From IMG/VR virus record IMGVR_UViG_3300003375_000020, positions 19,380 to 83,379 of that record: a stretch of DNA of 64,000 bases; one strand, 5' to 3'. The stretch comes from a virus (lineage: Duplodnaviria; Caudoviricetes). The position numbers and the translations under genes were made by a program. Below are positions 1 to 64,000 of the stretch, piece by piece; positions within the stretch are counted from its first letter, which is position 1; each line of letters opens with the position of its first letter. Below the pieces are notes generated by a model that did no database searches, was not told the origin of the DNA, and worked only from the letters and a program-made list of their open reading frames with translations.

Positions 1-933
1 TATAGGGGTCAAAATAAGCTTAAAGCTTCTCAAATGTGCACAGAAATTATGTTACCATCAGATAATGAAAATTCTTTTGTTTGTGATTTAGGTTCTATGA
101 ACGATTTCTATTTTGAAGAATGGAAAGATACTGACTGTGTAGAGGTTTTAACTTTCTTATTGGACGCTGCAATGACAGAATTTATTGATAAAGCTTCTAA
201 AGTAAAATTTTTATCAAGAGCTGTTAATTTTTCAAAAAAACATAGAGCATTAGGAATTGGAAGATTAGGATATCATTCTTTATTACAGGGTAAAATGATT
301 CCTTTTGAAAGTTTAGAAGCAAGGAATTTAAACATCGCGATTCAAAAAAATATACAAGAGAATTCATTAAAAGCCTCAGAAAAATTAGCAAAATTATTTG
401 GTGAATGCGAAATGACAAAAGGATTGGGTAGAAGAAATACAACAACTCAAGCAATTGCACCAACGACTTCTTCAGCATTTATTATGCAAGTTTCTCAAAG
501 CATAGAACCTTGGATGAGTAATTATATGATCAAAGATTTATCTAAAGGAAAGTACATTATTAAAAATGTGTTTTTAGAAAAATTATTAGAATCAAAAGGT
601 AAAAATACTGACGAAATTTGGGAAAGCATTCAAAAACAGCAGGGAAGTATTTTACATTTAGATTGTTTAACAGAAGAAGAAAAATTAGTATTTAAGACTG
701 CTAGAGAAATTTCTCAAACAGAAATTATTATACAAGCATCTCAAAGACAAAAATACATAGATCAAGGTCAATCTTTAAATTTATTTATTACAGCTGACAC
801 AAAAGCAAAAGAAGTAAATGAATTGATGTTATTGGCACATAAAATGGGAATAAAATCTTTGTACTATCAACATAATATTTCAAGCGCGTCGGAATTTGCT
901 AAAAAATTTACTTATTGTGTGTCCTGTGAATAG
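1..933 (+). CDS. nrdA: Ribonucleotide reductase class Ia alpha subunit, C-terminal part (5' truncated by window edge)
   Basis: Frame open from base 1; SQMCTEI active-site loop, LGIG..G, APTTSS, QKYIDQGQSLNL, LYY and C-terminal CVSC motifs. Confidence 0.95.
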   Translation, partial: YRGQNKLKASQMCTEIMLPSDNENSFVCDLGSMNDFYFEEWKDTDCVEVLTFLLDAAMTEFIDKASKVKFLSRAVNFSKKHRALGIGRLGYHSLLQGKMIPFESLEARNLNIAIQKNIQENSLKASEKLAKLFGECEMTKGLGRRNTTTQAIAPTTSSAFIMQVSQSIEPWMSNYMIKDLSKGKYIIKNVFLEKLLESKGKNTDEIWESIQKQQGSILHLDCLTEEEKLVFKTAREISQTEIIIQASQRQKYIDQGQSLNLFITADTKAKEVNELMLLAHKMGIKSLYYQHNISSASEFAKKFTYCVSCE

Positions 934-985
934 TCACAGAAATTAAAAATAGCAATCGTATTCAAGTTTTATTTATATTACAGTT

Positions 986-1192
986 ATGACATTAGAAAAT
1001 TTTTATTTGATAATTATTGTGGCACTTATGATGTTACAAATATACCAATTTAAATTAATTGGTGAAATTAAAAAAGATGCCAACCAAATTTGGGATCAGA
1101 TGGCAATAATTAGCATGATTATGTCTAAAGTTTTAGGTGACACTGTTAATAAGAAAAAACAAGAATCAAATGCAGAAGATACAAAAATCTAA
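986..1192 (+). CDS. Small membrane protein, hypothetical
   Basis: N-terminal hydrophobic helix; CAGTTATG start context. Confidence 0.6.
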   Translation: MTLENFYLIIIVALMMLQIYQFKLIGEIKKDANQIWDQMAIISMIMSKVLGDTVNKKKQESNAEDTKI

Positions 1193-1343
1193 AGGTCTTG
1201 GCGATACAGTCGCTAAAGTCACTAAATTTTTTAAGTTAGATATTTTAGCAGAAAAAATAGCGCATTTATTTGGAAAAGAAGATTGTGGCTGCACAAGAAG
1301 AAAGGACACACTAAATAAGTTGGTTCCTTATAAGAAAAAATAG
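1170..1343 (+). CDS. Small conserved phage protein (GLGDT...DCGC motif)
   Basis: KSKGLGDTVAK...DCGCTRRK..LN pattern I recognise from Bacteroidota phages; start moved to the internal ATG. Confidence 0.65.
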   Translation: MQKIQKSKGLGDTVAKVTKFFKLDILAEKIAHLFGKEDCGCTRRKDTLNKLVPYKKK

Positions 1344-1346
1344 TTT

Positions 1347-3650
1347 ATGGAAAAAAGTTATGTTTTAGTTAATACAAAGGAACTCGTGCAAGAAATGGCA
1401 CGACATATATTAGAGAATGATCTAATAGCATTCGATACAGAGACCACATCCTTAAATCCAAGAAAAGGAGAAATTATAGGTTGGTCAGTTTCAGCCCAAA
1501 TTGGTAAAGGTTATTATCTTCCTACAAAATTATTCGAAAATAACGAATTAATAGATCACGTAATAGATTCAACATCTACATATTTCATTTCTCAAAAAAT
1601 GATTAGCATGTTAGTTGGTAAAAAACTAATTATGCACAATGCTTCATTTGACTGTAGATTTACAAAAAATTATTTTAATGTAGATTTACTGCCTTCTTTA
1701 TATGCTGATACAATGTTATTAGTGCACACAGTAAATGAAGAAGGCGCTGGATTTGGATCCAATTCTCCGTTTGGTTTAAAAAGTATAGCCAAATCAATTC
1801 AAACAGAACTTGGATTAGACATAGAGAAAGCGGCCAATGAAGAACAGATTATATTGAAAGAATCCATCAAAAAAAATGGCGGATCAATTACAAGAGATAA
1901 TTATGAAATTTGGAAAGCAGATATAGAAATTTTGTCTGAATATGCAGCGGCCGATACAGATTTAACACTTAGAGTATACAATCACTTTATAAAAGATCTT
2001 TATGATCAAGAACTTGATAAATTCTTTTTTGAAGATGAAGTAATGCCTTTGTACAAAGAAGTTACAATTCCTATGGAAGAAAAGGGTGTAAGATTGGATA
2101 TGGATTTAATTCTCAAAACCCAAGAAGAAGTTACCCAAGCTCTTGAGGATCACAAGAAGAAGGTCGTTGATGAATTGCTTAGTAATGCTGAGGTTAAGTA
2201 TTGGATCATGCTAAAAGCTGCCGATGCGTTCCCTGCGAATAACCGAGGCACATTTGCAGTAGAATTAATTAATAGAAGTGGAATAGATTTTCCAAAGTCA
2301 GAAAAAACGGGTAAATATAACATCACCAATTCTAACATTCTTAAAATAGAAGCGGGACCTTTAAAAGAATTCTTATTACACGGAGATAAACAAATCTTAG
2401 ATCCTGATGATGTTACTAAAATTCAATTAAAACTTTGGAAAGAGTCCAATGATGGGGATTGGTTTAACATACAATCTAAAGATCAGATGGGTGAAATTGC
2501 TTTTGGAGCTTTGGGCATAAAACACAAATCGACCACAAAAACAGGAAAGCCACAATTTGACGACGATGTAATTCAAATTATCGGAGACACTGAAGAATGG
2601 GCAAAGAATTTAAGAATATATAATAAGTTATTAAAAATTAAGTCTACATACGTAGAAAGATTTTTGGGTAATCAAGAAAACGGTCGATACTATTTTAGTT
2701 ATAAGCAACACGGTACTGTATCAGGAAGATACGGATCAGATGCACAACAATTACCTCGACCAAAAGAAGAGGGCGATGACGATCCAATAGTTATCGAATA
2801 CAATAATAGAGTAAGAGCGTTCTTTATTCCTGACGAACATAACGTATTCATTGACGATGACTACGAATCATTGGAACCGCATGTATTTGCTCACGTTTCC
2901 GGAGACGAAGGCTTAAAAGATATTTTTAGAAATGGATGGGATTTTTATTCAACCATTGCGATAAAGACAGAAAAACTAAATGAATATTCTCCAGATAAAA
3001 AAGCAGATAACTATCTAAGAAAGCTAGCACCAAAATTAAGAAATAAAGCTAAAGCTTACGCTCTCGGTATACCTTATGGTATGGGCGCGTATGCATTAGG
3101 AAAAAATATAGAAGTGCCTACGAAAGAAGCTAAAAAATTAGTTGAAGGTTATTTGTCTGGATTTCCTGAATTAGAGAAGTGGATGAGACGATCAGAAGAT
3201 GATGCAAGAACTTTGGGATACGTTAAAACACAGGTTGGTAGAATTAGACATTTACCAAAAGTAAAAGCCATCTATGAACAAATTGGAGATGCTATGTTGG
3301 ATTACAACACAAAAAAACAAATGTCTTATTCTCATGGTGAAGATTTTATTAAAAGCATTTCTAGGGATTTTATAAATGGATTAAACAATAGTAAAAATTA
3401 TCAGATACAAAGTTTATCTGCTTCTATCGTAAACAGAGCAGCTATACAAATTAATAGAAGATTTAAACAGAATAATATAGTTGGATGGGTTTGCGCGCAA
3501 ATACACGATCAGCTTATAATCGAAGTAGAAATTTCAAGATCAGAAGAAGCGATGTTTATAGTTCAAGATTGTATGGAAAATACTACAAAATTAACATTAG
3601 ATTTAAAAGCAGTTCCTGTATTGGCTAAGAACTTCAGAGATGGACACTAA
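1347..3650 (+). CDS. polA: Family A DNA polymerase with 3'-5' exonuclease domain
   Basis: FDTETT and HNASFD exo motifs; TVSGRY; DYESLE (motif A); RNKAKAYALGIPYG (motif B); QIHDQ (motif C). Confidence 0.96.
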   Translation: MEKSYVLVNTKELVQEMARHILENDLIAFDTETTSLNPRKGEIIGWSVSAQIGKGYYLPTKLFENNELIDHVIDSTSTYFISQKMISMLVGKKLIMHNASFDCRFTKNYFNVDLLPSLYADTMLLVHTVNEEGAGFGSNSPFGLKSIAKSIQTELGLDIEKAANEEQIILKESIKKNGGSITRDNYEIWKADIEILSEYAAADTDLTLRVYNHFIKDLYDQELDKFFFEDEVMPLYKEVTIPMEEKGVRLDMDLILKTQEEVTQALEDHKKKVVDELLSNAEVKYWIMLKAADAFPANNRGTFAVELINRSGIDFPKSEKTGKYNITNSNILKIEAGPLKEFLLHGDKQILDPDDVTKIQLKLWKESNDGDWFNIQSKDQMGEIAFGALGIKHKSTTKTGKPQFDDDVIQIIGDTEEWAKNLRIYNKLLKIKSTYVERFLGNQENGRYYFSYKQHGTVSGRYGSDAQQLPRPKEEGDDDPIVIEYNNRVRAFFIPDEHNVFIDDDYESLEPHVFAHVSGDEGLKDIFRNGWDFYSTIAIKTEKLNEYSPDKKADNYLRKLAPKLRNKAKAYALGIPYGMGAYALGKNIEVPTKEAKKLVEGYLSGFPELEKWMRRSEDDARTLGYVKTQVGRIRHLPKVKAIYEQIGDAMLDYNTKKQMSYSHGEDFIKSISRDFINGLNNSKNYQIQSLSASIVNRAAIQINRRFKQNNIVGWVCAQIHDQLIIEVEISRSEEAMFIVQDCMENTTKLTLDLKAVPVLAKNFRDGH

Positions 3651-3701
3651 AAAATTAAATTTTTTTATAAATGCTAGTTTGCGTATATTTATTAGAAATA
3701 A

Positions 3702-3717
3702 TAGGTACTTAGTAGGC
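3702..3717 (+). repeat. Left arm of a 16-bp perfect inverted repeat (TAGGTACTTAGTAGGC)
   Basis: Exact reverse complement at 4870-4885. Confidence 0.95.
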
Positions 3718-3775
3718 CTTTAGTTATAAAAAATAAACATAAACCGTTCACCAAAAGGGAACACAAAACTAAACC

Positions 3776-4357
3776 ATGGCGATAGTATATCAGCATAAAA
3801 GAAAAGATACTGGAGAGATATTCTATGTGGGAATAGGAAAAGAAGAGAGTAGAGCTTATGAATATGGTAGAAATTATCTATGGCAAAAAATTGTAGATGA
3901 AACTGAATATGATATTGAAATAACTCATAGAGATATTATTTATGAAGAGGCTTGTTCAATAGAAAAATATATCATAGCTTTTTGGGGAAGAAAAAATTTA
4001 GGACTCGGTCCATTAACCAATTTAACGGATGGCGGAGATACAACAGAGGGATATAGACATACAGAAAACACAAAAGAAAAAATAAGCAATACATTAATTG
4101 GCTTTAAACACTCTCAAGAATCAATTCAAAAAATTGCGGATTCTCATAAAGAAGCGCCATTATCTAATTATCATAGATACAAAATAAGTATCGGAAATTC
4201 AAATAAGCCAAAATCAAACGAACATAGAAAATCATTAAGTTTTGCTAAATTAGGAGTAAAACATAAGATTGTGATTTGCCCGTGTTGTAATAAAAGCGGG
4301 GGAATAGTTAATATGCATAGATATCATTTTGAAAATTGTAAATACATAAAAAAATGA
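3776..4357 (+). mobile_element. Free-standing GIY-YIG-type homing endonuclease with NUMOD3-like repeats
   Basis: VYQH...IFYVGIG..SRA N-terminus; NLTDGGD; H(T/S)xExKxKIS repeats. Confidence 0.8.
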
Positions 4358-4432
4358 CACGTAAATCGGTCACTAGTTATATAATAATTATTTATTAATC
4401 GCTCACTAAAAAGGAGCACAAATTTTAAAACT

Positions 4433-4864
4433 ATGATAATACAAAAATCATTTGAATTGGACAATTTTGACCTATTATGGCGAGATCTTTTCGACACACA
4501 ATCAAATTTCTCTGCAATTACGCAGAAAGTAACACACCCAGTAGACATTTACGAAACCGAAGACGGAATTCAATTTGAAGTTGCCGCTGTAGGACTTAAT
4601 CAAGAAGACATAGAAATTTTAACCGAAGGAGATTTACTTCGTATTCGTTATGATGGTAAACAAAATAATGATAAATCCCCCATTTATAAGGGAATTAAAA
4701 GATCAGGATTCGACCTTAGTTGGAAAATTTCTAGTAAATTTGAATTATCTAAACTAACTGCTTCTTTAGATAAAGGATTGTTGATTCTAAACATTCCTAT
4801 TGCAGAAGGTAAAGCAACAAAGAGAATAGAAATTACAACTCCAAAACAATTATTAAAAGGTTAA
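4433..4864 (+). CDS. hsp20: Small heat-shock protein (Hsp20/alpha-crystallin)
   Basis: PVDIYET, GLNQEDIEI, GIKRSGF, ASLDKGLLILNIP alpha-crystallin pattern. Confidence 0.92.
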   Translation: MIIQKSFELDNFDLLWRDLFDTQSNFSAITQKVTHPVDIYETEDGIQFEVAAVGLNQEDIEILTEGDLLRIRYDGKQNNDKSPIYKGIKRSGFDLSWKISSKFELSKLTASLDKGLLILNIPIAEGKATKRIEITTPKQLLKG

Positions 4865-4869
4865 AATAA

Positions 4870-4885
4870 GCCTACTAAGTACCTA
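4870..4885 (-). repeat. Right arm of the 16-bp inverted repeat (GCCTACTAAGTACCTA)
   Basis: Reverse complement of 3702-3717; lies 5 nt after the hsp20 stop. Confidence 0.95.
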
Positions 4886-4889
4886 AGTT

Positions 4890-5081
4890 ATGTTTTCAAT
4901 TTGCAAAAATTTCATTAAAGTAAATGATGATCTTTTTCTTGTAAAAAGAACGTTTAAAGAAGAAGACATTAAAAATCTCGATTTAGCTAAAGAACTATTA
5001 GGAACTCCTCACGTTTTTAGAAATAACGGATTATTTTATTTTACTGAAAAAATAGAAGAACTAGAATTAATCACAGAATAA
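4890..5081 (+). CDS. Hypothetical protein
   Basis: AAGTTATG start; tight packing between hsp20 and groES. Confidence 0.6.
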   Translation: MFSICKNFIKVNDDLFLVKRTFKEEDIKNLDLAKELLGTPHVFRNNGLFYFTEKIEELELITE

Positions 5082-5086
5082 ATAAT

Positions 5087-5380
5087 ATGAGTAAATTAAA
5101 TCCAAAAAATGGTTTCGCTATATTGAAACCGATAGAAGAACAAGAACAGACTTACGGAAATATCGTAATTCCTGATCTTGGAAAAGAACGTCCTGAAATG
5201 GGGGAAGTTATAGCAGTAAGCCAAACTTATAATTGGCACCGTGGAGAATACGTAGATTCTCAATTTGAAATTGGACAAAAAGTTCTAATTCCAAAAATGG
5301 GAACTATGAAAACCACAGTAGAAGGAGAAGATTATTTTATCACAAAAGACACAGAAATTCTATCTGTAATAGAAGACTAA
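5087..5380 (+). CDS. groES: Co-chaperonin GroES
   Basis: GNIVIPD mobile loop, GEVIAV, GQKVL...EGEDY...EILSVI; directly upstream of groEL. Confidence 0.9.
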   Translation: MSKLNPKNGFAILKPIEEQEQTYGNIVIPDLGKERPEMGEVIAVSQTYNWHRGEYVDSQFEIGQKVLIPKMGTMKTTVEGEDYFITKDTEILSVIED

Positions 5381-5384
5381 AATT

Positions 5385-7031
5385 ATGAGTAAAACACAAT
5401 TCATTAAAGGACAAGAATTAAAAGAAAAATTATTCGCAGGAATTGAAAAATTAAATACTGCAGTTAGCTCTACATTAGGACCAGGAGGTAGAACTGTTTT
5501 AATTAAAGATTCAAACGGAGAAATTAAAGCTACAAAAGATGGAGTTTCCGTTGCAAAATCATTTGGAGAGTTGGAAGATCCAATTGAAACTATTGGTGCG
5601 ACTTTAGTGAAACAAGTATCTATTAAATCTGCAGACGAAGCAGGAGATGGTACAACAACATCTACTTTATTAGCAACTAAAATTGTTGAAGAAGGATTAA
5701 AAAATATCCGTCAGGGTACTAATGCGGTTGAGATTAAATCAGGTATTGATGAAGCAGTAGAATTTATTATTAACGAAATTAAAAATAAAGCAGAAGACGT
5801 TTCATCTCAAGCACAAATTAAGCAAGTAGCAACTATTTCAGGAAACAATGATGAAGAAATTGGTAATTTAATTTCTACTGCGATTGAAAAAGTTGGTCGT
5901 GAAGGAGTTGTTACTATCGAAGAATCTAAAACTGGAGAAACTAGTTTGGAAGTCGTTGAAGGTATGCAATTTGATAGAGGATTTAAATCACCTTATTTTG
6001 TTACAAACAATACCGATATGACTGCTGGCTTAGAAAGTCCATATATTTTATTGTATGATGGAAGAATCTCTTCGGCGCAAGAATTATTACAAGTATTAAC
6101 TATTGCTAATGCTGAAAATAAATCTTTATTGATCATCTCAGAAGACATTGGAGACGAAGCTTTAGCAACTCTTATCGTTAATAAAATGAGAGGAATCGTT
6201 AAAGTAGCCGCAGTTAAAGCTCCTGATTTTGGACCAAGAAAAACATTAATTTTAGAAGATATAGCAATTTTAACAGGTGGTACAGTTATTTCTAAAGATA
6301 AAGGACACAAATTAGATAAATTAACAGCTGCTCAAATTTCAAGTTTTTTAGGTAATGCGAGAATGGCTACAATTTCTAAAGAAGAAACAACAATCGTAGA
6401 TGGTAAAGGTAGTGCAGATGCAATTGAACAGAGAGCTGAAGAAATTAAAGAGCAAATTGAAAAAGCAACCTCTTTCTATGAAAAAGAAAAATTACAAGAA
6501 AGACTTGGTAAATTAATTGGCGGGGTTGCAATCATTAATGTTGGAGGAAATTCAGACATTGAAATTAAAGAAAAGAAAGACAGAGTAGAAGATGCTCTAT
6601 ACGCAACTAAAGCAGCATTGGCCGACGGTATTGTTGTTGGAGGTGGTGTGGCTCTTTATAAAGCAGCTCAAAAATTAAAATCAACTGGATTATCTTTATC
6701 TTCTGAAATCGCCTACGGAATTGTAAAGAAAGCATGCGAAGCTCCATTTAAAACTATCTTAGCTAATACTGGAAAAGAAAATTGGTATGAAATTGCTCAA
6801 GAAGTAATGACATCGTCGAATCTTAACGCTACGTATGATGCAAAAGTTGGTAAAGTAGTAGATGCTATTGAGCACGGATTAATTGATCCGGCTAAAGTAG
6901 TAATTACTGCACTTAAAAATGCGTCTTCAGTTGCCGGAACAATTCTTACTACAGAATCGGTGATCTTTGAAAAGAAAGCAAAAGACGAAACTACCTCAGA
7001 TCCGATGATGGGTATGGGTGGAATGATGTAA
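5385..7031 (+). CDS. groEL: Group I chaperonin GroEL
   Basis: [48 protein letters not shown] and MMGMGGMM tail. Confidence 0.98.
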
Positions 7032-7098
7032 GTTTTAAGTGGAAAGATAAATTTCCTTAATTGAAAATAAGTAGTTATATTAGTATAAATAATAAGTT

Positions 7099-8034
7099 AT
7101 GAAAATAGGATTAATTAGCATGCTAGGAAATGTTGGTACCACACTAAACTCTCAAGGTGGAGCGTATGGATTAATAGTAACTAGAATGCTTAAAGATAAT
7201 CATCCGCAAGATGAAGTTATAGCGAACCCCGATCCAAAAGATTGGGGTTCTTTTGATATACTATACGATTGTGAAGGAGTCAATTTTGTAGCAGGATCTT
7301 TTAATATTCCTGGTGGACCACGACCCATTCACAAAGAAAAAATGCAAGCCATTGCAGACTTTAAAGGAGTGCTTAGATTCTCTGATATTATATTTGACTA
7401 TAACAAATTTAATGCTAGATTAAAAATAGAAAATGTGCAATATCCAGATGTTAATCATATCTCGTGGTATAATACTTTTTTATCACAAGGATTTAAATCT
7501 AAAAAAGCAGTGATTGGAGATTCTCATGCATTATCAGTGTGGAGACCAAAACATACACTAGACTTTACTCCTGGTAGAACATTGTATGGATTTCTAAAAA
7601 GAGAATCTCCAGAATCGTATAACGAAACATTCGATGATGTTACACTATATTTTGGAAATATTGATTTAAGATTTCATTTATATAGACAACAAAATCCAGA
7701 AGGCGCAACAAAAGAATTATTTGAAAGATACATTGATTTTGCAAGACAATTAAAAAATCCTACTTTAGTAGAACCTTTACCAATCGAGCATGAATCAAGA
7801 AAAATTCCTGGTACAGGATTATATAAAAAGCAACCATTCTTTGGATCAAGAAATGAAAGAATGCGATTAAGACAAGTTGCAGTAGACGTATTAAGAAATT
7901 CTGGTTTTCCATTAATACAATGGCCAGAAGAATGGATAGACGAAGATGGTACTAAAATGCTAGATATTCTAGAGTCTAAAAGTTCAGTGCATTTAAAACC
8001 GAAGAATTATCCATTTTTAAAAGAAATACTATGA
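7099..8034 (+). CDS. Conserved phage protein with SGNH/GDSL-like GDSH motif, coupled to the PLP enzyme
   Basis: AVIGDSHA, FGNIDLRFH, D..HLKP; 4-nt overlap with the next gene. Confidence 0.55.
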   Translation: MKIGLISMLGNVGTTLNSQGGAYGLIVTRMLKDNHPQDEVIANPDPKDWGSFDILYDCEGVNFVAGSFNIPGGPRPIHKEKMQAIADFKGVLRFSDIIFDYNKFNARLKIENVQYPDVNHISWYNTFLSQGFKSKKAVIGDSHALSVWRPKHTLDFTPGRTLYGFLKRESPESYNETFDDVTLYFGNIDLRFHLYRQQNPEGATKELFERYIDFARQLKNPTLVEPLPIEHESRKIPGTGLYKKQPFFGSRNERMRLRQVAVDVLRNSGFPLIQWPEEWIDEDGTKMLDILESKSSVHLKPKNYPFLKEIL

Positions 8035-8939
8035 CATTTGAAATTACAACAGATGTAAGAAATAAAGACATTCCAGAAGGAATGAGTGTAGAACAGGCTA
8101 AACAATATTATTTAGATATGTACGGAACAGGATTTGTTTCGAGAATGCCTAAAGTAATAATAGAACCATTTGAAGATAAGTTTATTGTTCGATGTGATTT
8201 ATCTTTAGCAGGATTTAAAGCGTTTGCTGCAGAAAAAGTAATCGCAGAATGTCCTAAAGATACGTTTGTTTACGTAGCACCAAGAGTTGGTCACGCACCC
8301 GAAGCAATTGCGAATTTAGCTCAATTATATGGTAAAAAATGTGTATTCTTTGCTCCTGCTTCAAAAGAAGTTTCAAAGCATCAAGCAGTTGTAATGGCTT
8401 ACGGAGCTGATCTAAGATTTGTTAAAACTCCTGCGATGCCGACAATTAATATTTACGCTAAAAGATGGGCAGAAAAAAATAATGCTCAATATTTAAATTT
8501 TGGTTTATCAGGAATTCCAGCAGTAACAGCCGGAATTGTAAATTTTGCTAATGGTATTCCAGAACCACCAGAATTTTGGTGTGCAGTATCAACAGGAACT
8601 ATGATCAGAGGTTTACAAATTGGTTGGCCAAATGCTAAACCTTACGGTGTTGCGGTTGCAAGAAATATAAAGAAAGGCGAAATTGGTAGAGCGATTTTAG
8701 AAAGCGCAACAATACCATTTTTAAAACCGCTTAAAGCAGAATTACTTCCTCCGTTTCAAACAACTGCCACCTATGATGCCAAAGCATTCGATGTATTCAG
8801 AAGAAAAGCAAAAGCGGGTGCTTATTTTATTAATGTTGGTGCTGACGCTCAAATAGAAAAAAGAGTTAAAGAAGTAGATATGAAATCAGTAGATTCTCAA
8901 AGGGCTTGGGGAGATATGAGAGATTTAGAAAGAGCATAA
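8031..8939 (+). CDS. PLP-dependent enzyme, fold type II (PALP; cysteine synthase/ACC deaminase-like)
   Basis: VRCDL..AGFK (PLP lysine), AYGADL, WCAVSTGT phosphate loop, TYDAK. Confidence 0.8.
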   Translation: MTFEITTDVRNKDIPEGMSVEQAKQYYLDMYGTGFVSRMPKVIIEPFEDKFIVRCDLSLAGFKAFAAEKVIAECPKDTFVYVAPRVGHAPEAIANLAQLYGKKCVFFAPASKEVSKHQAVVMAYGADLRFVKTPAMPTINIYAKRWAEKNNAQYLNFGLSGIPAVTAGIVNFANGIPEPPEFWCAVSTGTMIRGLQIGWPNAKPYGVAVARNIKKGEIGRAILESATIPFLKPLKAELLPPFQTTATYDAKAFDVFRRKAKAGAYFINVGADAQIEKRVKEVDMKSVDSQRAWGDMRDLERA

Positions 8940-8950
8940 AATAATGTAAT

Positions 8951-9133
8951 ATGCAAATAGGAACTATAATAATATCTGAACCATACATACAATCTGACTA
9001 TGATGTATCTAAAAAAGTTTTATATATAATGGAATCTAATATTAGAAGAATGAAGCATATGATAGATAATGGATTTTATGTAAGTGAATATTCAGAAAAA
9101 GCATGGCAACAATTTAAAGCATTAAACGTATAA
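8951..9133 (+). CDS. Hypothetical protein
   Basis: ORF in a gene-dense operon. Confidence 0.5.
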   Translation: MQIGTIIISEPYIQSDYDVSKKVLYIMESNIRRMKHMIDNGFYVSEYSEKAWQQFKALNV

Positions 9134-9134
9134 T

Positions 9135-9428
9135 ATGGCAACAGTAAAAAAACAAAGTATTTTACAACAAGCGCATGAAATAGTTTTTGAAAGAAATGAA
9201 GAGAAAGAACGCATGTACGGTGACTTTATAGAAGGCATGGAACAAACCGCCAGAATCGCATCAGAGATGTCCAGGAAAGAAATAACTACACAAGATGCTT
9301 ATAATGTATTAATAGCATTAAAGCTATCCAGAGCGTCTTGGAATTACAAACAGGATAACTATTTAGACGCTTTAGCATACATGGCGTCATTAGATCAGTA
9401 TTTAAACACAAAAAATAAAATAAAATGA
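9135..9428 (+). CDS. DUF6378-like helical phage protein
   Basis: SILQQA...R..YG...LK..R....DNYLD...Y pattern. Confidence 0.7.
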   Translation: MATVKKQSILQQAHEIVFERNEEKERMYGDFIEGMEQTARIASEMSRKEITTQDAYNVLIALKLSRASWNYKQDNYLDALAYMASLDQYLNTKNKIK

Positions 9429-9577
9429 CAGTAGAAGAAAAAGCAGCAATTTATGATCAAATAGATCAATTTTTATCAGAATGTTATGAAGTAGATGAAC
9501 AAGGAAATCCACTTGATGAAGATATGGATTTAATTGTAATTGGTGAAGGAGTTGCTAATATAATGGGATATCTTTAA
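9425..9577 (+). CDS. Small acidic hypothetical protein (50 aa, below the ORF-track cut-off)
   Basis: MTVEEKAAIYDQIDQFLSECYEVDEQGNPLDEDMDLIVIGEGVANIMGYL; overlaps the upstream stop. Confidence 0.6.
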   Translation: MTVEEKAAIYDQIDQFLSECYEVDEQGNPLDEDMDLIVIGEGVANIMGYL

Positions 9578-9587
9578 AATAAATAAT

Positions 9588-9863
9588 ATGTGCGTAGTAT
9601 CAATGATAGGTGATCATTATAATCATAAATGGAATCAGCCTAATTATCAACAATATTTTACAAATATACATAACATTAGCAGAGAAGAATTTAATACTCT
9701 TAAAAAAGAAGTTGAAGAAATGAAACAGCTTCTTATAAAAGCTAAAATTTATGATGAAAAAAATAATGAACCTAATTGTGAAATAGAGAACAAAATTGCA
9801 ACTCTAAAAAAAATAGCGGAATTAATGGGTGTAAATCTTAATGATGTTTTTAAAGAAAAATAA
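9588..9863 (+). CDS. Hypothetical coiled-coil protein
   Basis: MCVVSMIGD...EPNCE pattern; operon packing. Confidence 0.6.
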   Translation: MCVVSMIGDHYNHKWNQPNYQQYFTNIHNISREEFNTLKKEVEEMKQLLIKAKIYDEKNNEPNCEIENKIATLKKIAELMGVNLNDVFKEK

Positions 9864-9868
9864 ATAAT

Positions 9869-10105
9869 ATGAATGAATTAGTTTCAAATGATGGTCAACT
9901 ATTTGTTAAATTAGACCGAACAGATGTATTACACATCGATGCCGGAAATTCTCCAGGTATGACTACGTATAAAGGAAAATTAAATTGGGAAGTAGAATAT
10001 AATTATTTTTTAAAACCTGGTACAGGATCTTTGGTTTTAAAAGTACCATTAACAGTATCTGATGAAGATATGATGAATAACTATACAAATTATATAATAC
10101 ACTAA
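9869..10105 (+). CDS. Hypothetical protein
   Basis: Operon packing. Confidence 0.5.
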   Translation: MNELVSNDGQLFVKLDRTDVLHIDAGNSPGMTTYKGKLNWEVEYNYFLKPGTGSLVLKVPLTVSDEDMMNNYTNYIIH

Positions 10106-10106
10106 T

Positions 10107-10661
10107 ATGGAAATAAAACCAAAAGAAAGGACTTTGCATTTCGCAAAACAAGTAGATCAAGATAGTATTAATCTTTTAACTAAATCTATTTTAGAAATTA
10201 ATGAAGACGATGAGTATTTAATAAAGTTAGCAGGTATTAACGATTTAGTATACATTCCAAAACCCATTAAGATTTATATTGATTCTTACGGTGGAGCAGT
10301 GTATCAAATGTTTGGTTTATTGGGTGTGATAGAAAAATCAAAAGTACCAATACACACAATTGTAACAGGTTGCGCAATGAGTTGTGGATTCATGATCTCT
10401 ATAACTGGACATAGACGTTTTGCTTATGATAAAGCTACTTTCTTATATCATCAAGTAAGTACAGGTTTTTGGGGAAAAGCTAAAGACATGGAAGAAGACT
10501 TAGCTGAAATGCTTCGTTTACAAAAAATGATCGAAGATCAAACATTAGCAAAAACAAAATTAACAAAAAAACAATTAAAAGAGTGTTACGATGGTAAGAA
10601 AGATTGGTCTTTCAATGCAGAAGAAGCATTATCATATCAAATAATTGATGAAATAATATAA
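10107..10661 (+). CDS. clpP: ClpP-family serine protease
   Basis: YIDSYGG, G.AMSCG (catalytic Ser), FLYHQ (His), AEEAL.Y.IIDEI. Confidence 0.9.
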   Translation: MEIKPKERTLHFAKQVDQDSINLLTKSILEINEDDEYLIKLAGINDLVYIPKPIKIYIDSYGGAVYQMFGLLGVIEKSKVPIHTIVTGCAMSCGFMISITGHRRFAYDKATFLYHQVSTGFWGKAKDMEEDLAEMLRLQKMIEDQTLAKTKLTKKQLKECYDGKKDWSFNAEEALSYQIIDEII

Positions 10662-10662
10662 T

Positions 10663-11055
10663 ATGGAAATTTTAATTATTATTGGATATTTCTTTTTTAC
10701 AACTTTTGCAATTTTTGGATTAATTAATTTTTTACATAATAGAAAAATAGACATGAATTTAACAAACGAATTTTACTCAATTAGAGAATGGGCACAAGAT
10801 AAAGGCATTTATGATAAAGGAGATGCAAAGACTCAATACATTAAATTATTAGAAGAAACAGGTGAATTGGCGAAAGCAATTCTAAAAGAAGACGAAGAAG
10901 AATTTGTAGACGCTATTGGTGATTGTGTGGTAGTACTTACCAATCTTGCTAAATTAAAAGGGTATAATATTGAAGATTGCATTAACTCTGCTTACGAAGT
11001 TATTGCTAAGAGAAAAGGAACCATGCAAAACGGAAGTTTTGTTAAAGAATCTTAA
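10663..11055 (+). CDS. MazG-like all-alpha NTP pyrophosphohydrolase
   Basis: KLLEETGELA...DAIGD..VVL motif; AY..I..RKG.M.NG.FVKE tail. Confidence 0.85.
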   Translation: MEILIIIGYFFFTTFAIFGLINFLHNRKIDMNLTNEFYSIREWAQDKGIYDKGDAKTQYIKLLEETGELAKAILKEDEEEFVDAIGDCVVVLTNLAKLKGYNIEDCINSAYEVIAKRKGTMQNGSFVKES

Positions 11056-11056
11056 T

Positions 11057-11560
11057 ATGACAAAACAAAAAAGATTAGACATTGTTTTTTTAAACATAGC
11101 GAAAGAAGTATCTGCTCTATCTCACTGTGTTAGAGCTAAAGTTGGTTGCGTTATTGTTAAAGACGGTAACGTAATTAGCTTTGGTTATAACGGCACTCCT
11201 ACTGGAATGGATAATTGTTGCGAAGATAAGTTGCGTATGAATGGCGATGAAGGAGGTTGGATCGATCCAGAAACCATTGAAGCTCAATACCCTTTTGAAG
11301 ATGATCATGGAAGGTACAGATTATTTTCTAAACCCGAAGTATTACACGCAGAATCAAATGCAATTCTTAAAGCAGCAAAAATGGGGTTTTCTACTAACGA
11401 AGCCACTATGTATTTAACTCTTTCTCCATGTATTGATTGCGCGAAACTTATTCTGCAATCGGGAATAAAAAAAGTTATATATTCTGAATTATTCTATCGA
11501 GATAATGGTAGTGTAGAATTTTTAAAACAATTTATTGAAGTAGAACACTATGAATTTTAG
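11057..11560 (+). CDS. dCMP deaminase
   Basis: C.RAKVG, GYNGTP, HAESNAI, SPCIDC zinc motifs; true start is the ATG at 11057. Confidence 0.93.
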   Translation: MTKQKRLDIVFLNIAKEVSALSHCVRAKVGCVIVKDGNVISFGYNGTPTGMDNCCEDKLRMNGDEGGWIDPETIEAQYPFEDDHGRYRLFSKPEVLHAESNAILKAAKMGFSTNEATMYLTLSPCIDCAKLILQSGIKKVIYSELFYRDNGSVEFLKQFIEVEHYEF

Positions 11561-12191
11561 TAACGCAACAGAAGCATTCGAATGGTTATTTCATCACATA
11601 GATATAGCTGGAGAAAGTTTCGCAGGCACAAAAGCAGTATTTAATCAATCTTTCATTTTATTAGATCCTCAAGATAAAATCATTACTACTCCTGAAAGAA
11701 AGTTCAATTTAGAATACGCAGAGTTTGAATGGAATTGGTATTTAAAAGGCAATCGCGATGCATCAGAAATTGCAGAAAGAGCAAAGATATGGAAACAGAT
11801 GATGATTCCTGGCACCACAGAAGTCAATTCTAATTACGGATATTTTTGGAATTATAACGATCAACTAAAAAGAGTCGTAGAAGATCTTAAATCTAATCCA
11901 GAAACAAGAAGAGCAATCGTAGTACATTATTTGCCACACGAAATAGATCGGTACAAATACGATACTCCTTGCAACGATGTATTAAATTTCTACATTAGAA
12001 ATAATAGATTAGATCTAACAGTATTCGCAAGAAGCATAGATTTAGTTTTTGGTTTTTGTAATGACCAATTTACTTTTGCAAAATTAATGGAGAAAGTAGC
12101 TTATGAATTAAAAATCCCGGTTGGAGAAATGAATTGGCTGATTACCAATCTCCATGTATACCCAAGACATTATAACTTACTAGAAAAATAA
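11550..12191 (+). CDS. Thymidylate-synthase-fold enzyme resembling T4 gp42 dCMP hydroxymethylase
   Basis: EVNSNYG, NPETRRA, DTPC, RSIDLVFGFCND (Asp at the dUMP/dCMP specificity site), LHVYPRH. Confidence 0.8.
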   Translation: MNFSNATEAFEWLFHHIDIAGESFAGTKAVFNQSFILLDPQDKIITTPERKFNLEYAEFEWNWYLKGNRDASEIAERAKIWKQMMIPGTTEVNSNYGYFWNYNDQLKRVVEDLKSNPETRRAIVVHYLPHEIDRYKYDTPCNDVLNFYIRNNRLDLTVFARSIDLVFGFCNDQFTFAKLMEKVAYELKIPVGEMNWLITNLHVYPRHYNLLEK

Positions 12192-12241
12192 ATTTTTTTA
12201 GCATACTATTATTGAGTATATTTAACATATAAATAAAAGTT

Positions 12242-12700
12242 ATGCAAGCATTCTGCGACCGAGAATTTCTCGAAGATCAATTATCACGTCTTACCCAAAA
12301 GAGTTACAATAAATTTCATTGGTGGCGCAGATACGAAATTAGAAAAGAACTAGACAAAAAAACTCCCCTTTACGAAAAGATTAGAAATGGTGATTACGAT
12401 CATTCTGATTACCTTTATCAAATGGAACACGAATTCTATTTGATGAAGGATAAACTAGTTGGTATTATCTATCCTGATGAGAGACATGATATTACTGGAC
12501 TTTGTTTAGAACGTGCAAGAAGATTAAACGAAGATTATCAAAAGCACGAAAAGGAGCTCATGGCTAAGATCTATTCTGACTTTCGTAAAACATTCAACAT
12601 TCAAAAAGAAGAACTAACCAAGATAATGGAAGACTTCGATGGCACACTATTGGACTTATACGATCACGTTAAAAAACTAAGTAAACATGAAAAAATATAG
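12242..12700 (+). CDS. Hypothetical protein
   Basis: AAAAGTTATG start after a promoter-like AT stretch. Confidence 0.6.
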   Translation: MQAFCDREFLEDQLSRLTQKSYNKFHWWRRYEIRKELDKKTPLYEKIRNGDYDHSDYLYQMEHEFYLMKDKLVGIIYPDERHDITGLCLERARRLNEDYQKHEKELMAKIYSDFRKTFNIQKEELTKIMEDFDGTLLDLYDHVKKLSKHEKI

Positions 12701-13271
12701 CAAATTAATTGTGCCCAAAGATTCTGCGTGGGACAATACTAGATTTCAATGGGGAAGATATGTTAATTGGAGAATTAGATATTTTTTTCAAGGAGTTTGG
12801 AACATTATTAGATGGATCCCAACAATATACAAAGATAAAGATTGGGATGATGCTTTCATTCTTATGATCTTACAAAAGAAGATAGAACACCAAAGAGCAG
12901 AATTGGTAAATGCTAATAGGCACACTGATATCGACAATGATAATTTTTGGATGACAGTGGTTCTTAATTTGATAGACAAGGAACTTAACAGTTATTACGA
13001 AACGGAAAAATATAATTTTTGTAAAATTGAAGATAGTTTCGGTGAGCCTGATCAATACGGATCAAGAGAATGGAACATGATACTTACTGAAAATCGTTTG
13101 GATGAATATCTAAATTTATATCCATCTGCTACAAGAAAAGTGATAAAAAAACACGGTAGAGAAAATGATACTGATTATCTTTCTTTATGTGTATGCATTT
13201 ATAATCAAAGAAGGTGCAGAGATTTAATATTTGAAATTTTAAAACAAAAATCAGCCAATTGGTGGGATTAA
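12687..13271 (+). CDS. Hypothetical protein (common phage type ending in WWD)
   Basis: IWKDKDWD-like motif and C-terminal WWD. Confidence 0.6.
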   Translation: MKKYSKLIVPKDSAWDNTRFQWGRYVNWRIRYFFQGVWNIIRWIPTIYKDKDWDDAFILMILQKKIEHQRAELVNANRHTDIDNDNFWMTVVLNLIDKELNSYYETEKYNFCKIEDSFGEPDQYGSREWNMILTENRLDEYLNLYPSATRKVIKKHGRENDTDYLSLCVCIYNQRRCRDLIFEILKQKSANWWD

Positions 13272-13462
13272 AAAATAAGTTATGAAAAAAGAAATCAAAA
13301 AAGGAAATCTAAATTACGACGGATCAGGTAGAGCATACCCCGATAATCCACAAATAAAAAAATTGGAGTTGTATTTGGGAAAATAATGGTAAGTACGAAA
13401 ACTATCAATCACACCCAGCAATTAAAGCACAATTATCTAATTAGGACATATTTATATGTACT

Positions 13463-13714
13463 ATGATAAGATTTGCTAGACATAATAACAAAGACTATGT
13501 GATAGTAGATACCAATTTCATAATTAATGAATGTGACGAGACCATTGAAGTACCAATTCATATTAGAGTAGATACAACAAATATATCCAAAGATCAAAAT
13601 TCGTTAGTATTTAAAAAAGCAGCATTGCTTTTTAATAGATCAATCATAATTAAAAAACAATTAAATAATACGCCAGAAAAATCATGGTGGAATAAAATTT
13701 TTAAAAACAATTAA
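13463..13714 (+). CDS. Hypothetical protein
   Basis: Preceded by CATATTTAT motif. Confidence 0.55.
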   Translation: MIRFARHNNKDYVIVDTNFIINECDETIEVPIHIRVDTTNISKDQNSLVFKKAALLFNRSIIIKKQLNNTPEKSWWNKIFKNN

Positions 13715-13716
13715 GT

Positions 13717-13977
13717 ATGTCAGTGTTATATTTTTCGGCCACTTGGTGTGGTCCTTGTCGGTCATTTAAACCACTATTACAACAAACTTCAGCAGAACTG
13801 GGAATTCCAATAAGTTACATAGATGTAGACGCAAATGGATCTATGGCTCAAAAATACAACGTTAGTTCAGTACCAACATTATTAATAACAGACACAACAG
13901 GAAACGTAGTAAAACGCCAGATTGGAGCTAGTTCAGGAAAACACGCACTTATACAATTTCTTTCTAGTGCTAAATAA
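13717..13977 (+). CDS. trxA: Thioredoxin
   Basis: ATWCGPC active site; VSSVPTL. Confidence 0.92.
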   Translation: MSVLYFSATWCGPCRSFKPLLQQTSAELGIPISYIDVDANGSMAQKYNVSSVPTLLITDTTGNVVKRQIGASSGKHALIQFLSSAK

Positions 13978-14033
13978 CTGTATATTTATATAAGACACAA
14001 TATTACTAACCATAAAGGTTTATATGAACGCCG

Positions 14034-14246
14034 ATGACTATAAAACAACTAAATATCCTAAAAGAGATATCACTTATGTTGGCCATGTTCTTCTTGCCAT
14101 TTGGTTACGATGCCTTATTCAAATGGATTATGGATATAACTGGTTCATATTGGATCGCAGATATCGTTTTTTATTGTATTTCGGGTCTTTTCTTTACATT
14201 TTATATTTTCTCAAAATGGCTTTTAAATAAAAGATCTACAAATTAA
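14034..14246 (+). CDS. Small two-helix membrane protein
   Basis: Two hydrophobic segments; MFFLPFGYDALF. Confidence 0.6.
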   Translation: MTIKQLNILKEISLMLAMFFLPFGYDALFKWIMDITGSYWIADIVFYCISGLFFTFYIFSKWLLNKRSTN

Positions 14247-14269
14247 GATATTTATATAAAACTATTTAT

Positions 14270-14494
14270 ATGCAATTTGGTATTAAACAATATTGGAGTC
14301 CTACTCCAAAGTCTGTAAGAAAAGTAGCAGATTCTTTATCTGCAGCAGCAATCGCTGTAGGTGCATTTTCATTTGTTAGTGATAATAAAACAGTAGCAGT
14401 AGCCGTTTTAATAATGGCAGGAATTGGAAAATTTATTTCTAATTTATTTGCAGAAGATCCAACTACTATTACTACTGATAGTACTACCAAATAA
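14270..14494 (+). CDS. Small membrane protein, possible holin
   Basis: YWSPTPK..RK..D N-terminus followed by two hydrophobic helices. Confidence 0.5.
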   Translation: MQFGIKQYWSPTPKSVRKVADSLSAAAIAVGAFSFVSDNKTVAVAVLIMAGIGKFISNLFAEDPTTITTDSTTK

Positions 14495-14555
14495 TCATTA
14501 AACGGAGCTCCTTTTAGTTAAAGTTTATATACAATTTAAATACGCAAAATAAATC

Positions 14556-14897
14556 ATGATAAATTTACAAGATTTATTAAAAGAGGAGTTAGAAAAGAGT
14601 GAAACTTTTTTAGAATTTTCTGGTAAAAGATTGAAGGGCGCTACAAAAATAGCAGAAGACGCAAAGAAAAAAGGTGGTCCTTCTATGTTAACTTACCAAC
14701 ATTTTTCTGTAAAATTGCCGTACTATAAAAAAGCAGAATCAGGAAAACTTGATATAGAAATAGCAAAAAAAGAGTACGAAAAATTAATTAAAGAATTGTC
14801 AAAAACTTCTAAAAATATAAAACTCACTCAAACTGAATTTCAGAAATTGGTAGGTAGAATAGAAGTATTGGGAGAATTAATCATTAAAAGTAAATAA
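14556..14897 (+). CDS. Hypothetical protein
   Basis: Long ORF with phage-like codon use. Confidence 0.6.
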   Translation: MINLQDLLKEELEKSETFLEFSGKRLKGATKIAEDAKKKGGPSMLTYQHFSVKLPYYKKAESGKLDIEIAKKEYEKLIKELSKTSKNIKLTQTEFQKLVGRIEVLGELIIKSK

Positions 14898-14898
14898 C

Positions 14899-15180
14899 AT
14901 GAAAAAGATTTTATTTTTATTATTTGTAATCTTATTTATTGGATGCGATATGCCTTATAAAATTATTGAAACTTATAAAACAGATACTAACGGAATTACT
15001 ACAAAAACCGTAGAAAAAATTTATAGCTCAGGAGAAACATCTATACAAAGTACTATAGTATTAGGATACGATCCATTTTTATTTCCAAGACCTTATTATT
15101 TCGGTAGACCATATTATGGTCCTAGACCAATAATGGTAACACCTACGCCACGAATATACTCTCCAAGAGGAAAACACTAA
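14899..15180 (+). CDS. Putative lipoprotein
   Basis: MKK + hydrophobic stretch + FIGC lipobox. Confidence 0.6.
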   Translation: MKKILFLLFVILFIGCDMPYKIIETYKTDTNGITTKTVEKIYSSGETSIQSTIVLGYDPFLFPRPYYFGRPYYGPRPIMVTPTPRIYSPRGKH

Positions 15181-15196
15181 TCTGATATTTATAGGT

Positions 15197-15715
15197 GTGA
15201 AAACATTATACGCATTCGACTTGGATGATACGCTAATAACTTCTAAATCATTAGTGATTGTTAGAAATAATACTACGGGAAAGACTAAAAAATTGAATGC
15301 TGCGCAATATGCTACGTACGAACCAAAATTGGGAGATAAAGTAGATTTCAGCCAATTCGACAATTTGAATGATCCAGAGATCATAAAAAAGAATTTTGAT
15401 CTTTTCTCACAGATATTAAAAAAGACAGTTACATTAAAGAACTCGAAAACTATTATCTTAACAGCAAGGACACCTAAAATAAAGAGCGATGTGTACTCTT
15501 TACTTAAATCTAAAGGTTTACCATCTTTAAAAATACACGCTGTAGAGAGCTCAGATCCCATGGCTAAAGTAAACATTATCCAGCAATATATAGACTCAGG
15601 ATATGATCGGGTGCGTTTTTATGACGATTCCCCAAAGAACATACAGGCCGTGAATGCGATGAAGAAAGAAAATCCCAGTGTAAATCTTACCTCAAAATTG
15701 ATATCATCTCACTAA
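15197..15715 (+). CDS. HAD-superfamily phosphatase (GTG start)
   Basis: FDLDDTL motif I, LTAR motif II, FYDDS..N motif IV. Confidence 0.8.
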   Translation: MKTLYAFDLDDTLITSKSLVIVRNNTTGKTKKLNAAQYATYEPKLGDKVDFSQFDNLNDPEIIKKNFDLFSQILKKTVTLKNSKTIILTARTPKIKSDVYSLLKSKGLPSLKIHAVESSDPMAKVNIIQQYIDSGYDRVRFYDDSPKNIQAVNAMKKENPSVNLTSKLISSH

Positions 15716-15789
15716 AAATGTATATTTCTCTATCTCAAAAAAGAGTCTTATATTTATATCCTATTAATTATTAATCAAAACAAATAGTC

Positions 15790-15972
15790 ATGAAAAAAGT
15801 AGTATTAGCGCTTGCTTTCGTAGTAGTTTTAATTTCTTGTGGAAGCAATACCAATACTGGTTCTACAACAACAGTAGATACCACAAAAAAAGTAGTAGAT
15901 ACAGTTAAAGTAGACACAACCTTAAATCCATCCCAAAGTGGCGGTGGAAAATTAAATCAGCCATTGAAGTAA
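15790..15972 (+). CDS. Small lipoprotein
   Basis: MKK + hydrophobic stretch + LISC lipobox; T/D-rich tail. Confidence 0.65.
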   Translation: MKKVVLALAFVVVLISCGSNTNTGSTTTVDTTKKVVDTVKVDTTLNPSQSGGGKLNQPLK

Positions 15973-16054
15973 GCTGACCCCAGCGTCAGAGAGTCTGTCT
16001 GCTAAGACTACGTATTTCGAAAGGTCTTTTATTATATATTTATTATAACATAAC

Positions 16055-16552
16055 GGGGATGCCAGGCATTTGATCTAGATGCGAATGGTAGTATCACATG
16101 CAAGACGAGAGAGCGTCAAAAAACTCTTGAAAAATAAACGCAAACAAAACTGCAAACTTCGACTTCGCAAACAACGTTATCAACATGGCATTTGCTAATG
16201 CTCCTGTTGCTTTAGCAGCTTAGTCTACGGGTTGGTAACTGACCTAGGAACATAATAGTTACAAATCGTGTGAAGACGAGGCGGACTTTGGCCCGTAATT
16301 TTAGAGCTTACACAGTAGTATGCCAATGCTACAAGTTCTTGGACTTAAACCAAGTGGTGGATTCAAAACTCGTATACCAATACGACCCGTACTAATCAGT
16401 TATTGAGCGAAGCATCGGAACAGGAACGATAAGATCACACGTAGCCTGATGATAGCAGATTAACTCTTGTCACTGTGTACAGTATGACTAAGCATGTAAG
16501 TACGGTATTATGATTACTTTTAGAGACGTCGGTTCGAATCCGACCATCTCCA
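16055..16552 (+). ncRNA. ssrA: tmRNA (one-piece, about 498 nt); tag ANKTANFDFANNVINMAFANAPVALAA at 16140-16223
   Basis: Acceptor GGGGATG/CATCTCC with G3.U wobble, A discriminator, T-arm GTCGG-TTCGAAT-CCGAC, AATAAAC-GCA resume context, tag ends ALAA-stop. Confidence 0.95.
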
Positions 16553-16598
16553 CTGTCACTTTTTTGTACCTTGAGCATATTTATAATAAACTATAGAT

Positions 16599-17204
16599 AT
16601 GCCAAGAGTACAACATAAATATCATTTTATATATAAAACTACTAATTTAAAAAATGGTAAATTTTATATAGGAATGCATTCAACTTCTAATTTAGATGAT
16701 GGATATTTGGGTTCTGGAGATAAATTAAGAAGATCTATAAGAAAATACGGAAAAGAAAATTTTAAATTAGAAATTTTAGAGTATTTTGAAAATAGAGAGT
16801 TATTATCTAAAAGAGAAAAAGAATTAATTAATGAAGATGTATTGAAAGATCCAATGTGCATGAATTTAAAAGTTGGTGGAGAAGGTGGATGGCATGTATA
16901 TGCTAATAAAGCATTTAAAGAAAAATTAAAAGATATAAAATATAAAGAAAATTTTTCTAGAATATGTATAGAAAGAAATAAAAAATGTTTTGAACTAGGT
17001 ATTATTAAATCCTGGAATAAAACATATGATTGGACTGATAAGTATCATACACCAGAGACCATTAAAAAAATGAAAAATTCTAAAATAGGTCATGGTAAAG
17101 GAGAATTGAATTCTCAGTTTGGAACTTTTTGGATAACTGATGGAAAGTATAATAAAAAAACAAAATATGAAATTCCTGAAGGGTGGTACAAAGGTCGCGT
17201 ATAA
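16599..17204 (+). mobile_element. Seg-like GIY-YIG homing endonuclease
   Basis: FIYKTTNL.NGKFYIG.H...DDGYLGSG; HTPETIKKM NUMOD3; NSQFGT.WITDG tail. Confidence 0.88.
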
Positions 17205-17212
17205 AAATTCTT

Positions 17213-17280
17213 TATTGATTATCAACTAGTTATGGTAATTGGAAACCAACTAGTTATGCTTAACTGGTTGATAACCAATA
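17213..17280. promoter_or_regulatory. Cluster of three IHF-consensus-like boxes (locus A)
   Basis: TATCAACTAGTTA, AACCAACTAGTTA, reverse TATCAACCAGTTA versus WATCAANNNNTTR. Confidence 0.65.
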
Positions 17281-17298
17281 CTGAGACTTTAAAAATAA

Positions 17299-17335
17299 AT
17301 TTTTTTATATCAAAAATTAGTAGTAAGTTTACTAT
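17299..17335 (+). promoter_or_regulatory. Putative promoter of the leader/tRNA-array transcript
   Basis: TTTTTTTATATCAA...TAGTAAGTTTAC matches elements at 48664-48700 and 56183-56216. Confidence 0.6.
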
Positions 17336-17383
17336 ATCACAATTACAAAAAGCGTTTTATTATAAATGCACATAATTATTAGC

Positions 17384-17527
17384 ATGAAACAACATTTATT
17401 ACATACAGCGACATGGCAAATAGAACGTAGACATACGTTATCCCTAGGCTATTGTTTTATGTCGATTAATGATGTGCAAGGAAAACCTAGTAATTCACCG
17501 GGGCTTAATGATACAAATTGGGGATGA
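17384..17527 (+). CDS. Putative leader peptide (47 aa) MKQHLLHTATWQIERRHTLSLGYCFMSINDVQGKPSNSPGLNDTNWG
   Basis: ORF between promoter and terminator; all 20 amino acids by codon 35; an in-frame ATG also at 17366. Confidence 0.75.
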   Translation: MKQHLLHTATWQIERRHTLSLGYCFMSINDVQGKPSNSPGLNDTNWG

Positions 17528-17561
17528 AAAATCTCTAAATAAAAATCAAAAATTAAGCCTC
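17500..17561 (+). promoter_or_regulatory. Putative antiterminator helix
   Basis: GGGGCTTAAT (17500-17509) pairs with ATTAAGCCTC (17552-17561), 10 bp with one G.U, overlapping the terminator 5' arm. Confidence 0.7.
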
Positions 17562-17592
17562 AACTCAAAAAAAGTTGAGGTTTTTTATTTTT
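17555..17592 (+). terminator. Intrinsic terminator directly before the first tRNA
   Basis: Stem CCTCAACT/AGTTGAGG, 7-nt loop, TTTTTTATTTTT. Confidence 0.9.
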
Positions 17593-17664
17593 GGTAACAT
17601 AGCTGAGATGGATTAGCGTAAGTCTGAAAAACTTGAGGACTCAGCTCGGAACTGAGAAGTACCA
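17593..17664 (+). tRNA. tRNA-Phe(GAA), degenerate acceptor stem
   Basis: AAGT-CTGAAAA-ACTT anticodon arm; T-loop CTCGGAA; 3 acceptor mismatches. Confidence 0.7.
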
Positions 17665-17680
17665 CATAAATAAAGCATAA

Positions 17681-17821
17681 ATGACAAATAAACAAATTGA
17701 AGAACAAATAGCAATTATTAAAAAAGTTACAGCTGAAGCTTGTAAAAGCAAAAAAACAGCTAGAAAGTTTTTAACAGATGCAGGAATAATAAAAACAAAT
17801 ATGAAGAAAAATAAAAGATGA
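17681..17821 (+). CDS. Small basic hypothetical protein (46 aa)
   Basis: MTNKQIEEQIAIIKKVTAEACKSKKTARKFLTDAGIIK... Confidence 0.5.
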   Translation: MTNKQIEEQIAIIKKVTAEACKSKKTARKFLTDAGIIKTNMKKNKR

Positions 17822-17849
17822 AGATCTCTCTGAAGCAGGAGGGACATAT

Positions 17850-17923
17850 TCCCTCTTAGCTCAATTGGTAGATGTACGTGGCTTTTAACCATGGGGTTGT
17901 GAGTTCGAATCTCACAGGGGGCA
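17850..17923 (+). tRNA. tRNA-Lys(TTT)
   Basis: CGTGG-CTTTTAA-CCATG; GTGAG-TTCGAAT-CTCAC. Confidence 0.85.
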
Positions 17924-17944
17924 CATAAAAATAAAATAAATAGT

Positions 17945-18169
17945 ATGTCAATTTACGCAACAAATTACATAATTGATGAAGAAACACGTGAACCAAAACT
18001 TGTTAAACATTTAAATCAAACAAGAATTGATAGAGGTACCGCAAAAAGACCACCTGGAAAGTGGAATAAAAATGGTGCTAATCAAAAAGAAAGAAAACGT
18101 TGGAGTAAAGGAGATTCAAAAAAAGAATTTAAATTAGACAAAATGAAAAAAGACTTTGAAGGATTGTAA
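17945..18169 (+). CDS. Basic hypothetical protein
   Basis: ORF inside the tRNA array. Confidence 0.5.
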   Translation: MSIYATNYIIDEETREPKLVKHLNQTRIDRGTAKRPPGKWNKNGANQKERKRWSKGDSKKEFKLDKMKKDFEGL

Positions 18170-18188
18170 GGACTAAAACCTTACAACA

Positions 18189-18500
18189 ATGACAAACACA
18201 AGAGAATATCGTACAACAACAAACAGAAGTGTTTATAACAAACTGTATAAAGAATATAATGCTCACTGTTCTTACTGCAAATGGCATGGACCATCATCTG
18301 AAAATGATAGATATAAATGTTATTATATAAGAGAATGGAATAATAAAAAGAAAGCTAAATATCCTAACTGGAAATTAGTATCAAAAAATCAAAAACAGTG
18401 GATGAAAAAACCATTGATTTTTAAATCAAGTATTAATCCATACAGTCCTTGGACTTATTGGATTGATATTGAATGGCCTAGTAAAATTAGACCAAAATAG
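18189..18500 (+). CDS. Hypothetical protein (CSYC; NWKLVSKN.KQW)
   Basis: ORF inside the tRNA array. Confidence 0.55.
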   Translation: MTNTREYRTTTNRSVYNKLYKEYNAHCSYCKWHGPSSENDRYKCYYIREWNNKKKAKYPNWKLVSKNQKQWMKKPLIFKSSINPYSPWTYWIDIEWPSKIRPK

Positions 18501-18506
18501 AAAAAC

Positions 18507-18577
18507 GTCGAGTTGGTGCAATGGTAGCATACCTGATTCCAAACCAGTTGATGAGGGTTCGAATCCTACGGTGGGTG
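18507..18577 (+). tRNA. tRNA-Trp(CCA), degenerate (acceptor strands do not pair)
   Basis: D-arm GTGC-AATGGTA-GCAT, anticodon loop TTCCAAA, GGTTCGAATCC. Confidence 0.55.
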
Positions 18578-18583
18578 CAAAAT

Positions 18584-18655
18584 AGACTTGTAGTTTAACG
18601 GATAGAATGATTGGCTACGGACCAATTGGTGGGAGTTCGATTCTCTCCAAGTCTA
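18584..18655 (+). tRNA. tRNA-Arg(ACG)
   Basis: AGACTTG/CAAGTCT; ATTGG-CTACGGA-CCAAT. Confidence 0.92.
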
Positions 18656-18681
18656 CAATTAAAAAATTAAAAATTAAAGTT

Positions 18682-19224
18682 ATGAGAAAGAAAATTATTT
18701 TTATTGATGTTGATGGGCCATTGGCTTGGGCAACATGGTACGATGGTAAAGTGAAGATAAACGAAAATACTATGAATGAGTTTACAATACCTTACCCATT
18801 AGTAAAAGAGGATTGTGAAGCATTGCAAGAAATTTGTGACAAGACTAATGCAGAATTAGTATTATCATCAGATTGGAAGTTACACTTTACTCTTAGACAA
18901 ATGAGTGATACATTTATTGAGTTTGGTATTCATGCTCCATTGATTGATATCACAACACATATGAGTAGTAGAAAGCTGGGAATTTGGAATAAGATGAGTA
19001 ATCCATCCTTAGAGTTTGAAAGAGCACATCAGATTGTAAAATGGGTTAAAGATAATAAGATTAGTAACTGGATTGCAATTGATGATATGAAATTAAGTGC
19101 AGAGTTCAAATGGATGAAACATCGTATCCCAATGTGGAGGCATGTACAAGTTGATGGAGATTTTGGACGTGGTGGAAGATTGAGAGATAAGGTAGATGAA
19201 TGTATTAATAAACTAAACCGATAA
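18682..19224 (+). CDS. HAD-domain protein (RNA-repair-associated HAD type)
   Basis: FIDVDG, VLSSDW, WIAIDD; true start 18682 (AAAGTTATG), since the ORF-track start lies inside tRNA-Arg. Confidence 0.8.
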   Translation: MRKKIIFIDVDGPLAWATWYDGKVKINENTMNEFTIPYPLVKEDCEALQEICDKTNAELVLSSDWKLHFTLRQMSDTFIEFGIHAPLIDITTHMSSRKLGIWNKMSNPSLEFERAHQIVKWVKDNKISNWIAIDDMKLSAEFKWMKHRIPMWRHVQVDGDFGRGGRLRDKVDECINKLNR

Positions 19225-19297
19225 GGCGAGTTGTCCGAGTGGATAAAGGCACAGCACTGCAAACGCTGTTACGTGAGTTCAATTCTCACCTTAACCT
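19225..19297 (+). tRNA. tRNA-Cys(GCA), degenerate acceptor stem
   Basis: CAGC-A-CTGCAAA-C-GCTG; GTGAG-TTCAATT-CTCAC; U discriminator. Confidence 0.65.
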
Positions 19298-19326
19298 CTT
19301 TTGGATCTTTGACATATGGAATTTAT

Positions 19327-19402
19327 CGAGATGTGGACCAATTGGCTAGGTCGCTTCATTTGGGATGAAGACATCGTGCAAGTTCGACCCTTGTCATCTC
19401 GA
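19327..19402 (+). tRNA. tRNA-Pro(TGG)
   Basis: CGAGATG/CATCTCG; CTTCA-TTTGGGA-TGAAG. Confidence 0.92.
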
Positions 19403-19493
19403 CTAAAGCTAATTTAATTCTTTTATCCCTGCTTGGAGTAAAAGTATGAAATAAACATAGTGCTTTATAACATAAAAGATAGAATTAGTATTT

Positions 19494-19568
19494 GGGGAGT
19501 CATGTACCAAGGCTTGGCGATGCTGCTTTGCAAGCAGCGTGTGGACGGTTCGATACCGTTACTCTCCA
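19494..19568 (+). tRNA. tRNA-Ala(TGC)
   Basis: GGGGAGT/ACTCTCC with G3.U; GCTGC-TTTGCAA-GCAGC. Confidence 0.92.
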
Positions 19569-19649
19569 CTATAGGGTGTAATTATACCTACAACAAAGGG
19601 AAGTTTCAGAGATGGTTCCTAATCGCACTCTTTCAAATGCGATGGATAT

Positions 19650-19725
19650 GGGCGCTTCGCTTAGCTGGTTTTAAAGCGTCACTCTTACAAAGTGAAGATC
19701 ATCCGTTCGACTCGGATAGTGCCTA
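19650..19725 (+). tRNA. tRNA-Val(TAC)
   Basis: GGGCGCT/AGTGCCT; TCACT-CTTACAA-AGTGA. Confidence 0.92.
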
Positions 19726-19780
19726 CAAAGAGGACAAAATGTATAGTAGCCTCAAGGATGATATCTCCTACTATACTCAT

Positions 19781-19852
19781 GCAGCAGTAGCTCAAAGGAA
19801 GAGCGTCACATTGCCAATGTGAAGGTTGAGATTTCGAAATTCTTTTGCTGCT
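19781..19852 (+). tRNA. tRNA-Gly(GCC)
   Basis: GCAGCAG/TTGCTGC; TCACA-TTGCCAA-TGTGA. Confidence 0.92.
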
Positions 19853-19857
19853 CATAT

Positions 19858-19929
19858 TGCTTATTAGTATAACGGCTAGTACATTTGGTTTTGGTCCAAA
19901 TAGTTGGGGTTCGAATCCCTGATAAGCAT
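19858..19929 (+). tRNA. tRNA-Gln(TTG)
   Basis: TGCTTAT/ATAAGCA; TTTGG-TTTTGGT-CCAAA. Confidence 0.92.
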
Positions 19930-19934
19930 CATAA

Positions 19935-20016
19935 GGAGAGTCCTAAAGGAGTAGTTAGCTGTCTTGAAAACAGTGAAGAGGTAACACTTGTGAGGGTTCG
20001 AGTCCGTCACTCTCCG
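19935..20016 (+). tRNA. tRNA-Ser(TGA), atypical D-arm
   Basis: GGAGAGT/ACTCTCC; GCTGT-CTTGAAA-ACAGT; long variable arm. Confidence 0.8.
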
Positions 20017-20120
20017 CTAAAACATTCCGAAACCCAGGCACAAATTGTTGGTGGAGTATGATACGTAAAGTATCCCGAGACAGCAGGGGAAATAACGTTA
20101 AGAGGAATGTTTTTTAATAT

Positions 20121-20192
20121 GGGTCTTGAAGCTTTAAGGTGAAGTGCATGTTTGTGGCACATGAGAACTCGGTTCGATACCGTGCTAGACCC
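20121..20192 (+). tRNA. tRNA-His(GTG) with encoded G-1
   Basis: GGGTCT/AGACCC; CATGT-TTGTGGC-ACATG. Confidence 0.85.
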
Positions 20193-20275
20193 CGGCACCA
20201 TGATAAAACTTGGTACGTAACAAGTGGATAGAAGATTATGTCTAGGCTAGATAGGTTTTGCTTTTATCAAATTTT

Positions 20276-20360
20276 GGAAGTTTGCTCGAAAGGTAAGAGG
20301 CCAGTTTGCTAAACTGAAGCCTGGGTAAAACCAGAAGTGGCTCGGTACCACTAACTTCCG
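20276..20360 (+). tRNA. tRNA-Ser(GCT)
   Basis: GGAAGTT/AACTTCC; CAGT-TTGCTAA-ACTG; variable arm CTGG-GTAAAA-CCAG. Confidence 0.88.
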
Positions 20361-20432
20361 CTACTTTACACAAAGTGTATGGTGCTGGCAAGACTTAAAA
20401 ATGGTCTCGAAGACAATGCCTAAAGTTGTCCT

Positions 20433-20457
20433 CTCTACCTACGGGGTAGAGTTTTTT
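20433..20457 (+). terminator. Intrinsic terminator inside the tRNA array
   Basis: CTCTACC/GGTAGAG stem + T6 abutting tRNA-Ile. Confidence 0.7.
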
Positions 20458-20529
20458 GGAGATATAGTAGAATGGTAAGCACACATGACTGATACTCATG
20501 GAATCCAAGTTCGAGCCTTGGTATCTCCA
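20458..20529 (+). tRNA. tRNA-Ile(GAT)
   Basis: GGAGATA/TATCTCC; CATGA-CTGATAC-TCATG. Confidence 0.92.
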
Positions 20530-20539
20530 CACAATATAA

Positions 20540-20627
20540 GGACGGGTTGCTTTAGAGGCCGAAAAGTCTAGACTGTTAATCTAGTGTCGAAAGACCATCG
20601 TGAGTTCGAATCTCACCTCGTCCTCCA
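20540..20627 (+). tRNA. tRNA-Asn(GTT) with long variable arm and encoded CCA
   Basis: GGACGGG/CTCGTCC; CTAGA-CTGTTAA-TCTAG; GTC-GAAA-GAC variable arm. Confidence 0.85.
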
Positions 20628-20636
20628 CATTTATAA

Positions 20637-20718
20637 GCCAACGTCGCATAGTGGCAATTGCAGCAGACTGTAAATTTGTTCTCTTCGGAGTTCGAAGGTT
20701 CGAGTCCTTCCGGTGGCA
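20637..20718 (+). tRNA. tRNA-Tyr(GTA)
   Basis: GCCAACG/CGGTGGC; CTGTAAA loop; CTC-TTCG-GAG variable arm. Confidence 0.92.
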
Positions 20719-20730
20719 CATTAAAAATAT

Positions 20731-20768
20731 AGTTTTTATATACAGCTTAATGTAGTATATTTACTATA
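20731..20768 (+). promoter_or_regulatory. Putative internal promoter upstream of tRNA-Glu
   Basis: TTTTTATATAC...GTAGTATATTTAC resembles the other promoter elements. Confidence 0.5.
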
Positions 20769-20779
20769 TATTAAACAAT

Positions 20780-20851
20780 GCTCTTGTCATCTAATGGTTA
20801 GGATGTCAAATTTTCGATTTGAAAATGAGGGTTCGATTCCCTTCAAGAGTA
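20780..20851 (+). tRNA. tRNA-Glu(TTC)
   Basis: GCTCTTG/CAAGAGT; TCAAA-TTTTCGA-TTTGA. Confidence 0.92.
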
Positions 20852-20877
20852 CTTTTAAATCACTATACAATAAATAA

Positions 20878-20954
20878 CGAAAGTGGGGCTGCTAGGCTGT
20901 GGCCGCTGGATTGTCACTCCAGATATCAGGCGAGTTCGAATCTCGTACTTTCGG
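20878..20954 (+). tRNA. tRNA-Asp(GTC)
   Basis: CGAAAGT/ACTTTCG; CTGGA-TTGTCAC-TCCAG; G73. Confidence 0.88.
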
Positions 20955-21029
20955 CAGAATGTTACCTATTGGAATAACCAGCGCATGACGTGGTTGGCGT
21001 CCGACTTGGAGAGTAGGTAATTTTTCATT

Positions 21030-21101
21030 GATCCTTAGCTCATCAGGTTAGAGCAAGTGACTCATAATCATTAGGTGACCAGTTCGAGTCTGGTAGGATC
21101 A
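21030..21101 (+). tRNA. tRNA(CAT), Met or Ile2
   Basis: GATCCT/AGGATC; AGTGA-CTCATAA-TCATT. Confidence 0.88.
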
Positions 21102-21111
21102 ACTTTAATAT

Positions 21112-21181
21112 TGCGAGGAAGTGAATAGGTATCACGCTAGTCTCATAAGCTAGAGAACCGGATCAATACCGGCGATCGCAA
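21112..21181 (+). tRNA. tRNA(CAT), Met-type, partly degenerate
   Basis: TGCGA/TCGCA; CTAGT-CTCATAA-GCTAG; T-loop ATCAATA. Confidence 0.7.
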
Positions 21182-21404
21182 CTAAAATTTTGCTAGAAAG
21201 TAAATGAGTGATGTAGTTATAGAAGTGTAAAGACTATCGCATTACAGTAGTATCAGCTACGTTCATTTATTAGTATAGGTAGTTAGCTTGGGCGGTTGGC
21301 TGAAACGAAGTAATTCGTAGTCATATTAATATAAGGATAGGTTAAATTCCTATACGGTTCTTTCTAACTTACTACACTCTGATAAGTGTACAAAATTTTA
21401 AAAT

Positions 21405-21476
21405 CGCATTATGGTGAAAAGGCTATCACAGAGTCCTCATAAGGCTTTATTCCAATTTCGAGTATTGGTAATGCGA
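21405..21476 (+). tRNA. tRNA(CAT), Met-type
   Basis: CGCATTA/TAATGCG; GAGTC-CTCATAA-GGCTT. Confidence 0.85.
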
Positions 21477-21481
21477 CATTT

Positions 21482-21556
21482 GGTTGATTAGTTCAGCTGG
21501 TTTAAGAACACTTGCCTTGTAAGCATGAGACTTCGGTTCGAATCCGAAATTGACCT
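21482..21556 (+). tRNA. tRNA-Thr(TGT)
   Basis: GGTTGAT/ATTGACC; CTTGTAA loop. Confidence 0.9.
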
Positions 21557-21649
21557 CCCTAGTTATACCAGAGAAGTTAGGTAGTATAAACAGCCCTCCT
21601 GTCCACAGGTCACCGCGAGGAGGTTGGTTGGTGACGAGGCTTCTCAAAT

Positions 21650-21721
21650 GCAGATATCGTATAATGGCTATTACTCCATCCTTCCAAGTTGGAGATGTAG
21701 GTTCGATTCCTATTATCTGCT
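21650..21721 (+). tRNA. tRNA-Gly(TCC)
   Basis: GCAGATA/TATCTGC; CTTCCAA loop. Confidence 0.9.
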
Positions 21722-21941
21722 CACGAGCTGGTTATAAATAATCAACAGCTAGTTCCATCCTGAATGATGAGAAGCGGAGGTGATGCCCGTATGGATTCCT
21801 AGAGTGTAGTAGGGGAACACTTAAAGCTCATCAAGCTTGTACCTAATAAAGTCAAATTGATTATTCCTAACTTATTCGGTTTGGAACCGGGTAAGGACAG
21901 CTAAGACACCTGTGAGTTGGATAAATAAAGGTGTCACTTTT

Positions 21942-22017
21942 GGTCCTGTAGCATAACGGATTAATGCAACAATCTTCTAAATTGTTTTTTATAAGAGTTC
22001 GAATCTCTTCAGGACCT
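21942..22017 (+). tRNA. tRNA-Arg(TCT)
   Basis: GGTCCTG/CAGGACC; ACAAT-CTTCTAA-ATTGT. Confidence 0.92.
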
Positions 22018-22033
22018 CTAAAAATGAAAGAAT

Positions 22034-22237
22034 ATGATTTGGTTAATTGAACTGATTTGGTTATTAAGTATTGTATATGTCATTCATAGAATGATAGGAA
22101 GTAATAATAAAAAATCTTTAGATGGTGTTATAGGAAACACGCCAGGATTTGATGCAATAATATTTGTATGGGGAGCACCATTTTTTGCATTAGTTGATTT
22201 AGGTGCAAGATGGATTTCACACATGAAGCATAAATAA
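22034..22237 (+). CDS. Small membrane protein
   Basis: Two hydrophobic segments. Confidence 0.55.
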   Translation: MIWLIELIWLLSIVYVIHRMIGSNNKKSLDGVIGNTPGFDAIIFVWGAPFFALVDLGARWISHMKHK

Positions 22238-22241
22238 AAAT

Positions 22242-22270
22242 TGTTGAGTGGCGAAATTGGCAGACGCACC
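22242..22270 (+). pseudogene. Orphan 5' fragment of a Leu-type tRNA (D-arm only)
   Basis: TGGCGAAATTGGCAGACGCACC D-arm, then truncated just before the endonuclease promoter. Confidence 0.7.
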
Positions 22271-22305
22271 TTTTTGTTAATTTATAATATTTATCATAAA
22301 GAGGT

Positions 22306-22971
22306 ATGAGTGCTATAATTTATGAAACGGTAAATTTATTTAACAAAAAGAATAACATACTTCCTTATAGGTATATTGGAAGTGATCAACACAACAAACC
22401 TAGCTATTTAGGAAGCAGTAAAGAACTATGTGTAGATATAAAAAAACTAGGAGTAGATCAATTTGAAAAAAGAACTCTTTGTGAATTTAAAGAGGAGATT
22501 TCTAATATACTGCTAAGAAAAATAGAATCTCAAATTCAAACCTATTTAGGAGTAGCAAAAGATGAAACTTATTACAACAGGACAAATAGCTCTCTTAGAG
22601 GTTATGAGGAAACTGATGAACAGAGAGAAGCTAGAAAAGTTAACTTGTTAAAGAATAGAAAAATTTGGTGGGAATCTCTAACTGAAGAACAAAGGGAAGA
22701 AGAAAAAAAGAAAAGTGGAAAGTTTTTAGCCGCTTATAATAGATCAACTAAAGGAAAAACTTATGAGGAGATTTTTGGAGCAGAAAAAGCAAAGCTTAAA
22801 AAAGAGAAACACTCAGGAGGCAACAACAGTAATGCTAAAAAAGTATTACATAAGCCTTCAAATAAAATTTTTAATTCTGCTTTGGAGGCAATGAACTTTT
22901 TTAGCATAAAAAGATATGGAAGTTTGTATACAAGAATTAAAAAAGGTGAATTTGAATTTTTAAAAAGCTAA
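22306..22971 (+). mobile_element. Seg-like GIY-YIG homing endonuclease
   Basis: IIYETVNL...YRYIGSD....YLGS; ETYYN; GKTYEEIFG. Confidence 0.82.
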
Positions 22972-22975
22972 ACAC

Positions 22976-23130
22976 TGTTTCCTGGCGAAACGCTGAAAAG
23001 CTTGGCAGACGCGCTCCTCTTGTCTCGAGGGTGTGGAGCAACTAATAAAGATTGGATAATGGGTTGACCACAAAGCGCGCAATGTCCTCTTCCTAAAGTC
23101 CACGTCATGGTTCGAATCCATGGGAAACAG
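22976..23130 (+). ncRNA. Oversized (155 nt) tRNA-like RNA with GTC in the anticodon position
   Basis: TGTTTCC/GGAAACA acceptor, CATGG-TTCGAAT-CCATG T-arm, Leu-type D-arm with hairpin insert, about 70-nt variable region. Confidence 0.7.
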
Positions 23131-23209
23131 CAATAGTACGTTCGTAAGTAGCCGGTTTAAAACTATTCAAATAAGGAAACACGGCCTCCCTAAAAATGGG
23201 GGACATCAA

Positions 23210-23282
23210 GCACCTGTAGCCCAACGGGAGAGGCAATAGACTTAGGATCTATTCAGTGTCGGTTCGAATCCGACTAGGTGTA
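23210..23282 (+). tRNA. tRNA-Leu(TAG) with short variable loop
   Basis: GCACCTG/TAGGTGT; ATAGA-CTTAGGA-TCTAT. Confidence 0.88.
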
Positions 23283-23390
23283 CAAAAGAAACAGAAGTGT
23301 TTAATGAATGTAGTTTTCTCATTATGTTTCTTCCGGCCGTAGTTAGACTTCAAGATAAACTCATTCAAAGCTGGGTCGCTCCCAGTGCAT

Positions 23391-23465
23391 GCCTGTGTGA
23401 CGTAAATGGCATACCGTATCAGACTTAAAATCTGAGTCATGTGGGTTCGAATCCCATCACTGGTA
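23391..23465 (+). tRNA. tRNA-Leu(TAA) with short variable loop
   Basis: GCCTGTG/CACTGGT; TCAGA-CTTAAAA-TCTGA. Confidence 0.88.
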
Positions 23466-23497
23466 CTTTTAATATTTATTAAAAAAAGGAGGTTTAC

Positions 23498-23962
23498 ATG
23501 GAAAGGCAATTTAGAACATTAGAAAAGCGCCAACCAATTGATTTGATTCCGTATGTTAAAGATCATTTAATAAAATTCCCAGATTCTGAGATTTTAGTTG
23601 GATGTGATTCTCAAAATCAAGGAAGAAAAACTATTTACGCAGTAGTAATTGGTATGTACAACCCAGGTAAAGGAGCTCATGTATTATTTGCGATGTTCGA
23701 CGAACCAAGAGTAAGATTGACTGAAAACTCAGTTAGATTATTAAATGAAGTTTGGTATTCAGTAGAAGTAGCAGAAAAATTAAAATCAGAATTAGGAATA
23801 ATTGCAAAATGGATTGATATAGATTTAAATCCAGATCCTAAATGGCAGTCTAATAAAGCATTAACTAACGCAGTTGGTATCGTAACTAGCATGGGTTACC
23901 ATGTTAGACACAAAGGACTTTCTCCAGTTATGACTTATGCTGCTGACAAATTAGTTAAATAA
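23498..23962 (+). CDS. RNase H-like YkuK/DUF458 family protein
   Basis: VGCDSQ, GKGAH, RLLNEVWYS, IDIDLN, G.GY....K......AAD. Confidence 0.82.
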   Translation: MERQFRTLEKRQPIDLIPYVKDHLIKFPDSEILVGCDSQNQGRKTIYAVVIGMYNPGKGAHVLFAMFDEPRVRLTENSVRLLNEVWYSVEVAEKLKSELGIIAKWIDIDLNPDPKWQSNKALTNAVGIVTSMGYHVRHKGLSPVMTYAADKLVK

Positions 23963-23986
23963 TTTAAATGAATATTAATGTATCTT

Positions 23987-24043
23987 AAAAAATAGTACTA
24001 TATTTATAAAGGAACCTTCCCTAAAAATATAGTACTATTTTTT
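23987..24043. repeat. 19-bp perfect inverted repeat over a promoter motif, ending at a start codon
   Basis: AAAAAATAGTACTATATTT (23987-24005) / AAATATAGTACTATTTTTT (24025-24043). Confidence 0.9.
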
Positions 24044-25102
24044 ATGTCAGAAAATAAAATCCTTTTTATCTTAAAAAGAAAAGAAGACTATCATTCGGTT
24101 ATAGACTCTCACATTGGCCTAAGTACAGGTCTTTATAATTCAGCAAATTTTATGAATGAAATGCTCCAAAAAGCAGGACGTAATAGTAAATTAGTTGTTG
24201 TTATAGATAATAATGATATAGATAGAGAAGTTAATTTATTTAAGCCAACTCACGTTATTATAGAAGCTCTTTGGGTTGTTCCTAGTAAATTTAGTGTACT
24301 TTGTAAATTGCATCCTAATGTTAAATGGATTATCAGATTGCATAGTGAAGTTCCATTTTTAGCAAATGAAGGTATCGCATTTGATTGGATTGCAGACTAT
24401 GCTAGATTTAACAATATTGTTATTGCTGCTAATGCTCCAAGAGCTTTAAAAGAAGTAAGAATGTATGTTAAAAGAGTATTAGATTTAACTACTCAAGAAG
24501 TTGAAGATAAAATTATATACCTTCCAAATTTTTATCCACAAGAATATAAATCTAAGATTCTTGATAAGAAAAAAGATACTATAGATATAGGTTGTTTTGG
24601 AGCGGTAAGACCTTTAAAAAATCACATGCTACAAGCAATTGCTGCAGTTAAATTTGCAGATAAAATAGGAAAGAAATTAAACTTCCATATAAACGCAGGT
24701 AGAATTGAAATGAAAGGAGAACCTGTTCTTCATAATTTAAAAGGATTTTTTACTCAGTTATACCCAACTGGTCATAGATTAATAAATCATGATTGGCAAC
24801 CTAGAGAAGAGTTTATTAAAACATGTGCAGCGATGGATCTAGGAATGCAATGTTCATTTTCTGAAACTTTTAATATAGTTGGTGCTGATTTAATAAGTCA
24901 AGGCGTTCCTTTAATTGGATCAACAGAAATTCCATGGATAGATTCTACATGGTGTGCGAATCCTGTAGAAGTAGATGAGATATATGATGCTTTATTAAAA
25001 AGCTATAATATTTATAAGCTGAATGTATTTTTTAACAGATGGTATTTAAAAATGTACACTTCTAAAACTAGAAGAATCTGGAAAAGATACTTTAAAAAAT
25101 AA
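24044..25102 (+). CDS. GT-B fold glycosyltransferase (GT4-like)
   Basis: IGCFGAVRPLKN; SFSETFNIVGAD acceptor/donor motif. Confidence 0.75.
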   Translation: MSENKILFILKRKEDYHSVIDSHIGLSTGLYNSANFMNEMLQKAGRNSKLVVVIDNNDIDREVNLFKPTHVIIEALWVVPSKFSVLCKLHPNVKWIIRLHSEVPFLANEGIAFDWIADYARFNNIVIAANAPRALKEVRMYVKRVLDLTTQEVEDKIIYLPNFYPQEYKSKILDKKKDTIDIGCFGAVRPLKNHMLQAIAAVKFADKIGKKLNFHINAGRIEMKGEPVLHNLKGFFTQLYPTGHRLINHDWQPREEFIKTCAAMDLGMQCSFSETFNIVGADLISQGVPLIGSTEIPWIDSTWCANPVEVDEIYDALLKSYNIYKLNVFFNRWYLKMYTSKTRRIWKRYFKK

Positions 25103-25113
25103 AATATTAAAAA

Positions 25114-25320
25114 ATGGCACATCACAATCACAAATTACAGATCTCTTTTTGGGAAAATGGACACTTAGTACATGAAGTATTTGAACATCCTACCCAAGAT
25201 GGTGTATATCGTAAATTAGAAGAGTTTCAAAAACGTACTACTCAATACACATTTAAAGTTTATAATGGTGAAGATGAATTATTAGAATCTAAAGGAGTAG
25301 AAATAGACACTTACGCATAG
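25114..25320 (+). CDS. Hypothetical protein
   Basis: ORF after the glycosyltransferase. Confidence 0.5.
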   Translation: MAHHNHKLQISFWENGHLVHEVFEHPTQDGVYRKLEEFQKRTTQYTFKVYNGEDELLESKGVEIDTYA

Positions 25321-25373
25321 TAGTATCTTATTTACATATATACTAAGTATATTTATTAGAAATAATAATTTAC

Positions 25374-27290
25374 ATGGCTCAATTCAACATTTCCAATCCA
25401 AATTATGGATTTAGTGGTACATCATTAGCTGATGGAGGATATTCTCTTCATACACAACCTTCTGAAAAAACTGCTGATAATTTCGGTCGTCAAAAAGTAA
25501 CTATACATCAAAATGTATATGAAGCTGATTTTGAATACGGATCCCAACCACTACGTTGGGAAGCTTTATTATATGGATCAGCTTCAATTCAACAAGTTCC
25601 AAGTTTAGGAGGTGTTGTAATGCAAGTTGGTACAGGTTCTAATGATACTGCTATTCGACAATCTAGACCATATCATAGATATCAGCCAGGAAAGACAATG
25701 TATATGGCTGCAAATGCTAACTTTGGTGGTCCTATTAATGGCAACTATCAAAGAGTTGGTTTTTTTGATGATTCAAATGGTGCATATTTTGAACAAGGTT
25801 TACCTTCTGTAAATAATCCATATGGAATGTATGCGTGTGTTAGATCTGATGCTAGTTTAACAGGTAGTTTACCAACATCAATTAAAATTCCTTTAAATCT
25901 ATGGAATGGAGATCAATCTTATATATCTACAATTAATTGGTTGAACGTTCAAATGATTTGGATTGAGTATGCATGGTATGGTGCAGGAACTATTAGATTT
26001 GGAGTTACAGCTAATAGTGAACAATACATTTTACATACATACAACACTGCAAATATAGGTCAGGGGCCATGGTCAAGAACTGGTAATTTACCTGTTAGAT
26101 ATGAAGTAAGAAATAGTGGATCTTTTTTATCAGCTAATACAATAGTTACATCGTCTTTTACAAATGGATCTTCTTTCCAATTATCAGGCTCAATTAGTGG
26201 AACATTTTTTACAACATCTAGTACTGGATTAGTTGCAAGTGGTAGTGTCCCTCCAAGATATTATGTTGCAACCGGATCATCTTTATACGCTACTTATCAA
26301 AATATAGCTACAGCAATCAATGCGTCTTCATCTGCATTTGGAATAATAGCCTCTGCATCATCTACAACTCCATCATTATTATTATCAGCGAGTCTTCCTT
26401 TATCTAATAATGGAGCAGTTTCAGCTAGTTATGGATTAAATTTTTCTTATGTAACAGGAAGCGTATCTCAATCTTTTGTTGGTATTACAGCAGGTACCAC
26501 ATTTGTGCATTATGGAGTATCAGTAGTTGTAGAAGGCGGAAGAGATGCTCAAAGAGGTTTTACTTATGCTTATGGAATTAATCCACAACAGCCTAGAAGA
26601 TTAGTAAATGCAGGAGCTTTTAGATTTCCAGTATTGTCTATTCAAAATAGACCTATGGGAACTCAAGAATACACTCAAGCTTCTGCAGCAATAACTTCAG
26701 CTACGACTTCAAGTATTACTGTTTCAGGTACTCCATGGACAAATAATCAATGGCTTGGAAAATCAATTTATTTTCCTACAGGATCACAAGTTGGACGTAT
26801 ATTAAGTAATACAAATAATACTATTAATTTCGTAGATCAAGTTATAGGATTACCTATGACTCAATCTGCTCAAAGTGCAGGAAATGTTTATACAATAGGA
26901 TTAATTAATAGAGGTCAAATTTTACCTTTAAACTTAGTAATTTCTTCTGACCAATTATGCGTAGTTGAATTAATAGCAAGTATACCTAATAATCCTATAA
27001 TATTAACTGGATCATCTTTTGTTCCAATGAATACTTTAGGATCACCTAACTCATTCGTAACAAGAGATATATCAGCTACGCAATTAAATTCAGGATCTGG
27101 AGAAGTAGTATATGCGTTCGTATCGCCTGCTGGTGGATCTGGATTACAAACAATTGATTTAAGTAATTTCTTCCCTTTATATAATACAATTAGAGGTAAT
27201 TTACCTGATATTTTAACTGTAGCTGTTACAACTTCTACTACTGGTTCAAGTGTAGGAGCTCATTTAATTGGACAAGAAGCGATGTCTTAA
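25374..27290 (+). CDS. Ser/Thr/Gly-rich beta-sheet protein, probable virion/fibre component
   Basis: YEADFEYG.QP..W, RYQPGK, WYGAG..RFG motifs; SGS-rich insert; TATATTTAT upstream. Confidence 0.6.
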   Translation: MAQFNISNPNYGFSGTSLADGGYSLHTQPSEKTADNFGRQKVTIHQNVYEADFEYGSQPLRWEALLYGSASIQQVPSLGGVVMQVGTGSNDTAIRQSRPYHRYQPGKTMYMAANANFGGPINGNYQRVGFFDDSNGAYFEQGLPSVNNPYGMYACVRSDASLTGSLPTSIKIPLNLWNGDQSYISTINWLNVQMIWIEYAWYGAGTIRFGVTANSEQYILHTYNTANIGQGPWSRTGNLPVRYEVRNSGSFLSANTIVTSSFTNGSSFQLSGSISGTFFTTSSTGLVASGSVPPRYYVATGSSLYATYQNIATAINASSSAFGIIASASSTTPSLLLSASLPLSNNGAVSASYGLNFSYVTGSVSQSFVGITAGTTFVHYGVSVVVEGGRDAQRGFTYAYGINPQQPRRLVNAGAFRFPVLSIQNRPMGTQEYTQASAAITSATTSSITVSGTPWTNNQWLGKSIYFPTGSQVGRILSNTNNTINFVDQVIGLPMTQSAQSAGNVYTIGLINRGQILPLNLVISSDQLCVVELIASIPNNPIILTGSSFVPMNTLGSPNSFVTRDISATQLNSGSGEVVYAFVSPAGGSGLQTIDLSNFFPLYNTIRGNLPDILTVAVTTSTTGSSVGAHLIGQEAMS

Positions 27291-27388
27291 TCACATAGAT
27301 TTTATATTTTATACTTTAATAGGTATACCTTATATTAGTAGAATATCTACAATATTTGGTATACCTTTTTTTTATTTAAATTTAAATT

Positions 27389-27649
27389 ATGCAACAAACA
27401 AGATCACAAGTAAGTGTATCCATTGACAAAACAACACCAATAGTTTGTGAAGAATGTAAAAATCAAGCTTTTTCTGAAGCAGTAATGATTAGAAAAGTTA
27501 GTAAGTTTTTAATTCCAGGCGGCTCTGCTCAAGACGCTATATCTTCAATTCAAGTTTTTGTGTGCTCTAAATGTGGTCACCTTAATAAAGAATTACTACC
27601 ACCAGAATTATCATCACAATTAAAAGTAGAAGCAGAAGATGGCAACTAG
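27389..27649 (+). CDS. Zinc-ribbon protein
   Basis: CEEC and CSKCGH pairs. Confidence 0.6.
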   Translation: MQQTRSQVSVSIDKTTPIVCEECKNQAFSEAVMIRKVSKFLIPGGSAQDAISSIQVFVCSKCGHLNKELLPPELSSQLKVEAEDGN

Positions 27650-27899
27650 AGATTTTGATGATAAAGTGATTGTTTATGATGAAAAAAATTCTAGAACTAT
27701 TTTAAAAACTGATTCTATAGTTGATTCTATAGTTGATTCTTTTATCGATAGAGCTAAATTTGGAAAATTAAAATATAATACAGATTTAGATAGGTTAGAT
27801 TTATCTTTATCAGATTGGCTACAACACGCAATAGAGGAACACATGGATGCAATACTATACTTAAAAAAAATTAAGAGTATAGTAGATGGAAAAAAATAA
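27639..27899 (+). CDS. Small helical phage protein, possibly all-alpha nucleotide pyrophosphatase-like
   Basis: R...G..KY.TDLDR.DL....WLQHA.EE.MD..LYL. Confidence 0.55.
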   Translation: MATRDFDDKVIVYDEKNSRTILKTDSIVDSIVDSFIDRAKFGKLKYNTDLDRLDLSLSDWLQHAIEEHMDAILYLKKIKSIVDGKK

Positions 27900-27902
27900 G
27901 TT

Positions 27903-28802
27903 ATGGCAAAAAGGGAATCCACTATAAATTATGCTTACCAAAAGTCTGTTTCGTATTCTCAGTATTCAATGTATAAACAGTGTAACTTTAGATGGTATTT
28001 AAACTATGTAAAGAAACAAAAAGTATTTAAACCAAGTATTCATACATTATTTGGTACTAGTTTCCATGAAACAATACAAGAATATTTAAGACTAATGTAC
28101 GAAGAGTCTGTAAAAAAATCCGAAGAATTTGATTATGAAGCTTTCTTGAAAGAAAGAATGATAGTCAATTACTCAGAAGAAAAAGAAAAAAATAAGAGTG
28201 AACACTACGTAAGTAAAGAAGATTTTATGGCCTTCATACAAGATGGTGTTAACATTCTTTCTTGGCTAAAAAAACATAGAAAAAAATATTTTACTACAAA
28301 GAGAGTAAAGCTAATTGGAATCGAAATTCCAATGGAACAATATATTGTTGATGATATTCCAAATGTCATTATGCAAGGATATATAGACATTATTTTTTAC
28401 GATGAAGATTTAAAGAAATATAAAATTATTGATTTTAAAACAAGCACAGGTGGATGGAAAGATTCTGATAAAAAGGATGATCTAAAATTAAGTCAAATAC
28501 TATTGTACAAGCATTTCTATTCAAGAGCTTTAAAAATAACTCCTGAAGAAGTCGATGTTTTATTCATGATAGTAAAAAGACGCCCATTTATTAGTGAAGA
28601 ATTTCCAACTCACTGGGTTCAAGAAATTATACCCGCTCAAGGAAAATCAAAATTAAAAAAGTCTGTAGAAGAATTTGAATCTTTTGTTAGAGAGTGTTTT
28701 ACTAAAGACGCAAAATATATAGACAAAGAGTACCAGAAAAATTTCAATGGATGTAAATGGTGTGAATTTAAAGATCGACCTGATCTTTGTTCAAAATCTT
28801 AA
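27903..28802 (+). CDS. PD-(D/E)XK RecB/Cas4-like exonuclease with Fe-S cysteines
   Basis: SYSQ...C, FGT.FH, GYID, IIDFKT, CKWCEF...C. Confidence 0.85.
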   Translation: MAKRESTINYAYQKSVSYSQYSMYKQCNFRWYLNYVKKQKVFKPSIHTLFGTSFHETIQEYLRLMYEESVKKSEEFDYEAFLKERMIVNYSEEKEKNKSEHYVSKEDFMAFIQDGVNILSWLKKHRKKYFTTKRVKLIGIEIPMEQYIVDDIPNVIMQGYIDIIFYDEDLKKYKIIDFKTSTGGWKDSDKKDDLKLSQILLYKHFYSRALKITPEEVDVLFMIVKRRPFISEEFPTHWVQEIIPAQGKSKLKKSVEEFESFVRECFTKDAKYIDKEYQKNFNGCKWCEFKDRPDLCSKS

Positions 28803-28863
28803 ATTATTTTTATATATATAGATATTTAACTTGTATATGTAGATATTTATAGAAAAGAATACG

Positions 28864-29082
28864 ATGACACAAAAACCAAAAAGATCTACAACGTCTCTGA
28901 AGATACCAGAGACTCTATACGAGGACTTCAAAGTAACCTGTATAAAATCTAAGATGAACTTACAAGAGGTGGTAGAAAGAGCTCTATATCTCTACATGAC
29001 AGATGAGGCATTTAGAAAGACAATATACAATCAAATAAACACACATTACACTGGATCAGAAAACCCAGGATTAGTAAAATAA
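28864..29082 (+). CDS. Ribbon-helix-helix DNA-binding protein
   Basis: TTSLKIPETLYEDFK...MNLQEVVERAL. Confidence 0.7.
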   Translation: MTQKPKRSTTSLKIPETLYEDFKVTCIKSKMNLQEVVERALYLYMTDEAFRKTIYNQINTHYTGSENPGLVK

Positions 29083-29095
29083 ATTAAAGCTCGTT

Positions 29096-30577
29096 ATGAT
29101 AGAAGGTTATATACCACAAAAGGACAGAAAAAAAATTCTGTTATTATGCGATGATATTAGAATGACAAGTGGAATTTCCACTATGGCAAGAGAAATTGTA
29201 GTTAATACTGCGCACGTTTTTAATTGGGCAAATTTAGGCGGCGCAATCAATCACCCAGATCAAGGAAAAAGATTAGATATCTGTGAAGATACTAATAAAA
29301 TATTAGGAATTAATGATGCTTATGTGTTCGTTTATCCAATCAATGGTTATGGTAGTCAAGAATTGGTTAGAAATCTAATCGAAATAGAAAAGCCAGATGC
29401 ATTGATGATGTTCACTGATCCAAGGTATTGGACATGGTTATTTCAAATGGAGAACGAGATTAGAAAAATGATTCCTATGATCTATTTAAATATCTGGGAT
29501 GATTTACCTGCGCCACTATATAATAAAGCATATTATGAATCATGCGATGCTTTGTTAGCAATTTCAAAACAAACTAAAAATATCAATGATCTTGTTTTAG
29601 GAGAAAAAGCAAAAGATAAAGTAATTAAGTACATTCCACACGGAATTAACGAAAAACATTTTTATCCCATCGATCCAGAATATATGTTAGAAGACTATTT
29701 AAAAGTTCAAGACATGAAAAAAGATCTTTTTAAAGGAAAAGAGTACGAGTTTGTTTTATTCTATAATGCAAGAAACATTAGAAGAAAATGTGTTTCTGAT
29801 TTAATTGCTGCATGGTCACATTTTTGTGATGAGATTGGAGAAGAAAATGCTGCTAAATGCGCTTTATTGTTGCACACTCAAGCTTTAGATGAAAATGGCA
29901 CAGATTTACCTGCAGTGATAAATTTACTTTGTTCAGAAGATCATAAGAACGTCATTATTAATGATAGTAGACTTCCAGTAGATCAAATGAATTTAATGTA
30001 TAATCTTTCTGACGCGGTGGCTTTAATATCTTCTAATGAAGGTTGGGGATTGAGTTTAACAGAAGGCATGATGTGTGGAAAACCAATCATTGCTACTGTA
30101 ACTGGTGGAATGCAAGATCAAATGAGATTTGAAGATGAAGATGGAAATTGGTTTACGCCGTCAAAAGAAATTCCTTCTAATCATTTTGGTACCTATAAAA
30201 AACACGGCAAATGGGCATTCCCAGTATTTCCTAGCAATATGAGTTTGGTAGGATCAATTCCAACTCCTTACATTTGGGATGATAGAGCAGATTTTAGAGA
30301 TATTACTATTCAAATTCAAGAAGTGTATGCATTAAAAACTGATCAACCTAAATATGGTTCCTTAACTAGAGGTTTTGAAACATATGAAGATGTCTGTAAA
30401 GCTGCTAGAGAATGGGTTACATCAGATGAATCAATGATGAGTGCGCGATTAATGGCTAAAAATGTAATTGAAGGCATCAACGAAACTTTTGATAGATGTA
30501 AACCAAGAAATAAATTCGAATTCAATAAAATAGAAGATTTAAAACCAAAAAGTATACCACACCCTTTAACATATTAA
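29096..30577 (+). CDS. Glycosyltransferase, GT4-like
   Basis: IPHGIN, RNIRRK, SSNEGWGLSLTEGM..GKPII. Confidence 0.88.
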   Translation: MIEGYIPQKDRKKILLLCDDIRMTSGISTMAREIVVNTAHVFNWANLGGAINHPDQGKRLDICEDTNKILGINDAYVFVYPINGYGSQELVRNLIEIEKPDALMMFTDPRYWTWLFQMENEIRKMIPMIYLNIWDDLPAPLYNKAYYESCDALLAISKQTKNINDLVLGEKAKDKVIKYIPHGINEKHFYPIDPEYMLEDYLKVQDMKKDLFKGKEYEFVLFYNARNIRRKCVSDLIAAWSHFCDEIGEENAAKCALLLHTQALDENGTDLPAVINLLCSEDHKNVIINDSRLPVDQMNLMYNLSDAVALISSNEGWGLSLTEGMMCGKPIIATVTGGMQDQMRFEDEDGNWFTPSKEIPSNHFGTYKKHGKWAFPVFPSNMSLVGSIPTPYIWDDRADFRDITIQIQEVYALKTDQPKYGSLTRGFETYEDVCKAAREWVTSDESMMSARLMAKNVIEGINETFDRCKPRNKFEFNKIEDLKPKSIPHPLTY

Positions 30578-30583
30578 TAGTCT

Positions 30584-31891
30584 ATGAAGCAGTACGCAGT
30601 TATATCGTGTCCAATTGATACATACTCAGGATACGGAGCAAGAAGTAGAGATTTTGTAAAAGCTCTTTACGAATTAAAAAAAGATGAATGGGAAATTGAA
30701 ATTTTGCCTCAAAGATGGGGATCAACTCCATGGGGATATATAGCAGACAATAAAAATGAATGGGGATGGATGATTCCTTTATTTAATAACTCAGGACAAA
30801 TGAAAAAACAACCTGATTTTTGGTGTCAAATTACTGTTCCCAACGAATTTCAACCTGTTGGAAAGTACAATTTAGGACTAACGGCTGGTATAGAAACAAC
30901 TATTTGTCACGCTAGTTGGATTGATGGAATCAATCGAATGAATTTAACTTTAGTGTCTTCTGAACATGCAAAAAATGTTTTTAAACAAACAACCTTTCAA
31001 GAAAAAAATCCTCAAGGTCAAATAACAAGAGAGATTAAATTAGAAAAGCCAGTAGATGTATTATTTGAAGGCGCAGATTTAAACAAATACTTTTTTATAG
31101 AAGACGACGCAATAGAAGGTACTGATTTAGTTTTAAAGCTAGACGAAATTAAAGAGAGTTTTTGTTATTTAGTCGTAGGTCATTGGTTACAGGGAGATTT
31201 AGGAGAAGATAGAAAAAATATAGGGTTAACAATTAAAACATTCTTAGAAACTTTTAAGAATAAAAAGAATAAACCCGCTATGGTACTTAAGATCTCAAGT
31301 GGCGGCGCAAGTATAATGGATAGAGAAGCAATTTTAGAAAAGATTGATTCAATTAGAAAATCAATTGATTCTAAAGATTTACCAAGTCTATATTTACTTC
31401 ATGGAGAATTAGATGATCAAGATATGAATTATCTTTATAATCATGGAAAAATTAAAGCCATGGTTAGTTTAACTAAAGGCGAAGGATTTGGTAGACCTTT
31501 ATTAGAGTTCAGCTTATCAAAGAAACCTATTATAGCAACAGCATACTCAGGTCATACAGATTTTTTATTTATGGAATACACAGCAATGGTAGGAGGTCAA
31601 GTAACTCAAATTCATCCATCCGCAGTAGTAGAAAATATGTTAATTCCAGAATCAGGATGGTTTTCTGCTGATATTAAACAAGCAGAATTTTATCTTAGAG
31701 ATGTTTTTGAAAAATATCCTAAATATGTAGAGAAAGCAAAACAACAAGCTCATAAATCAAAAACAATGTTTTCTTTTGAAGAAATGAAAAATAAATTAGG
31801 TTTATATCTAGATAAAGTTCCTAAACAAGTTGGATTAAAATTACCAACCTTAAAAAAGATAGAACTTCCCACAATTAAAAAAGACGAATAA
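30584..31891 (+). CDS. Glycosyltransferase, GT4-like
   Basis: SGYG, EDRKN, KGEGFGRPLLE...KPII. Confidence 0.88.
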   Translation: MKQYAVISCPIDTYSGYGARSRDFVKALYELKKDEWEIEILPQRWGSTPWGYIADNKNEWGWMIPLFNNSGQMKKQPDFWCQITVPNEFQPVGKYNLGLTAGIETTICHASWIDGINRMNLTLVSSEHAKNVFKQTTFQEKNPQGQITREIKLEKPVDVLFEGADLNKYFFIEDDAIEGTDLVLKLDEIKESFCYLVVGHWLQGDLGEDRKNIGLTIKTFLETFKNKKNKPAMVLKISSGGASIMDREAILEKIDSIRKSIDSKDLPSLYLLHGELDDQDMNYLYNHGKIKAMVSLTKGEGFGRPLLEFSLSKKPIIATAYSGHTDFLFMEYTAMVGGQVTQIHPSAVVENMLIPESGWFSADIKQAEFYLRDVFEKYPKYVEKAKQQAHKSKTMFSFEEMKNKLGLYLDKVPKQVGLKLPTLKKIELPTIKKDE

Positions 31892-32343
31892 TGATAGACA
31901 CTACTTTAATGCTATGTCCTCTTTGTAAACAAGATGAATGTTGCAACATAGAACCAATAAATGAATTTCATAACAAGTATTCTTGTATTGCGTGTGGATT
32001 TGAAACAACCGATTTAATGAGAGAAGGTGAGTTTGATTTTTTTGCTTATGAAGAAGATGATGCTTTTCCCATGTTATATAAAGATATTAAACAAACAGAT
32101 GAAATTAAAAGAGTTTGGTATCCAATGACAATAAACATCAAAGGCAAAGGTACTGTTTATCCATTTGGAAAATTTGCAGATGATTGGCAATGGAGAGCAA
32201 CTAAAAGTATTAGGTTAACAGAAGAAGAATTAAAATTACCTAAATACAAAGGACAATCACATAAGTCTGATGCATCTTCTACTCAAGATTTTGGAAGAGA
32301 TTTTTACGCTGCGTGTGATTATATAAATTTATTTGATATATGA
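31891..32343 (+). CDS. Hypothetical protein with Cys pairs
   Basis: CPLC, CIACG. Confidence 0.55.
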   Translation: MIDTTLMLCPLCKQDECCNIEPINEFHNKYSCIACGFETTDLMREGEFDFFAYEEDDAFPMLYKDIKQTDEIKRVWYPMTINIKGKGTVYPFGKFADDWQWRATKSIRLTEEELKLPKYKGQSHKSDASSTQDFGRDFYAACDYINLFDI

Positions 32344-32966
32344 ATAGAGTAAGTATCAGTTATGCTATTACAGCATGTAATGAACACATAGAATTAAAAA
32401 GATTATTAGATCAATTATTATCTTATATTGAGGATAATGATGAAATAGTTGTACAATTAGATACAACAGCTACAGATGAAGTTATATCTACGGTGAAAGA
32501 ATATTTTGATAGGGTTACATTTACTCAATATTCTTTGAATAATGATTTTGCATCATTTAAAAATAATTTAAAATCTAATTGTTCAAAAGAGTATATTTTC
32601 TTTATCGACGCAGATGAGTATTTATCAAGTTCATTAATATCTCACTTAAAAACTATTTTAACAGAAAATAGGCCAATAGAATGTGTACACGTTCCAAGAG
32701 TTAATACTGTAACTGGATTGACCAAAGAACACATCGAAAAGTGGAGATGGAATGTAAATAAAAAAGGGTACATCAATTGGCCAGATTATCAGACAAGGAT
32801 AATTAAAAATCAACCATCTCTAAAATGGGAAGGTAAAGTTCATGAAAGAATTTGTGGTTGTCAAATTTATACTTACTTACCAGATTCTGATGAAACATGG
32901 GCATTATATCATCCTAAAGATATTAAACGACAAGAAAAACAAAACAGTTTATACGATACAATATGA
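32340..32966 (+). CDS. Glycosyltransferase family 2
   Basis: ISYAITACNE, FIDADE, WPDYQ.R, W.GKVHE. Confidence 0.9.
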   Translation: MNRVSISYAITACNEHIELKRLLDQLLSYIEDNDEIVVQLDTTATDEVISTVKEYFDRVTFTQYSLNNDFASFKNNLKSNCSKEYIFFIDADEYLSSSLISHLKTILTENRPIECVHVPRVNTVTGLTKEHIEKWRWNVNKKGYINWPDYQTRIIKNQPSLKWEGKVHERICGCQIYTYLPDSDETWALYHPKDIKRQEKQNSLYDTI

Positions 32967-33946
32967 GTGAAAAAGTTGCGTTAATAACAGGAATAAATGG
33001 ACAAGACGGATCTTATTTGACTGAATATCTTATTGGCTTAGGGTATGAAGTTCATGGTACTTTAAAAAGAAATTCTGTCGCTGAAAATCAAACTTCAAGA
33101 ATAGAAGATGATTATCCATACATTAAAAACAATTTGCACTATGCAGATATGACTGATCTTTCTTCTTTAATTAGAGTAATTAATAAAGTTGAACCAGACG
33201 AGATATATAATTTAGCAGCGCAGTCTCATGTTAGAATTTCTTTTGATCAACCTATATATACAGCTAACGCAACAGGTTTAGGTGTTCTAAACATGTTAGA
33301 AGCAATAAAAGAAATTAATCCTAAAATAAAATTGTATCAAGCTTCTTCATCTGAAATGTTTGGTAACTCAATAGATTCAGACGGATTTCAAAGAGAGACC
33401 ACTCCAATGAATCCTGTATCACCATATGGATGCGCTAAATTATTTGGTTATAACATAGCAAGAAATTATAGAAATTCTTATGGATTGTTCGTGTCTAATG
33501 GAATTTTATTTAATCATGAATCTCCAAGAAGAGGTACTAATTTTGTAACAAATAAAGTTTGTAAAGAAGCTGCTAAAATTAAATATATATCGTCAAATAA
33601 ATTACTATTAGGAAATTTAGATGCCGCAAGAGATTGGGGCCACGCTAAGGATTATGTAAAAGCAATGCATATGATTTTACAGTTAGATCAACCAGACGAT
33701 TTTGTATGTGCTACAGGAATTTCCCATACAGTAAGAGAATTATGTGAATTAGCATTTAATGAAATTGGATTAGATTATAGAAAATGGGTTGATATTGATG
33801 AAAAATTTCTAAGACCCGAAGAACTTAAATCTTTAAAAGGTGATGCTTCAAAATTAAAAGCCGCCACAGGATGGGAACCAAAATACGATTTTGAAAGTAT
33901 GATAAAAGAAATGATCGATTATTGGGTAAGAGAATATGCATTTTAA
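32963..33946 (+). CDS. gmd: GDP-mannose 4,6-dehydratase
   Basis: ITGINGQDGSYL, YNLAAQSHV, QASSSE, SPYGCAK, FNHESPRRG..FVT.K, RDWGHAKDYV. Confidence 0.96.
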   Translation: MSEKVALITGINGQDGSYLTEYLIGLGYEVHGTLKRNSVAENQTSRIEDDYPYIKNNLHYADMTDLSSLIRVINKVEPDEIYNLAAQSHVRISFDQPIYTANATGLGVLNMLEAIKEINPKIKLYQASSSEMFGNSIDSDGFQRETTPMNPVSPYGCAKLFGYNIARNYRNSYGLFVSNGILFNHESPRRGTNFVTNKVCKEAAKIKYISSNKLLLGNLDAARDWGHAKDYVKAMHMILQLDQPDDFVCATGISHTVRELCELAFNEIGLDYRKWVDIDEKFLRPEELKSLKGDASKLKAATGWEPKYDFESMIKEMIDYWVREYAF

Positions 33947-33947
33947 T

Positions 33948-34847
33948 ATGAAAAAATTAATTACTGGTGGAACTGGATTAATAGGATCTGCTTTTGAAGA
34001 AGGAGAAAAAGTTGGATCTAAATATAATTTAGTTAGTTTATTTGATACTGGATTAATGTTTAGAGATTACAAACCAGACGTTGTAATTCACTGCGCGGCC
34101 AAAGTAGGTGGTGTAGGCGCAAATATGAATTATCCAGCAGAATTCTATTATAAAAATATTATGATGAATACAAACATCATAGATACGTGCTATAGAAGAG
34201 AAGTAAAAAAATTAGTTTGCTTTTTATCAACTTGTGTATTTCCAAATGATGTTGAATATCCTTTAGATGAAACTAAAATACATTTAGGAGAACCACATTT
34301 TACTAATGCTCCTTATGCTTATGCTAAGAGAATGGCTGATGTACAAATTCAAGCTTACAATAAACAATATGATACCAAATATTTTTCTGTTATTCCTTGC
34401 AATGTTTATGGTCCAAACGATAATTACAATTTAGATAACGGTCACGTTATACCAACATTAATTCACAAGTGTTATTTAGCGAAACAAAATAATACACCAT
34501 TTGAAGTTTGGGGTGATGGAACACCATTAAGAGAATTTATATTTTCTAAAGACGTTGCGAATATTGTGGATTTATTACTAGAAAAGTATGAGGGAACTGA
34601 TCCTGTCATTATTTCTAATCCTACTGAGTATACTATCAAACAAGTTGTAGATCTTATTGTTGAGCATCTGGGCTTCGATGGAGAAGTAAAATGGTTAACT
34701 GATAAACCAAATGGACAATATAGAAAACCTTCAAGCAATAAAAAATTATTAAGCATAATAGGTGAATATAATTTTACCACCCTAGAAATAGGTTTAAAAG
34801 AATCAATAGATTGGTTTATATTAAATTATCCAAAGATTAGAAAATAA
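33948..34847 (+). CDS. fcl: GDP-L-fucose synthase (epimerase/reductase)
   Basis: TGGTGLIG, AAKVGG..AN, STC.FP, YAYAKR, P.N.YGP.DN, WGDG.P.REF; start at 33948. Confidence 0.93.
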   Translation: MKKLITGGTGLIGSAFEEGEKVGSKYNLVSLFDTGLMFRDYKPDVVIHCAAKVGGVGANMNYPAEFYYKNIMMNTNIIDTCYRREVKKLVCFLSTCVFPNDVEYPLDETKIHLGEPHFTNAPYAYAKRMADVQIQAYNKQYDTKYFSVIPCNVYGPNDNYNLDNGHVIPTLIHKCYLAKQNNTPFEVWGDGTPLREFIFSKDVANIVDLLLEKYEGTDPVIISNPTEYTIKQVVDLIVEHLGFDGEVKWLTDKPNGQYRKPSSNKKLLSIIGEYNFTTLEIGLKESIDWFILNYPKIRK

Positions 34848-35518
34848 TGACTAGAGAATTGGTTATAGCAGCATACGATAATTATCTAGATTGGTTAGAT
34901 AAAATAAATTCTAACATTAAAATAACAGTATATAGAAAAGGAGATGAAGCATCTCAAAGAGACGCAGAAATTAAATTACCCGTAAATAAAGGAAGGTGCG
35001 TACATACATTTTTTAATCATCTATATTTAAATTATGATAATTTATCAGACATCACTTTCTTTGCACAAGATTATCCCTTTGATCATTGGCAAAATATAGT
35101 AGAAGTTATTAATAATAAAACTGAAGATGAAGAATGTCAATTAAAAATAGGTGGGTATTATGGATTTCACTTTAATACCATAACAATACCAGGGCCTAAG
35201 GGAGGTAGAATGTGGAATTTAAAAAAATCAAATCAACATGGAAACGGAAATGTATTAATCTGTCAAAGTAATGGTCAACCACAAGACGCAAATCCTAATA
35301 TAAATGTTGATAAGTATTGGTTTAAATTCTTTGAATCACTTCATCCACAAGAATATGAGTTTATGCCAGGAGGACATTTCGGAATTACTAAAGAACATGC
35401 TCAATTAAGATCTAAAGATTTTTATAAAAAAGTGTGTGATCTTTTATTAGAAGAAGAATCTGCTCCATGGAATATAGAAAGATTAGAATGTTACATATTT
35501 AACCCAAAAATAAAATGA
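34847..35518 (+). CDS. DUF3431-like protein
   Basis: ELVIAAY...W, GR..HT...H...NYDNL....FFAQ..PFDH. Confidence 0.7.
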   Translation: MTRELVIAAYDNYLDWLDKINSNIKITVYRKGDEASQRDAEIKLPVNKGRCVHTFFNHLYLNYDNLSDITFFAQDYPFDHWQNIVEVINNKTEDEECQLKIGGYYGFHFNTITIPGPKGGRMWNLKKSNQHGNGNVLICQSNGQPQDANPNINVDKYWFKFFESLHPQEYEFMPGGHFGITKEHAQLRSKDFYKKVCDLLLEEESAPWNIERLECYIFNPKIK

Positions 35519-36801
35519 TACAATTAGAAAATATACAATCATTAGTAGGAAACCACGTAGCACCCTACATATATAATGCTAAAAACTTTGAACCCGGTAA
35601 AACACCAGTTTATTATTCTGGACCTTATTGGGACAATAAAGAAACTGAAGCCGCTATAGAATCTTTTTTAAATGGTAAATGGATTACCGCTGGAGAAAAA
35701 GTATACAAATTCGAAAATGCTTTTAGTAAGCGCTTTAATACTAAGCATTCTCACATGGTAAATTCTGGTAGTTCCGCTAACTTAGTACTTATTGCGGCGT
35801 TGAAGAAAAGATTTGCTTGGAAAGACGACGATGAAATAATTGTATCTCCGGTAGGTTTTGCAACAACTATATCGGTGCTTCACCAAAATAGATTAAAACC
35901 TGTATTTGTTGACATTGAATGGGACACATTGAATTTTGATGTTGATCAAATTGAATCAAAAATTACAGATAAAACAAAAGGTATTTTTGTATCTCCTGTG
36001 TTAGGAAATCCTCCTGACATGGATAAGTTAAAAGCGCTTGCACTAAAATACGATTTAAAATTAATTGGAGATAATTGTGATAGTTTAGGAACTGTATGGG
36101 GACAACAATTATTAACTGATTATTATGTGGCCTATTCTAATTCATTTTATCCTGCTCACCATATTTCTACTGGAGAAGGCGGAATGATCTGTACTAATGA
36201 TGATGAATTAAAAAAATTATTTGTTAGCTTAAGTTGGTGGGGTAGAGATTGCTATTGTATAGGATCTGCTAATTTACTTGCTTGTGGAACGTGTGGAAAT
36301 AGATTTGATAAATGGTTAGAAAACTATGATGGAATAATTGATCACAAGTACGTATTTAGTGAAATGGGATATAATTTAAAACCATTAGATTTACAAGGCG
36401 CAATCGGTTTAGTTCAATTAGATAAACTATCAGAAATAGAAACTAATAGAAGAAGATCTAATCACATTATATCTAAAATATTTACAGACAATATTCCAGG
36501 ATTAAGAACTCCGCTAACATTAGAACACGCAAAACCTTGTTGGTTCGGTACACCATTCATTTGTGATGAACCAGGATTAAAACATAGATTAGTTGCTTTT
36601 TTAGAAGAGAATAAAATTCAAACTAGAAACTATTTTGCAGGAAATATTTTATTACACCCAGGATACGAATTATTAGGAGATTATAGAGATTTTCCTGAAG
36701 CAAATAAAGTATTGGATAAAGTATTTTTTATTGGAGCTGCTCCTCATTATACAGAGCCAGTATTCAATTATATAGAAGAAACTGTTAAAAAATTTAAATA
36801 A
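35515..36801 (+). CDS. rfbH: RfbH/AscC-type 4-keto-6-deoxysugar 3-dehydrase (DegT/DnrJ family)
   Basis: NSGSSANL, SFYPAHHI..GEGG (His instead of Lys), WGRDCYC....CG.CG.RF. Confidence 0.88.
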   Translation: MIQLENIQSLVGNHVAPYIYNAKNFEPGKTPVYYSGPYWDNKETEAAIESFLNGKWITAGEKVYKFENAFSKRFNTKHSHMVNSGSSANLVLIAALKKRFAWKDDDEIIVSPVGFATTISVLHQNRLKPVFVDIEWDTLNFDVDQIESKITDKTKGIFVSPVLGNPPDMDKLKALALKYDLKLIGDNCDSLGTVWGQQLLTDYYVAYSNSFYPAHHISTGEGGMICTNDDELKKLFVSLSWWGRDCYCIGSANLLACGTCGNRFDKWLENYDGIIDHKYVFSEMGYNLKPLDLQGAIGLVQLDKLSEIETNRRRSNHIISKIFTDNIPGLRTPLTLEHAKPCWFGTPFICDEPGLKHRLVAFLEENKIQTRNYFAGNILLHPGYELLGDYRDFPEANKVLDKVFFIGAAPHYTEPVFNYIEETVKKFK

Positions 36802-37619
36802 TGATAGAAGTATTTGGAGGAACTGGATTTATAGGTTCGGAATTTTGTAAAAAATATCAATCAGAATGTCATATAGTTCCTAGAGAATCTTTAGAAGTAC
36901 CACAAGATTCAGCTATATTATATTTAATTAGTACAGTTGATAATTATAATGTTTTAGATAATCCATTTATTGATATTGAAACTAATTTAATTCATCTAAT
37001 GAAAGTGTTAAATGCTAACAAAAATAAAAATGTAACATTTCATTTTGTTAGTTCGTGGTTTGTATATGGAAATGTAAGATTACCGGCAACTGAAACATCT
37101 AAATGTAAACCTAAAGGGTTTTATTCTATCACAAAATTGGCGGCAGAACAACTAATAGAGTCTTATTGTAAAACTTTTAAAATTAATTATACAATAATTA
37201 GATTAGCAAATGTGGTTGGAAAAAGCGATAGCAAAGTATCAAAAAAGAAAAATGCATTACAATTTTTAATAGAAGAAATGAGAGAGCATCGTGATATTAA
37301 GCTATATCATTCAGGAAAATTTTATAGAGATTTTATACATGTTCAAGACGTTATAGATGGTCTTAGATTTATAATAGATAATGGAATTAGTGGAGAAATA
37401 TATAATTTAGGATCTACAGCGAAACCAACTGCATTTATTGATGTTATAAATTATGTGCATAAAAAATTAAATTCTAAAAGTAAAATTGGTAGCATGAAAC
37501 CTACTGAGTTTCATAGTATAGTACAAGTAAAAGATATGTATTTAGAATGTAGTAAATTAACTAATTTAGGATTTACACCTTCAAAAACAGTCTACGAAAC
37601 TATAGATACATTAATATGA
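36801..37619 (+). CDS. NAD-dependent epimerase/dehydratase (extended SDR)
   Basis: GGTGFIG, SSWFVYG, YSITK. Confidence 0.85.
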   Translation: MIEVFGGTGFIGSEFCKKYQSECHIVPRESLEVPQDSAILYLISTVDNYNVLDNPFIDIETNLIHLMKVLNANKNKNVTFHFVSSWFVYGNVRLPATETSKCKPKGFYSITKLAAEQLIESYCKTFKINYTIIRLANVVGKSDSKVSKKKNALQFLIEEMREHRDIKLYHSGKFYRDFIHVQDVIDGLRFIIDNGISGEIYNLGSTAKPTAFIDVINYVHKKLNSKSKIGSMKPTEFHSIVQVKDMYLECSKLTNLGFTPSKTVYETIDTLI

Positions 37620-37672
37620 TAACGTATAAAGAAATAGGACATTTTGGTCAGTAGATTAAAATTTAAAACAAA

Positions 37673-38521
37673 ATGATTTCATTCAAGTACATAGGAAAGC
37701 ATGGCCGACTCGGAAATCAAATGTTTCAATTCGCTGCAACAGTTGGTATCGCTAGAAAAATAAACAAAGGCTTCGCATTTCCAAAAGAGAACACAGAAAT
37801 ACCAAGCGTAGAAGATTTTAAAGACGGAGTTACGAGAGAAGTATATTTTGATTTACCAAAATATTTTCCCAATGTAGCAATGACCTTAGCTCCACTAAAT
37901 CAGATAGAAACAAATTATGTAGCGCAAGAACCAGGGTTTCATTTCTTTCCAGAATTTTTTGCTATACCTAATCAGACCAATTTGATGGGATACTTTCAGA
38001 CTGAAAAGTACTTCGAACACTGCTCTGATTTAATATTAGAATTTTTTCAATTCGATAGAGAGATAAAGAAAAAAGCAGAGAATGTATTACCAAAAATACC
38101 TGGAAACCCTGAACTAGTATCGGTTCACGTTAGAGTGGGAGATTACAAAGCACTACAACAGTTTCACCCAGTAATGAATGCAAATTATTATTTCAGCGCA
38201 ATGATGGAATTCAGTGACGAAGATCATAACACAGACAAGTACTTTGTAGTATTCTCAGACGATATAGAATACGCCAAGAGCTTATTCGGAGAATCGGAAT
38301 GCATAATCTATATGGAAAATAACGAACCCGAAGTAGATATGTGTGCAATGAGTATGTGCCATCATAACATAATAGCGAACAGTTCATTTAGTTGGTGGGC
38401 TGCATGGTTAAATAAAAATCCTAATAAAAAAGTAGTAGCTCCTAAAAATTGGTTTGGTCCAGCGTATGAAGGAGTTCACAATACAAAAGACTTATACCCA
38501 GAATCATGGATAATAGTTTAA
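37673..38521 (+). CDS. GT11 alpha-1,2-fucosyltransferase-like
   Basis: GRLGNQMFQFA, VHVRVGDY, FSDD, SSFSWWAAWL. Confidence 0.92.
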   Translation: MISFKYIGKHGRLGNQMFQFAATVGIARKINKGFAFPKENTEIPSVEDFKDGVTREVYFDLPKYFPNVAMTLAPLNQIETNYVAQEPGFHFFPEFFAIPNQTNLMGYFQTEKYFEHCSDLILEFFQFDREIKKKAENVLPKIPGNPELVSVHVRVGDYKALQQFHPVMNANYYFSAMMEFSDEDHNTDKYFVVFSDDIEYAKSLFGESECIIYMENNEPEVDMCAMSMCHHNIIANSSFSWWAAWLNKNPNKKVVAPKNWFGPAYEGVHNTKDLYPESWIIV

Positions 38522-39228
38522 AACCACTTTTTAGTATTGCTATCCCTACGTGGGAAATCAATGGTAAAGGAGCAGAATATTTAGAACATTCTTTCAATAT
38601 ATTAGCTCAACAAACATTTCAATACTTTGAAATAGTTATTTCAGATCATAGTTTAAATGATGATATAAAAGATGTGTGTGAAAAATGGCATCATCCAACA
38701 TATCTTCTAAATATAGTTTATCTAAGAAATGATATTGGTAGAGGTAGAATAGCACCAAATATAAATAATGCTATAAAAAATTGTAATGGAGAATATATTA
38801 AAATCTTATTTCAAGACGATTTTCTATATAATGTAGATTCTTTAGAAATAATATTTAATAGCATAGTTCTTAATTTAAATCAAAAATGGTTTATTACAGG
38901 ATGTGCTCATACAAAAAATTGTATTGATCTTTATGATCCTATGGTACCTTATTATCATGATAGAATTTATGCAGGCGTAAACACTATTAGTTGTCCGTCT
39001 GTATTAACTATCAAGAATGAAGATCCACTACTGTTTAATGAGACTCTGAATTGGTTGGTTGATGTAGAATACTATAAACGATTGTATGATAAGCACGGGT
39101 ACCCGACAGTGATAGAGAGCATTTGTACTGTAAATAGAGATTCAGATGTGAGAACTACTACAATGATAACTGAACAACAGAAAATAGAAGAAACACAAAG
39201 AGTAATAAGTTGGTATGAAAATAAATAA
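38506..39228 (+). CDS. Glycosyltransferase family 2
   Basis: FSIAIPTWE, ISDHS, N.N.AI, LFQDDF. Confidence 0.85.
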   Translation: MDNSLKPLFSIAIPTWEINGKGAEYLEHSFNILAQQTFQYFEIVISDHSLNDDIKDVCEKWHHPTYLLNIVYLRNDIGRGRIAPNINNAIKNCNGEYIKILFQDDFLYNVDSLEIIFNSIVLNLNQKWFITGCAHTKNCIDLYDPMVPYYHDRIYAGVNTISCPSVLTIKNEDPLLFNETLNWLVDVEYYKRLYDKHGYPTVIESICTVNRDSDVRTTTMITEQQKIEETQRVISWYENK

Positions 39229-39871
39229 TGTTACAATTGCTGGTGTAGCAGGCACAAAAGCTTTAGAAACTTTAAAAGCTATCAAGTATTCAATGAGAGA
39301 GTTAGAGTTCAACAGAGCAATTCTAATCACTCCAGAAGAAGTACAAGATGATGAAGTAGAAATAATAAAATGTGAACCTTTAAACTATGAACAATACAAT
39401 CATTTTATAGTGTACAGATTGCATGAGTATATTAACACTACTCATTGCTTATTAGTTCAAAACGATGGATATGTAGTCAATCCTGATATGTGGAAAGATG
39501 AATGGTTAGAATACGATTATATAGGCGCTGCGTGGCCTTTACCTCAAGACGATTTTTCTTTCAGGGATTCTGAAGGTAATTTACAAAGAGTGGGTAATGG
39601 AGGATTTACACTAAGAAGTAAAAAATTATTGGAACTTGCAAATATATTAAATTTAGAATGGAAACAATATTATGGGTATTATCATGAAGACGGATTTTTT
39701 TGTTGCCACAATAGAAAGGCATACGAATTAGAAGGTTGTAAATTTGCACCACTAGAAGTAGCAATAGAATTCAGTCACGAAGAAATGATTCCAGAAAACT
39801 ATGGAAATATACCATTTGGTTTTCATGGCAAAAATAATTTTTATTACAAGTTAACACAAAAAAGTTTATAA
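39215..39871 (+). CDS. DUF5672-like protein
   Basis: Q.DG, YDYIGA.W, VGNGGF.LRS. Confidence 0.75.
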   Translation: MKINNVTIAGVAGTKALETLKAIKYSMRELEFNRAILITPEEVQDDEVEIIKCEPLNYEQYNHFIVYRLHEYINTTHCLLVQNDGYVVNPDMWKDEWLEYDYIGAAWPLPQDDFSFRDSEGNLQRVGNGGFTLRSKKLLELANILNLEWKQYYGYYHEDGFFCCHNRKAYELEGCKFAPLEVAIEFSHEEMIPENYGNIPFGFHGKNNFYYKLTQKSL

Positions 39872-40449
39872 TGATAAAAGAAGAAAGATTACAAGAGTTA
39901 TTTAAAATACCAAGAATGGGACACGCTGCGCTAGAAGATCATAACAGTGTAAGAGGATTATATGAATTAGTAAAAATTCACGTTAATGAAAATACAGAAA
40001 TGGTAGAAATTGGATCTTTTCAAGGAGTTTCTACGATGTTATTTTCTATGTTTGCTAAAGTAGTATACAGTGTTGATTGTTATGATTACGTAGTACCTGC
40101 AACAGGAAGAATTCCTTCTCATGATCAATTATTTGTTGACGCAGAAAAATTATTTTTAGAAAGAACATCTCACATAGAAAATATTATTAAAATCAGAAAA
40201 TCTAGTGTAGAAGCATCGAATGATTTTAAAGATGAATCATTAGATTTGGTATATGTAGATGCAGAACATGATCCAATTAGTGTTAGATCAGATATTAATG
40301 CGTGGAAAAATAAAATTAAAAGTGGAGGTATTTTATGTGGTCATGATTTTTATCTTCCACACATATACACAATTTTATACGAAGAAAATCTAATAAATGA
40401 TTTAGTAACTTACCCAGACAGTTCATGGTCTGTAATAATAAAAAGATAG
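39871..40449 (+). CDS. Class I SAM-dependent methyltransferase
   Basis: VEIGSFQG.ST, DLVYVDAEH, GG..CGHDF. Confidence 0.88.
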   Translation: MIKEERLQELFKIPRMGHAALEDHNSVRGLYELVKIHVNENTEMVEIGSFQGVSTMLFSMFAKVVYSVDCYDYVVPATGRIPSHDQLFVDAEKLFLERTSHIENIIKIRKSSVEASNDFKDESLDLVYVDAEHDPISVRSDINAWKNKIKSGGILCGHDFYLPHIYTILYEENLINDLVTYPDSSWSVIIKR

Positions 40450-40456
40450 TAATTAT

Positions 40457-41452
40457 ATGAAAGTATTAATAACAGGAGTAGCAGGATTATTAGGATCTAG
40501 ATTAGCAGATTGGATTTTATTATATCATCCAGAAGTTGAAGTAATCGGTATTGATGATTTGTCTGGAGGATACATAGAAAATATAAATCCTAAAGTAAAA
40601 TTTTGGAAACGTAATTTAGTAGATTCTGAATTAGATTCTATTTTTAAAGAGGGCATAGACTACGTATTTCATTTCGCTGCATACGCGGCTGAAGGATTAT
40701 CACCATTTATAAGAAGCTATAATTATCAAAATAATTTAGTTGCGACTGCAAAAATAGTAAATAATTGTATTAAGTACGATGTAAAAAGATTAATTTTTAC
40801 TTCTACATTAGCAGTATATGGTCATGGATATGGAGGAGTATTTGATGAAACTCAAATTCCGGCCCCAATAGATCCTTATGGAGTTGCAAAATATGCATGT
40901 GAAATGGATATTCAAATCGCAGGTGAACAACATGGATTAGACTGGTGTATTATTCGTCCTCATAATGTGTATGGTAAAAATCAAAATATTTGGGATAAAT
41001 ATAGAAATGTATTGGGTATTTGGATGTATCAGCATTTAAATGGATTACCAACAACAATATTTGGAGATGGCTCTCAAACTAGAGCATTTAGTCATATATT
41101 TGATATTTTACAACCACTGTGGAATTCAGCTATATCTTCAAAAGCGTCAAAACAAATCATTAATTTAGGAGGTATAGAAGAATGGACTATAAATGATGCT
41201 AATATACTTTTAAGACAGGTGATAAATGAAAATGAATACACTGTAGAATATAAAGAAGGAAGACACGAAGTTAAACATGCAATTCCTACATGGAAAAAAT
41301 CAATGGGTATCCTTGGATTCGAACATAGAATTTCATTAGAAGACGGATTGCGAGATATGTGGCGTTGGGCAAAAGAACAACCAAAAAGATCTCAGTTTGT
41401 TTGGGAAAATTACGAAATAGATAACGGTATTTATTCATTTTGGAAAAAATAA
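40457..41452 (+). CDS. NAD-dependent epimerase/dehydratase
   Basis: TGVAGLLG, HFAAYAAEG, DPYGVAK, RPHNVYG. Confidence 0.9.
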   Translation: MKVLITGVAGLLGSRLADWILLYHPEVEVIGIDDLSGGYIENINPKVKFWKRNLVDSELDSIFKEGIDYVFHFAAYAAEGLSPFIRSYNYQNNLVATAKIVNNCIKYDVKRLIFTSTLAVYGHGYGGVFDETQIPAPIDPYGVAKYACEMDIQIAGEQHGLDWCIIRPHNVYGKNQNIWDKYRNVLGIWMYQHLNGLPTTIFGDGSQTRAFSHIFDILQPLWNSAISSKASKQIINLGGIEEWTINDANILLRQVINENEYTVEYKEGRHEVKHAIPTWKKSMGILGFEHRISLEDGLRDMWRWAKEQPKRSQFVWENYEIDNGIYSFWKK

Positions 41453-41454
41453 TT

Positions 41455-42348
41455 ATGATTTATACATCTTTTCTTTTCGGTCAAGGATTTGGAAATCAAT
41501 TAGCATGTTATGTAACTACTAGAGCTATAGCTAAAAAAAATGGTTATGAATTTGGTTATATGGGTTTAGAAAATTTTGGAGATAGAAGATACAATGATAA
41601 AGGCGTGTATTTCATGGATATAAATTTAGGTAAAGAAGTAAAAGAATTATATCATGATACATACACAGAAAAAGAAATAAGAATTAAATTTAACCATTCT
41701 GAACATGATCGTACTCATGGTTGTGATATAAGATTGATCGATCAAAATTTATTAAATGTACCTGATAATACAAAAATTATGGGTATTATGCAAGGAGAAG
41801 ATTATTTTTGGGATTATAAAGAAGAAATTAAAGATTGGTTAAAAGTAAAAGAAGAATTTGATTGTAAAGATTTTAGAAGCGATGATATATGCGTTTTAAA
41901 TATTAGAGACTATGAAGCTGATCCTATTTTATTTTTATCAAGAGATTATTGGGTTAGATCGATATACCACATGTTGAATATCAATCCTAATATGCAGTTT
42001 TTAATTATCACAGAGAATCCTGATACCGCAAAAAGATTATTGCCAGAATTAGCTGATAATGTATATCATTTTGATTTAGCAAAGGATTATTCAATCATTA
42101 AAAATGCAAAGTGGTTAGTTATATCTAATTCAAGTTTTGCATATTTTCCTACATTTTGTTCTGACGCTAATTTAATCATAGCACCTAAATATTGGTCAAG
42201 GCATAACGTAAGTAATGGATATTGGTCTTGTGGATACAATATTTCTCGTAAATTTACTTATATGGATAGAGAAGGAAAATTACAAACTTATAATGAGTGT
42301 TTAAGAGAATTTGAATTATATAAACAGCAATCAAAAATATATGGCTAA
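41455..42348 (+). CDS. Second GT11-like glycosyltransferase
   Basis: GQGFGNQL, LNIR, SNSSFA.FP; start at 41455. Confidence 0.7.
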   Translation: MIYTSFLFGQGFGNQLACYVTTRAIAKKNGYEFGYMGLENFGDRRYNDKGVYFMDINLGKEVKELYHDTYTEKEIRIKFNHSEHDRTHGCDIRLIDQNLLNVPDNTKIMGIMQGEDYFWDYKEEIKDWLKVKEEFDCKDFRSDDICVLNIRDYEADPILFLSRDYWVRSIYHMLNINPNMQFLIITENPDTAKRLLPELADNVYHFDLAKDYSIIKNAKWLVISNSSFAYFPTFCSDANLIIAPKYWSRHNVSNGYWSCGYNISRKFTYMDREGKLQTYNECLREFELYKQQSKIYG

Positions 42349-43198
42349 AATATATGATATTTTTACTTTCTATAATGAATTAGATCTATTAGAATTAAGA
42401 TTGGAAATGCTTAATGATTATGTTGATAAATTTGTTTTAATTGAATGTGTACAAACTTTTTCAAGAAAACCAAAAGAACTTTATTTTGAAAAAAATAAGA
42501 ACAGATTTGAAAAATATAAAGATAAAATAATTCATCATATTACATACGATCCTCCTCAATCATACGATGATTTAAGACAGAGGATTTTAAATCCTGATAT
42601 AGACGATTTAACTAAACAAATTTGTATGCAGGCTTTGACAACTTCAAATGTGCCTCCAGGAGAATTACATTGGTTAAACGAATTTTATCAAAAAGAAAGT
42701 ATTCGTAAAGCTTTAGTTGGATTAGAAGATGATGATTTATGTTTTATAACTGATTTAGATGAATACTGGAATCCAGAAATTTCTTACAACATAGAAGATA
42801 ATAAGATATACAAATTAAAACAATTAGTATATTCTACTTATATGAATGTAAGATCTAATGAACCATGGGCAGGAACTTTGTTGACTAAATATAAAAATAT
42901 TAAAAATGCGTGTTTAAATCATTTAAGAACTCCGTCAAAAACGCAGTATGAGTATATTGATAATGGAGGTTGGCACTTTACATTCATGGGTGGAGTAGAT
43001 CAAATAAAATTAAAATTAGAAGCTTATGGACATCAAGAATACAATAATGATAATATTAAAAATCAAATAGGTAATAACTTATCTGCTACTAAAGATGTAT
43101 TAGGAAGATCAGAATTTAAATTTTGGTTAGATGCATCTAATTTACCTACTTATATATTAAATAATAAGCAAAAATATAAACAATTTTTTAAATGCTAA
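42341..43198 (+). CDS. GT17 (GnT-III-like) N-acetylglucosaminyltransferase
   Basis: YDIF.F.NELDLLE.R, DLDE, GGWHF.F; start at 42341. Confidence 0.85.
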   Translation: MAKIYDIFTFYNELDLLELRLEMLNDYVDKFVLIECVQTFSRKPKELYFEKNKNRFEKYKDKIIHHITYDPPQSYDDLRQRILNPDIDDLTKQICMQALTTSNVPPGELHWLNEFYQKESIRKALVGLEDDDLCFITDLDEYWNPEISYNIEDNKIYKLKQLVYSTYMNVRSNEPWAGTLLTKYKNIKNACLNHLRTPSKTQYEYIDNGGWHFTFMGGVDQIKLKLEAYGHQEYNNDNIKNQIGNNLSATKDVLGRSEFKFWLDASNLPTYILNNKQKYKQFFKC

Positions 43199-44334
43199 CA
43201 TTTTGCATCCCTTCGAAAAATAATTTAAGGTATTTAAAACCTTGTATACAATCTATTAAAGATAATTCTTATTATAAAGATAATGAGATACTTGTTTACG
43301 TAGATCAAGACAATGATGGAACTTGTGATTGGTTAAAGGATCAAAGAATTAGATTCATTAAAAATGAATACATTGATCCATTGGGAATCGGGCATGCTTA
43401 TGATGAAATGTTTTTAGAAGCTAAATACGATTACGTAATCGCATTCCACGCAGACATGATATTAGGTCCAAATGCAGATAAACATTTACTAGATTTAAAA
43501 ACTAATAACAATGTCGTATGCGCTACACGAATAGAACCACCTCTCCATCCAGAAGGAATAGAAAAAATAGTTAAAGATTTTGGTATGTGGCCAGAAGATT
43601 TAAAGATTGAAGAATTTAATCAATTTGTAAAAGAGAATGGAAGTGATAAGATAACTAAAAGTATCTTTGCTCCATGGCTAATACATCGTGATCAGCATTT
43701 AGGGCACGATCCCATATTTTTATCTGTTTTTGAAGACGCAGACTTATTTAGAAGAATGAAGTTAGCGGGATACGATCTAATTCAATCTTGGAAAGCCATG
43801 GTATACCATCTAACTTGTAGAGGAGGTCAATTTGCTCACGCAGAAAAAATGGAAGATTTTCAAAATAAAAGTGAAGATTGGAATAAAAACAATGCAATTT
43901 CAATGTACGAATACATTAGAAAATGGGGAGCATTTATTCAACATTCTAGTACATTGGATCCAATACCAAATATTAAATACAATATAGGTATCGAAATAAA
44001 TAATTGTAAGAGCGAACAGATATTAAGTGTAGAACCTTATTTTGATCACATTAAAATTGATAACATTGATATTAAATCTTATTGTGATTATATTCAACCT
44101 TATACATCGTTTGATATAGCATCTAAATTTGTAAATGAATTAACCGATGATATTATATTAATTGTTGATTATAATGATATGATCAAACCTGAAAATATGT
44201 TTCAAGCTTTAATAGGAAACTTACAAAGTCTAATTCATCATGATGCAGACGATTTAGGAATATATGAATTAGGACCATTTAAATTAAACATAAAGAAAAA
44301 AGAACCACAACAACCAAGATTAAAATTATGTTAA
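43192..44334 (+). CDS. Glycosyltransferase family 2
   Basis: HADM, RIEPPLHP, EDAD, YHLTCRG. Confidence 0.85.
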   Translation: MLTFCIPSKNNLRYLKPCIQSIKDNSYYKDNEILVYVDQDNDGTCDWLKDQRIRFIKNEYIDPLGIGHAYDEMFLEAKYDYVIAFHADMILGPNADKHLLDLKTNNNVVCATRIEPPLHPEGIEKIVKDFGMWPEDLKIEEFNQFVKENGSDKITKSIFAPWLIHRDQHLGHDPIFLSVFEDADLFRRMKLAGYDLIQSWKAMVYHLTCRGGQFAHAEKMEDFQNKSEDWNKNNAISMYEYIRKWGAFIQHSSTLDPIPNIKYNIGIEINNCKSEQILSVEPYFDHIKIDNIDIKSYCDYIQPYTSFDIASKFVNELTDDIILIVDYNDMIKPENMFQALIGNLQSLIHHDADDLGIYELGPFKLNIKKKEPQQPRLKLC

Positions 44335-45530
44335 CACAAAAAGACGTTACATTGGTTATACCTGCTTACAATAATTTAAGACATTTAAAAAATGCGTATG
44401 ATAGTATTAAAAGAAACGCACCAGAAGTAAAAGTAATTTTATTAGATGATGGATCTACAGACGATACATTTGAATGGTTAAAATCTTTAGAACTCGATAA
44501 ACAAATCAGTGTAATTTATAGATCAGAAGAAAGAGTAGGTCACACAATTTTATACGATAAAGGTATGGCATTAGCTAGAACTTTAATTGTAGGAGTATTA
44601 CATGCAGATATGATCATAGGTCCAAACTATATAGAGAACATACTTAAGCATTTAAAACGTGGTACGGTAGTATGTGGAACTAGAATAGAACCTCCTTTAC
44701 ATCCAGAAGGAAAAGAAAAAATCATTAAAGATTTTGGTATGGACTTTGATAGTTTGAATATAGAAGAATTTGAAAAGTTTGTAGAGGAAATTCAACTAAA
44801 AATAAAAAATAGTATTTACGATAATGGAATAAAAACTACTAAAGGCATGTTTGCCCCATGGATTTTATACAAAGAGGATTTTAATAAAGTAGGAGGACAT
44901 GATAAGATTTTTGCACCGTTTCCATACGAAGATTCTGACATTTTTCAAAGATGGATGCTTGCAGGATACGAATTAATTCAATCAAGAGATGCTCTAGTTT
45001 ATCACTTAACTTGTAGAGGTCATAGATGGACCGATAAAATTGGTCATGATGATCAGTATTTTCAAAATGCTAGTAACAAATCAGCAAGAAATTACATTAG
45101 AAAGTGGGGAAGTTGGATTCAAAATGATGAATATCAATTACCCATTATTCCAAAGAAATATGACATTGGAATTGTTTTACAGGGATCATCTTATAATACT
45201 TTATTGCTGAATATATTAGAACCATGGTGTTCAAACATTTATATAAGTGATGAAGACATTGTCTCTGAATATATTAAAAATGAACAGCCAAATACTCTAA
45301 TAGATCTAAAAAGTAAATTTAAAATAGATCAAGAACCAACAAATGACATAATTCTTGTGATATCTATAAATGAATTTAGTAATGGTTCTGCTGAAGTATT
45401 ACAAAATTTACAAGCTATAATAGCAGAACACGGTGAAGTAGCTGATTTTGAATTACAAAACATGATTCTTAGTATTAGGAAAATGAATCCAATACAAATA
45501 CCTATTGAACCACTATTTCCTACCACTTAA
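44328..45530 (+). CDS. Glycosyltransferase family 2 (paralog of the upstream gene)
   Basis: IPAYN, DDGSTD, HADM, RIEPPLHP, EDSD, YHLTCRG. Confidence 0.88.
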   Translation: MLTQKDVTLVIPAYNNLRHLKNAYDSIKRNAPEVKVILLDDGSTDDTFEWLKSLELDKQISVIYRSEERVGHTILYDKGMALARTLIVGVLHADMIIGPNYIENILKHLKRGTVVCGTRIEPPLHPEGKEKIIKDFGMDFDSLNIEEFEKFVEEIQLKIKNSIYDNGIKTTKGMFAPWILYKEDFNKVGGHDKIFAPFPYEDSDIFQRWMLAGYELIQSRDALVYHLTCRGHRWTDKIGHDDQYFQNASNKSARNYIRKWGSWIQNDEYQLPIIPKKYDIGIVLQGSSYNTLLLNILEPWCSNIYISDEDIVSEYIKNEQPNTLIDLKSKFKIDQEPTNDIILVISINEFSNGSAEVLQNLQAIIAEHGEVADFELQNMILSIRKMNPIQIPIEPLFPTT

Positions 45531-45560
45531 TTTGATATTTATTACCAAAGATTATTTAGA

Positions 45561-45890
45561 ATGGCAAATATACTTTCAACTCCAAGATATTCGGTTAGCT
45601 TAACAGTTGACGGAGAAAAGGTTAACATACCCTTACAATTTGATTTATCTTCTGCAGATTCAAAGAAAGGCATAAATATGCAATTCATTTTGCCCAAAGA
45701 AAAGATACAAGATCCAAGAAAAAAACAAGAGTATGCAAATAAGATTTCGGTAGCATTACAAAAGAAATTTGGTGAAGCAGGAATTCCTATAGATTATAAT
45801 GAAAGAAACGCGTATTTAAACGTGGCTTCTTTTATAGTTCCTTTGAATGCTATATCAGCGTGGCTAATGAAAACTTTAAAAGGTGAGTAG
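45561..45890 (+). CDS. Hypothetical protein
   Basis: GATATTTAT upstream. Confidence 0.6.
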   Translation: MANILSTPRYSVSLTVDGEKVNIPLQFDLSSADSKKGINMQFILPKEKIQDPRKKQEYANKISVALQKKFGEAGIPIDYNERNAYLNVASFIVPLNAISAWLMKTLKGE

Positions 45891-46146
45891 TAAATTCTTA
45901 TTAGACTTATTTAAAAAAAATCTTACCAACGGTAAAGGAAGTACATTTTCTATTCAACAAAACCCTACTAATTATATAGAAAAAATGAGAGGATCTATAG
46001 ATCCAAATTTATTATTTTCCTCTCAAAAAAATTCAAGTGGAACAAATATACCTACTAATCCACCTACAATACCAACTTTTTATTTACTTGACTCTTTAGG
46101 TAGGATACTAACAACAGAAAATGGTTCAACTATATCAACACAATAA
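45883..46146 (+). CDS. Hypothetical protein, probably structural
   Basis: LLDSLGRILTTENG tail typical of virion-associated small proteins. Confidence 0.5.
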   Translation: MSSKFLLDLFKKNLTNGKGSTFSIQQNPTNYIEKMRGSIDPNLLFSSQKNSSGTNIPTNPPTIPTFYLLDSLGRILTTENGSTISTQ

Positions 46147-46155
46147 TTAAAAAAT

Positions 46156-46926
46156 ATGTCAAACGTAACAATATCTCAACTCCCAGTAGTAACATCAGTA
46201 TTAAATACAGATGTTGTTCCTATAGTGGCATCAAATAACACATCTCAAATTTCTATAGCAAATTTAGCAAATTCTTTAAGTGGATCTTTTAATTTTGCAA
46301 CCACTGGATCAAATACTTTTACAGGTCCAATAACTATTAATACGCCGGCAACTTTAGATTTGATTGTTTCAGGGTCTTCAGTTGTAATGGGCGGTTTCTT
46401 AGTTACAGGTAGTATTGATGTAACTGGATCAATGAGAGTTACAAATGGATTAAGTTTAACTGGATCATTAGTATTTTCTCCAGGAAGTTTAATAGTTCAA
46501 ACTACCGCTTCTGCAGCGTCAGGACCTTTAAAACATTATGCATCTATTGGATCTTTTGCGGGTAGTATGAGTGATTTGTCTGGTTCTACTGGAAATAGAT
46601 TCATTCCTTCTGGAAATAAATTATATTATATAACTTGTAATGAATCAAATAATTCAAAGACAAGCCTCTATTTATATGATTTAACTAGTAATGGCACAAC
46701 ACCAATAAGTCCAATGTATTCAGAAGAAATTACTGTAATTAATACAGTTGGAAGTAATGCTGCTCAAATAATACCAAGCCCAAAAGATTCAGCTACATCT
46801 ATTAATACACTTGGAGGAGCTTTTACTTCTAGATCATTAGCGGCTGGAGCATATATGAGATTATTCGTTGAGTACGCATCTTTTGCACCACAATGGCATA
46901 TAATAGCTTCAGGATCACTATTTTAA
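46156..46926 (+). CDS. Probable virion/tail-fibre-associated protein
   Basis: ISQLP N-terminus, FATTGSNTFTG and repeated TGS motifs. Confidence 0.55.
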   Translation: MSNVTISQLPVVTSVLNTDVVPIVASNNTSQISIANLANSLSGSFNFATTGSNTFTGPITINTPATLDLIVSGSSVVMGGFLVTGSIDVTGSMRVTNGLSLTGSLVFSPGSLIVQTTASAASGPLKHYASIGSFAGSMSDLSGSTGNRFIPSGNKLYYITCNESNNSKTSLYLYDLTSNGTTPISPMYSEEITVINTVGSNAAQIIPSPKDSATSINTLGGAFTSRSLAAGAYMRLFVEYASFAPQWHIIASGSLF

Positions 46927-46942
46927 TAATAAACTAAAAGTT

Positions 46943-47266
46943 ATGAAGAAAAGAAAAACAGTAAGAGCAAATTTTGACGGATTAGATCAATTAACGTCAG
47001 AGCAAATAAAAAAATCTGACATATTAAAAGGTCTTCTTAAAGTTGAAGTGCCTAAAGCAATAGAAGATGCGCTTACCAATAAAAAAACTTTCGCTTCCAT
47101 ATTTGAAATAAACAGTTCTAACAATTATGTAGAATTACACAAACATTATTGGGTAGATGCGCTTACTGTATGTCTTAATTGGTATATTGAAGATCCCGCA
47201 GAAGATTACGAAATGTGCATCCACATATCAAAAATGATTGAAACATTGAAAAACTCTAAAAAGTAA
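46943..47266 (+). CDS. Hypothetical protein
   Basis: AAAAGTTATG start; EDYE.C motif. Confidence 0.6.
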   Translation: MKKRKTVRANFDGLDQLTSEQIKKSDILKGLLKVEVPKAIEDALTNKKTFASIFEINSSNNYVELHKHYWVDALTVCLNWYIEDPAEDYEMCIHISKMIETLKNSKK

Positions 47267-47268
47267 AA

Positions 47269-47679
47269 ATGGCAGACGAATATAAAGAAATACAATCAGC
47301 AGTAGATTCGTTATTAGGAGCAAAATCATCGATAAGAAGAAAAAAAAGAACTCAATCAGAAAGACGAAGAGAATTATTCTTCACATTAATAAATACCTTA
47401 GAAGAAACAATAGTAAGATCTAACATCGCGTACCAAGAGCTCCAGATCGATCTATTTAAATACGAAGATAAGTATATTCAGACAATAGATATGTTAATGA
47501 TCTTGAGCTTTGGAGAAGCTTGCACAGACGTTATTAGTTTTTATCTATATGATAGGATGAATGATGATGCTACACTAAATGCTATGAAAACTACAGATGG
47601 CCAAGAAATATTGTTACAGAATCCTTACGATCTTTGGAATTTATTAGTTATGATGAACCCAAAAATAGATGAAGGGTAG
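47269..47679 (+). CDS. Hypothetical protein
   Basis: Operon packing. Confidence 0.6.
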   Translation: MADEYKEIQSAVDSLLGAKSSIRRKKRTQSERRRELFFTLINTLEETIVRSNIAYQELQIDLFKYEDKYIQTIDMLMILSFGEACTDVISFYLYDRMNDDATLNAMKTTDGQEILLQNPYDLWNLLVMMNPKIDEG

Positions 47680-48514
47680 GAGGAAGAAATACCAGAAGAA
47701 ATTACCGTGGGAACAAAGTAAGGCGTTAGGATTTCCCCATTTAGGTTTACAATTGACCGAAGACGAGATTAGGGATTCCATGGCCAATTCTCGTACTATA
47801 GCCGAAGCTTGTCGATACATGGGAATTAACTTCAAAACTTGGGTTAAGTACGCAAGCATGTACATTGACCTTGAGACAGGAAAAACTCTCTACGAAATTC
47901 ACAGAAAGTACGGCAATCCCAATGCACAAAGACCTAGAAAACACAAAGAAAATCTACCAAGACTTTATCAAAAACAAATAGACAATCTACTTACTTACAG
48001 AAAGTGGACTAGTCCTGCAAGGGTGGTGATTTTAAAGAAGATGTTGATCTTACACGGATTGCACAAAGAAGAGTGCGAACACTGTGGTTATCACGAAAAA
48101 AGAGTAAAAGACGGAAAGCAACCACTGTTATTACACTTTGTTGACGGTGACCGCAGAAACTGGCAAATAGAAAATATCAGGTGGCTTTGTTACAATTGCT
48201 ACTTCATTAATGTGTTTGACAGTTTTAGTGGACGAGTACTAAGAAATATGCAATCGAGTCCACTTGTTGGTGATGAAACTTCTTTCGAGTCCAATTTACT
48301 ATTCTACAACATAGACGAAAATGTGTTAAAAGAGATAGAAAAGATGCAAGCTTTCTTAGACGAAGGAAGATATAAACACGAAGAAGATTTAATCGATTAT
48401 AAAAACCAAGAAGATCAAGATCTAATCGATTTACAAAATATGGTACACGAAATAAAGTACGAAAAACCCGATTTGGGTGACGATGAGAACCTACTAATAG
48501 ATAGAAAAATTTAA
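47669..48514 (+). CDS. Protein with HTH-like N-terminus and divergent HNH/zinc domain
   Basis: TIAEACRYMGI..KTW; CEHCG...LH..DGD..N....N...LCYNC. Confidence 0.6.
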   Translation: MKGRRKKYQKKLPWEQSKALGFPHLGLQLTEDEIRDSMANSRTIAEACRYMGINFKTWVKYASMYIDLETGKTLYEIHRKYGNPNAQRPRKHKENLPRLYQKQIDNLLTYRKWTSPARVVILKKMLILHGLHKEECEHCGYHEKRVKDGKQPLLLHFVDGDRRNWQIENIRWLCYNCYFINVFDSFSGRVLRNMQSSPLVGDETSFESNLLFYNIDENVLKEIEKMQAFLDEGRYKHEEDLIDYKNQEDQDLIDLQNMVHEIKYEKPDLGDDENLLIDRKI

Positions 48515-48518
48515 ATAC

Positions 48519-48646
48519 ATAACTGGCTGATCCCCAAAGCCTGACTCATAACTGATTGGTTACCAATAAAAAAGTTCTCCATTGAGAACCAACGAGTTAT
48601 GATCGCTCCCTGCTTACATTCTGGCGCAACTGATTGGTTTCCAATA
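48519..48646. promoter_or_regulatory. Cluster of IHF-consensus-like boxes (locus B)
   Basis: ATAACTGATTGGTTACCAATA, ATTGAGAACCAACGAGTTAT, AACTGATTGGTTTCCAATA. Confidence 0.65.
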
Positions 48647-48663
48647 GGCTTTTTTTCATTTGG

Positions 48664-48700
48664 ATTTTTTTATGTCAATATTGTGTCGTATATTTACTAT
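48664..48700 (+). promoter_or_regulatory. Putative strong early-type promoter
   Basis: TTTTTTTATGTCAATATTGTGTCGTATATTTAC, near-identical to 56183-56216. Confidence 0.7.
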
Positions 48701-48717
48701 ATTCAATTATCTTCCAC

Positions 48718-49038
48718 ATGAGCAAAAAACGCACAGATCGCAACCACATTATCTACGAAATCGTTAATACCGTTAACGGTAAACGTTACATAGGATTGAC
48801 GGTGGCACGCGGGAGAGCATACAAAAAAAGTGTATTAATTCGTTTTCACCAACACTGTATGCGAGCGTTAACTGAAAATAAAGATTGGGCGTTATACAAC
48901 GATATGCGTAAGTACGAACACGATGTGTACGACGTATTAATAGTAGATATCGTACGAGGTAAAGCTGAAGCACATCGCATAGAAACTGATCTTATTCATA
49001 GTTACGAATACAAATTAAATTCAACCATTAAAAAATAA
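48718..49038 (+). CDS. Small GIY-YIG nuclease-domain protein
   Basis: IIYEI.N..NGKRYIGLT; R...H; E...I; start at 48718. Confidence 0.75.
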   Translation: MSKKRTDRNHIIYEIVNTVNGKRYIGLTVARGRAYKKSVLIRFHQHCMRALTENKDWALYNDMRKYEHDVYDVLIVDIVRGKAEAHRIETDLIHSYEYKLNSTIKK

Positions 49039-49041
49039 GTT

Positions 49042-49503
49042 ATGACAAACTCAAGAAATTTTCAAGTAAACGATTTTATATCAATTAAGTACAATTACAA
49101 TTACGGTATGGGCTCAGGATCTCAAGGATCTGTGGAAATTACAGGTATTGTTAAAAGCATAGATCTATCAAAGATGACGTTTGAATTGTTAGCTACAAGT
49201 AAAAGAAAAGCTGAGAGCTATTATTTTTCTAGCATTAGTAGTATTACCATTCTTGAAAAACCTAAAGTGCCAGTAGAAAATGCACTAGCTGAAATAACAA
49301 AAATAGGTGAAGGTCGCTACGTAATTTCTTTTAAAGGTAAAGAATACGAAGCTGCAAAAATCGCCTACGCAGGTAGATTAAGAGTGTTTAATAGAGTTAA
49401 AGGCGCGAGAGGTATGAAACGTGGAAATATTATTTGTAACGAGTACATGTTTGGAATTAAAAGTCTTCGTAGAGACATAGAAATGGGTAAAAAAATTGCG
49501 TAA
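49042..49503 (+). CDS. Hypothetical early protein
   Basis: TAAGTTATG start. Confidence 0.6.
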   Translation: MTNSRNFQVNDFISIKYNYNYGMGSGSQGSVEITGIVKSIDLSKMTFELLATSKRKAESYYFSSISSITILEKPKVPVENALAEITKIGEGRYVISFKGKEYEAAKIAYAGRLRVFNRVKGARGMKRGNIICNEYMFGIKSLRRDIEMGKKIA

Positions 49504-49523
49504 TAAAATTAAAAATAAAAGTT

Positions 49524-49733
49524 ATGACAAATTCACAAATCGAATTATTTAGTAAAATTTTAGACACTAATTGGGAATTGAAAGAAGCAGTTGATAACGA
49601 AAAGCATTTTCAAGCTGTATCTTTAAAAGATCAATTAGATCAGTTCATTGAAGAATTAAAAGAATCTATGGGTGTAGAAGCATTTGATACATTCATGAGT
49701 AATGGTAGAAAAATGTTTGCTTCAAAAAACTAA
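49524..49733 (+). CDS. Hypothetical early protein
   Basis: AAAAGTTATG start. Confidence 0.6.
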   Translation: MTNSQIELFSKILDTNWELKEAVDNEKHFQAVSLKDQLDQFIEELKESMGVEAFDTFMSNGRKMFASKN

Positions 49734-49857
49734 AAAATAAAAATATGTTTACAGTCTATCTTATTATTTGTTTTGTATCGCTTGCGATATTAGCAGTGTG
49801 TTACATTAAAGCAGAACACCATCAAGACTGGGATTAATAAAATTAAAAATTAAAGTT

Positions 49858-50085
49858 ATGACAATACAAGTACCAAAATCAGTAAAAAGTTATTCAGAAT
49901 TGGCAGACGTAAGAAACGATGTCAAGTGTAAAATGATTGGTTCATTTTCAGGCCATCTAAAATCTATTCTATATTCAGGATTATTAGACAAAAATGAAAT
50001 TTCAAAAAAACGAACAGAACAGTTTTTAATCGAAATGGAAGAAATTTGGAACGCTCAGTACGAGATTAAAGTAGAGAACAATTAA
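49858..50085 (+). CDS. Hypothetical early protein
   Basis: AAAGTTATG start. Confidence 0.6.
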   Translation: MTIQVPKSVKSYSELADVRNDVKCKMIGSFSGHLKSILYSGLLDKNEISKKRTEQFLIEMEEIWNAQYEIKVENN

Positions 50086-50100
50086 CAGTTAATTGACATA

Positions 50101-50152
50101 GGTTAACTGATGAGACTTCAATAGTCGAAACCGCTATCATGCGGTATTAACC
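50101..50152 (+). ncRNA. Type I hammerhead ribozyme
   Basis: GGTTAA-CTGATGA-GACT(TCAAT)AGTC-GAAA-CCGC(TATCAT)GCGG-TA-TTAACC: full catalytic core, three stems, GUA cleavage triplet. Confidence 0.93.
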
Positions 50153-50167
50153 AATAAAATTAAAGTT

Positions 50168-51133
50168 ATGAATTTATTTCAATCAGTCAAGTCATTTATC
50201 AATAGTCGTGAAGTGAATAGTACGTTTACTACGAAAGAATTACACGATGCTATGAACGGTATTGAAAGTGTAACCGCATGGAAAAGACACGGTAACGAAT
50301 TCTACAGAACAAATACTTACAGATCTTATTTAAGACGTTTAGGTTTTGTTAATAGAATTAAGAACGGTCTTTGGATGGTGATATCACCGATACCAAATTG
50401 GTTCGATAGTGGCACTGCAAACTTTTTATTATTTCCAGCTTATAGATTTGAAAATGGAAAAACAATAAGACAGTCTGAATACAATGGAGAAACTAGAGCT
50501 CAGATCGAATTGAAATTAGAAAATCATTTTAAACATTATAAAAATATGAAACAAAAGTTGGAATTCAAAGTAGGCGACAAAGTAAAAATAGTTGGAAAGA
50601 CTGGTTACCACGGATTTGAAATGCAAGAAATTGTAGAAGTTGTTTTCGTTGGTGATGAAACTTTAGAGTGCGAAGGAAACGGTGGTGGAAAAACTACATT
50701 TCAACAAACAATAGATAAAAATGATGTGGTACTGTACTACGAAGTAAACATTCCAGAACCCTTTGAGAAAGAAGTACGACCATCTAGCGCCAAGGAATTG
50801 GCAAGAGAATTGGTAGGTGACGGTAAAACTCCTAACGTGTGGTTCGTTACTTATGGCGCTTACATAATGGTTAGAGAAGATTTTGATTGTAGCGACTACG
50901 AATTATTGGAAGGTTATTCAGAAAAAGATTCAGAAACTTTTGGACCTTTTTATTCTTACCAAGAAGCTTGCGATAAATACGATGATATAGATTTGGATCC
51001 ACGCGATGGCATTGGTCAAGTGTTTATTGAAGACAGATTAATTGGTACAGTTAAAGAGAAGTGCCTAGAAAAGGTAATTAAAGTAGATTATAGTTATAAC
51101 GAACACGATGATTCAAAATTTTATAAAAAATAA
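50168..51133 (+). CDS. Hypothetical multidomain early protein
   Basis: AAAGTTATG start; wHTH-like N-terminus, FKVGDKV SH3/KOW-like middle. Confidence 0.6.
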   Translation: MNLFQSVKSFINSREVNSTFTTKELHDAMNGIESVTAWKRHGNEFYRTNTYRSYLRRLGFVNRIKNGLWMVISPIPNWFDSGTANFLLFPAYRFENGKTIRQSEYNGETRAQIELKLENHFKHYKNMKQKLEFKVGDKVKIVGKTGYHGFEMQEIVEVVFVGDETLECEGNGGGKTTFQQTIDKNDVVLYYEVNIPEPFEKEVRPSSAKELARELVGDGKTPNVWFVTYGAYIMVREDFDCSDYELLEGYSEKDSETFGPFYSYQEACDKYDDIDLDPRDGIGQVFIEDRLIGTVKEKCLEKVIKVDYSYNEHDDSKFYKK

Positions 51134-51191
51134 ATTACACAAAATTAAGATCGAAAAAATAAAGTAATCATAAAAATTAAAAATTAAAGTT

Positions 51192-51665
51192 ATGGGATTA
51201 GACATGTATTTACACAAAAAAACTAACGTTAAGAACTACAGCTTTTATTCAGACGAAGAAACTACGTTAGTAACAGTTACAAGAAACGGAGAATCGGTAA
51301 AGTCTATCGATCCTTCAAAAGTATCAATGATAGAGCAAGAAGTTGGGTATTGGAGAAAATTCAATGCTCTTCATTTGTGGTTCGTTAATAATGTACAAGG
51401 CGGTAAAGACGATTGTGCAGAGTACTACGTTAAGAAAGATAAAATGCAAGAATTACTACAAGTATTAAAAGAAGTAAGTAACGATCATTCAAAAGCACCA
51501 GAATTATTGCCTATTGGAAATGGATTCTTTTTTGGAAATACAGATTATGATGAGTGGTATTTCAATGACGTTAATAGATCAATAATGATATTTGAAGACA
51601 TATTGAAGACTTCCATTAGTGAAGACGATTTGTATTCTTCTTATCACTATCAAGCAAGTTGGTAA
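51192..51665 (+). CDS. Conserved phage hypothetical protein (MGLDMYL...YWRK)
   Basis: MGLDMY, YWRK.N.LH.WF, GFFFG..DYD..Y, Y.ASW. Confidence 0.75.
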   Translation: MGLDMYLHKKTNVKNYSFYSDEETTLVTVTRNGESVKSIDPSKVSMIEQEVGYWRKFNALHLWFVNNVQGGKDDCAEYYVKKDKMQELLQVLKEVSNDHSKAPELLPIGNGFFFGNTDYDEWYFNDVNRSIMIFEDILKTSISEDDLYSSYHYQASW

Positions 51666-51694
51666 AATATTTTAATAAACTAATAAAAATAATT

Positions 51695-52015
51695 ATGCAA
51701 TTTAAATCTTTATACCCACCCATTTGCTTTACTAGTCCAAGTACGAATATCATCTACATTGTGGCAGGAGGAATTTATCAACAAGTGGACAAACTGTACG
51801 ATTGGTTAGAACTAAAAGAAATGTGGACTCCAATTGTGTACGATAAACCTTATCAGAAACCTGTGATAGTAGTAGAACCTATCAAGTATTTTGTTGAAGG
51901 TACTAAAGGCAACAAGTACGAAGTTGTAAATGATAATGGAGTGTGGACGTGTTCGTGTCCTGCACACGGATTTGGAAGAGGCAAAGATTGCAAACATATA
52001 AAATCTTTAAAATAA
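51695..52015 (+). CDS. SWIM zinc-finger protein
   Basis: WTCSCP.......CKHI. Confidence 0.7.
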   Translation: MQFKSLYPPICFTSPSTNIIYIVAGGIYQQVDKLYDWLELKEMWTPIVYDKPYQKPVIVVEPIKYFVEGTKGNKYEVVNDNGVWTCSCPAHGFGRGKDCKHIKSLK

Positions 52016-52021
52016 AAAGTA

Positions 52022-52423
52022 ATGAAAAAAGAATTCATTCCATACGAACAAGCATTAGCTCTTAAAGAGTTAGGGTTTGATGAACCATGTTTTGCATATT
52101 ATTTTACTACTAATGGTGAAAATTGGGAATTTGCAGCTAAAAGAGAGTTTGATAAAATAAATGAAACATTAGTTATTGGTGATAAGTTTATATTATCTGC
52201 ACCATTATACCAACAAGCATTTAGATGGTTTAGAGAGAAGCATGGACTATATTCATACATAGAAACAGTTTTTGTAGTAGGTGCAGCTTCTCCTATAAAA
52301 TATGATTACGTCATATTAGAAAATAATGAGGAAGAAGTATTTTATACAAATATGCCATACCATTCCCATGAAGAAGCAGAACTAGCTTGTCTTAATAAAT
52401 TAATTGAAATAGTAAAACAATAG
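52022..52423 (+). CDS. Hypothetical protein, paralog 1 (EFIPYEQAL..KELGFDEPCF family)
   Basis: Shared blocks with the next gene. Confidence 0.7.
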   Translation: MKKEFIPYEQALALKELGFDEPCFAYYFTTNGENWEFAAKREFDKINETLVIGDKFILSAPLYQQAFRWFREKHGLYSYIETVFVVGAASPIKYDYVILENNEEEVFYTNMPYHSHEEAELACLNKLIEIVKQ

Positions 52424-52425
52424 TT

Positions 52426-52839
52426 ATGAATGAAGAATTTATACCTTATGAACAAGCATTATCTTTAAAAGAATTAGGTTTTGATGAACCTTGTTTTGGT
52501 TGGTATCGGTCGTCACTAATACCAAGTAATTTTACCGAGTATTTTTTAGAGACAGAATTTGGTATGAATGAAAGTCCAAGTGATTGCGTCAATAGTAATT
52601 TTTTAGATAAAGCGTGTAGTTCTCCACTATATCAACAAGCATTCAGATGGTTTAGAGAGAAGCATAACTTAACAGCTAATCCATCTATCTGTAGTAATGG
52701 AACATGGAGTGCTTGGGTAATGAGTATTCCCTATAATCCTGAAGATGGTATAATGAATGATACAGATGGATTTAAAACATATGATGAAGCTCAGTTAGCT
52801 TGTCTTAATAAATTAATTGAATTAATAAAAAAGAAATAA
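52426..52839 (+). CDS. Hypothetical protein, paralog 2
   Basis: Shared blocks with the previous gene. Confidence 0.7.
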   Translation: MNEEFIPYEQALSLKELGFDEPCFGWYRSSLIPSNFTEYFLETEFGMNESPSDCVNSNFLDKACSSPLYQQAFRWFREKHNLTANPSICSNGTWSAWVMSIPYNPEDGIMNDTDGFKTYDEAQLACLNKLIELIKKK

Positions 52840-53078
52840 TGGCAAATCCACAAGAAGGAAAACCGATCTGGGTAGAAAGTATCTTAACAGACGAAGAATA
52901 CAGAGAGTGTTCCAAAAAGTACCCAAATACATTTACGAAAGGACCAATTAAACCCGCATTTTTTCATTGCGAATTTAGATGGAGATATAGAATGGGTGCT
53001 GGTATGACATCTGAAGAATTGAAGGTTTATAATAAGAGAATTGCTTCTTTGGAAGAGATGCTTAAACAATTAAAATAA
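52839..53078 (+). CDS. Hypothetical protein
   Basis: Operon packing. Confidence 0.5.
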   Translation: MANPQEGKPIWVESILTDEEYRECSKKYPNTFTKGPIKPAFFHCEFRWRYRMGAGMTSEELKVYNKRIASLEEMLKQLK

Positions 53079-53083
53079 ATATT

Positions 53084-53656
53084 ATGATATTATTTAAAGG
53101 TAAAAAGGCAAAAGTAGGCCCAGTGCATACTAAAGATATTACATTAGAGGATCTAAGAGTAGTATTCTTTCCCAAAACATTTTACGAGAAGTACGGTTAT
53201 TTAGGTTCAGTTCCATGGAGAGAGGAAGGTCCAATATTCAAAGCGATGGAACCTTTAGTAATTTACATGGACTACAAAGCAAAACCTTTTTGGTGTCCAC
53301 GGTGGTTAATTAGATTGTTGCATTTATTCGGTTCTGATAATTCTATTGTTAGAGTGAGAAATAGAAAGCTACACAATCTAAAAAACAAAATCACTAAAGG
53401 TTGTTTGATATGGGATTATAAAACTAAATGGTCTGACTATGATCTTAGAATAAGTGTAACTGGTACAAATGAAATGCAATTCTTAGCTGATGCCATTGAA
53501 ACTGAATTCTATGATAGAGGGTATAGAATAGATTTAGCTGAGCAGATTAAGGAACTAGATCCTGACACTAGATATCATAAAGGTGATACTCCTACTATGT
53601 TAAAAAAAGAATTACACAGATTACAAGATAGTTTAGATTTGGACGAATTAAATTAA
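53084..53656 (+). CDS. Hypothetical protein
   Basis: Long ORF with phage-like codon use. Confidence 0.6.
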   Translation: MILFKGKKAKVGPVHTKDITLEDLRVVFFPKTFYEKYGYLGSVPWREEGPIFKAMEPLVIYMDYKAKPFWCPRWLIRLLHLFGSDNSIVRVRNRKLHNLKNKITKGCLIWDYKTKWSDYDLRISVTGTNEMQFLADAIETEFYDRGYRIDLAEQIKELDPDTRYHKGDTPTMLKKELHRLQDSLDLDELN

Positions 53657-53775
53657 TTATATCATGTTAATAATAGAAGATCAAATAATTACAGCATATT
53701 CCGTATTTTTAGGATCCGCTTGTATATTATCATTTGCAGCATATTTAATACACGAATTTTATAAAAAAGATCAAG

Positions 53776-54213
53776 ATGGAAATGATTAATAGTAAAAAAC
53801 CGGCTGATTCAATCCTTCAGAAATTCGAAGATCAGCATCCAGGAAATTTAGGTTGGGACTTAGAAGTTAAAAAAGCTTTCATACGTGAGAAAAATTCAAA
53901 GGCATTTTATTTAAAAATTAACAATCGTTGTATAGCAGAATTACTAATATCTTGGAATTCTGACAACGTATTTTTAGTGAATAGTATTACAGTTCTTCCA
54001 GAATACAGAAATAATGGCTATTCAAAAAAATTACTTAAACATGGTTTTGAATGGGCTTTAGATAATGGGTTTGAATTATGTATAGGAGAAGCGAGAATAG
54101 GAGCAAGTTGGAATGCATTTAAATCTTTTGGAGCAAAATCTATATTCATTCACAAAAATTGGTGTAAGTCAAAGGAAAACTATGTGAGCTTTTTAATTAA
54201 ATTAAAAAAATAA
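53776..54213 (+). CDS. GNAT-family acetyltransferase
   Basis: ITVLPEYRNNGYSKKL acetyl-CoA motif A. Confidence 0.8.
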   Translation: MEMINSKKPADSILQKFEDQHPGNLGWDLEVKKAFIREKNSKAFYLKINNRCIAELLISWNSDNVFLVNSITVLPEYRNNGYSKKLLKHGFEWALDNGFELCIGEARIGASWNAFKSFGAKSIFIHKNWCKSKENYVSFLIKLKK

Positions 54214-54217
54214 AGTT

Positions 54218-54406
54218 ATGTTTGAAGAACTAGAAAAAGAAAGACAAAAAGTTATGGGAGATCCTAAATTTCAAGAATGGTGTAAAGAGTTTAGAGTATC
54301 TATAAATACAAGAATTCCTGAAGCAGAGTACAGAGCAATGGAGATTATGAAGCAATACGAATCACAAGATTTATTTTATTCTAAACTAATTAAAATGGTT
54401 AACTAA
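54218..54406 (+). CDS. Hypothetical protein
   Basis: AAAGTTATG start. Confidence 0.55.
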   Translation: MFEELEKERQKVMGDPKFQEWCKEFRVSINTRIPEAEYRAMEIMKQYESQDLFYSKLIKMVN

Positions 54407-54410
54407 AATC

Positions 54411-54815
54411 ATGGAGGAAAAAAAGAAAAAGAGCGTAGTATCTAGAGCAACTGCGTACAAAATTCTTTGGTGGTGTATAAGCGAGTACGGAAGGTCCAAA
54501 CTTAATGGACCTTACCCGTATCTTGAATACAGAAAAGCTGATTATTATACGGGAGAGGATTGTGGATACTACGATGAAATAGAACAGGTGATCTTTATTA
54601 ATAAAGACGCTCATCTAACATTAGAAGATCTTGTTAAAACTATTATACATGAATACACGCACTATGTTAAACATAGTATGCATGAATATAAAATACTGTC
54701 AAAGTACTTAAGTCATCATAGAAACCCATTAGAAATAGATGCAAGAAGGACAGAGAATAGAGATTATAAAAAGTGTCTTAAATTTTTAAAGAAGGAATAC
54801 AATATTTTCGAATAA
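54411..54815 (+). CDS. HEXXH zincin-like metallopeptidase domain protein
   Basis: TIIHEYTHY; P.EI.A. Confidence 0.7.
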   Translation: MEEKKKKSVVSRATAYKILWWCISEYGRSKLNGPYPYLEYRKADYYTGEDCGYYDEIEQVIFINKDAHLTLEDLVKTIIHEYTHYVKHSMHEYKILSKYLSHHRNPLEIDARRTENRDYKKCLKFLKKEYNIFE

Positions 54816-54836
54816 ACACAAATATTTATACTCAGA

Positions 54837-55055
54837 ATGAAAGAATTGGTATACGATATGTTAGAAAAGATGGTCGAATCAAAAATACCCGATAAGACTC
54901 ATCATCTTCTACACATTAACTGTAGACAAGCGTTTTTGGAAGCATCAGTGGATCTAATAGAAAGAAAAATCATTAAACCCACTGCTAGTAATATAAAGTT
55001 TTTGACAGATAATTGGGAACATATCCTTTATACTAAATATTCAATGCTTAATTAA
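54837..55055 (+). CDS. Hypothetical protein
   Basis: AATATTTAT upstream. Confidence 0.5.
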   Translation: MKELVYDMLEKMVESKIPDKTHHLLHINCRQAFLEASVDLIERKIIKPTASNIKFLTDNWEHILYTKYSMLN

Positions 55056-55056
55056 C

Positions 55057-55347
55057 ATGAATCCAACAGTACCTCAAGTAGTAAGTACATCTCTTTTGCA
55101 ATACGGCGTAGTAGGTTTAATAGCTCTTTTATTGGGTTATTTTGCGTGGATCCAATATAAAAGATTAGTAGAAAAAAACGATAAATTAGAAGAGAAAGTT
55201 GATAAATTACAACAAGAGATGATGGAAATCTTAGTTGAAGAAAGAGACAGAATGTCAAAATTAATTACAGATAATACACAAGCACTAGCTGATTTACAGA
55301 AAACAATATATAAATTTTTAATATCTTCTACTAAAGATATTTCTTAG
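55057..55347 (+). CDS. Single-TM coiled-coil membrane protein (holin-like)
   Basis: LLQYGVVG TM helix then coiled coil. Confidence 0.55.
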   Translation: MNPTVPQVVSTSLLQYGVVGLIALLLGYFAWIQYKRLVEKNDKLEEKVDKLQQEMMEILVEERDRMSKLITDNTQALADLQKTIYKFLISSTKDIS

Positions 55348-55359
55348 ATTTTCAATACT

Positions 55360-55878
55360 TTGAAATTAATTAAAATATATGTAAAAAAATTACCTAATAA
55401 TTTATTTTATTTAGGTAAAACAGAAAAAGATCCTTATAAATACAAAGGATCTGGTATATTTGGCTTAGAACTATTAAAAAAAGATGAAATAGCGAATAAA
55501 GTAAGAGGCGCTAATAATGGTATGGCTAAAGCTGTTATACAATATGATAAAGATTTAAATAAAATCAAAGAATATTCTACAGCTAGAGAAGCATCAAAAA
55601 CATTAAACATAGATTTTTCAAATACATCTTCAGTTTGTTCAGGAAAAAGAAATAGCGCCGGCGGATTTATTTGGAAATATAAAAACAATCAAAATAATTC
55701 TTTATACGTGGATCCCAAAAGAAGGAAGCTAGAACAACAAGCTACAAGAATATTAAAAGCTTACGAAGTACTCGAAAAGTGGAAACAATATAAAGAGGAC
55801 GAAAAATATAAATCAAATGTTACGAAACCAAAAAAGAAGATTTTCTCCAAAAAAGATTCAAGTAAAGACTTGCAATAA
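55360..55878 (+). pseudogene. Chimeric/eroded homing endonuclease (truncated GIY-YIG + NUMOD1 + unrelated tail)
   Basis: TTG start; YLGKT..DPYKYKGSG immediately joined to VIQYDK...EY.TAREA...S.VC.GKR.SAGGFIWKY. Confidence 0.55.
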
Positions 55879-56097
55879 AAATGAATCGAGTTGTGATTAT
55901 TACCTTTCCATTTATGGAAATTTGTGTGACAACTGTCCACAGGCCCCAAAACCTACAAAGTCAACCAATCTAATACATAAATTGTTCAAATTCTGAGCTA
56001 TTGGGAGTGTCCCAATGAGCCAAAATCTTACTTTTTATAGAAATATAAGCAATAAGGCTGATGCTGGCCATGAGCTCCCCATGCGCCCAAAATTCTC

Positions 56098-56164
56098 TAT
56101 TGGAAACCAATCAATTGCACATATTGGTAACCAACTAGTTATCATAACTGATTGATAATCAATA
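56098..56164. promoter_or_regulatory. Cluster of three IHF-consensus-like boxes (locus C)
   Basis: ATTGGAAACCAATCAATT, ATTGGTAACCAACTAGTTAT, ATAACTGATTGATAATCAATA. Confidence 0.65.
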
Positions 56165-56182
56165 AAGAATCTTTTAAAAGAA

Positions 56183-56216
56183 TTTTTTTATGTCAATATA
56201 GTGTCGTATATTTACC
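56183..56216 (+). promoter_or_regulatory. Putative strong early-type promoter
   Basis: TTTTTTTATGTCAATATAGTGTCGTATATTTAC. Confidence 0.7.
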
Positions 56217-56273
56217 CTGATCGAGCAAAATAGCAGCTCATATATACATTTTTTTAATATATAAATAAAAGTT

Positions 56274-57209
56274 ATGAATACATTACACACCACATTGACA
56301 GCTTTAGAAGCACAGTTAGAATCTCAAAAAGCAGATTGTATCGAATACGAAACCAACGTGTACGAAAAACAACTGAATACCTTACAAGAAAAAGTAACTA
56401 ATTTTTTTGTTAGTATTGGTATTGCTAAAAAAATTATTTTTAGTGGTACGAACATTAGAATTGCGATTAACGAAAATTCTAATTATAGCACTGCTAAGAT
56501 TGAATTGTACTACGAATTGCCGTGGAGACTTAAAAAAGAAAATCGTACAGGTTATGTTGAATTAAGTTGGTACGGATTCCGTACTAACACTTGTTGGTAC
56601 GAAAGTAGATGTAAATCTACCGAATCAGAACATATAGAATATCTTAAGTGCTTAGGTGAAATAGCTGCCTTGTTACCTACGATCGAAGCAGAGTGGCACA
56701 AGTGGTACGAAGAGTATAAAGAATATAGTAGCGCTAAACAAGTTTATTATTCTGCGATTGATACTACACAGCGCGTTATTTATGACACTCAAATGTTAAT
56801 CGCTAAAGGAGAAATAGAACAGTACAAAAAAGTTGGTTTTAAGTGCGAGCTTAAACCTAAAATCGAATGTAAGAGAGATTTTGATGTTGAACGTGGTACT
56901 TTTGGAGATTATAAATTATATGAAGAACCAGCATCAATAAGATTAGAGCACGGATATGGAAAATGGGATCATACATACATCGATTCTTTCGAAATTGTAA
57001 AAGAGTTGAAGAGAAGTAAAATGTTGGTTAGAATAAAACCTACTAATTACGCCACAGAAATGGAGTACGAATTAACACCTAAGTTCTTCGAACCTTTCAT
57101 TCAAGACGTGTACAATTGGCAGACTTCTGGCGCAGAAGAAAAATCTCTTAATACGTATAAATTTTTCGATAATCATGCCACAAAACAAGTAGCAGAAATT
57201 GCTGAATAA
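56274..57209 (+). CDS. Hypothetical early protein
   Basis: AAAAGTTATG start; 311 aa. Confidence 0.65.
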   Translation: MNTLHTTLTALEAQLESQKADCIEYETNVYEKQLNTLQEKVTNFFVSIGIAKKIIFSGTNIRIAINENSNYSTAKIELYYELPWRLKKENRTGYVELSWYGFRTNTCWYESRCKSTESEHIEYLKCLGEIAALLPTIEAEWHKWYEEYKEYSSAKQVYYSAIDTTQRVIYDTQMLIAKGEIEQYKKVGFKCELKPKIECKRDFDVERGTFGDYKLYEEPASIRLEHGYGKWDHTYIDSFEIVKELKRSKMLVRIKPTNYATEMEYELTPKFFEPFIQDVYNWQTSGAEEKSLNTYKFFDNHATKQVAEIAE

Positions 57210-57238
57210 TTTAATAATACTAAAATAAAATAAAAGTT

Positions 57239-58186
57239 ATGAATACGAAATTACACAAAGTTACTAATAAAGAATTGCTATTTAGATTCATTGAGAGTAA
57301 ACCAAATAAAAGAGTTACTTATTCAGAAATGCAAAAATTCTTATTCGAGCTCAATCGTCCAGGTGAAACATTCGATAGCTACCTAAATCGTGGATACCAG
57401 TCTACGAACTTGGTTCCTGGATCTGGATACATGTACAAAGACGTTGGTTACGGAAAATTAGTTAAGTTAGTGGACAATTATGGAAAAGCTACATATACAA
57501 TAGTAAGACCTCGTAGATACAAAGAAACGTACAAATTTAAAAACGAAAATAAAATAAATGTTATGAGCACAAATAAAAAATTTAAAGTAGGAGATACAGT
57601 AATTGGTAATTCAAAGGCGAATGATCACTATGAAGTTACAGTTGAAAATTGGTTAGGTACAATAATTAATATTAACAGTAATGGATATATTCAAATTAAA
57701 GGGACATACGGTGGACAATTTTGGGTAGATTCTGATTGTTTTGATTTAGTACCTAAAAGAAAAAAAGCGCAAGAAGTAGCTACTAAAGAACATTACGAAG
57801 TTGATGTTCCCTTTATTAAAGCAGCTCATAGTGCAGCTTGTTCTGAATGGAAGAAAAAATTGGAAGATAAATTTCCAGACGTGTTTCCTAAATTAACACC
57901 GATTGAATTAGCCTTAAAGAAATTTGGTAGAGATACTGTATACGCCGTTTTTTACAAAGTAATAGTGCACTATGATCATATATTCATTCCATTACCTAAT
58001 GCTAATACTGCGTGGACAATGAGTGCGTTTGAGTTTGCAAAAGAATTCATTGAGCAGAATCCAAATTCTTACATTATTCATAATGCTGTACGTACATTCG
58101 AATCATTGAAAAACTCTGATAAGTTTGATGAATCCAATCATGACAAAGAATTATACAATTATTTAGTTATCAACTTTAATGAATAG
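57239..58186 (+). CDS. Hypothetical multidomain early protein
   Basis: AAAAGTTATG start; FKVGDTV domain; internal possible start MSTNKK. Confidence 0.65.
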   Translation: MNTKLHKVTNKELLFRFIESKPNKRVTYSEMQKFLFELNRPGETFDSYLNRGYQSTNLVPGSGYMYKDVGYGKLVKLVDNYGKATYTIVRPRRYKETYKFKNENKINVMSTNKKFKVGDTVIGNSKANDHYEVTVENWLGTIININSNGYIQIKGTYGGQFWVDSDCFDLVPKRKKAQEVATKEHYEVDVPFIKAAHSAACSEWKKKLEDKFPDVFPKLTPIELALKKFGRDTVYAVFYKVIVHYDHIFIPLPNANTAWTMSAFEFAKEFIEQNPNSYIIHNAVRTFESLKNSDKFDESNHDKELYNYLVINFNE

Positions 58187-58227
58187 TGATTCTTATTAAA
58201 CAATATTAAAAACACTTAAATAGAAAT

Positions 58228-58890
58228 ATGAAGTTAAAACTAGAAAAAGGTCAAAAGTTGTGGTTCACTAGCGATACTCACTACAATCATTCTAACATTT
58301 GTAAAGCGACCACTGAGTGGACCAACGCAACTACTCTTAGAGATTTTGATAGTTTAGAGCGTATGAACCAAACTTTAGTTGATAATATCAATAAAGTAGT
58401 TGGTCAAAATGATATATTATTTCACTTAGGTGATTGGAGTTTCGGTGGATTTGAACAGATTGAAAAGTTTAGAAATAAGATTGTGTGTAAGAACGTTCAC
58501 ATTATTACCGGTAATCACGATCACCACATTGAAAGCAACAGAGAAGACTGTCGAATGCTATTTAGTTCTGTAAATAAGTACTTAGAACTAAGTGTTAAGT
58601 GGAATATTGGAATTCCTTTACTTAACGAACGATGTGAACAAAATTTTATATTAATGCATTTTCCTATTGCGAGCTGGAATAACATGTCAAGAGGATCAAT
58701 TCATTTACACGGTCACGTTCACTTAACTAAAAACCAACGTATAGGTAAAGGTAGAATGATGGACGTAGGAGTTGAAGGTAACGATTTTAGTCCCATCGAA
58801 TTAAGAGACGTGTTATCGTTATTACGTAAGCGTCCAATTAAATCTTTGTTAGAAGAAGATCATCACGAAATTATAGAACGGTATCAATAA
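58228..58890 (+). CDS. Calcineurin-like metallophosphoesterase
   Basis: SDTH, HLGD, GNHD, HGHVH. Confidence 0.92.
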   Translation: MKLKLEKGQKLWFTSDTHYNHSNICKATTEWTNATTLRDFDSLERMNQTLVDNINKVVGQNDILFHLGDWSFGGFEQIEKFRNKIVCKNVHIITGNHDHHIESNREDCRMLFSSVNKYLELSVKWNIGIPLLNERCEQNFILMHFPIASWNNMSRGSIHLHGHVHLTKNQRIGKGRMMDVGVEGNDFSPIELRDVLSLLRKRPIKSLLEEDHHEIIERYQ

Positions 58891-58891
58891 T

Positions 58892-59101
58892 ATGAAGTAC
58901 ATTTTTAGAGGTTACACAATATTTGAGTACGACAAAGAAAAGAAAACTGTTACACAAAGTAAAATCAGTGGAGTAATTCCTGCTTTCGATTTTTGTCACA
59001 TGATACCTGAAGACTACATGTTATTGGGAGAATTCTTTAATACAGTTTATCGTCACATACAAGGAGAACAAGTAGAATTAAAAAACATTGAAGTTAACTA
59101 A
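58892..59101 (+). CDS. Hypothetical protein
   Basis: Operon packing. Confidence 0.5.
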   Translation: MKYIFRGYTIFEYDKEKKTVTQSKISGVIPAFDFCHMIPEDYMLLGEFFNTVYRHIQGEQVELKNIEVN

Positions 59102-59115
59102 ATACAAAATAAATT

Positions 59116-59529
59116 ATGAGCAAAGTATTAGTATTATTAAGAGGACTTCCCGGATCAGGAAAAACATCATTCGCAAATTTTATATGGTCTAGCTACGCTG
59201 TTTGTGAAGCTGATAAATTTTTCTATGATAAAGAAAGTAATTACAATTTCGATGCTACTAAATTAAAAGAAGCCCATGAATGGTGCAGAAATGAAGTAGA
59301 AACAAGGATGCAAGACAATCAAAACAATCCTCAATATTATCCGGAAATTGTGGTATCTAATACGTTTACCCAAGAATGGGAAATGGAAGCTTATTTTGAT
59401 TTAGCAAAGAAGTACGATTATAGAGTAGTATCATTAATTGTAGAGAACAGACATGGAAATAGTAATATTCATGGAGTACCAGATGATGTATTAAATAAAA
59501 TGAGAAATAGATTTTCAATAAAATTATAA
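59116..59529 (+). CDS. P-loop kinase (polynucleotide kinase/AAA_33-like)
   Basis: LRGLPGSGKT, EAD.FF, VVSNTF, N.HGVP...L..MR.RF. Confidence 0.85.
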   Translation: MSKVLVLLRGLPGSGKTSFANFIWSSYAVCEADKFFYDKESNYNFDATKLKEAHEWCRNEVETRMQDNQNNPQYYPEIVVSNTFTQEWEMEAYFDLAKKYDYRVVSLIVENRHGNSNIHGVPDDVLNKMRNRFSIKL

Positions 59530-59532
59530 TCA

Positions 59533-60261
59533 ATGTCATTATTAATAGGAAGTACAGCAATTAAATATCATTTTCCAGATTTTCCAAGAGATCCAAAAGA
59601 TACTGATTATGCAGTAGACATTAAAGAGTGGTCAAAATCAAGTACAAAAAGTACAGAGTATTTACTAAATCCAATCATTGGTAATTTAGATGGTATTGCA
59701 AGTCCTGATACTTTGCTTACTCTAAAAATGAGTCACGCAATTGGATGGAATATTAATTGGGAAAAACATATTTTTGATATTCAATTCTTATTAAAAAAAG
59801 GAGCTAAATTAAATTTAGAATTGTTTAATGAATTGTACGCGTATTGGAATACCGTACACGAACCCAATAAACGTAGTGATCTTGATATGAGCGCGGAAGA
59901 ATTTTTTAACAACACGTTAAAAACTCCTCATGATTATTATCACACTCTTTTAAAAGAGATTCCTACATACACTAAAGTATTAAAGGACGATGCAGAAGTG
60001 GATGTAAGTGAAGACAAATTTAATGCATTAGATTTTGAAGAAAAGTGTGATCTTGTTAGAGAAGAAGTTATGGTAATGGCGTACGAAAGATATAAACACA
60101 AGAATTTTAGAGTAGCTTATTCAATCATGTTAAAAAAATTCATATTAAATCACGCACCGATTTGGGAAGCTTTATTTATAATCCAGAATTTTGTATATTT
60201 ACACAAACCAAATTTTAATTATTTTAAAAAAATAGAAAATGAATTACACAGAATTAAATAA
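59533..60261 (+). CDS. Nucleotidyltransferase-like phage protein
   Basis: LIGSTA.......R.PKDTDY matches the hG[GS]x9-13D-D signature. Confidence 0.55.
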   Translation: MSLLIGSTAIKYHFPDFPRDPKDTDYAVDIKEWSKSSTKSTEYLLNPIIGNLDGIASPDTLLTLKMSHAIGWNINWEKHIFDIQFLLKKGAKLNLELFNELYAYWNTVHEPNKRSDLDMSAEEFFNNTLKTPHDYYHTLLKEIPTYTKVLKDDAEVDVSEDKFNALDFEEKCDLVREEVMVMAYERYKHKNFRVAYSIMLKKFILNHAPIWEALFIIQNFVYLHKPNFNYFKKIENELHRIK

Positions 60262-60523
60262 AATCACAAAAGATCTAGAATTTTTTAGACGTAAATCTAA
60301 GATGGAACAAAAAATAGTTGTTCATGAAATTGATAGTGATGATGGAGGTTCTCAAGGAGAAGAAGGCATATATTACGAGGTATACGCAATACCTCAAATA
60401 GAAGATAATCTTTTTATCAAATTTGAAATAAGAACAGATTCCTACGGGAACAATAATCGAATGGTAGGATTTGAGTTTGTAAGACCAACAGAAAAAATAG
60501 TTAAAGTATTTGTATCAATTTAA
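60239..60523 (+). CDS. Hypothetical protein
   Basis: Operon packing; ends V.P.EK.V..F like the next gene. Confidence 0.55.
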   Translation: MNYTELNKITKDLEFFRRKSKMEQKIVVHEIDSDDGGSQGEEGIYYEVYAIPQIEDNLFIKFEIRTDSYGNNNRMVGFEFVRPTEKIVKVFVSI

Positions 60524-60542
60524 AAATAAAAAAATAAACGTT

Positions 60543-60839
60543 ATGAATTATCAAGAAATTTTAGAAGTACTAAAAAGTAAATTAGAACGCGTAGAATCTT
60601 TTGGTTATGAAGATTTTGATCAAAAAGAATTAGGATTGGGTTCAATAGATAACATAGCATCTCACGGTGGTGAAGATCAAGGTAGCGATTGGTGGGTTGT
60701 ATATCACTTTGAAGATCATGATGTATACATTAAAGTTGAAGGTTATTATAGTAGTTACCATGGTACAGATTTTGAAGATTGGGATGAAGCATGTTCAGAA
60801 GTAAAACCAAAAGAAAAAGTGGTTACTGTTTACGAATAG
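60543..60839 (+). CDS. Hypothetical protein
   Basis: GGEDQGSDW, GYYSSY.G, V.PKEK.VTVYE; start moved to the GTTATG-context ATG. Confidence 0.6.
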   Translation: MNYQEILEVLKSKLERVESFGYEDFDQKELGLGSIDNIASHGGEDQGSDWWVVYHFEDHDVYIKVEGYYSSYHGTDFEDWDEACSEVKPKEKVVTVYE

Positions 60840-60855
60840 TATAAATTATTAAGTT

Positions 60856-61071
60856 ATGACAATGCAAGTTACAGATACTATGGTTGAAATTTTAAAAGAT
60901 CAGTTCTTAGGTAAAAAAATATCATTGTTAGATTCTAAAGGAAAAAAATGGGTGGGAAAATGTGAATTCATTGGTCCCAACCCATTCATTCCAAGTTGGG
61001 GGTTACAAGTAACTATTGGAAGAATGCCTATTACTAATGTGCAAATTAAGTCAATTAAAATAGAAGACTAA
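60856..61071 (+). CDS. Hypothetical protein
   Basis: AAGTTATG start. Confidence 0.55.
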   Translation: MTMQVTDTMVEILKDQFLGKKISLLDSKGKKWVGKCEFIGPNPFIPSWGLQVTIGRMPITNVQIKSIKIED

Positions 61072-62231
61072 TGAAAAATGAAAATAGTGTTTGCTTTATC
61101 GGAGTTATTAAAGAAGTGATACAAATTCCAGGAGCAGATAATATAGAACAAGCATTCATAGGTGGATGGTCTTGTATAATTAAAAAAGGTTCAAGCACAA
61201 AAGGAGATCACGTTGTTGTTGCTACAACAGATGCAGTAATTCCTGAAGCTTTAGCTGAATCTTTAAATGTTACTAACTATCTACGTAAAGGTAATAGAGT
61301 ACGTACAGTTAAATTGAAAGGTGTATACAGTGAATGCTTGATCATGGATTTAGATAGCGTTCCTCAAATGAAAAAGCAATACGCTACAGGAATTGGTTAT
61401 TATTGGGACGAGGGAGAAGATCTAATGGAGTTATTAGGAATTTATAAATTTGAACCTCCAGTAAAAACAATTCAATTATCAGGTGGTAGAAAAATTAGGT
61501 ATTCTGATAACCCAAATTTTCACATTTATTATAAGTTTCCAAACATTAAAAATGTGGAAGGTATTTTTAAAGAGGACGAAGATGAGGTTGAAATTACCAG
61601 AAAGATTCACGGTACTAATGCTAGATATGGAATTGTAAAGAAAAAGAATCTATCATTTTGGGACAAGATTCTAAAATTTTTAGGATTCGCTGACAAATGG
61701 ATTGAGTACGAGTTTTGTGTTGGTTCTCATAATGTAGAAAAAGGATCTGATTCTCAAGGATTTTATGATACAAATGTATGGAGAGATATTGATGCTAATT
61801 ATCGAATTAAAAAAAGGTTGTGGGATTATGTAAAGCATGATCATACACCGTCTTCCATTGGTTCTGGTTTTGTATTATACGGTGAGATCTACGGAGCTGG
61901 GATACAACAAAATTATGATTATGGTTTAAATGGAATAATGTTTAAGGGATTCGATATAACTATTAATGGAAAATACCAATCTACAGAGGATACTCATTAC
62001 ATAATCTCTGAAGAATTGGGATTATCATACGTAGATATTTTATTTATAGGACCGTGGAGAAAATCAGTACAAGACTTTTACGCGATGAATCAATTCATTC
62101 CAAATACTAAAATTCCAGAGGAGGGTATAGTAATTAAACACCTGTCAGGCGGTAGAAGTAAAGTAGCAAAAGTAATTAACCCAGATTATCTCATCTATGC
62201 AGAAAAGAAAGACGTAGGAGATTCACACTAA
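61071..62231 (+). CDS. RNA ligase (Rnl2/DRB0094-like) with N-terminal OB domain
   Basis: IPGADNIE, R.RT.KL.G..S, KIHGTN (motif I), GEIYG, F..FDI, EEG.V.K, K.INP.YL. Confidence 0.9.
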   Translation: MKNENSVCFIGVIKEVIQIPGADNIEQAFIGGWSCIIKKGSSTKGDHVVVATTDAVIPEALAESLNVTNYLRKGNRVRTVKLKGVYSECLIMDLDSVPQMKKQYATGIGYYWDEGEDLMELLGIYKFEPPVKTIQLSGGRKIRYSDNPNFHIYYKFPNIKNVEGIFKEDEDEVEITRKIHGTNARYGIVKKKNLSFWDKILKFLGFADKWIEYEFCVGSHNVEKGSDSQGFYDTNVWRDIDANYRIKKRLWDYVKHDHTPSSIGSGFVLYGEIYGAGIQQNYDYGLNGIMFKGFDITINGKYQSTEDTHYIISEELGLSYVDILFIGPWRKSVQDFYAMNQFIPNTKIPEEGIVIKHLSGGRSKVAKVINPDYLIYAEKKDVGDSH

Positions 62232-62247
62232 AATGTAAAATGAAAGT

Positions 62248-62451
62248 ATGGCAAAGTGTAAAGTATGTCAAGAAGAAATTCACCCAAAACGCGTAGCTTT
62301 AGGATATAAAACAACATGTCCTAAACATTCAACAGCTGAAAAATACAGTGGAATCATATCCGCAACAGGAAAATCCGATTATGAATTAAACATAATTAAA
62401 GATCCTGAATTGGCAAGACAGTTGAAAGAGCTATCTCCAGTGTATGAGTAG
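62248..62451 (+). CDS. Small zinc-finger protein
   Basis: CKVC...R..LG...C..H. Confidence 0.6.
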   Translation: MAKCKVCQEEIHPKRVALGYKTTCPKHSTAEKYSGIISATGKSDYELNIIKDPELARQLKELSPVYE

Positions 62452-62477
62452 CATATTTATAGATAGAATAAATCAAT

Positions 62478-62948
62478 ATGAATTACATTAGTCCAATAGC
62501 GTACGCGAATACTCTAAATACTTTTAGAGGAAATTATACCAATTTACAAGAATCAGAAGACGAAATCTGTCCTGATAATACTCATCATGAGTGGAAGAAA
62601 ATTGGCAAAGAAAAAGCCAAGTGCGCCCATTGTGGTATGACCAAAGCAATAGCTTATGGATACGATCCAGAGCAATCATTTAAATCAGGTGAAGGTAATA
62701 AAATGAGAGAGGGTAGAATGAGTGAATCAAGAATGGAAATAGAGAGACTAAAACAAGGACTTTCTCCTGATGATGCTGAACAATTAGAAGAGTATTTGGA
62801 CGCAATGGTTGAGATTAAAAAATCTATAAAGGAATTACTATTAAAAGGATCAAAAGCGCCTGAAGAGCATGAAATGGGAATGGATGAAGTTGGTGGAGAT
62901 ATGATGCATAAGTATATGAATGAGACCAAAAAGAAAAAGAAAAAATAA
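62478..62948 (+). CDS. Hypothetical protein
   Basis: CATATTTAT upstream. Confidence 0.55.
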   Translation: MNYISPIAYANTLNTFRGNYTNLQESEDEICPDNTHHEWKKIGKEKAKCAHCGMTKAIAYGYDPEQSFKSGEGNKMREGRMSESRMEIERLKQGLSPDDAEQLEEYLDAMVEIKKSIKELLLKGSKAPEEHEMGMDEVGGDMMHKYMNETKKKKKK

Positions 62949-62968
62949 TCAAATAAAAGAATTAAATT

Positions 62969-62991
62969 TGGCCTCCAACGAGGCCATTTTT
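62969..62991 (+). terminator. Intrinsic terminator
   Basis: TGGCCTC-CAAC-GAGGCCA-TTTTT. Confidence 0.8.
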
Positions 62992-63005
62992 ATGTAACAA
63001 AAATC

Positions 63006-63347
63006 ATGAAAATAGCACTAGCAATTTTATATTCTTTTATTGGTCAAGTAATATCTTTTGTGGCACTTCAAGGATCCACTAGATACGAATTTGTAAAAAA
63101 TAATCAATGGTTAGCATGGTTATCAGGAATGATAAGTACAATGTTATTCATGAAAAGCGTCGGTTATTTTGTAGAGTATTATAACGGTCAAGTGTGGCCA
63201 TCAAGAATATTTGGATTCGTCATTGGTTTAGTCGTATTTTCTTTGATGAGTTACTTCTTATTCAACGAGAAAATATCTTTAAAAACGGCAATTTGTTTAG
63301 GACTGTGTATAGTAATTACACTAGTTCAGTTATTATGGAAAAATTAA
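63006..63347 (+). CDS. Four-helix membrane protein (SMR/EamA-like)
   Basis: Four hydrophobic segments; LFNEKISLK. Confidence 0.6.
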   Translation: MKIALAILYSFIGQVISFVALQGSTRYEFVKNNQWLAWLSGMISTMLFMKSVGYFVEYYNGQVWPSRIFGFVIGLVVFSLMSYFLFNEKISLKTAICLGLCIVITLVQLLWKN

Positions 63348-63351
63348 GATT

Positions 63352-64000
63352 ATGAAAACAGTAATTATCTCTGACGTACACGGTAGATCTGTATGGAAAT
63401 TAATCACTCACATGGAAAATGCAGATAGAGTTATTTTCTTAGGTGATTATTTTGATTCATACGAAATTTCAGCAGCCGAACAAATATACAATTTTCAAGA
63501 GATTATTGATTTTAAAGAAACTTCGTTTACAAATTCAGGAAAATCTGATCAACATAAAACGAAAGTTATCTTATTAATCGGTAATCATGATTATGGGTAT
63601 TTTAGTGGAATCGATGGCACTAAAACTTCAGGTTATCAAATTAACTTAGCTCCAAGCATTAATATTGTATTAGAAGAGAATAAGCATCACATGCAAATGG
63701 CTTATCAATTTGATAAGTTCTTATTCACACACGCAGGTGTCAGTGAAGTGTTTATGAACGACATATTTGGAATAAATGAATGGAAGATTGAGAATCTTGT
63801 ATCAGATCTTAACGATTTGTTTAAGTACAAACCCCAATCATTTATGTTTAATACGGCAGACAGGATGGGTTTTGGAGATTATGAACATCAATCACCAATT
63901 TGGATTAGACCAAGAAGTTTAATGAAAGCTGGTAAATTGGACAGAGAATTAAAGAAGCATGTTATTCAAATTGTTGGACATACAAAACAAGACCAAATAG
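63352..64000 (+). CDS. Second metallophosphoesterase (3' truncated by window edge)
   Basis: SDVHG, FLGDYFD, GNHD, FTHAG, VGHT. Confidence 0.88.
   Translation, partial: MKTVIISDVHGRSVWKLITHMENADRVIFLGDYFDSYEISAAEQIYNFQEIIDFKETSFTNSGKSDQHKTKVILLIGNHDYGYFSGIDGTKTSGYQINLAPSINIVLEENKHHMQMAYQFDKFLFTHAGVSEVFMNDIFGINEWKIENLVSDLNDLFKYKPQSFMFNTADRMGFGDYEHQSPIWIRPRSLMKAGKLDRELKKHVIQIVGHTKQDQI

Follow-up and report, generated by a model that had tools for sequence, protein, structure and literature searches.

Several phage systems that modify pyrimidines are the closest known counterparts of the locus described here. The T4 system comprises gp42, the dCTPase gp56, the deaminase Cd and beta-gt. Thymidine hypermodification in phages M6 and ViI uses a 5-hmdU DNA kinase, an amino-acid:DNA transferase (AADT) and a PLP-dependent decarboxylase, and the M6 decarboxylase, gp52, acts on Calpha-glycinyl-thymidine in DNA (PMC8989533). 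The trio of PRA-PH/MazG, dCMP deaminase and TS is enriched on cytosine-modified contigs (PMC8670742). RB69 and DLP3 encode 5-hydroxy-dCMP synthases alongside arabinosyltransferases. Active-site residues are diagnostic among these TS-fold enzymes: Asp replacing ThyA N177 (T4 D179) confers dCMP specificity, an acidic residue replacing ThyA L143 lets water in and leads to a hydroxymethyl product, and 5-hydroxy-dCMP synthases (RB69 gp48 type) have Asn instead of ThyA D169 (PMC13326640).

Here, we analyze a 64,000-nucleotide window from IMGVR_UViG_3300003375_000020, an uncultivated freshwater phage whose contig is ~53% complete. A candidate modification cluster lies at 7099-12191 (Table 1). Judging from sequence, the phage probably makes 5-hydroxymethylcytosine (5hmC). 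A conserved, previously undescribed pair of proteins, U311 and a PLP enzyme, likely decorates this base further in phage DNA; we found no description of such decoration by this pair in the literature. We read the interval as a two-stage cytosine modification pathway, in which 5hmC would be made before replication and then tailored on DNA by the U311/PLP pair, and assign this reading a probability of roughly 0.55. The genes named in the original prediction are all in place on the + strand, and its MazG, dCMP deaminase and DUF6378 calls are borne out by Pfam (PF03819, PF00383 and PF19905). Computationally, the original interpretation is upheld and strengthened, with its amino-acid-derived or acylated product still hypothetical.

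Table 1. Features of the candidate cytosine modification locus, with positions counted from the first nucleotide of the window.
Feature	Length (aa)	Position	Strand	Basis or remark
U311, two domains; candidate enzyme targeting the 5hmC CH2OH group within DNA	311	7099..8034	+	AlphaFold2 pLDDT 91.7
Fold-type-II PLP-dependent enzyme, M6 gp52-like family	302	8031..8939	+	phrog_7093, AlphaFold2 fold
DUF6378 protein	97	9135..9428	+	PF19905 E 1.5e-12
ClpP-like gene		10107-10661		Inside the interval; absent from the gene list of the original prediction
MazG-type nucleoside triphosphate pyrophosphohydrolase	130	10663..11055	+	PF03819 E 6.6e-8, PF01503 E 9e-5
dCMP deaminase	167 (from ATG)	11057..11560	+	PF00383 E 1.2e-24, phrog_174 E 1.9e-53
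TS homolog; candidate gp42-type dCMP hydroxymethylase (5hm-dCMP synthase)	213	11550..12191	+	PF00303, 1b49, D/D/D signature
Two conserved genes without assigned function	152 + 194	12242..13271	+	Downstream neighbors of the TS homolog in close relatives

The TS homolog matches PF00303 (E 2.9e-26, 92.6 bits), and its best PDB relative is the T4 dCMP hydroxymethylase 1b49 (phmmer, E 1.7e-17). In the phmmer alignment, its EVNSNYG, RSIDLVFGFCND and LHVYPRH segments pair with EINSNYG, RSNDVVFGFRND and LHVYSRH of T4 gp42, and the gp42 motif match that had been predicted for this protein holds. T4 D179, within FGFRND, is matched by the Asp of FGFCND, whereas PDB 6l18 has Asn at this position. Read against ThyA, the signature D-T-P-C ... 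R-S-I-D ... F-C-N-D corresponds to L143D, C146, D169 and N177D. The catalytic Cys is present (D-T-P-C aligned with T4 D-F-M-C; ThyA C146, T4 C148), and the acidic residue at the L143 position is an Asp three residues ahead of it. By sequence, the TS homolog is a match to the published 5hm-dCMP synthase signature (L143D, D169, N177D), and the predicted dCMP specificity agrees with the published diagnostic residues (PMC13326640).

Two other identities were considered for this protein and rejected. Canonical ThyA, marked by Asn177 and a hydrophobic residue at 143, does not fit the D/D/D signature, and the NCBIfam score is 75.4 bits against an equivalog cut-off of 327. The RB69 and DLP3 5-hydroxy-dCMP synthases are likewise phage TS homologs in which N177D occurs together with an acidic residue at 143, but they have Asn at ThyA-169, whereas the TS homolog keeps Asp there (R-S-I-D) and so falls outside their class. 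The catalytic Cys and the Asp residues at ThyA-177 and ThyA-143 are shared with T4 gp42, although the protein is shorter than its T4 counterpart (213 versus 246 aa). Some relatives carry an additional canonical ThyA (L007, 324.7 bits; L011), and ThyX occurs at 17 loci; since these relatives have a separate ThyA or ThyX, the short TS homolog is not their dTMP synthase.

The MazG and dCMP deaminase genes lie directly upstream of the TS homolog, and the end of the deaminase gene overlaps the TS start by 11 nt. The deaminase likely starts at the ATG at 11057 rather than at the TTG at 10970. MazG is a candidate dCTPase that could both supply dCMP and exclude dCTP; one relative (L008) has a dUTPase/DCD-family gene in its place. 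An NTP pyrophosphatase and a dCMP deaminase also accompany the hydroxymethylase in T4, and the TS, PRA-PH/MazG and dCMP deaminase core is shared with the 5hmC carbamoyltransferase pathway detected by MetaGPA (PMC8670742). Unlike T4, this phage has a family-A polymerase, and it is not T4-like.

Residues 127-311 of U311 have an SGNH hydrolase/acyltransferase fold, as judged by Foldseek and VIA-align on the AlphaFold2 model. In VIA-align, this region matches 7tog (Z 12.1, rmsd 3.6 A, 162 residues aligned) and 3p94 (Z 11.5, rmsd 3.3 A, 158 residues aligned). The original prediction had called this GDSH protein SGNH-like and proposed structure prediction as a check; the predicted structure confirms the call for the C-terminal domain. 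Invariant residues of U311 are G140, D141, S142 and H143, which hold the GDS Ser of block I, together with H193, R234, R254, E292 and the candidate catalytic H298, and near-invariant are G186, N187, I188 and D189, which include the Gly/Asn of SGNH block III. Block V reads S-V-H instead of the usual DxxH. Pfam Lipase_GDSL is matched only below threshold and in relatives (E 0.02); U311 itself matches nothing in Pfam or NCBIfam, and its PHROG matches (13881 and 17781) are both function-unassigned.

Residues 1-110 of U311 resemble the N-terminal, acceptor-side domain of T4 beta-glucosyltransferase (BGT; first ~118 residues), a link found only by profile-profile comparison. The U311 profile matches the BGT family profile with an hhalign probability of 97.4% (E 1.6e-11, 103 columns, a common NxFGG motif) and the single T4 BGT sequence with a probability of 90%, and one relative scores E 0.078 against PF09198. 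The link was not recovered by BLASTP, by a U311-profile hmmsearch of PDB sequences, by PF09198 or in the structure-search lists. A whole GT-B beta-glucosyltransferase can be rejected: the C-terminal half has an SGNH fold, and the column of the BGT catalytic D100 is not conserved. Nor does the ~53% complete phage genome contain any match to PF09198 or to a BGT HMM. U311 shares with T4 a domain homologous, by profile-profile comparison, to BGT residues 1-118. The locus differs from T4 in that an SGNH domain replaces the UDP-glucose-binding half of BGT, no glucosyltransferase is present and a PLP enzyme is added.

U311 homologs are also found fused to other domains. P0381 joins U311 to HMUDK_hel, the helical domain of 5-hmdU-DNA kinase (43 bits, above cut-off), and a 795-aa Aeromonas protein has a C-terminus homologous to this region (E 1.7e-20). 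In some phages, U311 is fused to the function-unassigned protein F387 (hhalign probability 100%, E 8.5e-71). The fusions to the kinase helical domain echo the 5-HMUDK-PLP-AADT fusions of thymidine hypermodification systems (PMC8989533).

The start of the PLP gene overlaps the U311 stop codon as ATGA, the translational coupling that had been predicted. The PLP protein scores below threshold against Pfam PALP (22.6 bits versus a cut-off of 35), but its AlphaFold2 model (pLDDT 93.8) has the predicted fold-type-II PLP fold by Foldseek (probability 1.00), with D-cysteine desulfhydrase and diaminopropionate ammonia-lyase as nearest matches. It matches phrog_7093 over profile positions 15-278 of 279 (E 1.9e-46), the family that also contains Pseudomonas phage M6 gp52 (E 2e-159). 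K63 aligns with the M6 Schiff-base lysine K36, the S-T-G-T loop with M6 S-S-G-T, and YDxKA[WF] is common to both; K63, S187, T188, T190, Y248 and D249 are invariant. When M6 gp52 is compared directly with the family as a single sequence, hhalign gives a weak match (probability 35%, E 3.9e-4). The shared PHROG and lysine uphold, as homology, the tie to the M6 class drawn in the original prediction; ViI gp226 also belongs to this class of decarboxylases acting on amino acids borne by DNA. By homology to M6 gp52, the PLP enzyme may decarboxylate an amino-acid-derived adduct on a DNA base.

The locus resembles M6 and ViI in this PLP enzyme and in its predicted start from a 5-hydroxymethylpyrimidine produced by a TS homolog. 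In contrast to those phages, the base is predicted to be cytosine rather than uracil, and there is no P-loop kinase, recognizable AADT or radical SAM enzyme. As previously noted for this locus, the ~53% complete contig has no detectable 5-hmdU kinase or AADT/aGPT-Pplase. M6 gp54 and gp51 gave no phmmer match in the contig or in 80 loci from IMG/VR, and none of five relatives, one of them 99% complete, contains PF18723 or PF18724. A thymidine-type hypermodification system is rejected on the absence of a P-loop 5-hm-pyrimidine DNA kinase and of AADT/aGPT-Pplase from the ~53% complete contig and the 80 loci.

We find the U311/PLP pairing conserved in many phages, support that goes beyond the original prediction. 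Among the 76 of the 80 IMG/VR loci in which a PLP ORF was called, 69 have a U311 homolog within ~7 kb of the PLP gene, mostly directly adjacent, and this proximity persists even where U311 identity falls to 27-35%. The flanks of these IMG/VR loci contain 41 TS homologs, all of them D/D/D gp42-type and none with Asn-177. Of five loci checked that lack a flanking TS, three have a D/D/D TS elsewhere in their records, and gene 42 of Aeromonas phage 31 is also D/D/D. The pair was found only with gp42-type TS homologs, never with solely the Asn-177 type, although these counts are inflated by shared ancestry, since all come from related uncultivated phages. In a few phages (L025, L072-75), no U311 lies next to the PLP gene, and Aeromonas phages have U311 without the PLP gene. 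Cultured phages that encode U311 are Aeromonas phages 31, 44RR2.8t and 25 and Tenacibaculum phage PTm1.

T4-like contigs have the order PolB-MazG-..-TS-dCD-F387-F327-U311-PLP-UvsX-gp41, compared with 43-imm-42-beta-gt-segA-uvsX-40-41 in T4. The pair lies between gene 42 and uvsX, in the slot of T4 beta-gt. In many relatives, F387 and a second function-unassigned protein, F327, accompany the pair; the ~53% complete contig of this phage lacks F327, as well as F387, dNMP kinase, ThyA and ThyX.

We propose that, in a first stage before replication that follows the T4 paradigm, MazG would turn dCTP into dCMP, and the TS homolog, given its active-site signature, would turn dCMP into 5-hydroxymethyl-dCMP, while dCMP deaminase would balance the dUMP/dTMP supply. 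The 5hmC would then be built into DNA. In the second stage, the translationally coupled U311/PLP pair would tailor 5hmC on DNA. U311 would dock on 5hmC-DNA through its BGT-like domain, and its SGNH center (Ser142/His298) could acylate the 5-CH2OH group, either as the final modification or as an activation step in the role of the 5-hmdU DNA kinase of thymidine hypermodification. Because the BGT-N/SGNH chimera replaces the M6/ViI kinase and AADT, activation would be acyl rather than phosphoryl. The gp52-like PLP enzyme might then remodel an amino-acid-derived adduct with a free alpha-amine, decarboxylation being the likeliest reaction. Cytosine would end up with an amine-bearing side chain that would block host nucleases. 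A PLP decarboxylase requires a free alpha-carboxylate, which would be missing from a simple aminoacyl ester formed by an SGNH enzyme; these acylation and decarboxylation steps therefore do not connect cleanly. This chemistry in full, with a BGT-derived DNA-binding domain, SGNH O-acylation (activating or final) in place of O-phosphorylation, a gp52-like PLP enzyme and, in the full module, F387 and F327, is a tentative proposal that we consider rather doubtful. If it is true, DNA bases would be hypermodified by a new route, and the resulting base would be both undescribed and widespread among T4-like and Bacteroidota-type phages of freshwater and marine habitats.

The pair might instead act before replication, on free hm-dCMP or hm-dCTP or in making a small-molecule donor, with 5hmC still being produced. 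The MetaGPA carbamoyltransferase also uses 5hm-dCTP (PMC8670742), the pair sits amid nucleotide-metabolism genes (RNR, dCD, TS, MazG), and free amino acids are the normal substrates of fold-type-II PLP enzymes. We nevertheless consider this unlikely, because the U311 N-domain is homologous to that of a DNA glucosyltransferase, a DNA-kinase helical domain is fused to U311 and the closest characterized PLP relative works on DNA polymers. Furthermore, Erythrobacter phage R6L has the PLP domain joined to a ParB-DNA methylase protein. Tailoring on DNA, as we prefer, would resemble the MetaGPA pathway in moving a non-sugar group onto the 5hmC hydroxyl, but by an SGNH protein and a PLP enzyme rather than a TobZ-like carbamoyltransferase.

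Alternatively, U311 alone could make an O-acylated (e.g., O-acetyl) 5hmC as the final product, the PLP enzyme being separate or supplying the acyl donor. Structure comparison of U311 also picks up SGNH O-acetyltransferases, OatA and PatB among them (Z 8.5-9.5; 6vjp, Z 9.5, rmsd 3.3 A, 130 aligned; 7tjb, Z 8.8, rmsd 4.1 A, 159 aligned), Aeromonas and Tenacibaculum phages have U311 and gene 42 without a PLP homolog, and F387 is missing from the phage contig. However, the start-stop overlap and the adjacency at 69/76 loci point to a single pathway. Because benzylic-type 5hmC esters are labile, such an ester would be more plausible as an intermediate than as the end product, and we regard this outcome as distinctly unlikely. 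Least probable, and in our view remote, is ordinary dTMP or nucleotide metabolism, with the TS homolog acting as thymidylate synthase or as dCMP methylase and with U311 (an esterase) and the PLP enzyme (an amino-acid lyase) as unrelated auxiliary genes: the upstream deaminase could feed a normal TS, the contig has a single PF00303 gene and no ThyX, and neither U311 nor the PLP enzyme has a curated family assignment, but the Asp residues at N177 and L143, scores far under the ThyA equivalog cut-offs, the extra true ThyA or ThyX of relatives and the restriction of the pair to D/D/D enzymes, in the beta-gt slot, argue against it.

The ClpP-like gene is probably unrelated to the modification cluster. 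The 152-aa and 194-aa genes downstream of the TS homolog have no matches in Pfam or NCBIfam, and are syntenic in L007, L011, L012 and L020-22. The DUF6378 gene is likewise syntenic with the cluster in relatives, its position being kept in L007, L008 and L011-L023.

We show that a translationally coupled pair, a chimera with a T4 beta-glucosyltransferase (BGT)-like N-terminus and an SGNH domain (the 311-aa protein U311) and a gp52-like PLP enzyme of 302 aa, is associated with gp42-type enzymes only, that is, TS-fold homologs with Asp at ThyA positions 143, 169, and 177 (D/D/D). Scanning IMG/VR with the PLP family yielded 80 loci, whose identities range from 51 to 98%. A U311 homolog lies within ~7 kb of the PLP gene, mostly adjoining it, in 69 of the 76 loci with a called PLP ORF, and U311 homologs near PLP genes reach down to 27-35% identity. 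Forty-one loci have a TS homolog within the fetched flanks; D/D/D is present in 41/41 and Asn-177 in 0/41. For five loci without a TS homolog in the flank, whole records were searched, and a D/D/D homolog was found elsewhere in three (a complete 225-kb phage and records that are 83% and 62% complete). The two records in which none was found are fragments (26% and 46% complete). Carrier phages are mutually related, and locus counts are not independent events; yet identities are low and the genes do not always follow one order. The module is also abundant, with hundreds of protein clusters in metagenomes. Comparison of gene order between T4-like contigs (PolB, MazG, F316, TS, dCMP deaminase, F387, F327, U311, PLP, UvsX, gp41, ThyX, with F387 and F327 denoting two protein families) and T4 (43, imm.1, imm, 42, beta-gt, segA, uvsX, 40, 41) indicates that the module fills the BGT slot. 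A conserved U311-PLP module tied to gp42-type enzymes is thus well supported.

The original prediction had proposed a cytosine hypermodification cluster in this interval, and every gene that it named is present there. Its three gp42 motifs all align with their T4 counterparts in T4 dCMP hydroxymethylase (PDB 1b49), the closest solved structure to the TS homolog (E = 1.7e-17), and the Asp that it placed at ThyA N177, within FGFCND, pairs with T4 D179. The TS homolog also matches PF00303. By the numbering of E. coli ThyA, the catalytic residue is C146, N177D makes dCMP the substrate, L143D/E accompanies non-methyl products, and D169N marks flavin-dependent 5-hydroxy-dCMP synthases (PMC13326640, 2026). 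With L143D, C146, D169, and N177D in its D-T-P-C, R-S-I-D, and F-C-N-D motifs, the TS homolog carries, at the sequence level, the signature of a 5hm-dCMP synthase.

Two other assignments of this protein were rejected. It is not a ThyA: with the equivalog models it reaches 75 bits, short of their cut-offs of 108-576 (327 for the best-scoring model). Furthermore, close relatives have a genuine ThyA alongside the short TS homolog (loci L007, 324.7 bits, and L011), and ThyX is present in distant relatives; since these relatives own a separate ThyA or ThyX, the short TS homolog is not their dTMP synthase. A 5hoC synthase is dismissed because Asp is kept at ThyA position 169, with no D169N. The ThyA genes of L007 and L011 lie in an extra block, between a 194-aa gene and a thioredoxin gene, that is missing from the equivalent place in the window. 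This ThyA probably holds an insertion, because Pfam matches it in two stretches.

MazG and dCMP deaminase upstream of the TS homolog reproduce the set of TS, PRA-PH/MazG, and deaminase whose enrichment on cytosine-modified contigs was detected by MetaGPA (PMC8670742). In one relative (L008), MazG is swapped for a dUTPase/DCD-family gene, which would be consistent with a dCTP/dUTP pyrophosphatase role. Scanning for P-loops turned up no candidate dNMP kinase close to the cluster.

The SGNH-like partner foreseen for the PLP enzyme is borne out by the modeled structure of U311 (pLDDT 91.7). Residues 127-311 adopt an SGNH fold in VIA-align comparisons with 7tog (Z 12.1, rmsd 3.6 Å over 162 residues) and 3p94 (Z 11.5, rmsd 3.3 Å over 158 residues). 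Family-wide, G140, D141, S142, H143, H193, R234, R254, E292, and H298 are invariant and G186, N187, I188, and D189 nearly so; these conserved residues match blocks I and III of SGNH enzymes plus a catalytic His. Among the structural neighbors are esterases as well as OatA and PatB, which are peptidoglycan O-acetyltransferases. The U311 stop and PLP start codons overlap (ATGA).

The N-terminus of U311 appears to be homologous, at the profile level, to one BGT domain, which does not make U311 a BGT family member. The U311 profile matches the T4 BGT sequence (probability 90%, E = 1.5e-6) and, more strongly, a 25-sequence BGT profile (97.4%, E = 1.6e-11, 103 columns), where U311 1-110 aligns with BGT 1-118 across an NxFGG motif that is invariant in BGT as N70, G73, and G74. 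BGT D100 is not conserved in U311. BLASTP of U311 against T4 BGT gave no significant alignment, the U311 profile search of PDB sequences did not find BGT, and Pfam PF09198 and a purpose-built BGT HMM had no match on the contig. BGT is also absent from the U311 structure-search lists (PDB Foldseek, VIA wide, and BFVD), which SGNH matches fill.

Fusions of U311 support action on hm-pyrimidine DNA. One 981-aa protein (P0381) consists, in this order, of an FkbM methyltransferase, the helical domain of 5-hmdU DNA kinase (HMUDK_hel; 43 bits, above cut-off), and U311; no Walker A motif was found in it. The helical region of P0381 shows homology (E = 1.7e-20) to the C-terminus of a 795-aa protein of Aeromonas phage 31, whose N-terminus is U311. 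U311 is joined to F387 in a second group of fusions, 640-790 aa long (hhalign probability 100%, E = 8.5e-71).

A fold-type-II PLP enzyme had likewise been anticipated, and the model of the 302-aa protein (pLDDT 93.8) has this fold, with a PALP score that is only sub-threshold. The protein matches phrog_7093 over nearly the whole profile (E = 1.9e-46), a family of which M6 gp52 is a full-length member (E = 2e-159). M6 gp52 and ViI gp226 have been experimentally shown to decarboxylate amino acids already on thymidine in DNA; ViI gp226 was modeled using a fold-type-II template, and M6 K36 is the lysine proposed to form the internal aldimine (PMC8989533). In a MAFFT alignment, K63 of the PLP protein falls on M6 K36 and its S-T-G-T on S-S-G-T, and both proteins share a C-terminal PF..YDxKA[WF] motif. 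The PLP family profile matches the single M6 gp52 sequence weakly (probability 35%). ParB homologs are known partners of phage hypermodification clusters (PMC13229309), and in Erythrobacter phage vB_EliS_R6L a gp52-like PLP domain sits behind ParB and N6/N4 DNA methylase domains; no PF00303 gene was found in this phage. Microcystis phage Mae-JY30 has a similar arrangement.

F387 (53 loci) and F327 (33 loci), which immediately precede U311-PLP in T4-like contigs, could be the pathway's missing transferase. Neither has a Pfam or PDB sequence match, and they barely resemble each other (probability 3%), with two similar-looking motifs. In the ESM Atlas, HMUDK_hel occurs on just 11-13% of members of the clusters nearest F387, and one further cluster has HMUDK_hel at 36% and ADDT at 12%. 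These figures hint at a relationship between F387 and HMUDK_hel/ADDT that Pfam and hhalign did not confirm: hhalign detected no similarity of F387 to the M6 amino-acid:DNA transferase (AADT) gp51 or to the HMUDK_hel region of P0381, and PF18723 and PF18724 had no match in five relatives. Neither F387 nor F327 has a homolog on our own contig (53% complete), which may be missing part of the genome or may encode a shorter pathway.

We propose that MazG would act as a dCTPase and that U311 would bind 5hmC in DNA and move an acyl group onto its hydroxyl. This acyl group could be the end product, or a leaving group replacing the phosphate of 5-hmdU DNA kinase. The PLP enzyme would then decarboxylate or otherwise remodel an amino-acid-derived adduct. 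Here the proposal is weakest: PLP decarboxylases depend on a free alpha-carboxylate, so the adduct would have to be side-chain or ether linked; in the full module, such an adduct probably requires F387 and F327. The first stage, making 5hmC, follows T4. The second would resemble thymidine hypermodification, with cytosine as the base and without a kinase or recognizable AADT.

Phage DNA hypermodifications defeat restriction and CRISPR, and are a source of epigenetic-sequencing tools. To our knowledge, 5hmC derivatives are so far limited to sugars and one carbamoyl group, and amino-acid/PLP chemistry to thymidine. The module would bring this chemistry to cytosine via a different activating enzyme, a glucosyltransferase/SGNH chimera. 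We found no description of the U311-PLP architecture in the literature, and nothing relevant on SGNH, amino-acid, or decarboxylase chemistry on phage 5hmC.

Cultured phages make this prediction directly testable, since they carry U311 together with a gp42-type TS homolog (phage 31). The 795-aa protein, which has U311 at its N-terminus and, at its C-terminus, homology to the part of P0381 that contains HMUDK_hel, occurs in the T4-like Aeromonas phages 31, 44RR2.8t, 25, Aes508, and others. In phage 31, the annotated gene 42 has the D/D/D signature, and a canonical ThyA is encoded separately. A tblastn search found no PLP homolog in the cultured Aeromonas carriers, whose DNA may bear an undescribed cytosine modification. 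Cultured Tenacibaculum phages also carry the U311 domain, and PTm1 holds a second TS homolog that may be of the gp42 type.

Coordinates of the modification cluster, neighboring genes, and related loci
Feature	Record	Coordinates	Remarks
U311	window	7099-8034	+ strand, 311 aa
PLP protein	window	8031-8939	+ strand, 302 aa
ClpP-like serine protease	window	10107-10661	184 aa; between small ORFs and MazG
MazG	window	10663-11055	
dCMP deaminase	window	11057-11560	
TS homolog	window	11550-12191	+ strand, 213 aa
Place equivalent to extra block	window	13271-13463	block missing
GIY-YIG endonuclease	window	16599-17204	flanks tRNA array
22 tRNA genes	window	17850-23466	cover most amino acids
HAD_SAK_2 RNA-repair-type domain protein	window	18607-19224	flanks tRNA array
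Glycan run, glycosyltransferases	window	29096-45530	two GT1-type, five GT2, one GT11 (fucosyltransferase-like), one GT17
Glycan run, other	window	29096-45530	GDP-mannose 4,6-dehydratase, three more epimerase/reductases, DegT aminotransferase, methyltransferase, DUF3431, DUF5672
Metallophosphatase	window	58228-58890	RNA-repair-like
Small P-loop protein	window	59116-59529	RNA-repair-like
DUF7275/7277	window	59533-60261	RNA-repair-like
RNA ligase	window	61071-62231	PHA02142 OB domain; RNA-repair-like
Extra block	L007	14955-16076	560-aa protein, 109-aa protein, 373-414-aa canonical ThyA
Extra block	L011	~16961	as in L007
Phage region and SusC-like receptor	L008	14431-16936	382-kb JGI contig
Aeromonas phage 31 ORF233c	L001	4992-7379	795 aa
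Aeromonas phage 31 gene 42	L102	3433-4128	D/D/D
vB_EliS_R6L gp1	L003	3819-6241	807-aa ParB-like/N6-N4 DNA methylase/gp52-like PLP fusion
F387/F327	L033, L045, L068, L087, ~50 other IMG/VR loci		e.g., L035:8847-10010, L045:5392-6378

The source IMG/VR viral contig is 83.4 kb long (CheckV completeness 53%); the window covers its bases 19380-83379, has a G+C content of ~31%, and encodes almost every gene on the + strand. Metagenomes from Trout Bog lake contain identical genes, and an identical U311 is present on a 183-kb contig. Ribonucleotide reductase, family-A DNA polymerase, HSP20, Cpn10, and Cpn60 genes lie upstream of the cluster, so this phage is not T4-like. By TS homolog, the closest cultured relatives are Bacteroides phages (44.7% identity), and megablast of the cluster interval against phage genomes gave no match. 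In L008, a SusC-like TonB-dependent receptor (CarboxypepD_reg and OMP beta-barrel), a protein typical of Bacteroidota, comes after the syntenic phage region; this border could mark a junction with the host or reflect chimeric assembly.

The ClpP-like gene is kept in some relatives and swapped out in others, and probably lies outside the modification pathway. A translationally packed 18-kb run of glycan genes, unusually large for a phage, could target the virion, host surface, or DNA. Judging by its glycosyltransferase families and sugar-nucleotide genes, the run resembles a polysaccharide synthesis cluster, and it was therefore set aside as a supplier of sugars for DNA. The tRNA array lies within a G+C-rich stretch, and the genes at 58228-62231 are possibly an RNA repair set.

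Follow-up and report, generated by a model that had tools for sequence, protein, structure and literature searches.

The window, i.e. the whole stretch of 64,000 nt analysed here (positions 19,380 to 83,379 of IMG/VR record IMGVR_UViG_3300003375_000020), is part of an 83-kb phage contig of 31% G+C with all long open reading frames on the + strand. Its tRNA gene array is preceded by a PNK-like phosphatase gene, a phage tmRNA gene, a SegB-like GIY-YIG homing endonuclease gene and, of particular interest, a 47-codon open reading frame followed by a strong intrinsic terminator that abuts a tRNA-Phe(GAA)-like sequence. The array is interrupted by small open reading frames and by a gene with the HAD domain of 'Swiss Army Knife' RNA-repair proteins. 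Few genes have a Shine-Dalgarno motif (4 of 79), start codons are preceded by A-rich stretches, and intergenic motifs resemble TTTG ... TAnnTTTG, which points to a phage of a Bacteroidota-type host. Related contigs reach 321 kb and, by their record names, include lake samples.

Features of the leader region and tRNA array (coordinates are those of the window)
Feature	Coordinates	Strand	Remarks
PNK-like phosphatase gene	15197-15715		
Phage tmRNA	16055-16555		Rfam 70.7 bits
SegB-like GIY-YIG homing endonuclease gene	16599-17204		
Likely promoter element (-7/-10-like)	17355-17370	+	variant of the TATATTTAT-type motif
Leader ORF	17384-17527	+	47 codons plus TGA
Small in-ORF hairpin, possible RNA polymerase pause hairpin	17424-17439	+	5-bp stem
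Strand A (antiterminator 5' strand)	17500-17509	+	ORF codons 39-42; ends 15 nt before the stop
Strand B	17552-17565	+	17552-17561 pairs with A; 17555-17565 (terminator 5' arm) pairs with C
Strand C and T tract	17573-17592	+	terminator 3' arm 17573-17583; T tract to 17592
tRNA-Phe(GAA)-like sequence, degenerate	17593-17664	+	Rfam RF00005 28.9 bits (cutoff 29), E = 0.011
tRNA array	17850-23466	+	22 tRNAs called by ARAGORN
Trp-like tRNA	about 18507-18580		added by Rfam
Gene with HAD domain of 'Swiss Army Knife' RNA-repair proteins	18607-19224		
Cys tRNA	19225-19297		added by Rfam
Third CAU tRNA	21112-21181		added by Rfam

The original prediction was that the open reading frame is a leader peptide containing all amino acids, part of an attenuator that gates the tRNA array, and the sequence statements on which it rests are confirmed. 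All 20 amino acids are present by codon 35, with 26 distinct codons in the first 35, and every pair of isoacceptor codons that had been listed is found. Windows of 35 residues that hold all 20 amino acids make up 0.11% of windows in the ORFs of this contig, and about 1.5% of 46-codon gene windows hold all 20. On its own the observation is rare but not overwhelming, as the property was noticed after the fact. The terminator has an 11-bp stem and a hairpin energy of -12.8 kcal/mol, and the 121-nt fold has z = -4.5 against shuffles. The pairing of A with B consists of 9 Watson-Crick pairs plus 1 G-U, overlaps the terminator 5' arm and represents the best duplex partner of that arm within the whole ORF plus spacer (RNAduplex -14.6 kcal/mol; 2 of 500 dinucleotide shuffles pair as well).

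Two parts of the original prediction need qualification. The sequence taken as the first tRNA is only marginal, as it falls just below the Rfam cutoff, is missed by ARAGORN and has 3 mismatches in the acceptor stem; relatives, however, have an ARAGORN-called tRNA-Phe(GAA) at that place. The sigma-70-type promoter match (17336-17363, 9 of 12) is no better than chance. The better promoter candidate is the element at 17355-17370, as a TATATTTAT-type motif is found 5-25 nt before the leader start codon in nearly all relatives, in some with a TTTG about 20 nt upstream; the window copy differs by one swap from that of the related locus L054. Its function is inferred.

Is the layout conserved? A word-based search with the peptide found three homologues. 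DNA-pattern and back-translated scans of viral and metagenome contigs, together with an HMM search of 1.84 billion representatives (33 hits, of which about 30 are true family members), raised this to about 30 clusters at 50% identity, all of 41-51 residues. DNA was obtained for 20 distinct loci. About 20 distinct lineages from IMG/VR, JGI, ENA and Logan contigs show the promoter motif, the ORF, a 17-38-nt A/T-rich spacer, a GC hairpin with a T tract, then tRNA-Phe(GAA) within 1-30 nt (150 nt in one lineage), followed by Lys, Trp, Arg, Cys, Pro and so on. In the window's own lineage the homing endonuclease has been inserted between the tmRNA and the leader; relative L065 has the same leader directly behind a tRNA-like 3' end, with the standard promoter motif. 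A blastn search of positions 16000-19000 against GenBank phages found only the SegB-like gene, with no record covering the leader, and a scan of GTDB species genomes with the peptide alignment found no relative. Relatives found through the 205-aa HAD protein (L001-L046) do not carry this peptide, and hold either a second, shorter leader family or no nearby array.

The ORF behaves as a coding sequence. All indels are multiples of three, start and stop positions are kept, and columns with conserved Glu, Arg, Leu, Gly, Cys and Pro vary synonymously. The peptide matches no Pfam or PHROG family, and AlphaFold2 with 34 sequences gave pLDDT 56.7, pTM 0.12 and no secondary structure.

There is comparative evidence that the antiterminator is maintained by selection. 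The terminator stem exists in at least eight sequence versions, and in every locus the best partner of its 5' arm lies in ORF codons 37-44, ending from 1 nt past to 21 nt before the first base of the stop (0-18 nt in most loci). This stretch changes with the stem even where the encoded residues are changed. Nine of nine lineages pair more strongly than the mean of 500 dinucleotide shuffles; at most 3 shuffles reach the observed value in seven of them, and 13 and 31 in the other two. With one representative per stem version (13), cognate pairs average -13.8 kcal/mol and non-cognate pairs -9.7 +/- 0.5, and none of 7277 derangements reached the observed value. A MAFFT alignment of all 20 switch regions misaligned strand A in about half the rows and was not used for pair counts, but a 10-row subset aligned in register. 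On this alignment, which was not fitted to any structure, the 13-pair helix is 74.8% paired against 17-54% when the partner is slid by 1-3 columns, seven of 13 pairs change on both sides, and no shuffle of 500 reaches the covariation score. RNA truncated at B folds into A:B in all 24 loci. In the full-length RNA the terminator is the minimum-free-energy structure, as is usual for a kinetically controlled attenuator, and read-through would therefore depend on co-transcriptional kinetics. The small in-ORF hairpin is 84.6% paired across 17 relatives, but this is not clearly above shuffles (38 of 500), and RNAalifold predicts no consensus structure.

The codon roster is also maintained. Thirty of 39 distinct peptides contain all 20 amino acids and six more contain 19, whereas shuffling residues within alignment columns gives 16.1 +/- 2.6 complete peptides, with a maximum of 25 in 5000. 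A tree-aware simulation from a complete ancestor with site-specific frequencies gives P <= 0.0007 once simulated identity falls to 0.51 or below, still above the observed 0.44, and P = 0.014 at a clearly too-conservative setting. From the array's own tRNAs 25 decoding classes were defined: 20 amino acids plus the second box of Leu, Ile, Ser, Arg and Gly. The tRNAs called by ARAGORN and Rfam, together with the Phe-like sequence, cover all 20 amino acids, plus second isoacceptors for Arg, Gly, Ser and Leu and a CAU tRNA that may be tRNA-Ile2. In the window codons for all 25 classes are seen by codon 36. Fifteen of 19 leaders hold all 25 classes (12 of 16 groups below about 80% identity) and the rest hold 23-24, against 0.03% of 46-codon windows of this phage's genes. 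With each peptide held fixed and synonymous codons redrawn from the phage's usage, 1.3 of 19 leaders should cover both boxes of all five split families, and fifteen do. As the lineages are related, P values that assume independence are too small.

Codon placement is telling. Seventeen of 19 leaders have exactly one GGY codon, which lies at one of two conserved Gly positions with GGR at the other. CGN makes up 14% of the phage's Arg codons, yet it is present in all 19 leaders, usually once, beside one AGR. AUA codons also move between columns but are kept, and where the usual AGR, CUN, Ala or Val position is lost, the class reappears elsewhere. This represents a rare case of selection visible at synonymous sites for isoacceptor identity. 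An exception to the predicted sampling of every amino acid is elongator Met, as an internal Met codon is absent in 7 of 19 leaders. Leaders also use rarer synonymous codons than 85-99.9% of gene windows, but this deserves little weight, as the reference usage comes from this contig only and part of the effect follows from covering minor boxes.

The geometry is consistent with sampling ahead of the switch. In 15 of 19 leaders the last new class appears at codon 32-38, just 5' of A, whereas random codon order would put it at codon 43-46 on average (median P 0.015), and the tail after A adds nothing new in most lineages. If a ribosome covers roughly 12-15 nt on either side of its decoding centre, then in the window a stall at codons 2-35 leaves A free, although for classes seen only at codons 34-36 it would lie partly over A. 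A ribosome at the stop would cover the 3' part of A, or sit inside the 42-nt A-B loop, and so prevent the helix, while B starts 24 nt after the stop and stays free to pair with C.

Contigs whose arrays begin with tRNA-Pro carry a different leader of 31-35 codons with the same A:B:C design, again with covarying A and B, e.g. GATTCAG with CTGAATC in the relative L018 and AGGTTCAG with CTGAACCT in the relative L025. These leaders are rich in Pro, Asn, Asp, Gly and Thr, the tRNAs of the block that follows. The element is thus not unique in kind. The principle seems to be that the leader mirrors the array behind it, the window being the case where the array is complete.

How might such a leader work? 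The best explanation is a ribosome-mediated, trp-type transcription attenuator that senses slow decoding of any codon class (probability about 0.7); the comparative evidence supports this interpretation of the original prediction, and each computational check proposed with it, i.e. conservation of layout, excess diversity and covariation, came out in its favour. Translation of the ORF, the direction of the switch and the physiological trigger are, however, inferred in the absence of expression, ribosome-profiling or termination data. In the proposed sequence of events, a dedicated promoter starts transcription a few nucleotides before the ORF, and strand A is made first, followed by a 27-nt A/T-rich spacer after the stop, strand B, and strand C with a U tract. 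If all codons are decoded quickly, the ribosome runs over A to the stop, B pairs with C, and transcription ends 1 nt before the first tRNA-like gene. If the ribosome is held up at any of codons 2 to about 35 because one aminoacyl-tRNA is scarce, A pairs with B as soon as B emerges, the terminator cannot form and the array is transcribed; its products then relieve the stall, giving negative feedback. Some features do not fit readily. No 'region 1' (anti-antiterminator) was found, and an untranslated leader would read through constitutively, unlike trp. The order of the core residues, including multi-copy classes such as Thr18, Leu19 and Leu21, is conserved beyond what simple codon sampling needs, which suggests that a constraint on peptide or RNA may be superimposed. 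In addition, transcription-translation coupling does not appear to have been established in Bacteroidota-type hosts.

Other readings are less likely but need to be considered. The switch might sense only whether ribosomes follow the polymerase at all, with the roster a by-product of a conserved, diverse peptide. Switch anatomy and covariation fit this equally well, and as the column-frequency null already gives 16 of 39 complete peptides, much of the completeness sits in the conserved core. A by-product does not explain the coverage of both boxes at synonymous sites, the GGY/GGR swap, the relocation of AGR and AUA codons or the block-matched leaders of relatives, and this reading appears unlikely. 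Still more doubtful is a nascent-peptide arrest as in TnaC or SecM, in which the conserved core (His7, Trp11, Glu-Arg, Gly-Tyr-Cys-Phe, Lys-Pro) would act in the exit tunnel and stall the ribosome in response to a ligand or factor. The conserved residue order with synonymous variation shows selection on the peptide or on class identity, a Lys-Pro pair lies 4 codons before A, and no stable fold is predicted. But a stall at Lys-Pro would partly cover A and favour termination, the invariant residues are mostly the single-copy classes that a roster would also freeze, and isoacceptor-level synonymous selection is left unexplained.

It is improbable that the ORF is an ordinary small phage protein gene with its own terminator, the tRNAs being expressed by leaky read-through or from other promoters. 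The ORF is indeed conserved as a peptide, in relative L077 the 150 nt between terminator and tRNA-Phe contain a promoter-like stretch, and ORFs that interrupt the window array may have their own promoters. However, A:B co-evolves with the terminator at the cost of changing encoded residues, most lineages have no room for a promoter between the T tract and tRNA-Phe, and the lack of a predicted fold or family match and the codon-class statistics also argue against this. Equally improbable is an RNA-only or factor-dependent switch, such as a T-box-like element or a protein-binding antiterminator with an incidental ORF. Alternative helices exist, but no Rfam family, T-box included, matches 17299-17592 even at E <= 1, the frame is kept through indels in about 30 lineages, and A lies inside the ORF at the distances from the stop given above. 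A resemblance of A to C through duplication from a mobile terminator element was rejected, as it would need independent insertions at the same site with different sequences in at least 8 lineages.

In the attenuators of amino-acid operons (E. coli/Salmonella trpL, hisL, pheL, leuL), ribosome position on a short leader ORF decides between antiterminator and terminator helices. Here A, B and C correspond to trp regions 2, 3 and 4, and the stop codon lies close behind region 2, but the regulatory codons are one of each class instead of a run of one amino acid, the genes thought to be regulated are tRNAs and not biosynthetic enzymes, no 1:2 helix is evident, and the element is phage-encoded, in a host type without Shine-Dalgarno sites. 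The ilvGMEDA (Ile/Val/Leu) and thr (Thr/Ile) leaders are understood to sense two or three amino acids through clustered, repeated codons, whereas this leader covers 20 amino acids and 25 isoacceptor classes, mostly with single codons. T-box riboswitches also couple tRNA status to a terminator/antiterminator choice, but bind one uncharged tRNA directly, have no ORF and control synthetase or amino-acid genes. In antibiotic-sensing leaders (ermCL, cat and cmlA, ABC-F genes) the stall is probably caused by a drug together with the nascent peptide and not by tRNA supply, and there is no codon roster.

How phages regulate their tRNA genes is largely unknown, and the usual explanations for phage tRNAs (codon-usage compensation, escape from host tRNA-cleaving defences) say nothing about control. 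No description of leader-peptide control of tRNA genes in phages or bacteria was found in full-text literature searches, although these did not reach most subscription journals. A universal decoding-speed sensor, in which shortage of any one aminoacyl-tRNA switches on a complete phage tRNA set, is more likely than not. It would be the first attenuator known to control tRNA genes and the first to sense all amino acids at once, would show that tRNA supply is homeostatically sensed by the translating ribosome itself, and would extend leader-peptide attenuation from amino-acid metabolism to the decoding machinery. It would also constitute a compact, natural, 210-nt reporter of decoding speed for all codon classes. 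The trigger could be host anticodon nucleases, starvation or codon demand late in infection. A link to anticodon nucleases rests only on context; the phage tmRNA and RNA-repair-type genes next to the array suggest a translation-maintenance island aimed at tRNA damage.

A phage-encoded tmRNA lies directly upstream of the leader region and matches the full-length Rfam model; it is preceded by the TATATTTAT motif, which also stands before several genes. In the relative L047 the tmRNA lies after the array instead. A SegB-like GIY-YIG homing endonuclease gene is inserted between the tmRNA and the leader, but the relative L065 has the same leader without this gene. In addition, genes of RNA-repair type flank or interrupt the array, i.e. 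a PNK-like phosphatase and a gene with the HAD domain of 'Swiss Army Knife' RNA-repair proteins. Together with the tmRNA and the tRNAs, these genes have the appearance of a translation-maintenance island.

Features of the leader region, the tRNA array and related loci
Location	Feature	Database match
window 15197-15715	PNK-like phosphatase gene	phrog_415
window 16055-16555 (and 16035-16043)	tmRNA and preceding motif	Rfam RF00023, 70.7 bits
window 16599-17204	SegB-like GIY-YIG homing endonuclease gene	PF19835, phrog_314; about 72% DNA identity to T4 segB over 270 nt
window 17384-17542	Leader ORF as read in protein-database cluster P0001 (52 aa)	
window 17593-17664	tRNA-Phe(GAA)-like gene	Rfam, near cutoff
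window 17801-17849; L048 about 503-566; L049 about 1618-1689; L054; L057; L059; L061	Region between tRNA-Phe and tRNA-Lys with Lys/Arg-rich mini-ORF and hairpin	
window about 18507-18580	tRNA-Trp(CCA)-like gene	Rfam, near cutoff
window 18607-19224	Gene with HAD domain of RNA-repair proteins	PF18143, E = 9e-20
window 19225-19297	tRNA-Cys(GCA)-like gene	Rfam, near cutoff
window 20379-20457	Possible internal block-level attenuator	
window 20379-20423	14-codon mini-ORF	
window 20433-20451	Terminator-like hairpin plus T tract	
window 21112-21181	Third CAU tRNA-like gene	Rfam, near cutoff
L012:3616-3790; L015:4919-5090; L018:2155-2330; L025:1572-1730	Second family of leaders, before arrays beginning with tRNA-Pro	

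Four tRNA-like genes are missed by ARAGORN but are seen by Rfam near its cutoff. Of these, the tRNA-Phe(GAA)-like gene has a mismatched acceptor stem, but the close relative L050/L052 has a tRNA-Phe with an intact acceptor stem, although with an unusual T loop.

In the region between tRNA-Phe and tRNA-Lys, relatives (loci L048, L049, L054, L057, L059 and L061) carry a second mini-ORF of 5-11 codons that is rich in Lys and Arg (MKRK...KRKR); in the window this sequence is the tail of ORF 17681-17821. The mini-ORF is followed by a hairpin whose 5' arm repeats the 5' acceptor strand of the tRNA-Lys behind it and changes with it, but there is no T tract. The hairpin might represent an acceptor-stem mimic, or an alternative pairing that affects tRNA-Lys processing.

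A second terminator-like hairpin plus T tract is found inside the array, 6 nt before tRNA-Ile. The mini-ORF that precedes it contains Asn, Glu and Asp codons, and the tRNAs that follow are Ile, Asn, Tyr, Glu, Asp and Met. This arrangement may constitute an internal block-level attenuator. A second family of leaders, 31-35 codons in length and with its own antiterminator/terminator, precedes arrays that begin with tRNA-Pro (L012, L015, L018 and L025), and the composition of these leaders matches the next tRNA block (Pro, Asn, Asp, Gly, Thr).

The protein-database cluster for the leader ORF reads the TGA stop as Trp and runs 5 codons further. This appears to be a gene call under another genetic code. 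Other ORFs of the contig read normally with code 11.

Follow-up and report, generated by a model that had tools for sequence, protein, structure and literature searches.

A type I hammerhead ribozyme of a large phage family precedes a start codon in a viral contig and probably trims a polycistronic RNA to a short A-rich leader

Sequence comparison confirms a genuine type I hammerhead ribozyme, belonging to a large phage family, at positions 50101–50152 of the viral DNA analyzed here. The window, meaning the whole 64-kb stretch under analysis, spans bases 19380–83379 of an 83-kb IMG/VR viral record that is estimated to be ~53% complete. Its G+C content is 31%, and its + strand carries every open reading frame (ORF) of at least 250 amino acids. 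The hammerhead fills the short spacer between two ORFs on that strand (Table 1) and is very probably active. We consider it highly likely that the element cuts a polycistronic transcript and leaves the downstream gene with a short A-rich leader. This reading rests on the architecture of the site, on the covariation and placement of the hammerhead family to which it belongs, and on its conservation at orthologous loci.

The sequence at 50101–50152 has the sequence features expected of the hammerhead class: the core nucleotides, three helices, and a nucleotide 17 that is not G, as the NUH rule demands. Any base is tolerated at core position N7 of hammerheads, and the scissile bond is placed by the hammerhead numbering rule. 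The first-pass annotation had read every core nucleotide and three stems at this site and had predicted cleavage after A50146, which is 21 nt upstream of the ATG at 50168. Reading the sequence again confirmed the nucleotides and stems, with their coordinates and counts, and the cleavage position and its distance to the start codon are likewise correct. Folded alone, the 52-mer is predicted to adopt exactly this structure at its minimum free energy (MFE; −13.9 kcal/mol, z = −2.7).

Table 1. Predicted and annotated features at the hammerhead site and in the RNA-repair region (coordinates are positions in the window).
Feature	Position	Strand	Sequence, pairing or detail	Basis
Upstream ORF, 75 aa, without family match	49858–50085	+	Stop TAA at 50083–50085, 15 nt 5' of stem I	
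Competitor strand	50086–50094	+	CAGUUAAUU; 9 bp with 50101–50109 (stem I 5' strand and C3–G5)	Predicted folding
Conserved unpaired A 5' of stem I	50100	+		A in 116/117 family members
Complete type I hammerhead ribozyme	50101–50152	+	Stem I open; loops close stems II and III	Sequence, fold, descriptor (6/4/5 bp), model R1
Stem I 5' strand	50101–50106	+	GGUUAA; 6 bp with 50147–50152 (UUAACC)	Sequence; covariation
Core box C3–A9	50107–50113	+	CUGAUGA	Sequence; family invariance except position 7
Stem II hairpin	50114–50126	+	GACU/AGUC, 4 bp, G10.1–C11.1 closing, loop UCAAU	G50114–U50117 with A50123–C50126
Core G12, A13, A14	50127–50129	+		Invariant in 117/117 family members
Stem III hairpin	50130–50145	+	ACCGC/GCGGU, 5 bp, A15.1–U16.1 basal, loop UAUCAU	A50130–C50134 with G50141–U50145
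Predicted scissile bond	50146–50147	+	A17 (50146) / U1.1 (50147), triplet GUA	Hammerhead numbering rule
Predicted post-cleavage downstream leader, 21 nt	50147–50167	+	UUAACC and A-rich tract	Sequence
Downstream ORF, 321 aa	50168–51133	+	ATG at 50168	
Metallophos (calcineurin-like phosphoesterase)	58228–58890			
AAA_33 kinase-like protein	59116–59529			
RNA ligase with PHA02142 OB-fold	61071–62231			
Metallophos (calcineurin-like phosphoesterase)	63352–63999			

The window contains a single occurrence of the half-motif CTGATGAG..CGAAA, where 0.05 would be expected, and the 50101–50152 site is the sole match of the full type I descriptor. In 400 Markov-simulated windows, the descriptor was matched at a rate of 0.0025 sites per 64 kb, counting both strands, and no simulated match had the 6/4/5-bp quality of the actual site. 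A rate of 0.0025 per window still predicts hundreds of chance matches over ~250,000 windows, and for this reason evidence independent of the descriptor is decisive. A covariance model (R1) trained on 17 viral hammerheads from outside the phage lineage of the window gave the site 65.8 bits (E = 3.4e-14) and matched nowhere else in the window. Nor did R1 find a second hammerhead copy elsewhere in the contig (remaining 19 kb; L124). For other ribozyme classes, Rfam searches (E ≤ 0.01) came up empty both across the remainder of the contig and at the corresponding site in relatives without the hammerhead.

We scanned IMG/VR for CTGATGAGACTT followed by 1–12 bases and CGAAAC and recovered at least 119 loci. 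Approximately 90 among the matches listed form a full type I hammerhead with a stem I of exactly 6 bp, the sequence of which is highly varied. Over ~0.94 Mb of fetched viral loci, R1 identified 179 copies. The family alignment (A3) comprises 117 distinct sequences, in which 99.9% of the cells in paired columns are standard pairs. Double compensatory changes were found in 14 of the 15 pairs, the exception being the invariant A15.1–U16.1, and the covariation score of the alignment was 0.816, compared to 0.15 for shuffled alignments and 0.05–0.09 for slid partners. All six pairs of stem I covary and are paired in every sequence; the four pairs of stem II also covary, as do four pairs of stem III besides the invariant one. 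Furthermore, the catalytic nucleotides C3, U4, G5, A6, G8 and A9 are invariant in the 117 members, and N7 is the only core position that varies. Position 17 is most often C (103/117), with A, as in the window copy, in the other 14 and G in none.

Sequence conservation in the family extends beyond the catalytic core. Loop II keeps five nucleotides in the pattern U-N-A-A-U, UCAAU being the commonest, and the two columns 3' of stem I hold A in 109 and 84 of the 117 sequences. The resulting family signature consists of an unpaired A before stem I, a G–C pair at the open end of the stem, two A residues after it, and the loop UNAAU. The window copy carries the entire signature (A50100, G50101–C50152, A50153, A50154, and loop UCAAU). 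These conserved elements, namely the flanking A residues with the G–C end of stem I on one side and loop II on the other, probably form a tertiary contact between stems I and II.

Members of the family occur as single copies or in same-strand arrays. For example, nine copies are found in L123 (2804–6445), eight in L044 (6748–12071), and six in L029 (1254–2959), spaced by ~250–2000 nt with one hammerhead per gene junction. Single-copy members include the window contig and the complete genome of Flavobacterium phage vB_FspP_elemoA_7-9A. The latter, grown on Flavobacterium sp. BAL314, is a cultured example; its hammerhead (56.2 bits; MT497017 17286–17351, minus strand) is flanked by small genes in an otherwise + strand run. 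The host of the window contig is probably also a bacterium of the Flavobacterium type. In the elemoA genome, the hammerhead underlies a 35-aa antisense ORF called as a "hypothetical protein" (L125 5968–6075; MT497017.1 17275–17382), which is probably an annotation artefact. We also observed mixed hammerhead topologies in one operon of L025, which holds four type I copies and, on the − strand (10797–10851), a match to the type III hammerhead that falls just below the Rfam threshold (35.6 vs 48.5 bits).

This large phage family has been missed by the curated thresholds of Rfam. The Rfam Hammerhead search, which the first-pass annotation had put forward as a check, returned no match at gathering thresholds. 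Indeed, the RF00163 model (clan CL00010; cut-off, 34 bits) does not match the window copy even at E ≤ 10, and other family members score 26–32.6 bits, below its cut-off. Like the type I hammerheads of RF00163, the window copy has the core, the three-stem junction, an open stem I and a triplet that obeys the NUH rule, and a contact between loop II and stem I is expected. Unlike them, the phage family keeps stem I at 6 bp with a G–C end, has conserved A residues on the flanks of this stem, and carries a 5-nt loop II of sequence UNAAU. The best Rfam match of the window copy is RAGATH-1-hammerhead (RF03152), at 23.2 bits versus a cut-off of 56.3. The two share the string CUGAUGAGACUU...CGAAAC and a hairpin just upstream, but stem II has its full 4 bp in the window copy and a single pair in the RAGATH-1 model. 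We rejected RAGATH-1 membership on the low bit score and on the deletion of the upstream hairpin (50080–50094) in the orthologous locus L002-4. True RAGATH-1-like sequences, in which GACTT and CGAAAC are 2 nt apart, make up a group of their own among the IMG/VR matches. Among the matches listed are 20 near-identical viral loci (L007, L011, L014, L021, and 16 more) with the arrangement CTGATGAGACTT-TC-CGAAAC, half of them from sample 3300045988. In these loci 2 nt replace stem II, and they are distinct from the phage family with the 6-bp stem I.

The placement of the family relative to genes is consistent with a role at the 5' end of messages. We computed placement statistics for 130 distinct sites, taking as ATG-ORFs those of at least 40 codons. 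The median distance from the cleavage site to the ATG is 27 nt, and an ATG-ORF starts no more than 40 nt from the cleavage site in 65% of the sites compared to 22% of random positions. The leader lengths have a sharp start at 19 nt, with almost none shorter, and mostly fall between 19 and 32 nt. The leaders are 55% A, and the upstream stop codon lies a median of 4 nt before stem I. The window copy is typical of the family in both its distance from cut to ATG (21 nt) and from stop codon to stem I (15 nt). This family-wide placement lends support to the proposal in the first-pass annotation that the hammerhead splits a polycistron and leaves little more than an A-rich initiation region.

We propose that the hammerhead is transcribed within a polycistronic + strand RNA, in which the three-stem junction would fold and loop II (UNAAU) would probably dock on the A, G–C and AA end of stem I. 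The ribozyme would then cut between A50146 and U50147. The upstream RNA, carrying ORF 49858–50085, would be left with a compact 3' end made of stems II and III and terminating in a 2',3'-cyclic phosphate. Stem I, which is AU-rich and weak, would subsequently melt, and the downstream RNA would begin with a 5'-OH and 21 nt of unstructured, A-rich leader upstream of the ATG at 50168, with barely enough room for a ribosome. The reaction likely serves to uncouple the two cistrons and provide the downstream gene with a defined, structure-free landing site for ribosomes. We infer that cleavage occurs in vivo and may influence the stability or translation of the products. The first-pass annotation had proposed that the 5'-OH would make the mRNA resistant to 5'-monophosphate-dependent decay. 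A 5'-OH spares RNA from RNase E-type sensing of 5'-monophosphates, whereas in Bacillus the 5'-OH product of glmS is a preferred substrate of RNase J1. Hence, the direction of any effect on stability would depend on the host.

Hammerheads in phage operons have been known since 2011, and the window copy is a solid but ordinary example of them. Phage and prophage hammerheads are intergenic, occur in clusters, and cleave polycistronic transcripts (Perreault et al., 2011, PMC3088659). In the haloviruses HF1 and HF2, for example, a hammerhead is located 13 nt before the start codon of an early helicase, and a mapped 5' end lies no more than 3 nt from the cleavage site (PMC3088659). Like those hammerheads, the window copy sits between same-strand genes in a putative phage polycistron, is predicted to cut shortly before a start codon, and has a proposed role in mRNA processing. 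Unlike the tandem sets, it stands alone in its 83-kb contig. It also differs from the HF1/HF2 variant in having a canonical core, and its probable host is a Flavobacterium-type bacterium rather than an archaeon. A parallel can also be drawn with RiboJ, an engineered insulator made from a satellite RNA hammerhead, which adds a hairpin that exposes the ribosome-binding site. As with RiboJ, a hammerhead in the 5' leader would remove the upstream RNA and yield a constant short leader for the downstream gene; unlike RiboJ, the window element is natural and would leave an A-rich, unstructured leader.

The function of hammerheads encoded in bacterial and phage genomes was still considered unproven in a 2019 review (PMC6765202), and the window copy alone adds little to this question. 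The rules that emerge from the family, namely the same-strand intergenic placement, the minimum of ~19 nt, the A-rich leaders and the A residues flanking stem I, are useful leads and fit ribozymes that tailor 5' leaders for translation. As the family is present in a culturable Flavobacterium phage, the leader-tailoring idea is testable.

The first-pass annotation had also described the hammerhead as perfect. The motif is complete; however, stem I is predicted to lose out to a competing hairpin that begins immediately upstream. Folding of positions 50040–50200 yields, as both the MFE and the centroid structure, a 9-bp hairpin that excludes the active hammerhead fold. In a fixed comparison, the hairpin (−19.8 kcal/mol) is better than the hammerhead (−15.4 kcal/mol) by 4.4 kcal/mol. 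Because the predicted hairpin sequesters the 5' strand of stem I and nucleotides C3–G5, cleavage may be slow or partial. A refinement of the main reading is that the ribozyme is gated: the hairpin would form first during transcription, and cleavage would await its opening. The candidate opener is the ribosome that finishes the upstream ORF, whose stop codon (50083–50085) abuts the hairpin, and processing would thus be coupled to upstream translation. Several features of the orthologous loci are consistent with gating. A competitor is the MFE structure in all five orthologues (ddG of 0.3–7.2 kcal/mol), and in L002 and L126 it takes a 12-bp form in a different register, in which CUGAUGA is covered entirely (ddG of ~7 kcal/mol, in the top 2–3% of the family). 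Each of the three substitutions observed in the 9-nt strand preserves pairing in one of the two registers, and the hairpin loop changes in L133. Furthermore, the upstream ORF of L002 extends across the hairpin's 5' strand and ends close to the hairpin tip.

Other observations argue against gating. The competing hairpin is not a family trait, as the upstream sequences match their own stem I no better, by complementarity, than they match the stem I of other members (cognate vs non-cognate, p = 0.84, no excess). The energetic penalty is also small: 2.3 kcal/mol for the window copy when folded with 24 nt of context, which ranks at the family's 78th percentile, and 0.3–1.1 kcal/mol in L132 and L133, which tertiary contacts could outweigh. 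In addition, the ribozyme on its own already constrains the hairpin's 3' strand, the orthologues do not count as independent cases, and a local hairpin could reform once the ribosome is released. Gating is thus unlikely in our judgment, and slightly more doubtful still is its strict form, a lineage-specific translation-gated switch that would free the downstream leader only after the upstream gene has been translated to its end. If true, it would be a natural translation-gated self-cleaving ribozyme. Since the hairpin is not family-wide and the penalty of the window copy is modest, we regard it as a reservation about how efficiently the site cleaves and as a lead of low probability toward gating.

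Comparisons among relatives revealed that the hammerhead is kept at some orthologous loci and missing from others. The 321-aa downstream protein has 37 homologues in metagenomes. It has no Pfam or PHROG family, the names given to its homologues conflict between sources, and GenBank phages have no DNA similarity to positions 49000–52000 of the window. The hammerhead is present in L002-4, where the downstream protein is 96% identical and the element differs from the window copy in loop III; in L132 (88%; loops II and III differ); in L133 (77%; loop III differs); and in L126 (59%; loop II differs and position 17 is C). These orthologous hammerheads occupy the same site, and the coding flanks diverge far more than the element, in which all changes relative to the window copy are confined to the loops and position 17 (A to C). 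The conservation of the element while its coding flanks diverge indicates purifying selection where it is present. A module of ~80 nt that includes the hammerhead is absent from L131 (1490–1503; downstream protein 67%) and L134 (253–264; 68%), which have 3 and 10 nt between the genes, respectively. More distant relatives (L128–L130, 43%) have no hammerhead match within the 8–9 kb fetched. Judging from these loci, the hammerhead is gained or lost as a module.

The abutting genes of L131 and L134, which do without the hammerhead, indicate that the ribozyme is dispensable for expression of the downstream gene. A rival reading is that of a passenger element, in which the ~80-nt module would be gained and lost sporadically and would cleave without benefiting the expression of these genes. 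The alternation of presence (L126, L132, and L133) and absence (L131 and L134) in close relatives is in line with such a passenger, as are the near-identical stem I and stem II sequences common to otherwise unrelated contigs. However, a passenger sits poorly with the strong conservation of the element relative to the diverging coding sequence that flanks it. It is also at odds with the sharp minimum of ~19 nt in leader length and the strict same-strand intergenic placement, which together point to selection tied to translation of the downstream gene. We therefore regard a passenger as improbable and favor a ribozyme that cuts the polycistron to leave the short A-rich leader.

The RNA ends that such a cut would generate had been linked in the first-pass annotation to RNA-repair enzymes encoded at 58–64 kb. 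The genes are real (Table 1), but the link is unsupported, as the cassette and the hammerhead separate in both directions. Kinases, phosphoesterases, and RNA ligases chemically act on exactly 5'-OH and 2',3'-cyclic-phosphate ends, and the cassette is on the same contig as the hammerhead, as would be expected if these ends were meant for the phage enzymes. Yet L129 and L130 carry a syntenic cassette (Metallophos, AAA_33, and an RNA ligase of the T4 Rnl1 type) at a distance of 2–3 kb from the orthologous gene, and the 8–9 kb examined contain no hammerhead. Conversely, the RNA_ligase domain is absent from five hammerhead-bearing records, among them the complete genome of a Flavobacterium phage and a contig of 100% completeness that carries eight hammerheads. 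Re-ligation would, moreover, reverse the cleavage. With ~20 tRNAs and a tmRNA in the window, the ordinary reading of the cassette is tRNA repair, and coupling to the hammerhead is very improbable. The phage-encoded tmRNA (70.7 bits) and the tRNA genes that follow it are all on the + strand (16055–16555 and 17850–23465 of the window).

That 50101–50152 is a chance resemblance or a signal other than a ribozyme, such as a promoter, a terminator or a DNA palindrome, could be argued from the chance rate of the loose descriptor over many windows and a TTGACA hexamer at 50093–50098, but this reading is effectively refuted by the R1 score, the covariation of the family and the conservation at orthologous loci. 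The hexamer was considered as a sigma-70 promoter and rejected: it lacks a usable −10 box, the promoter scan does not call the site, and promoter-like sites are not enriched. An intrinsic terminator was also rejected: the site has none, and no T run follows stem III. Promoters of the Bacteroidetes type (TTTG..TAnnTTTG) number 5 in the window against 5.5 expected, with none near the hammerhead. As neither the sigma-70-type nor the Bacteroidetes-type pattern stands out, the earlier description of the downstream gene as "early" is not demonstrated.

Other genes of the window provide additional context for the contig. Positions 5385–7031 encode a GroEL-type chaperonin of the phage (PHROG 5725, E = 6e-148) and positions 1347–3650 a DNA polymerase. 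Glycosyltransferases and an aminotransferase are encoded in the region between 29 and 45 kb. A 134-aa ORF located 1 kb upstream of the hammerhead (48634–49038) has a weak, sub-threshold match to the GIY-YIG nuclease domain (17.7 vs 22.6 bits).
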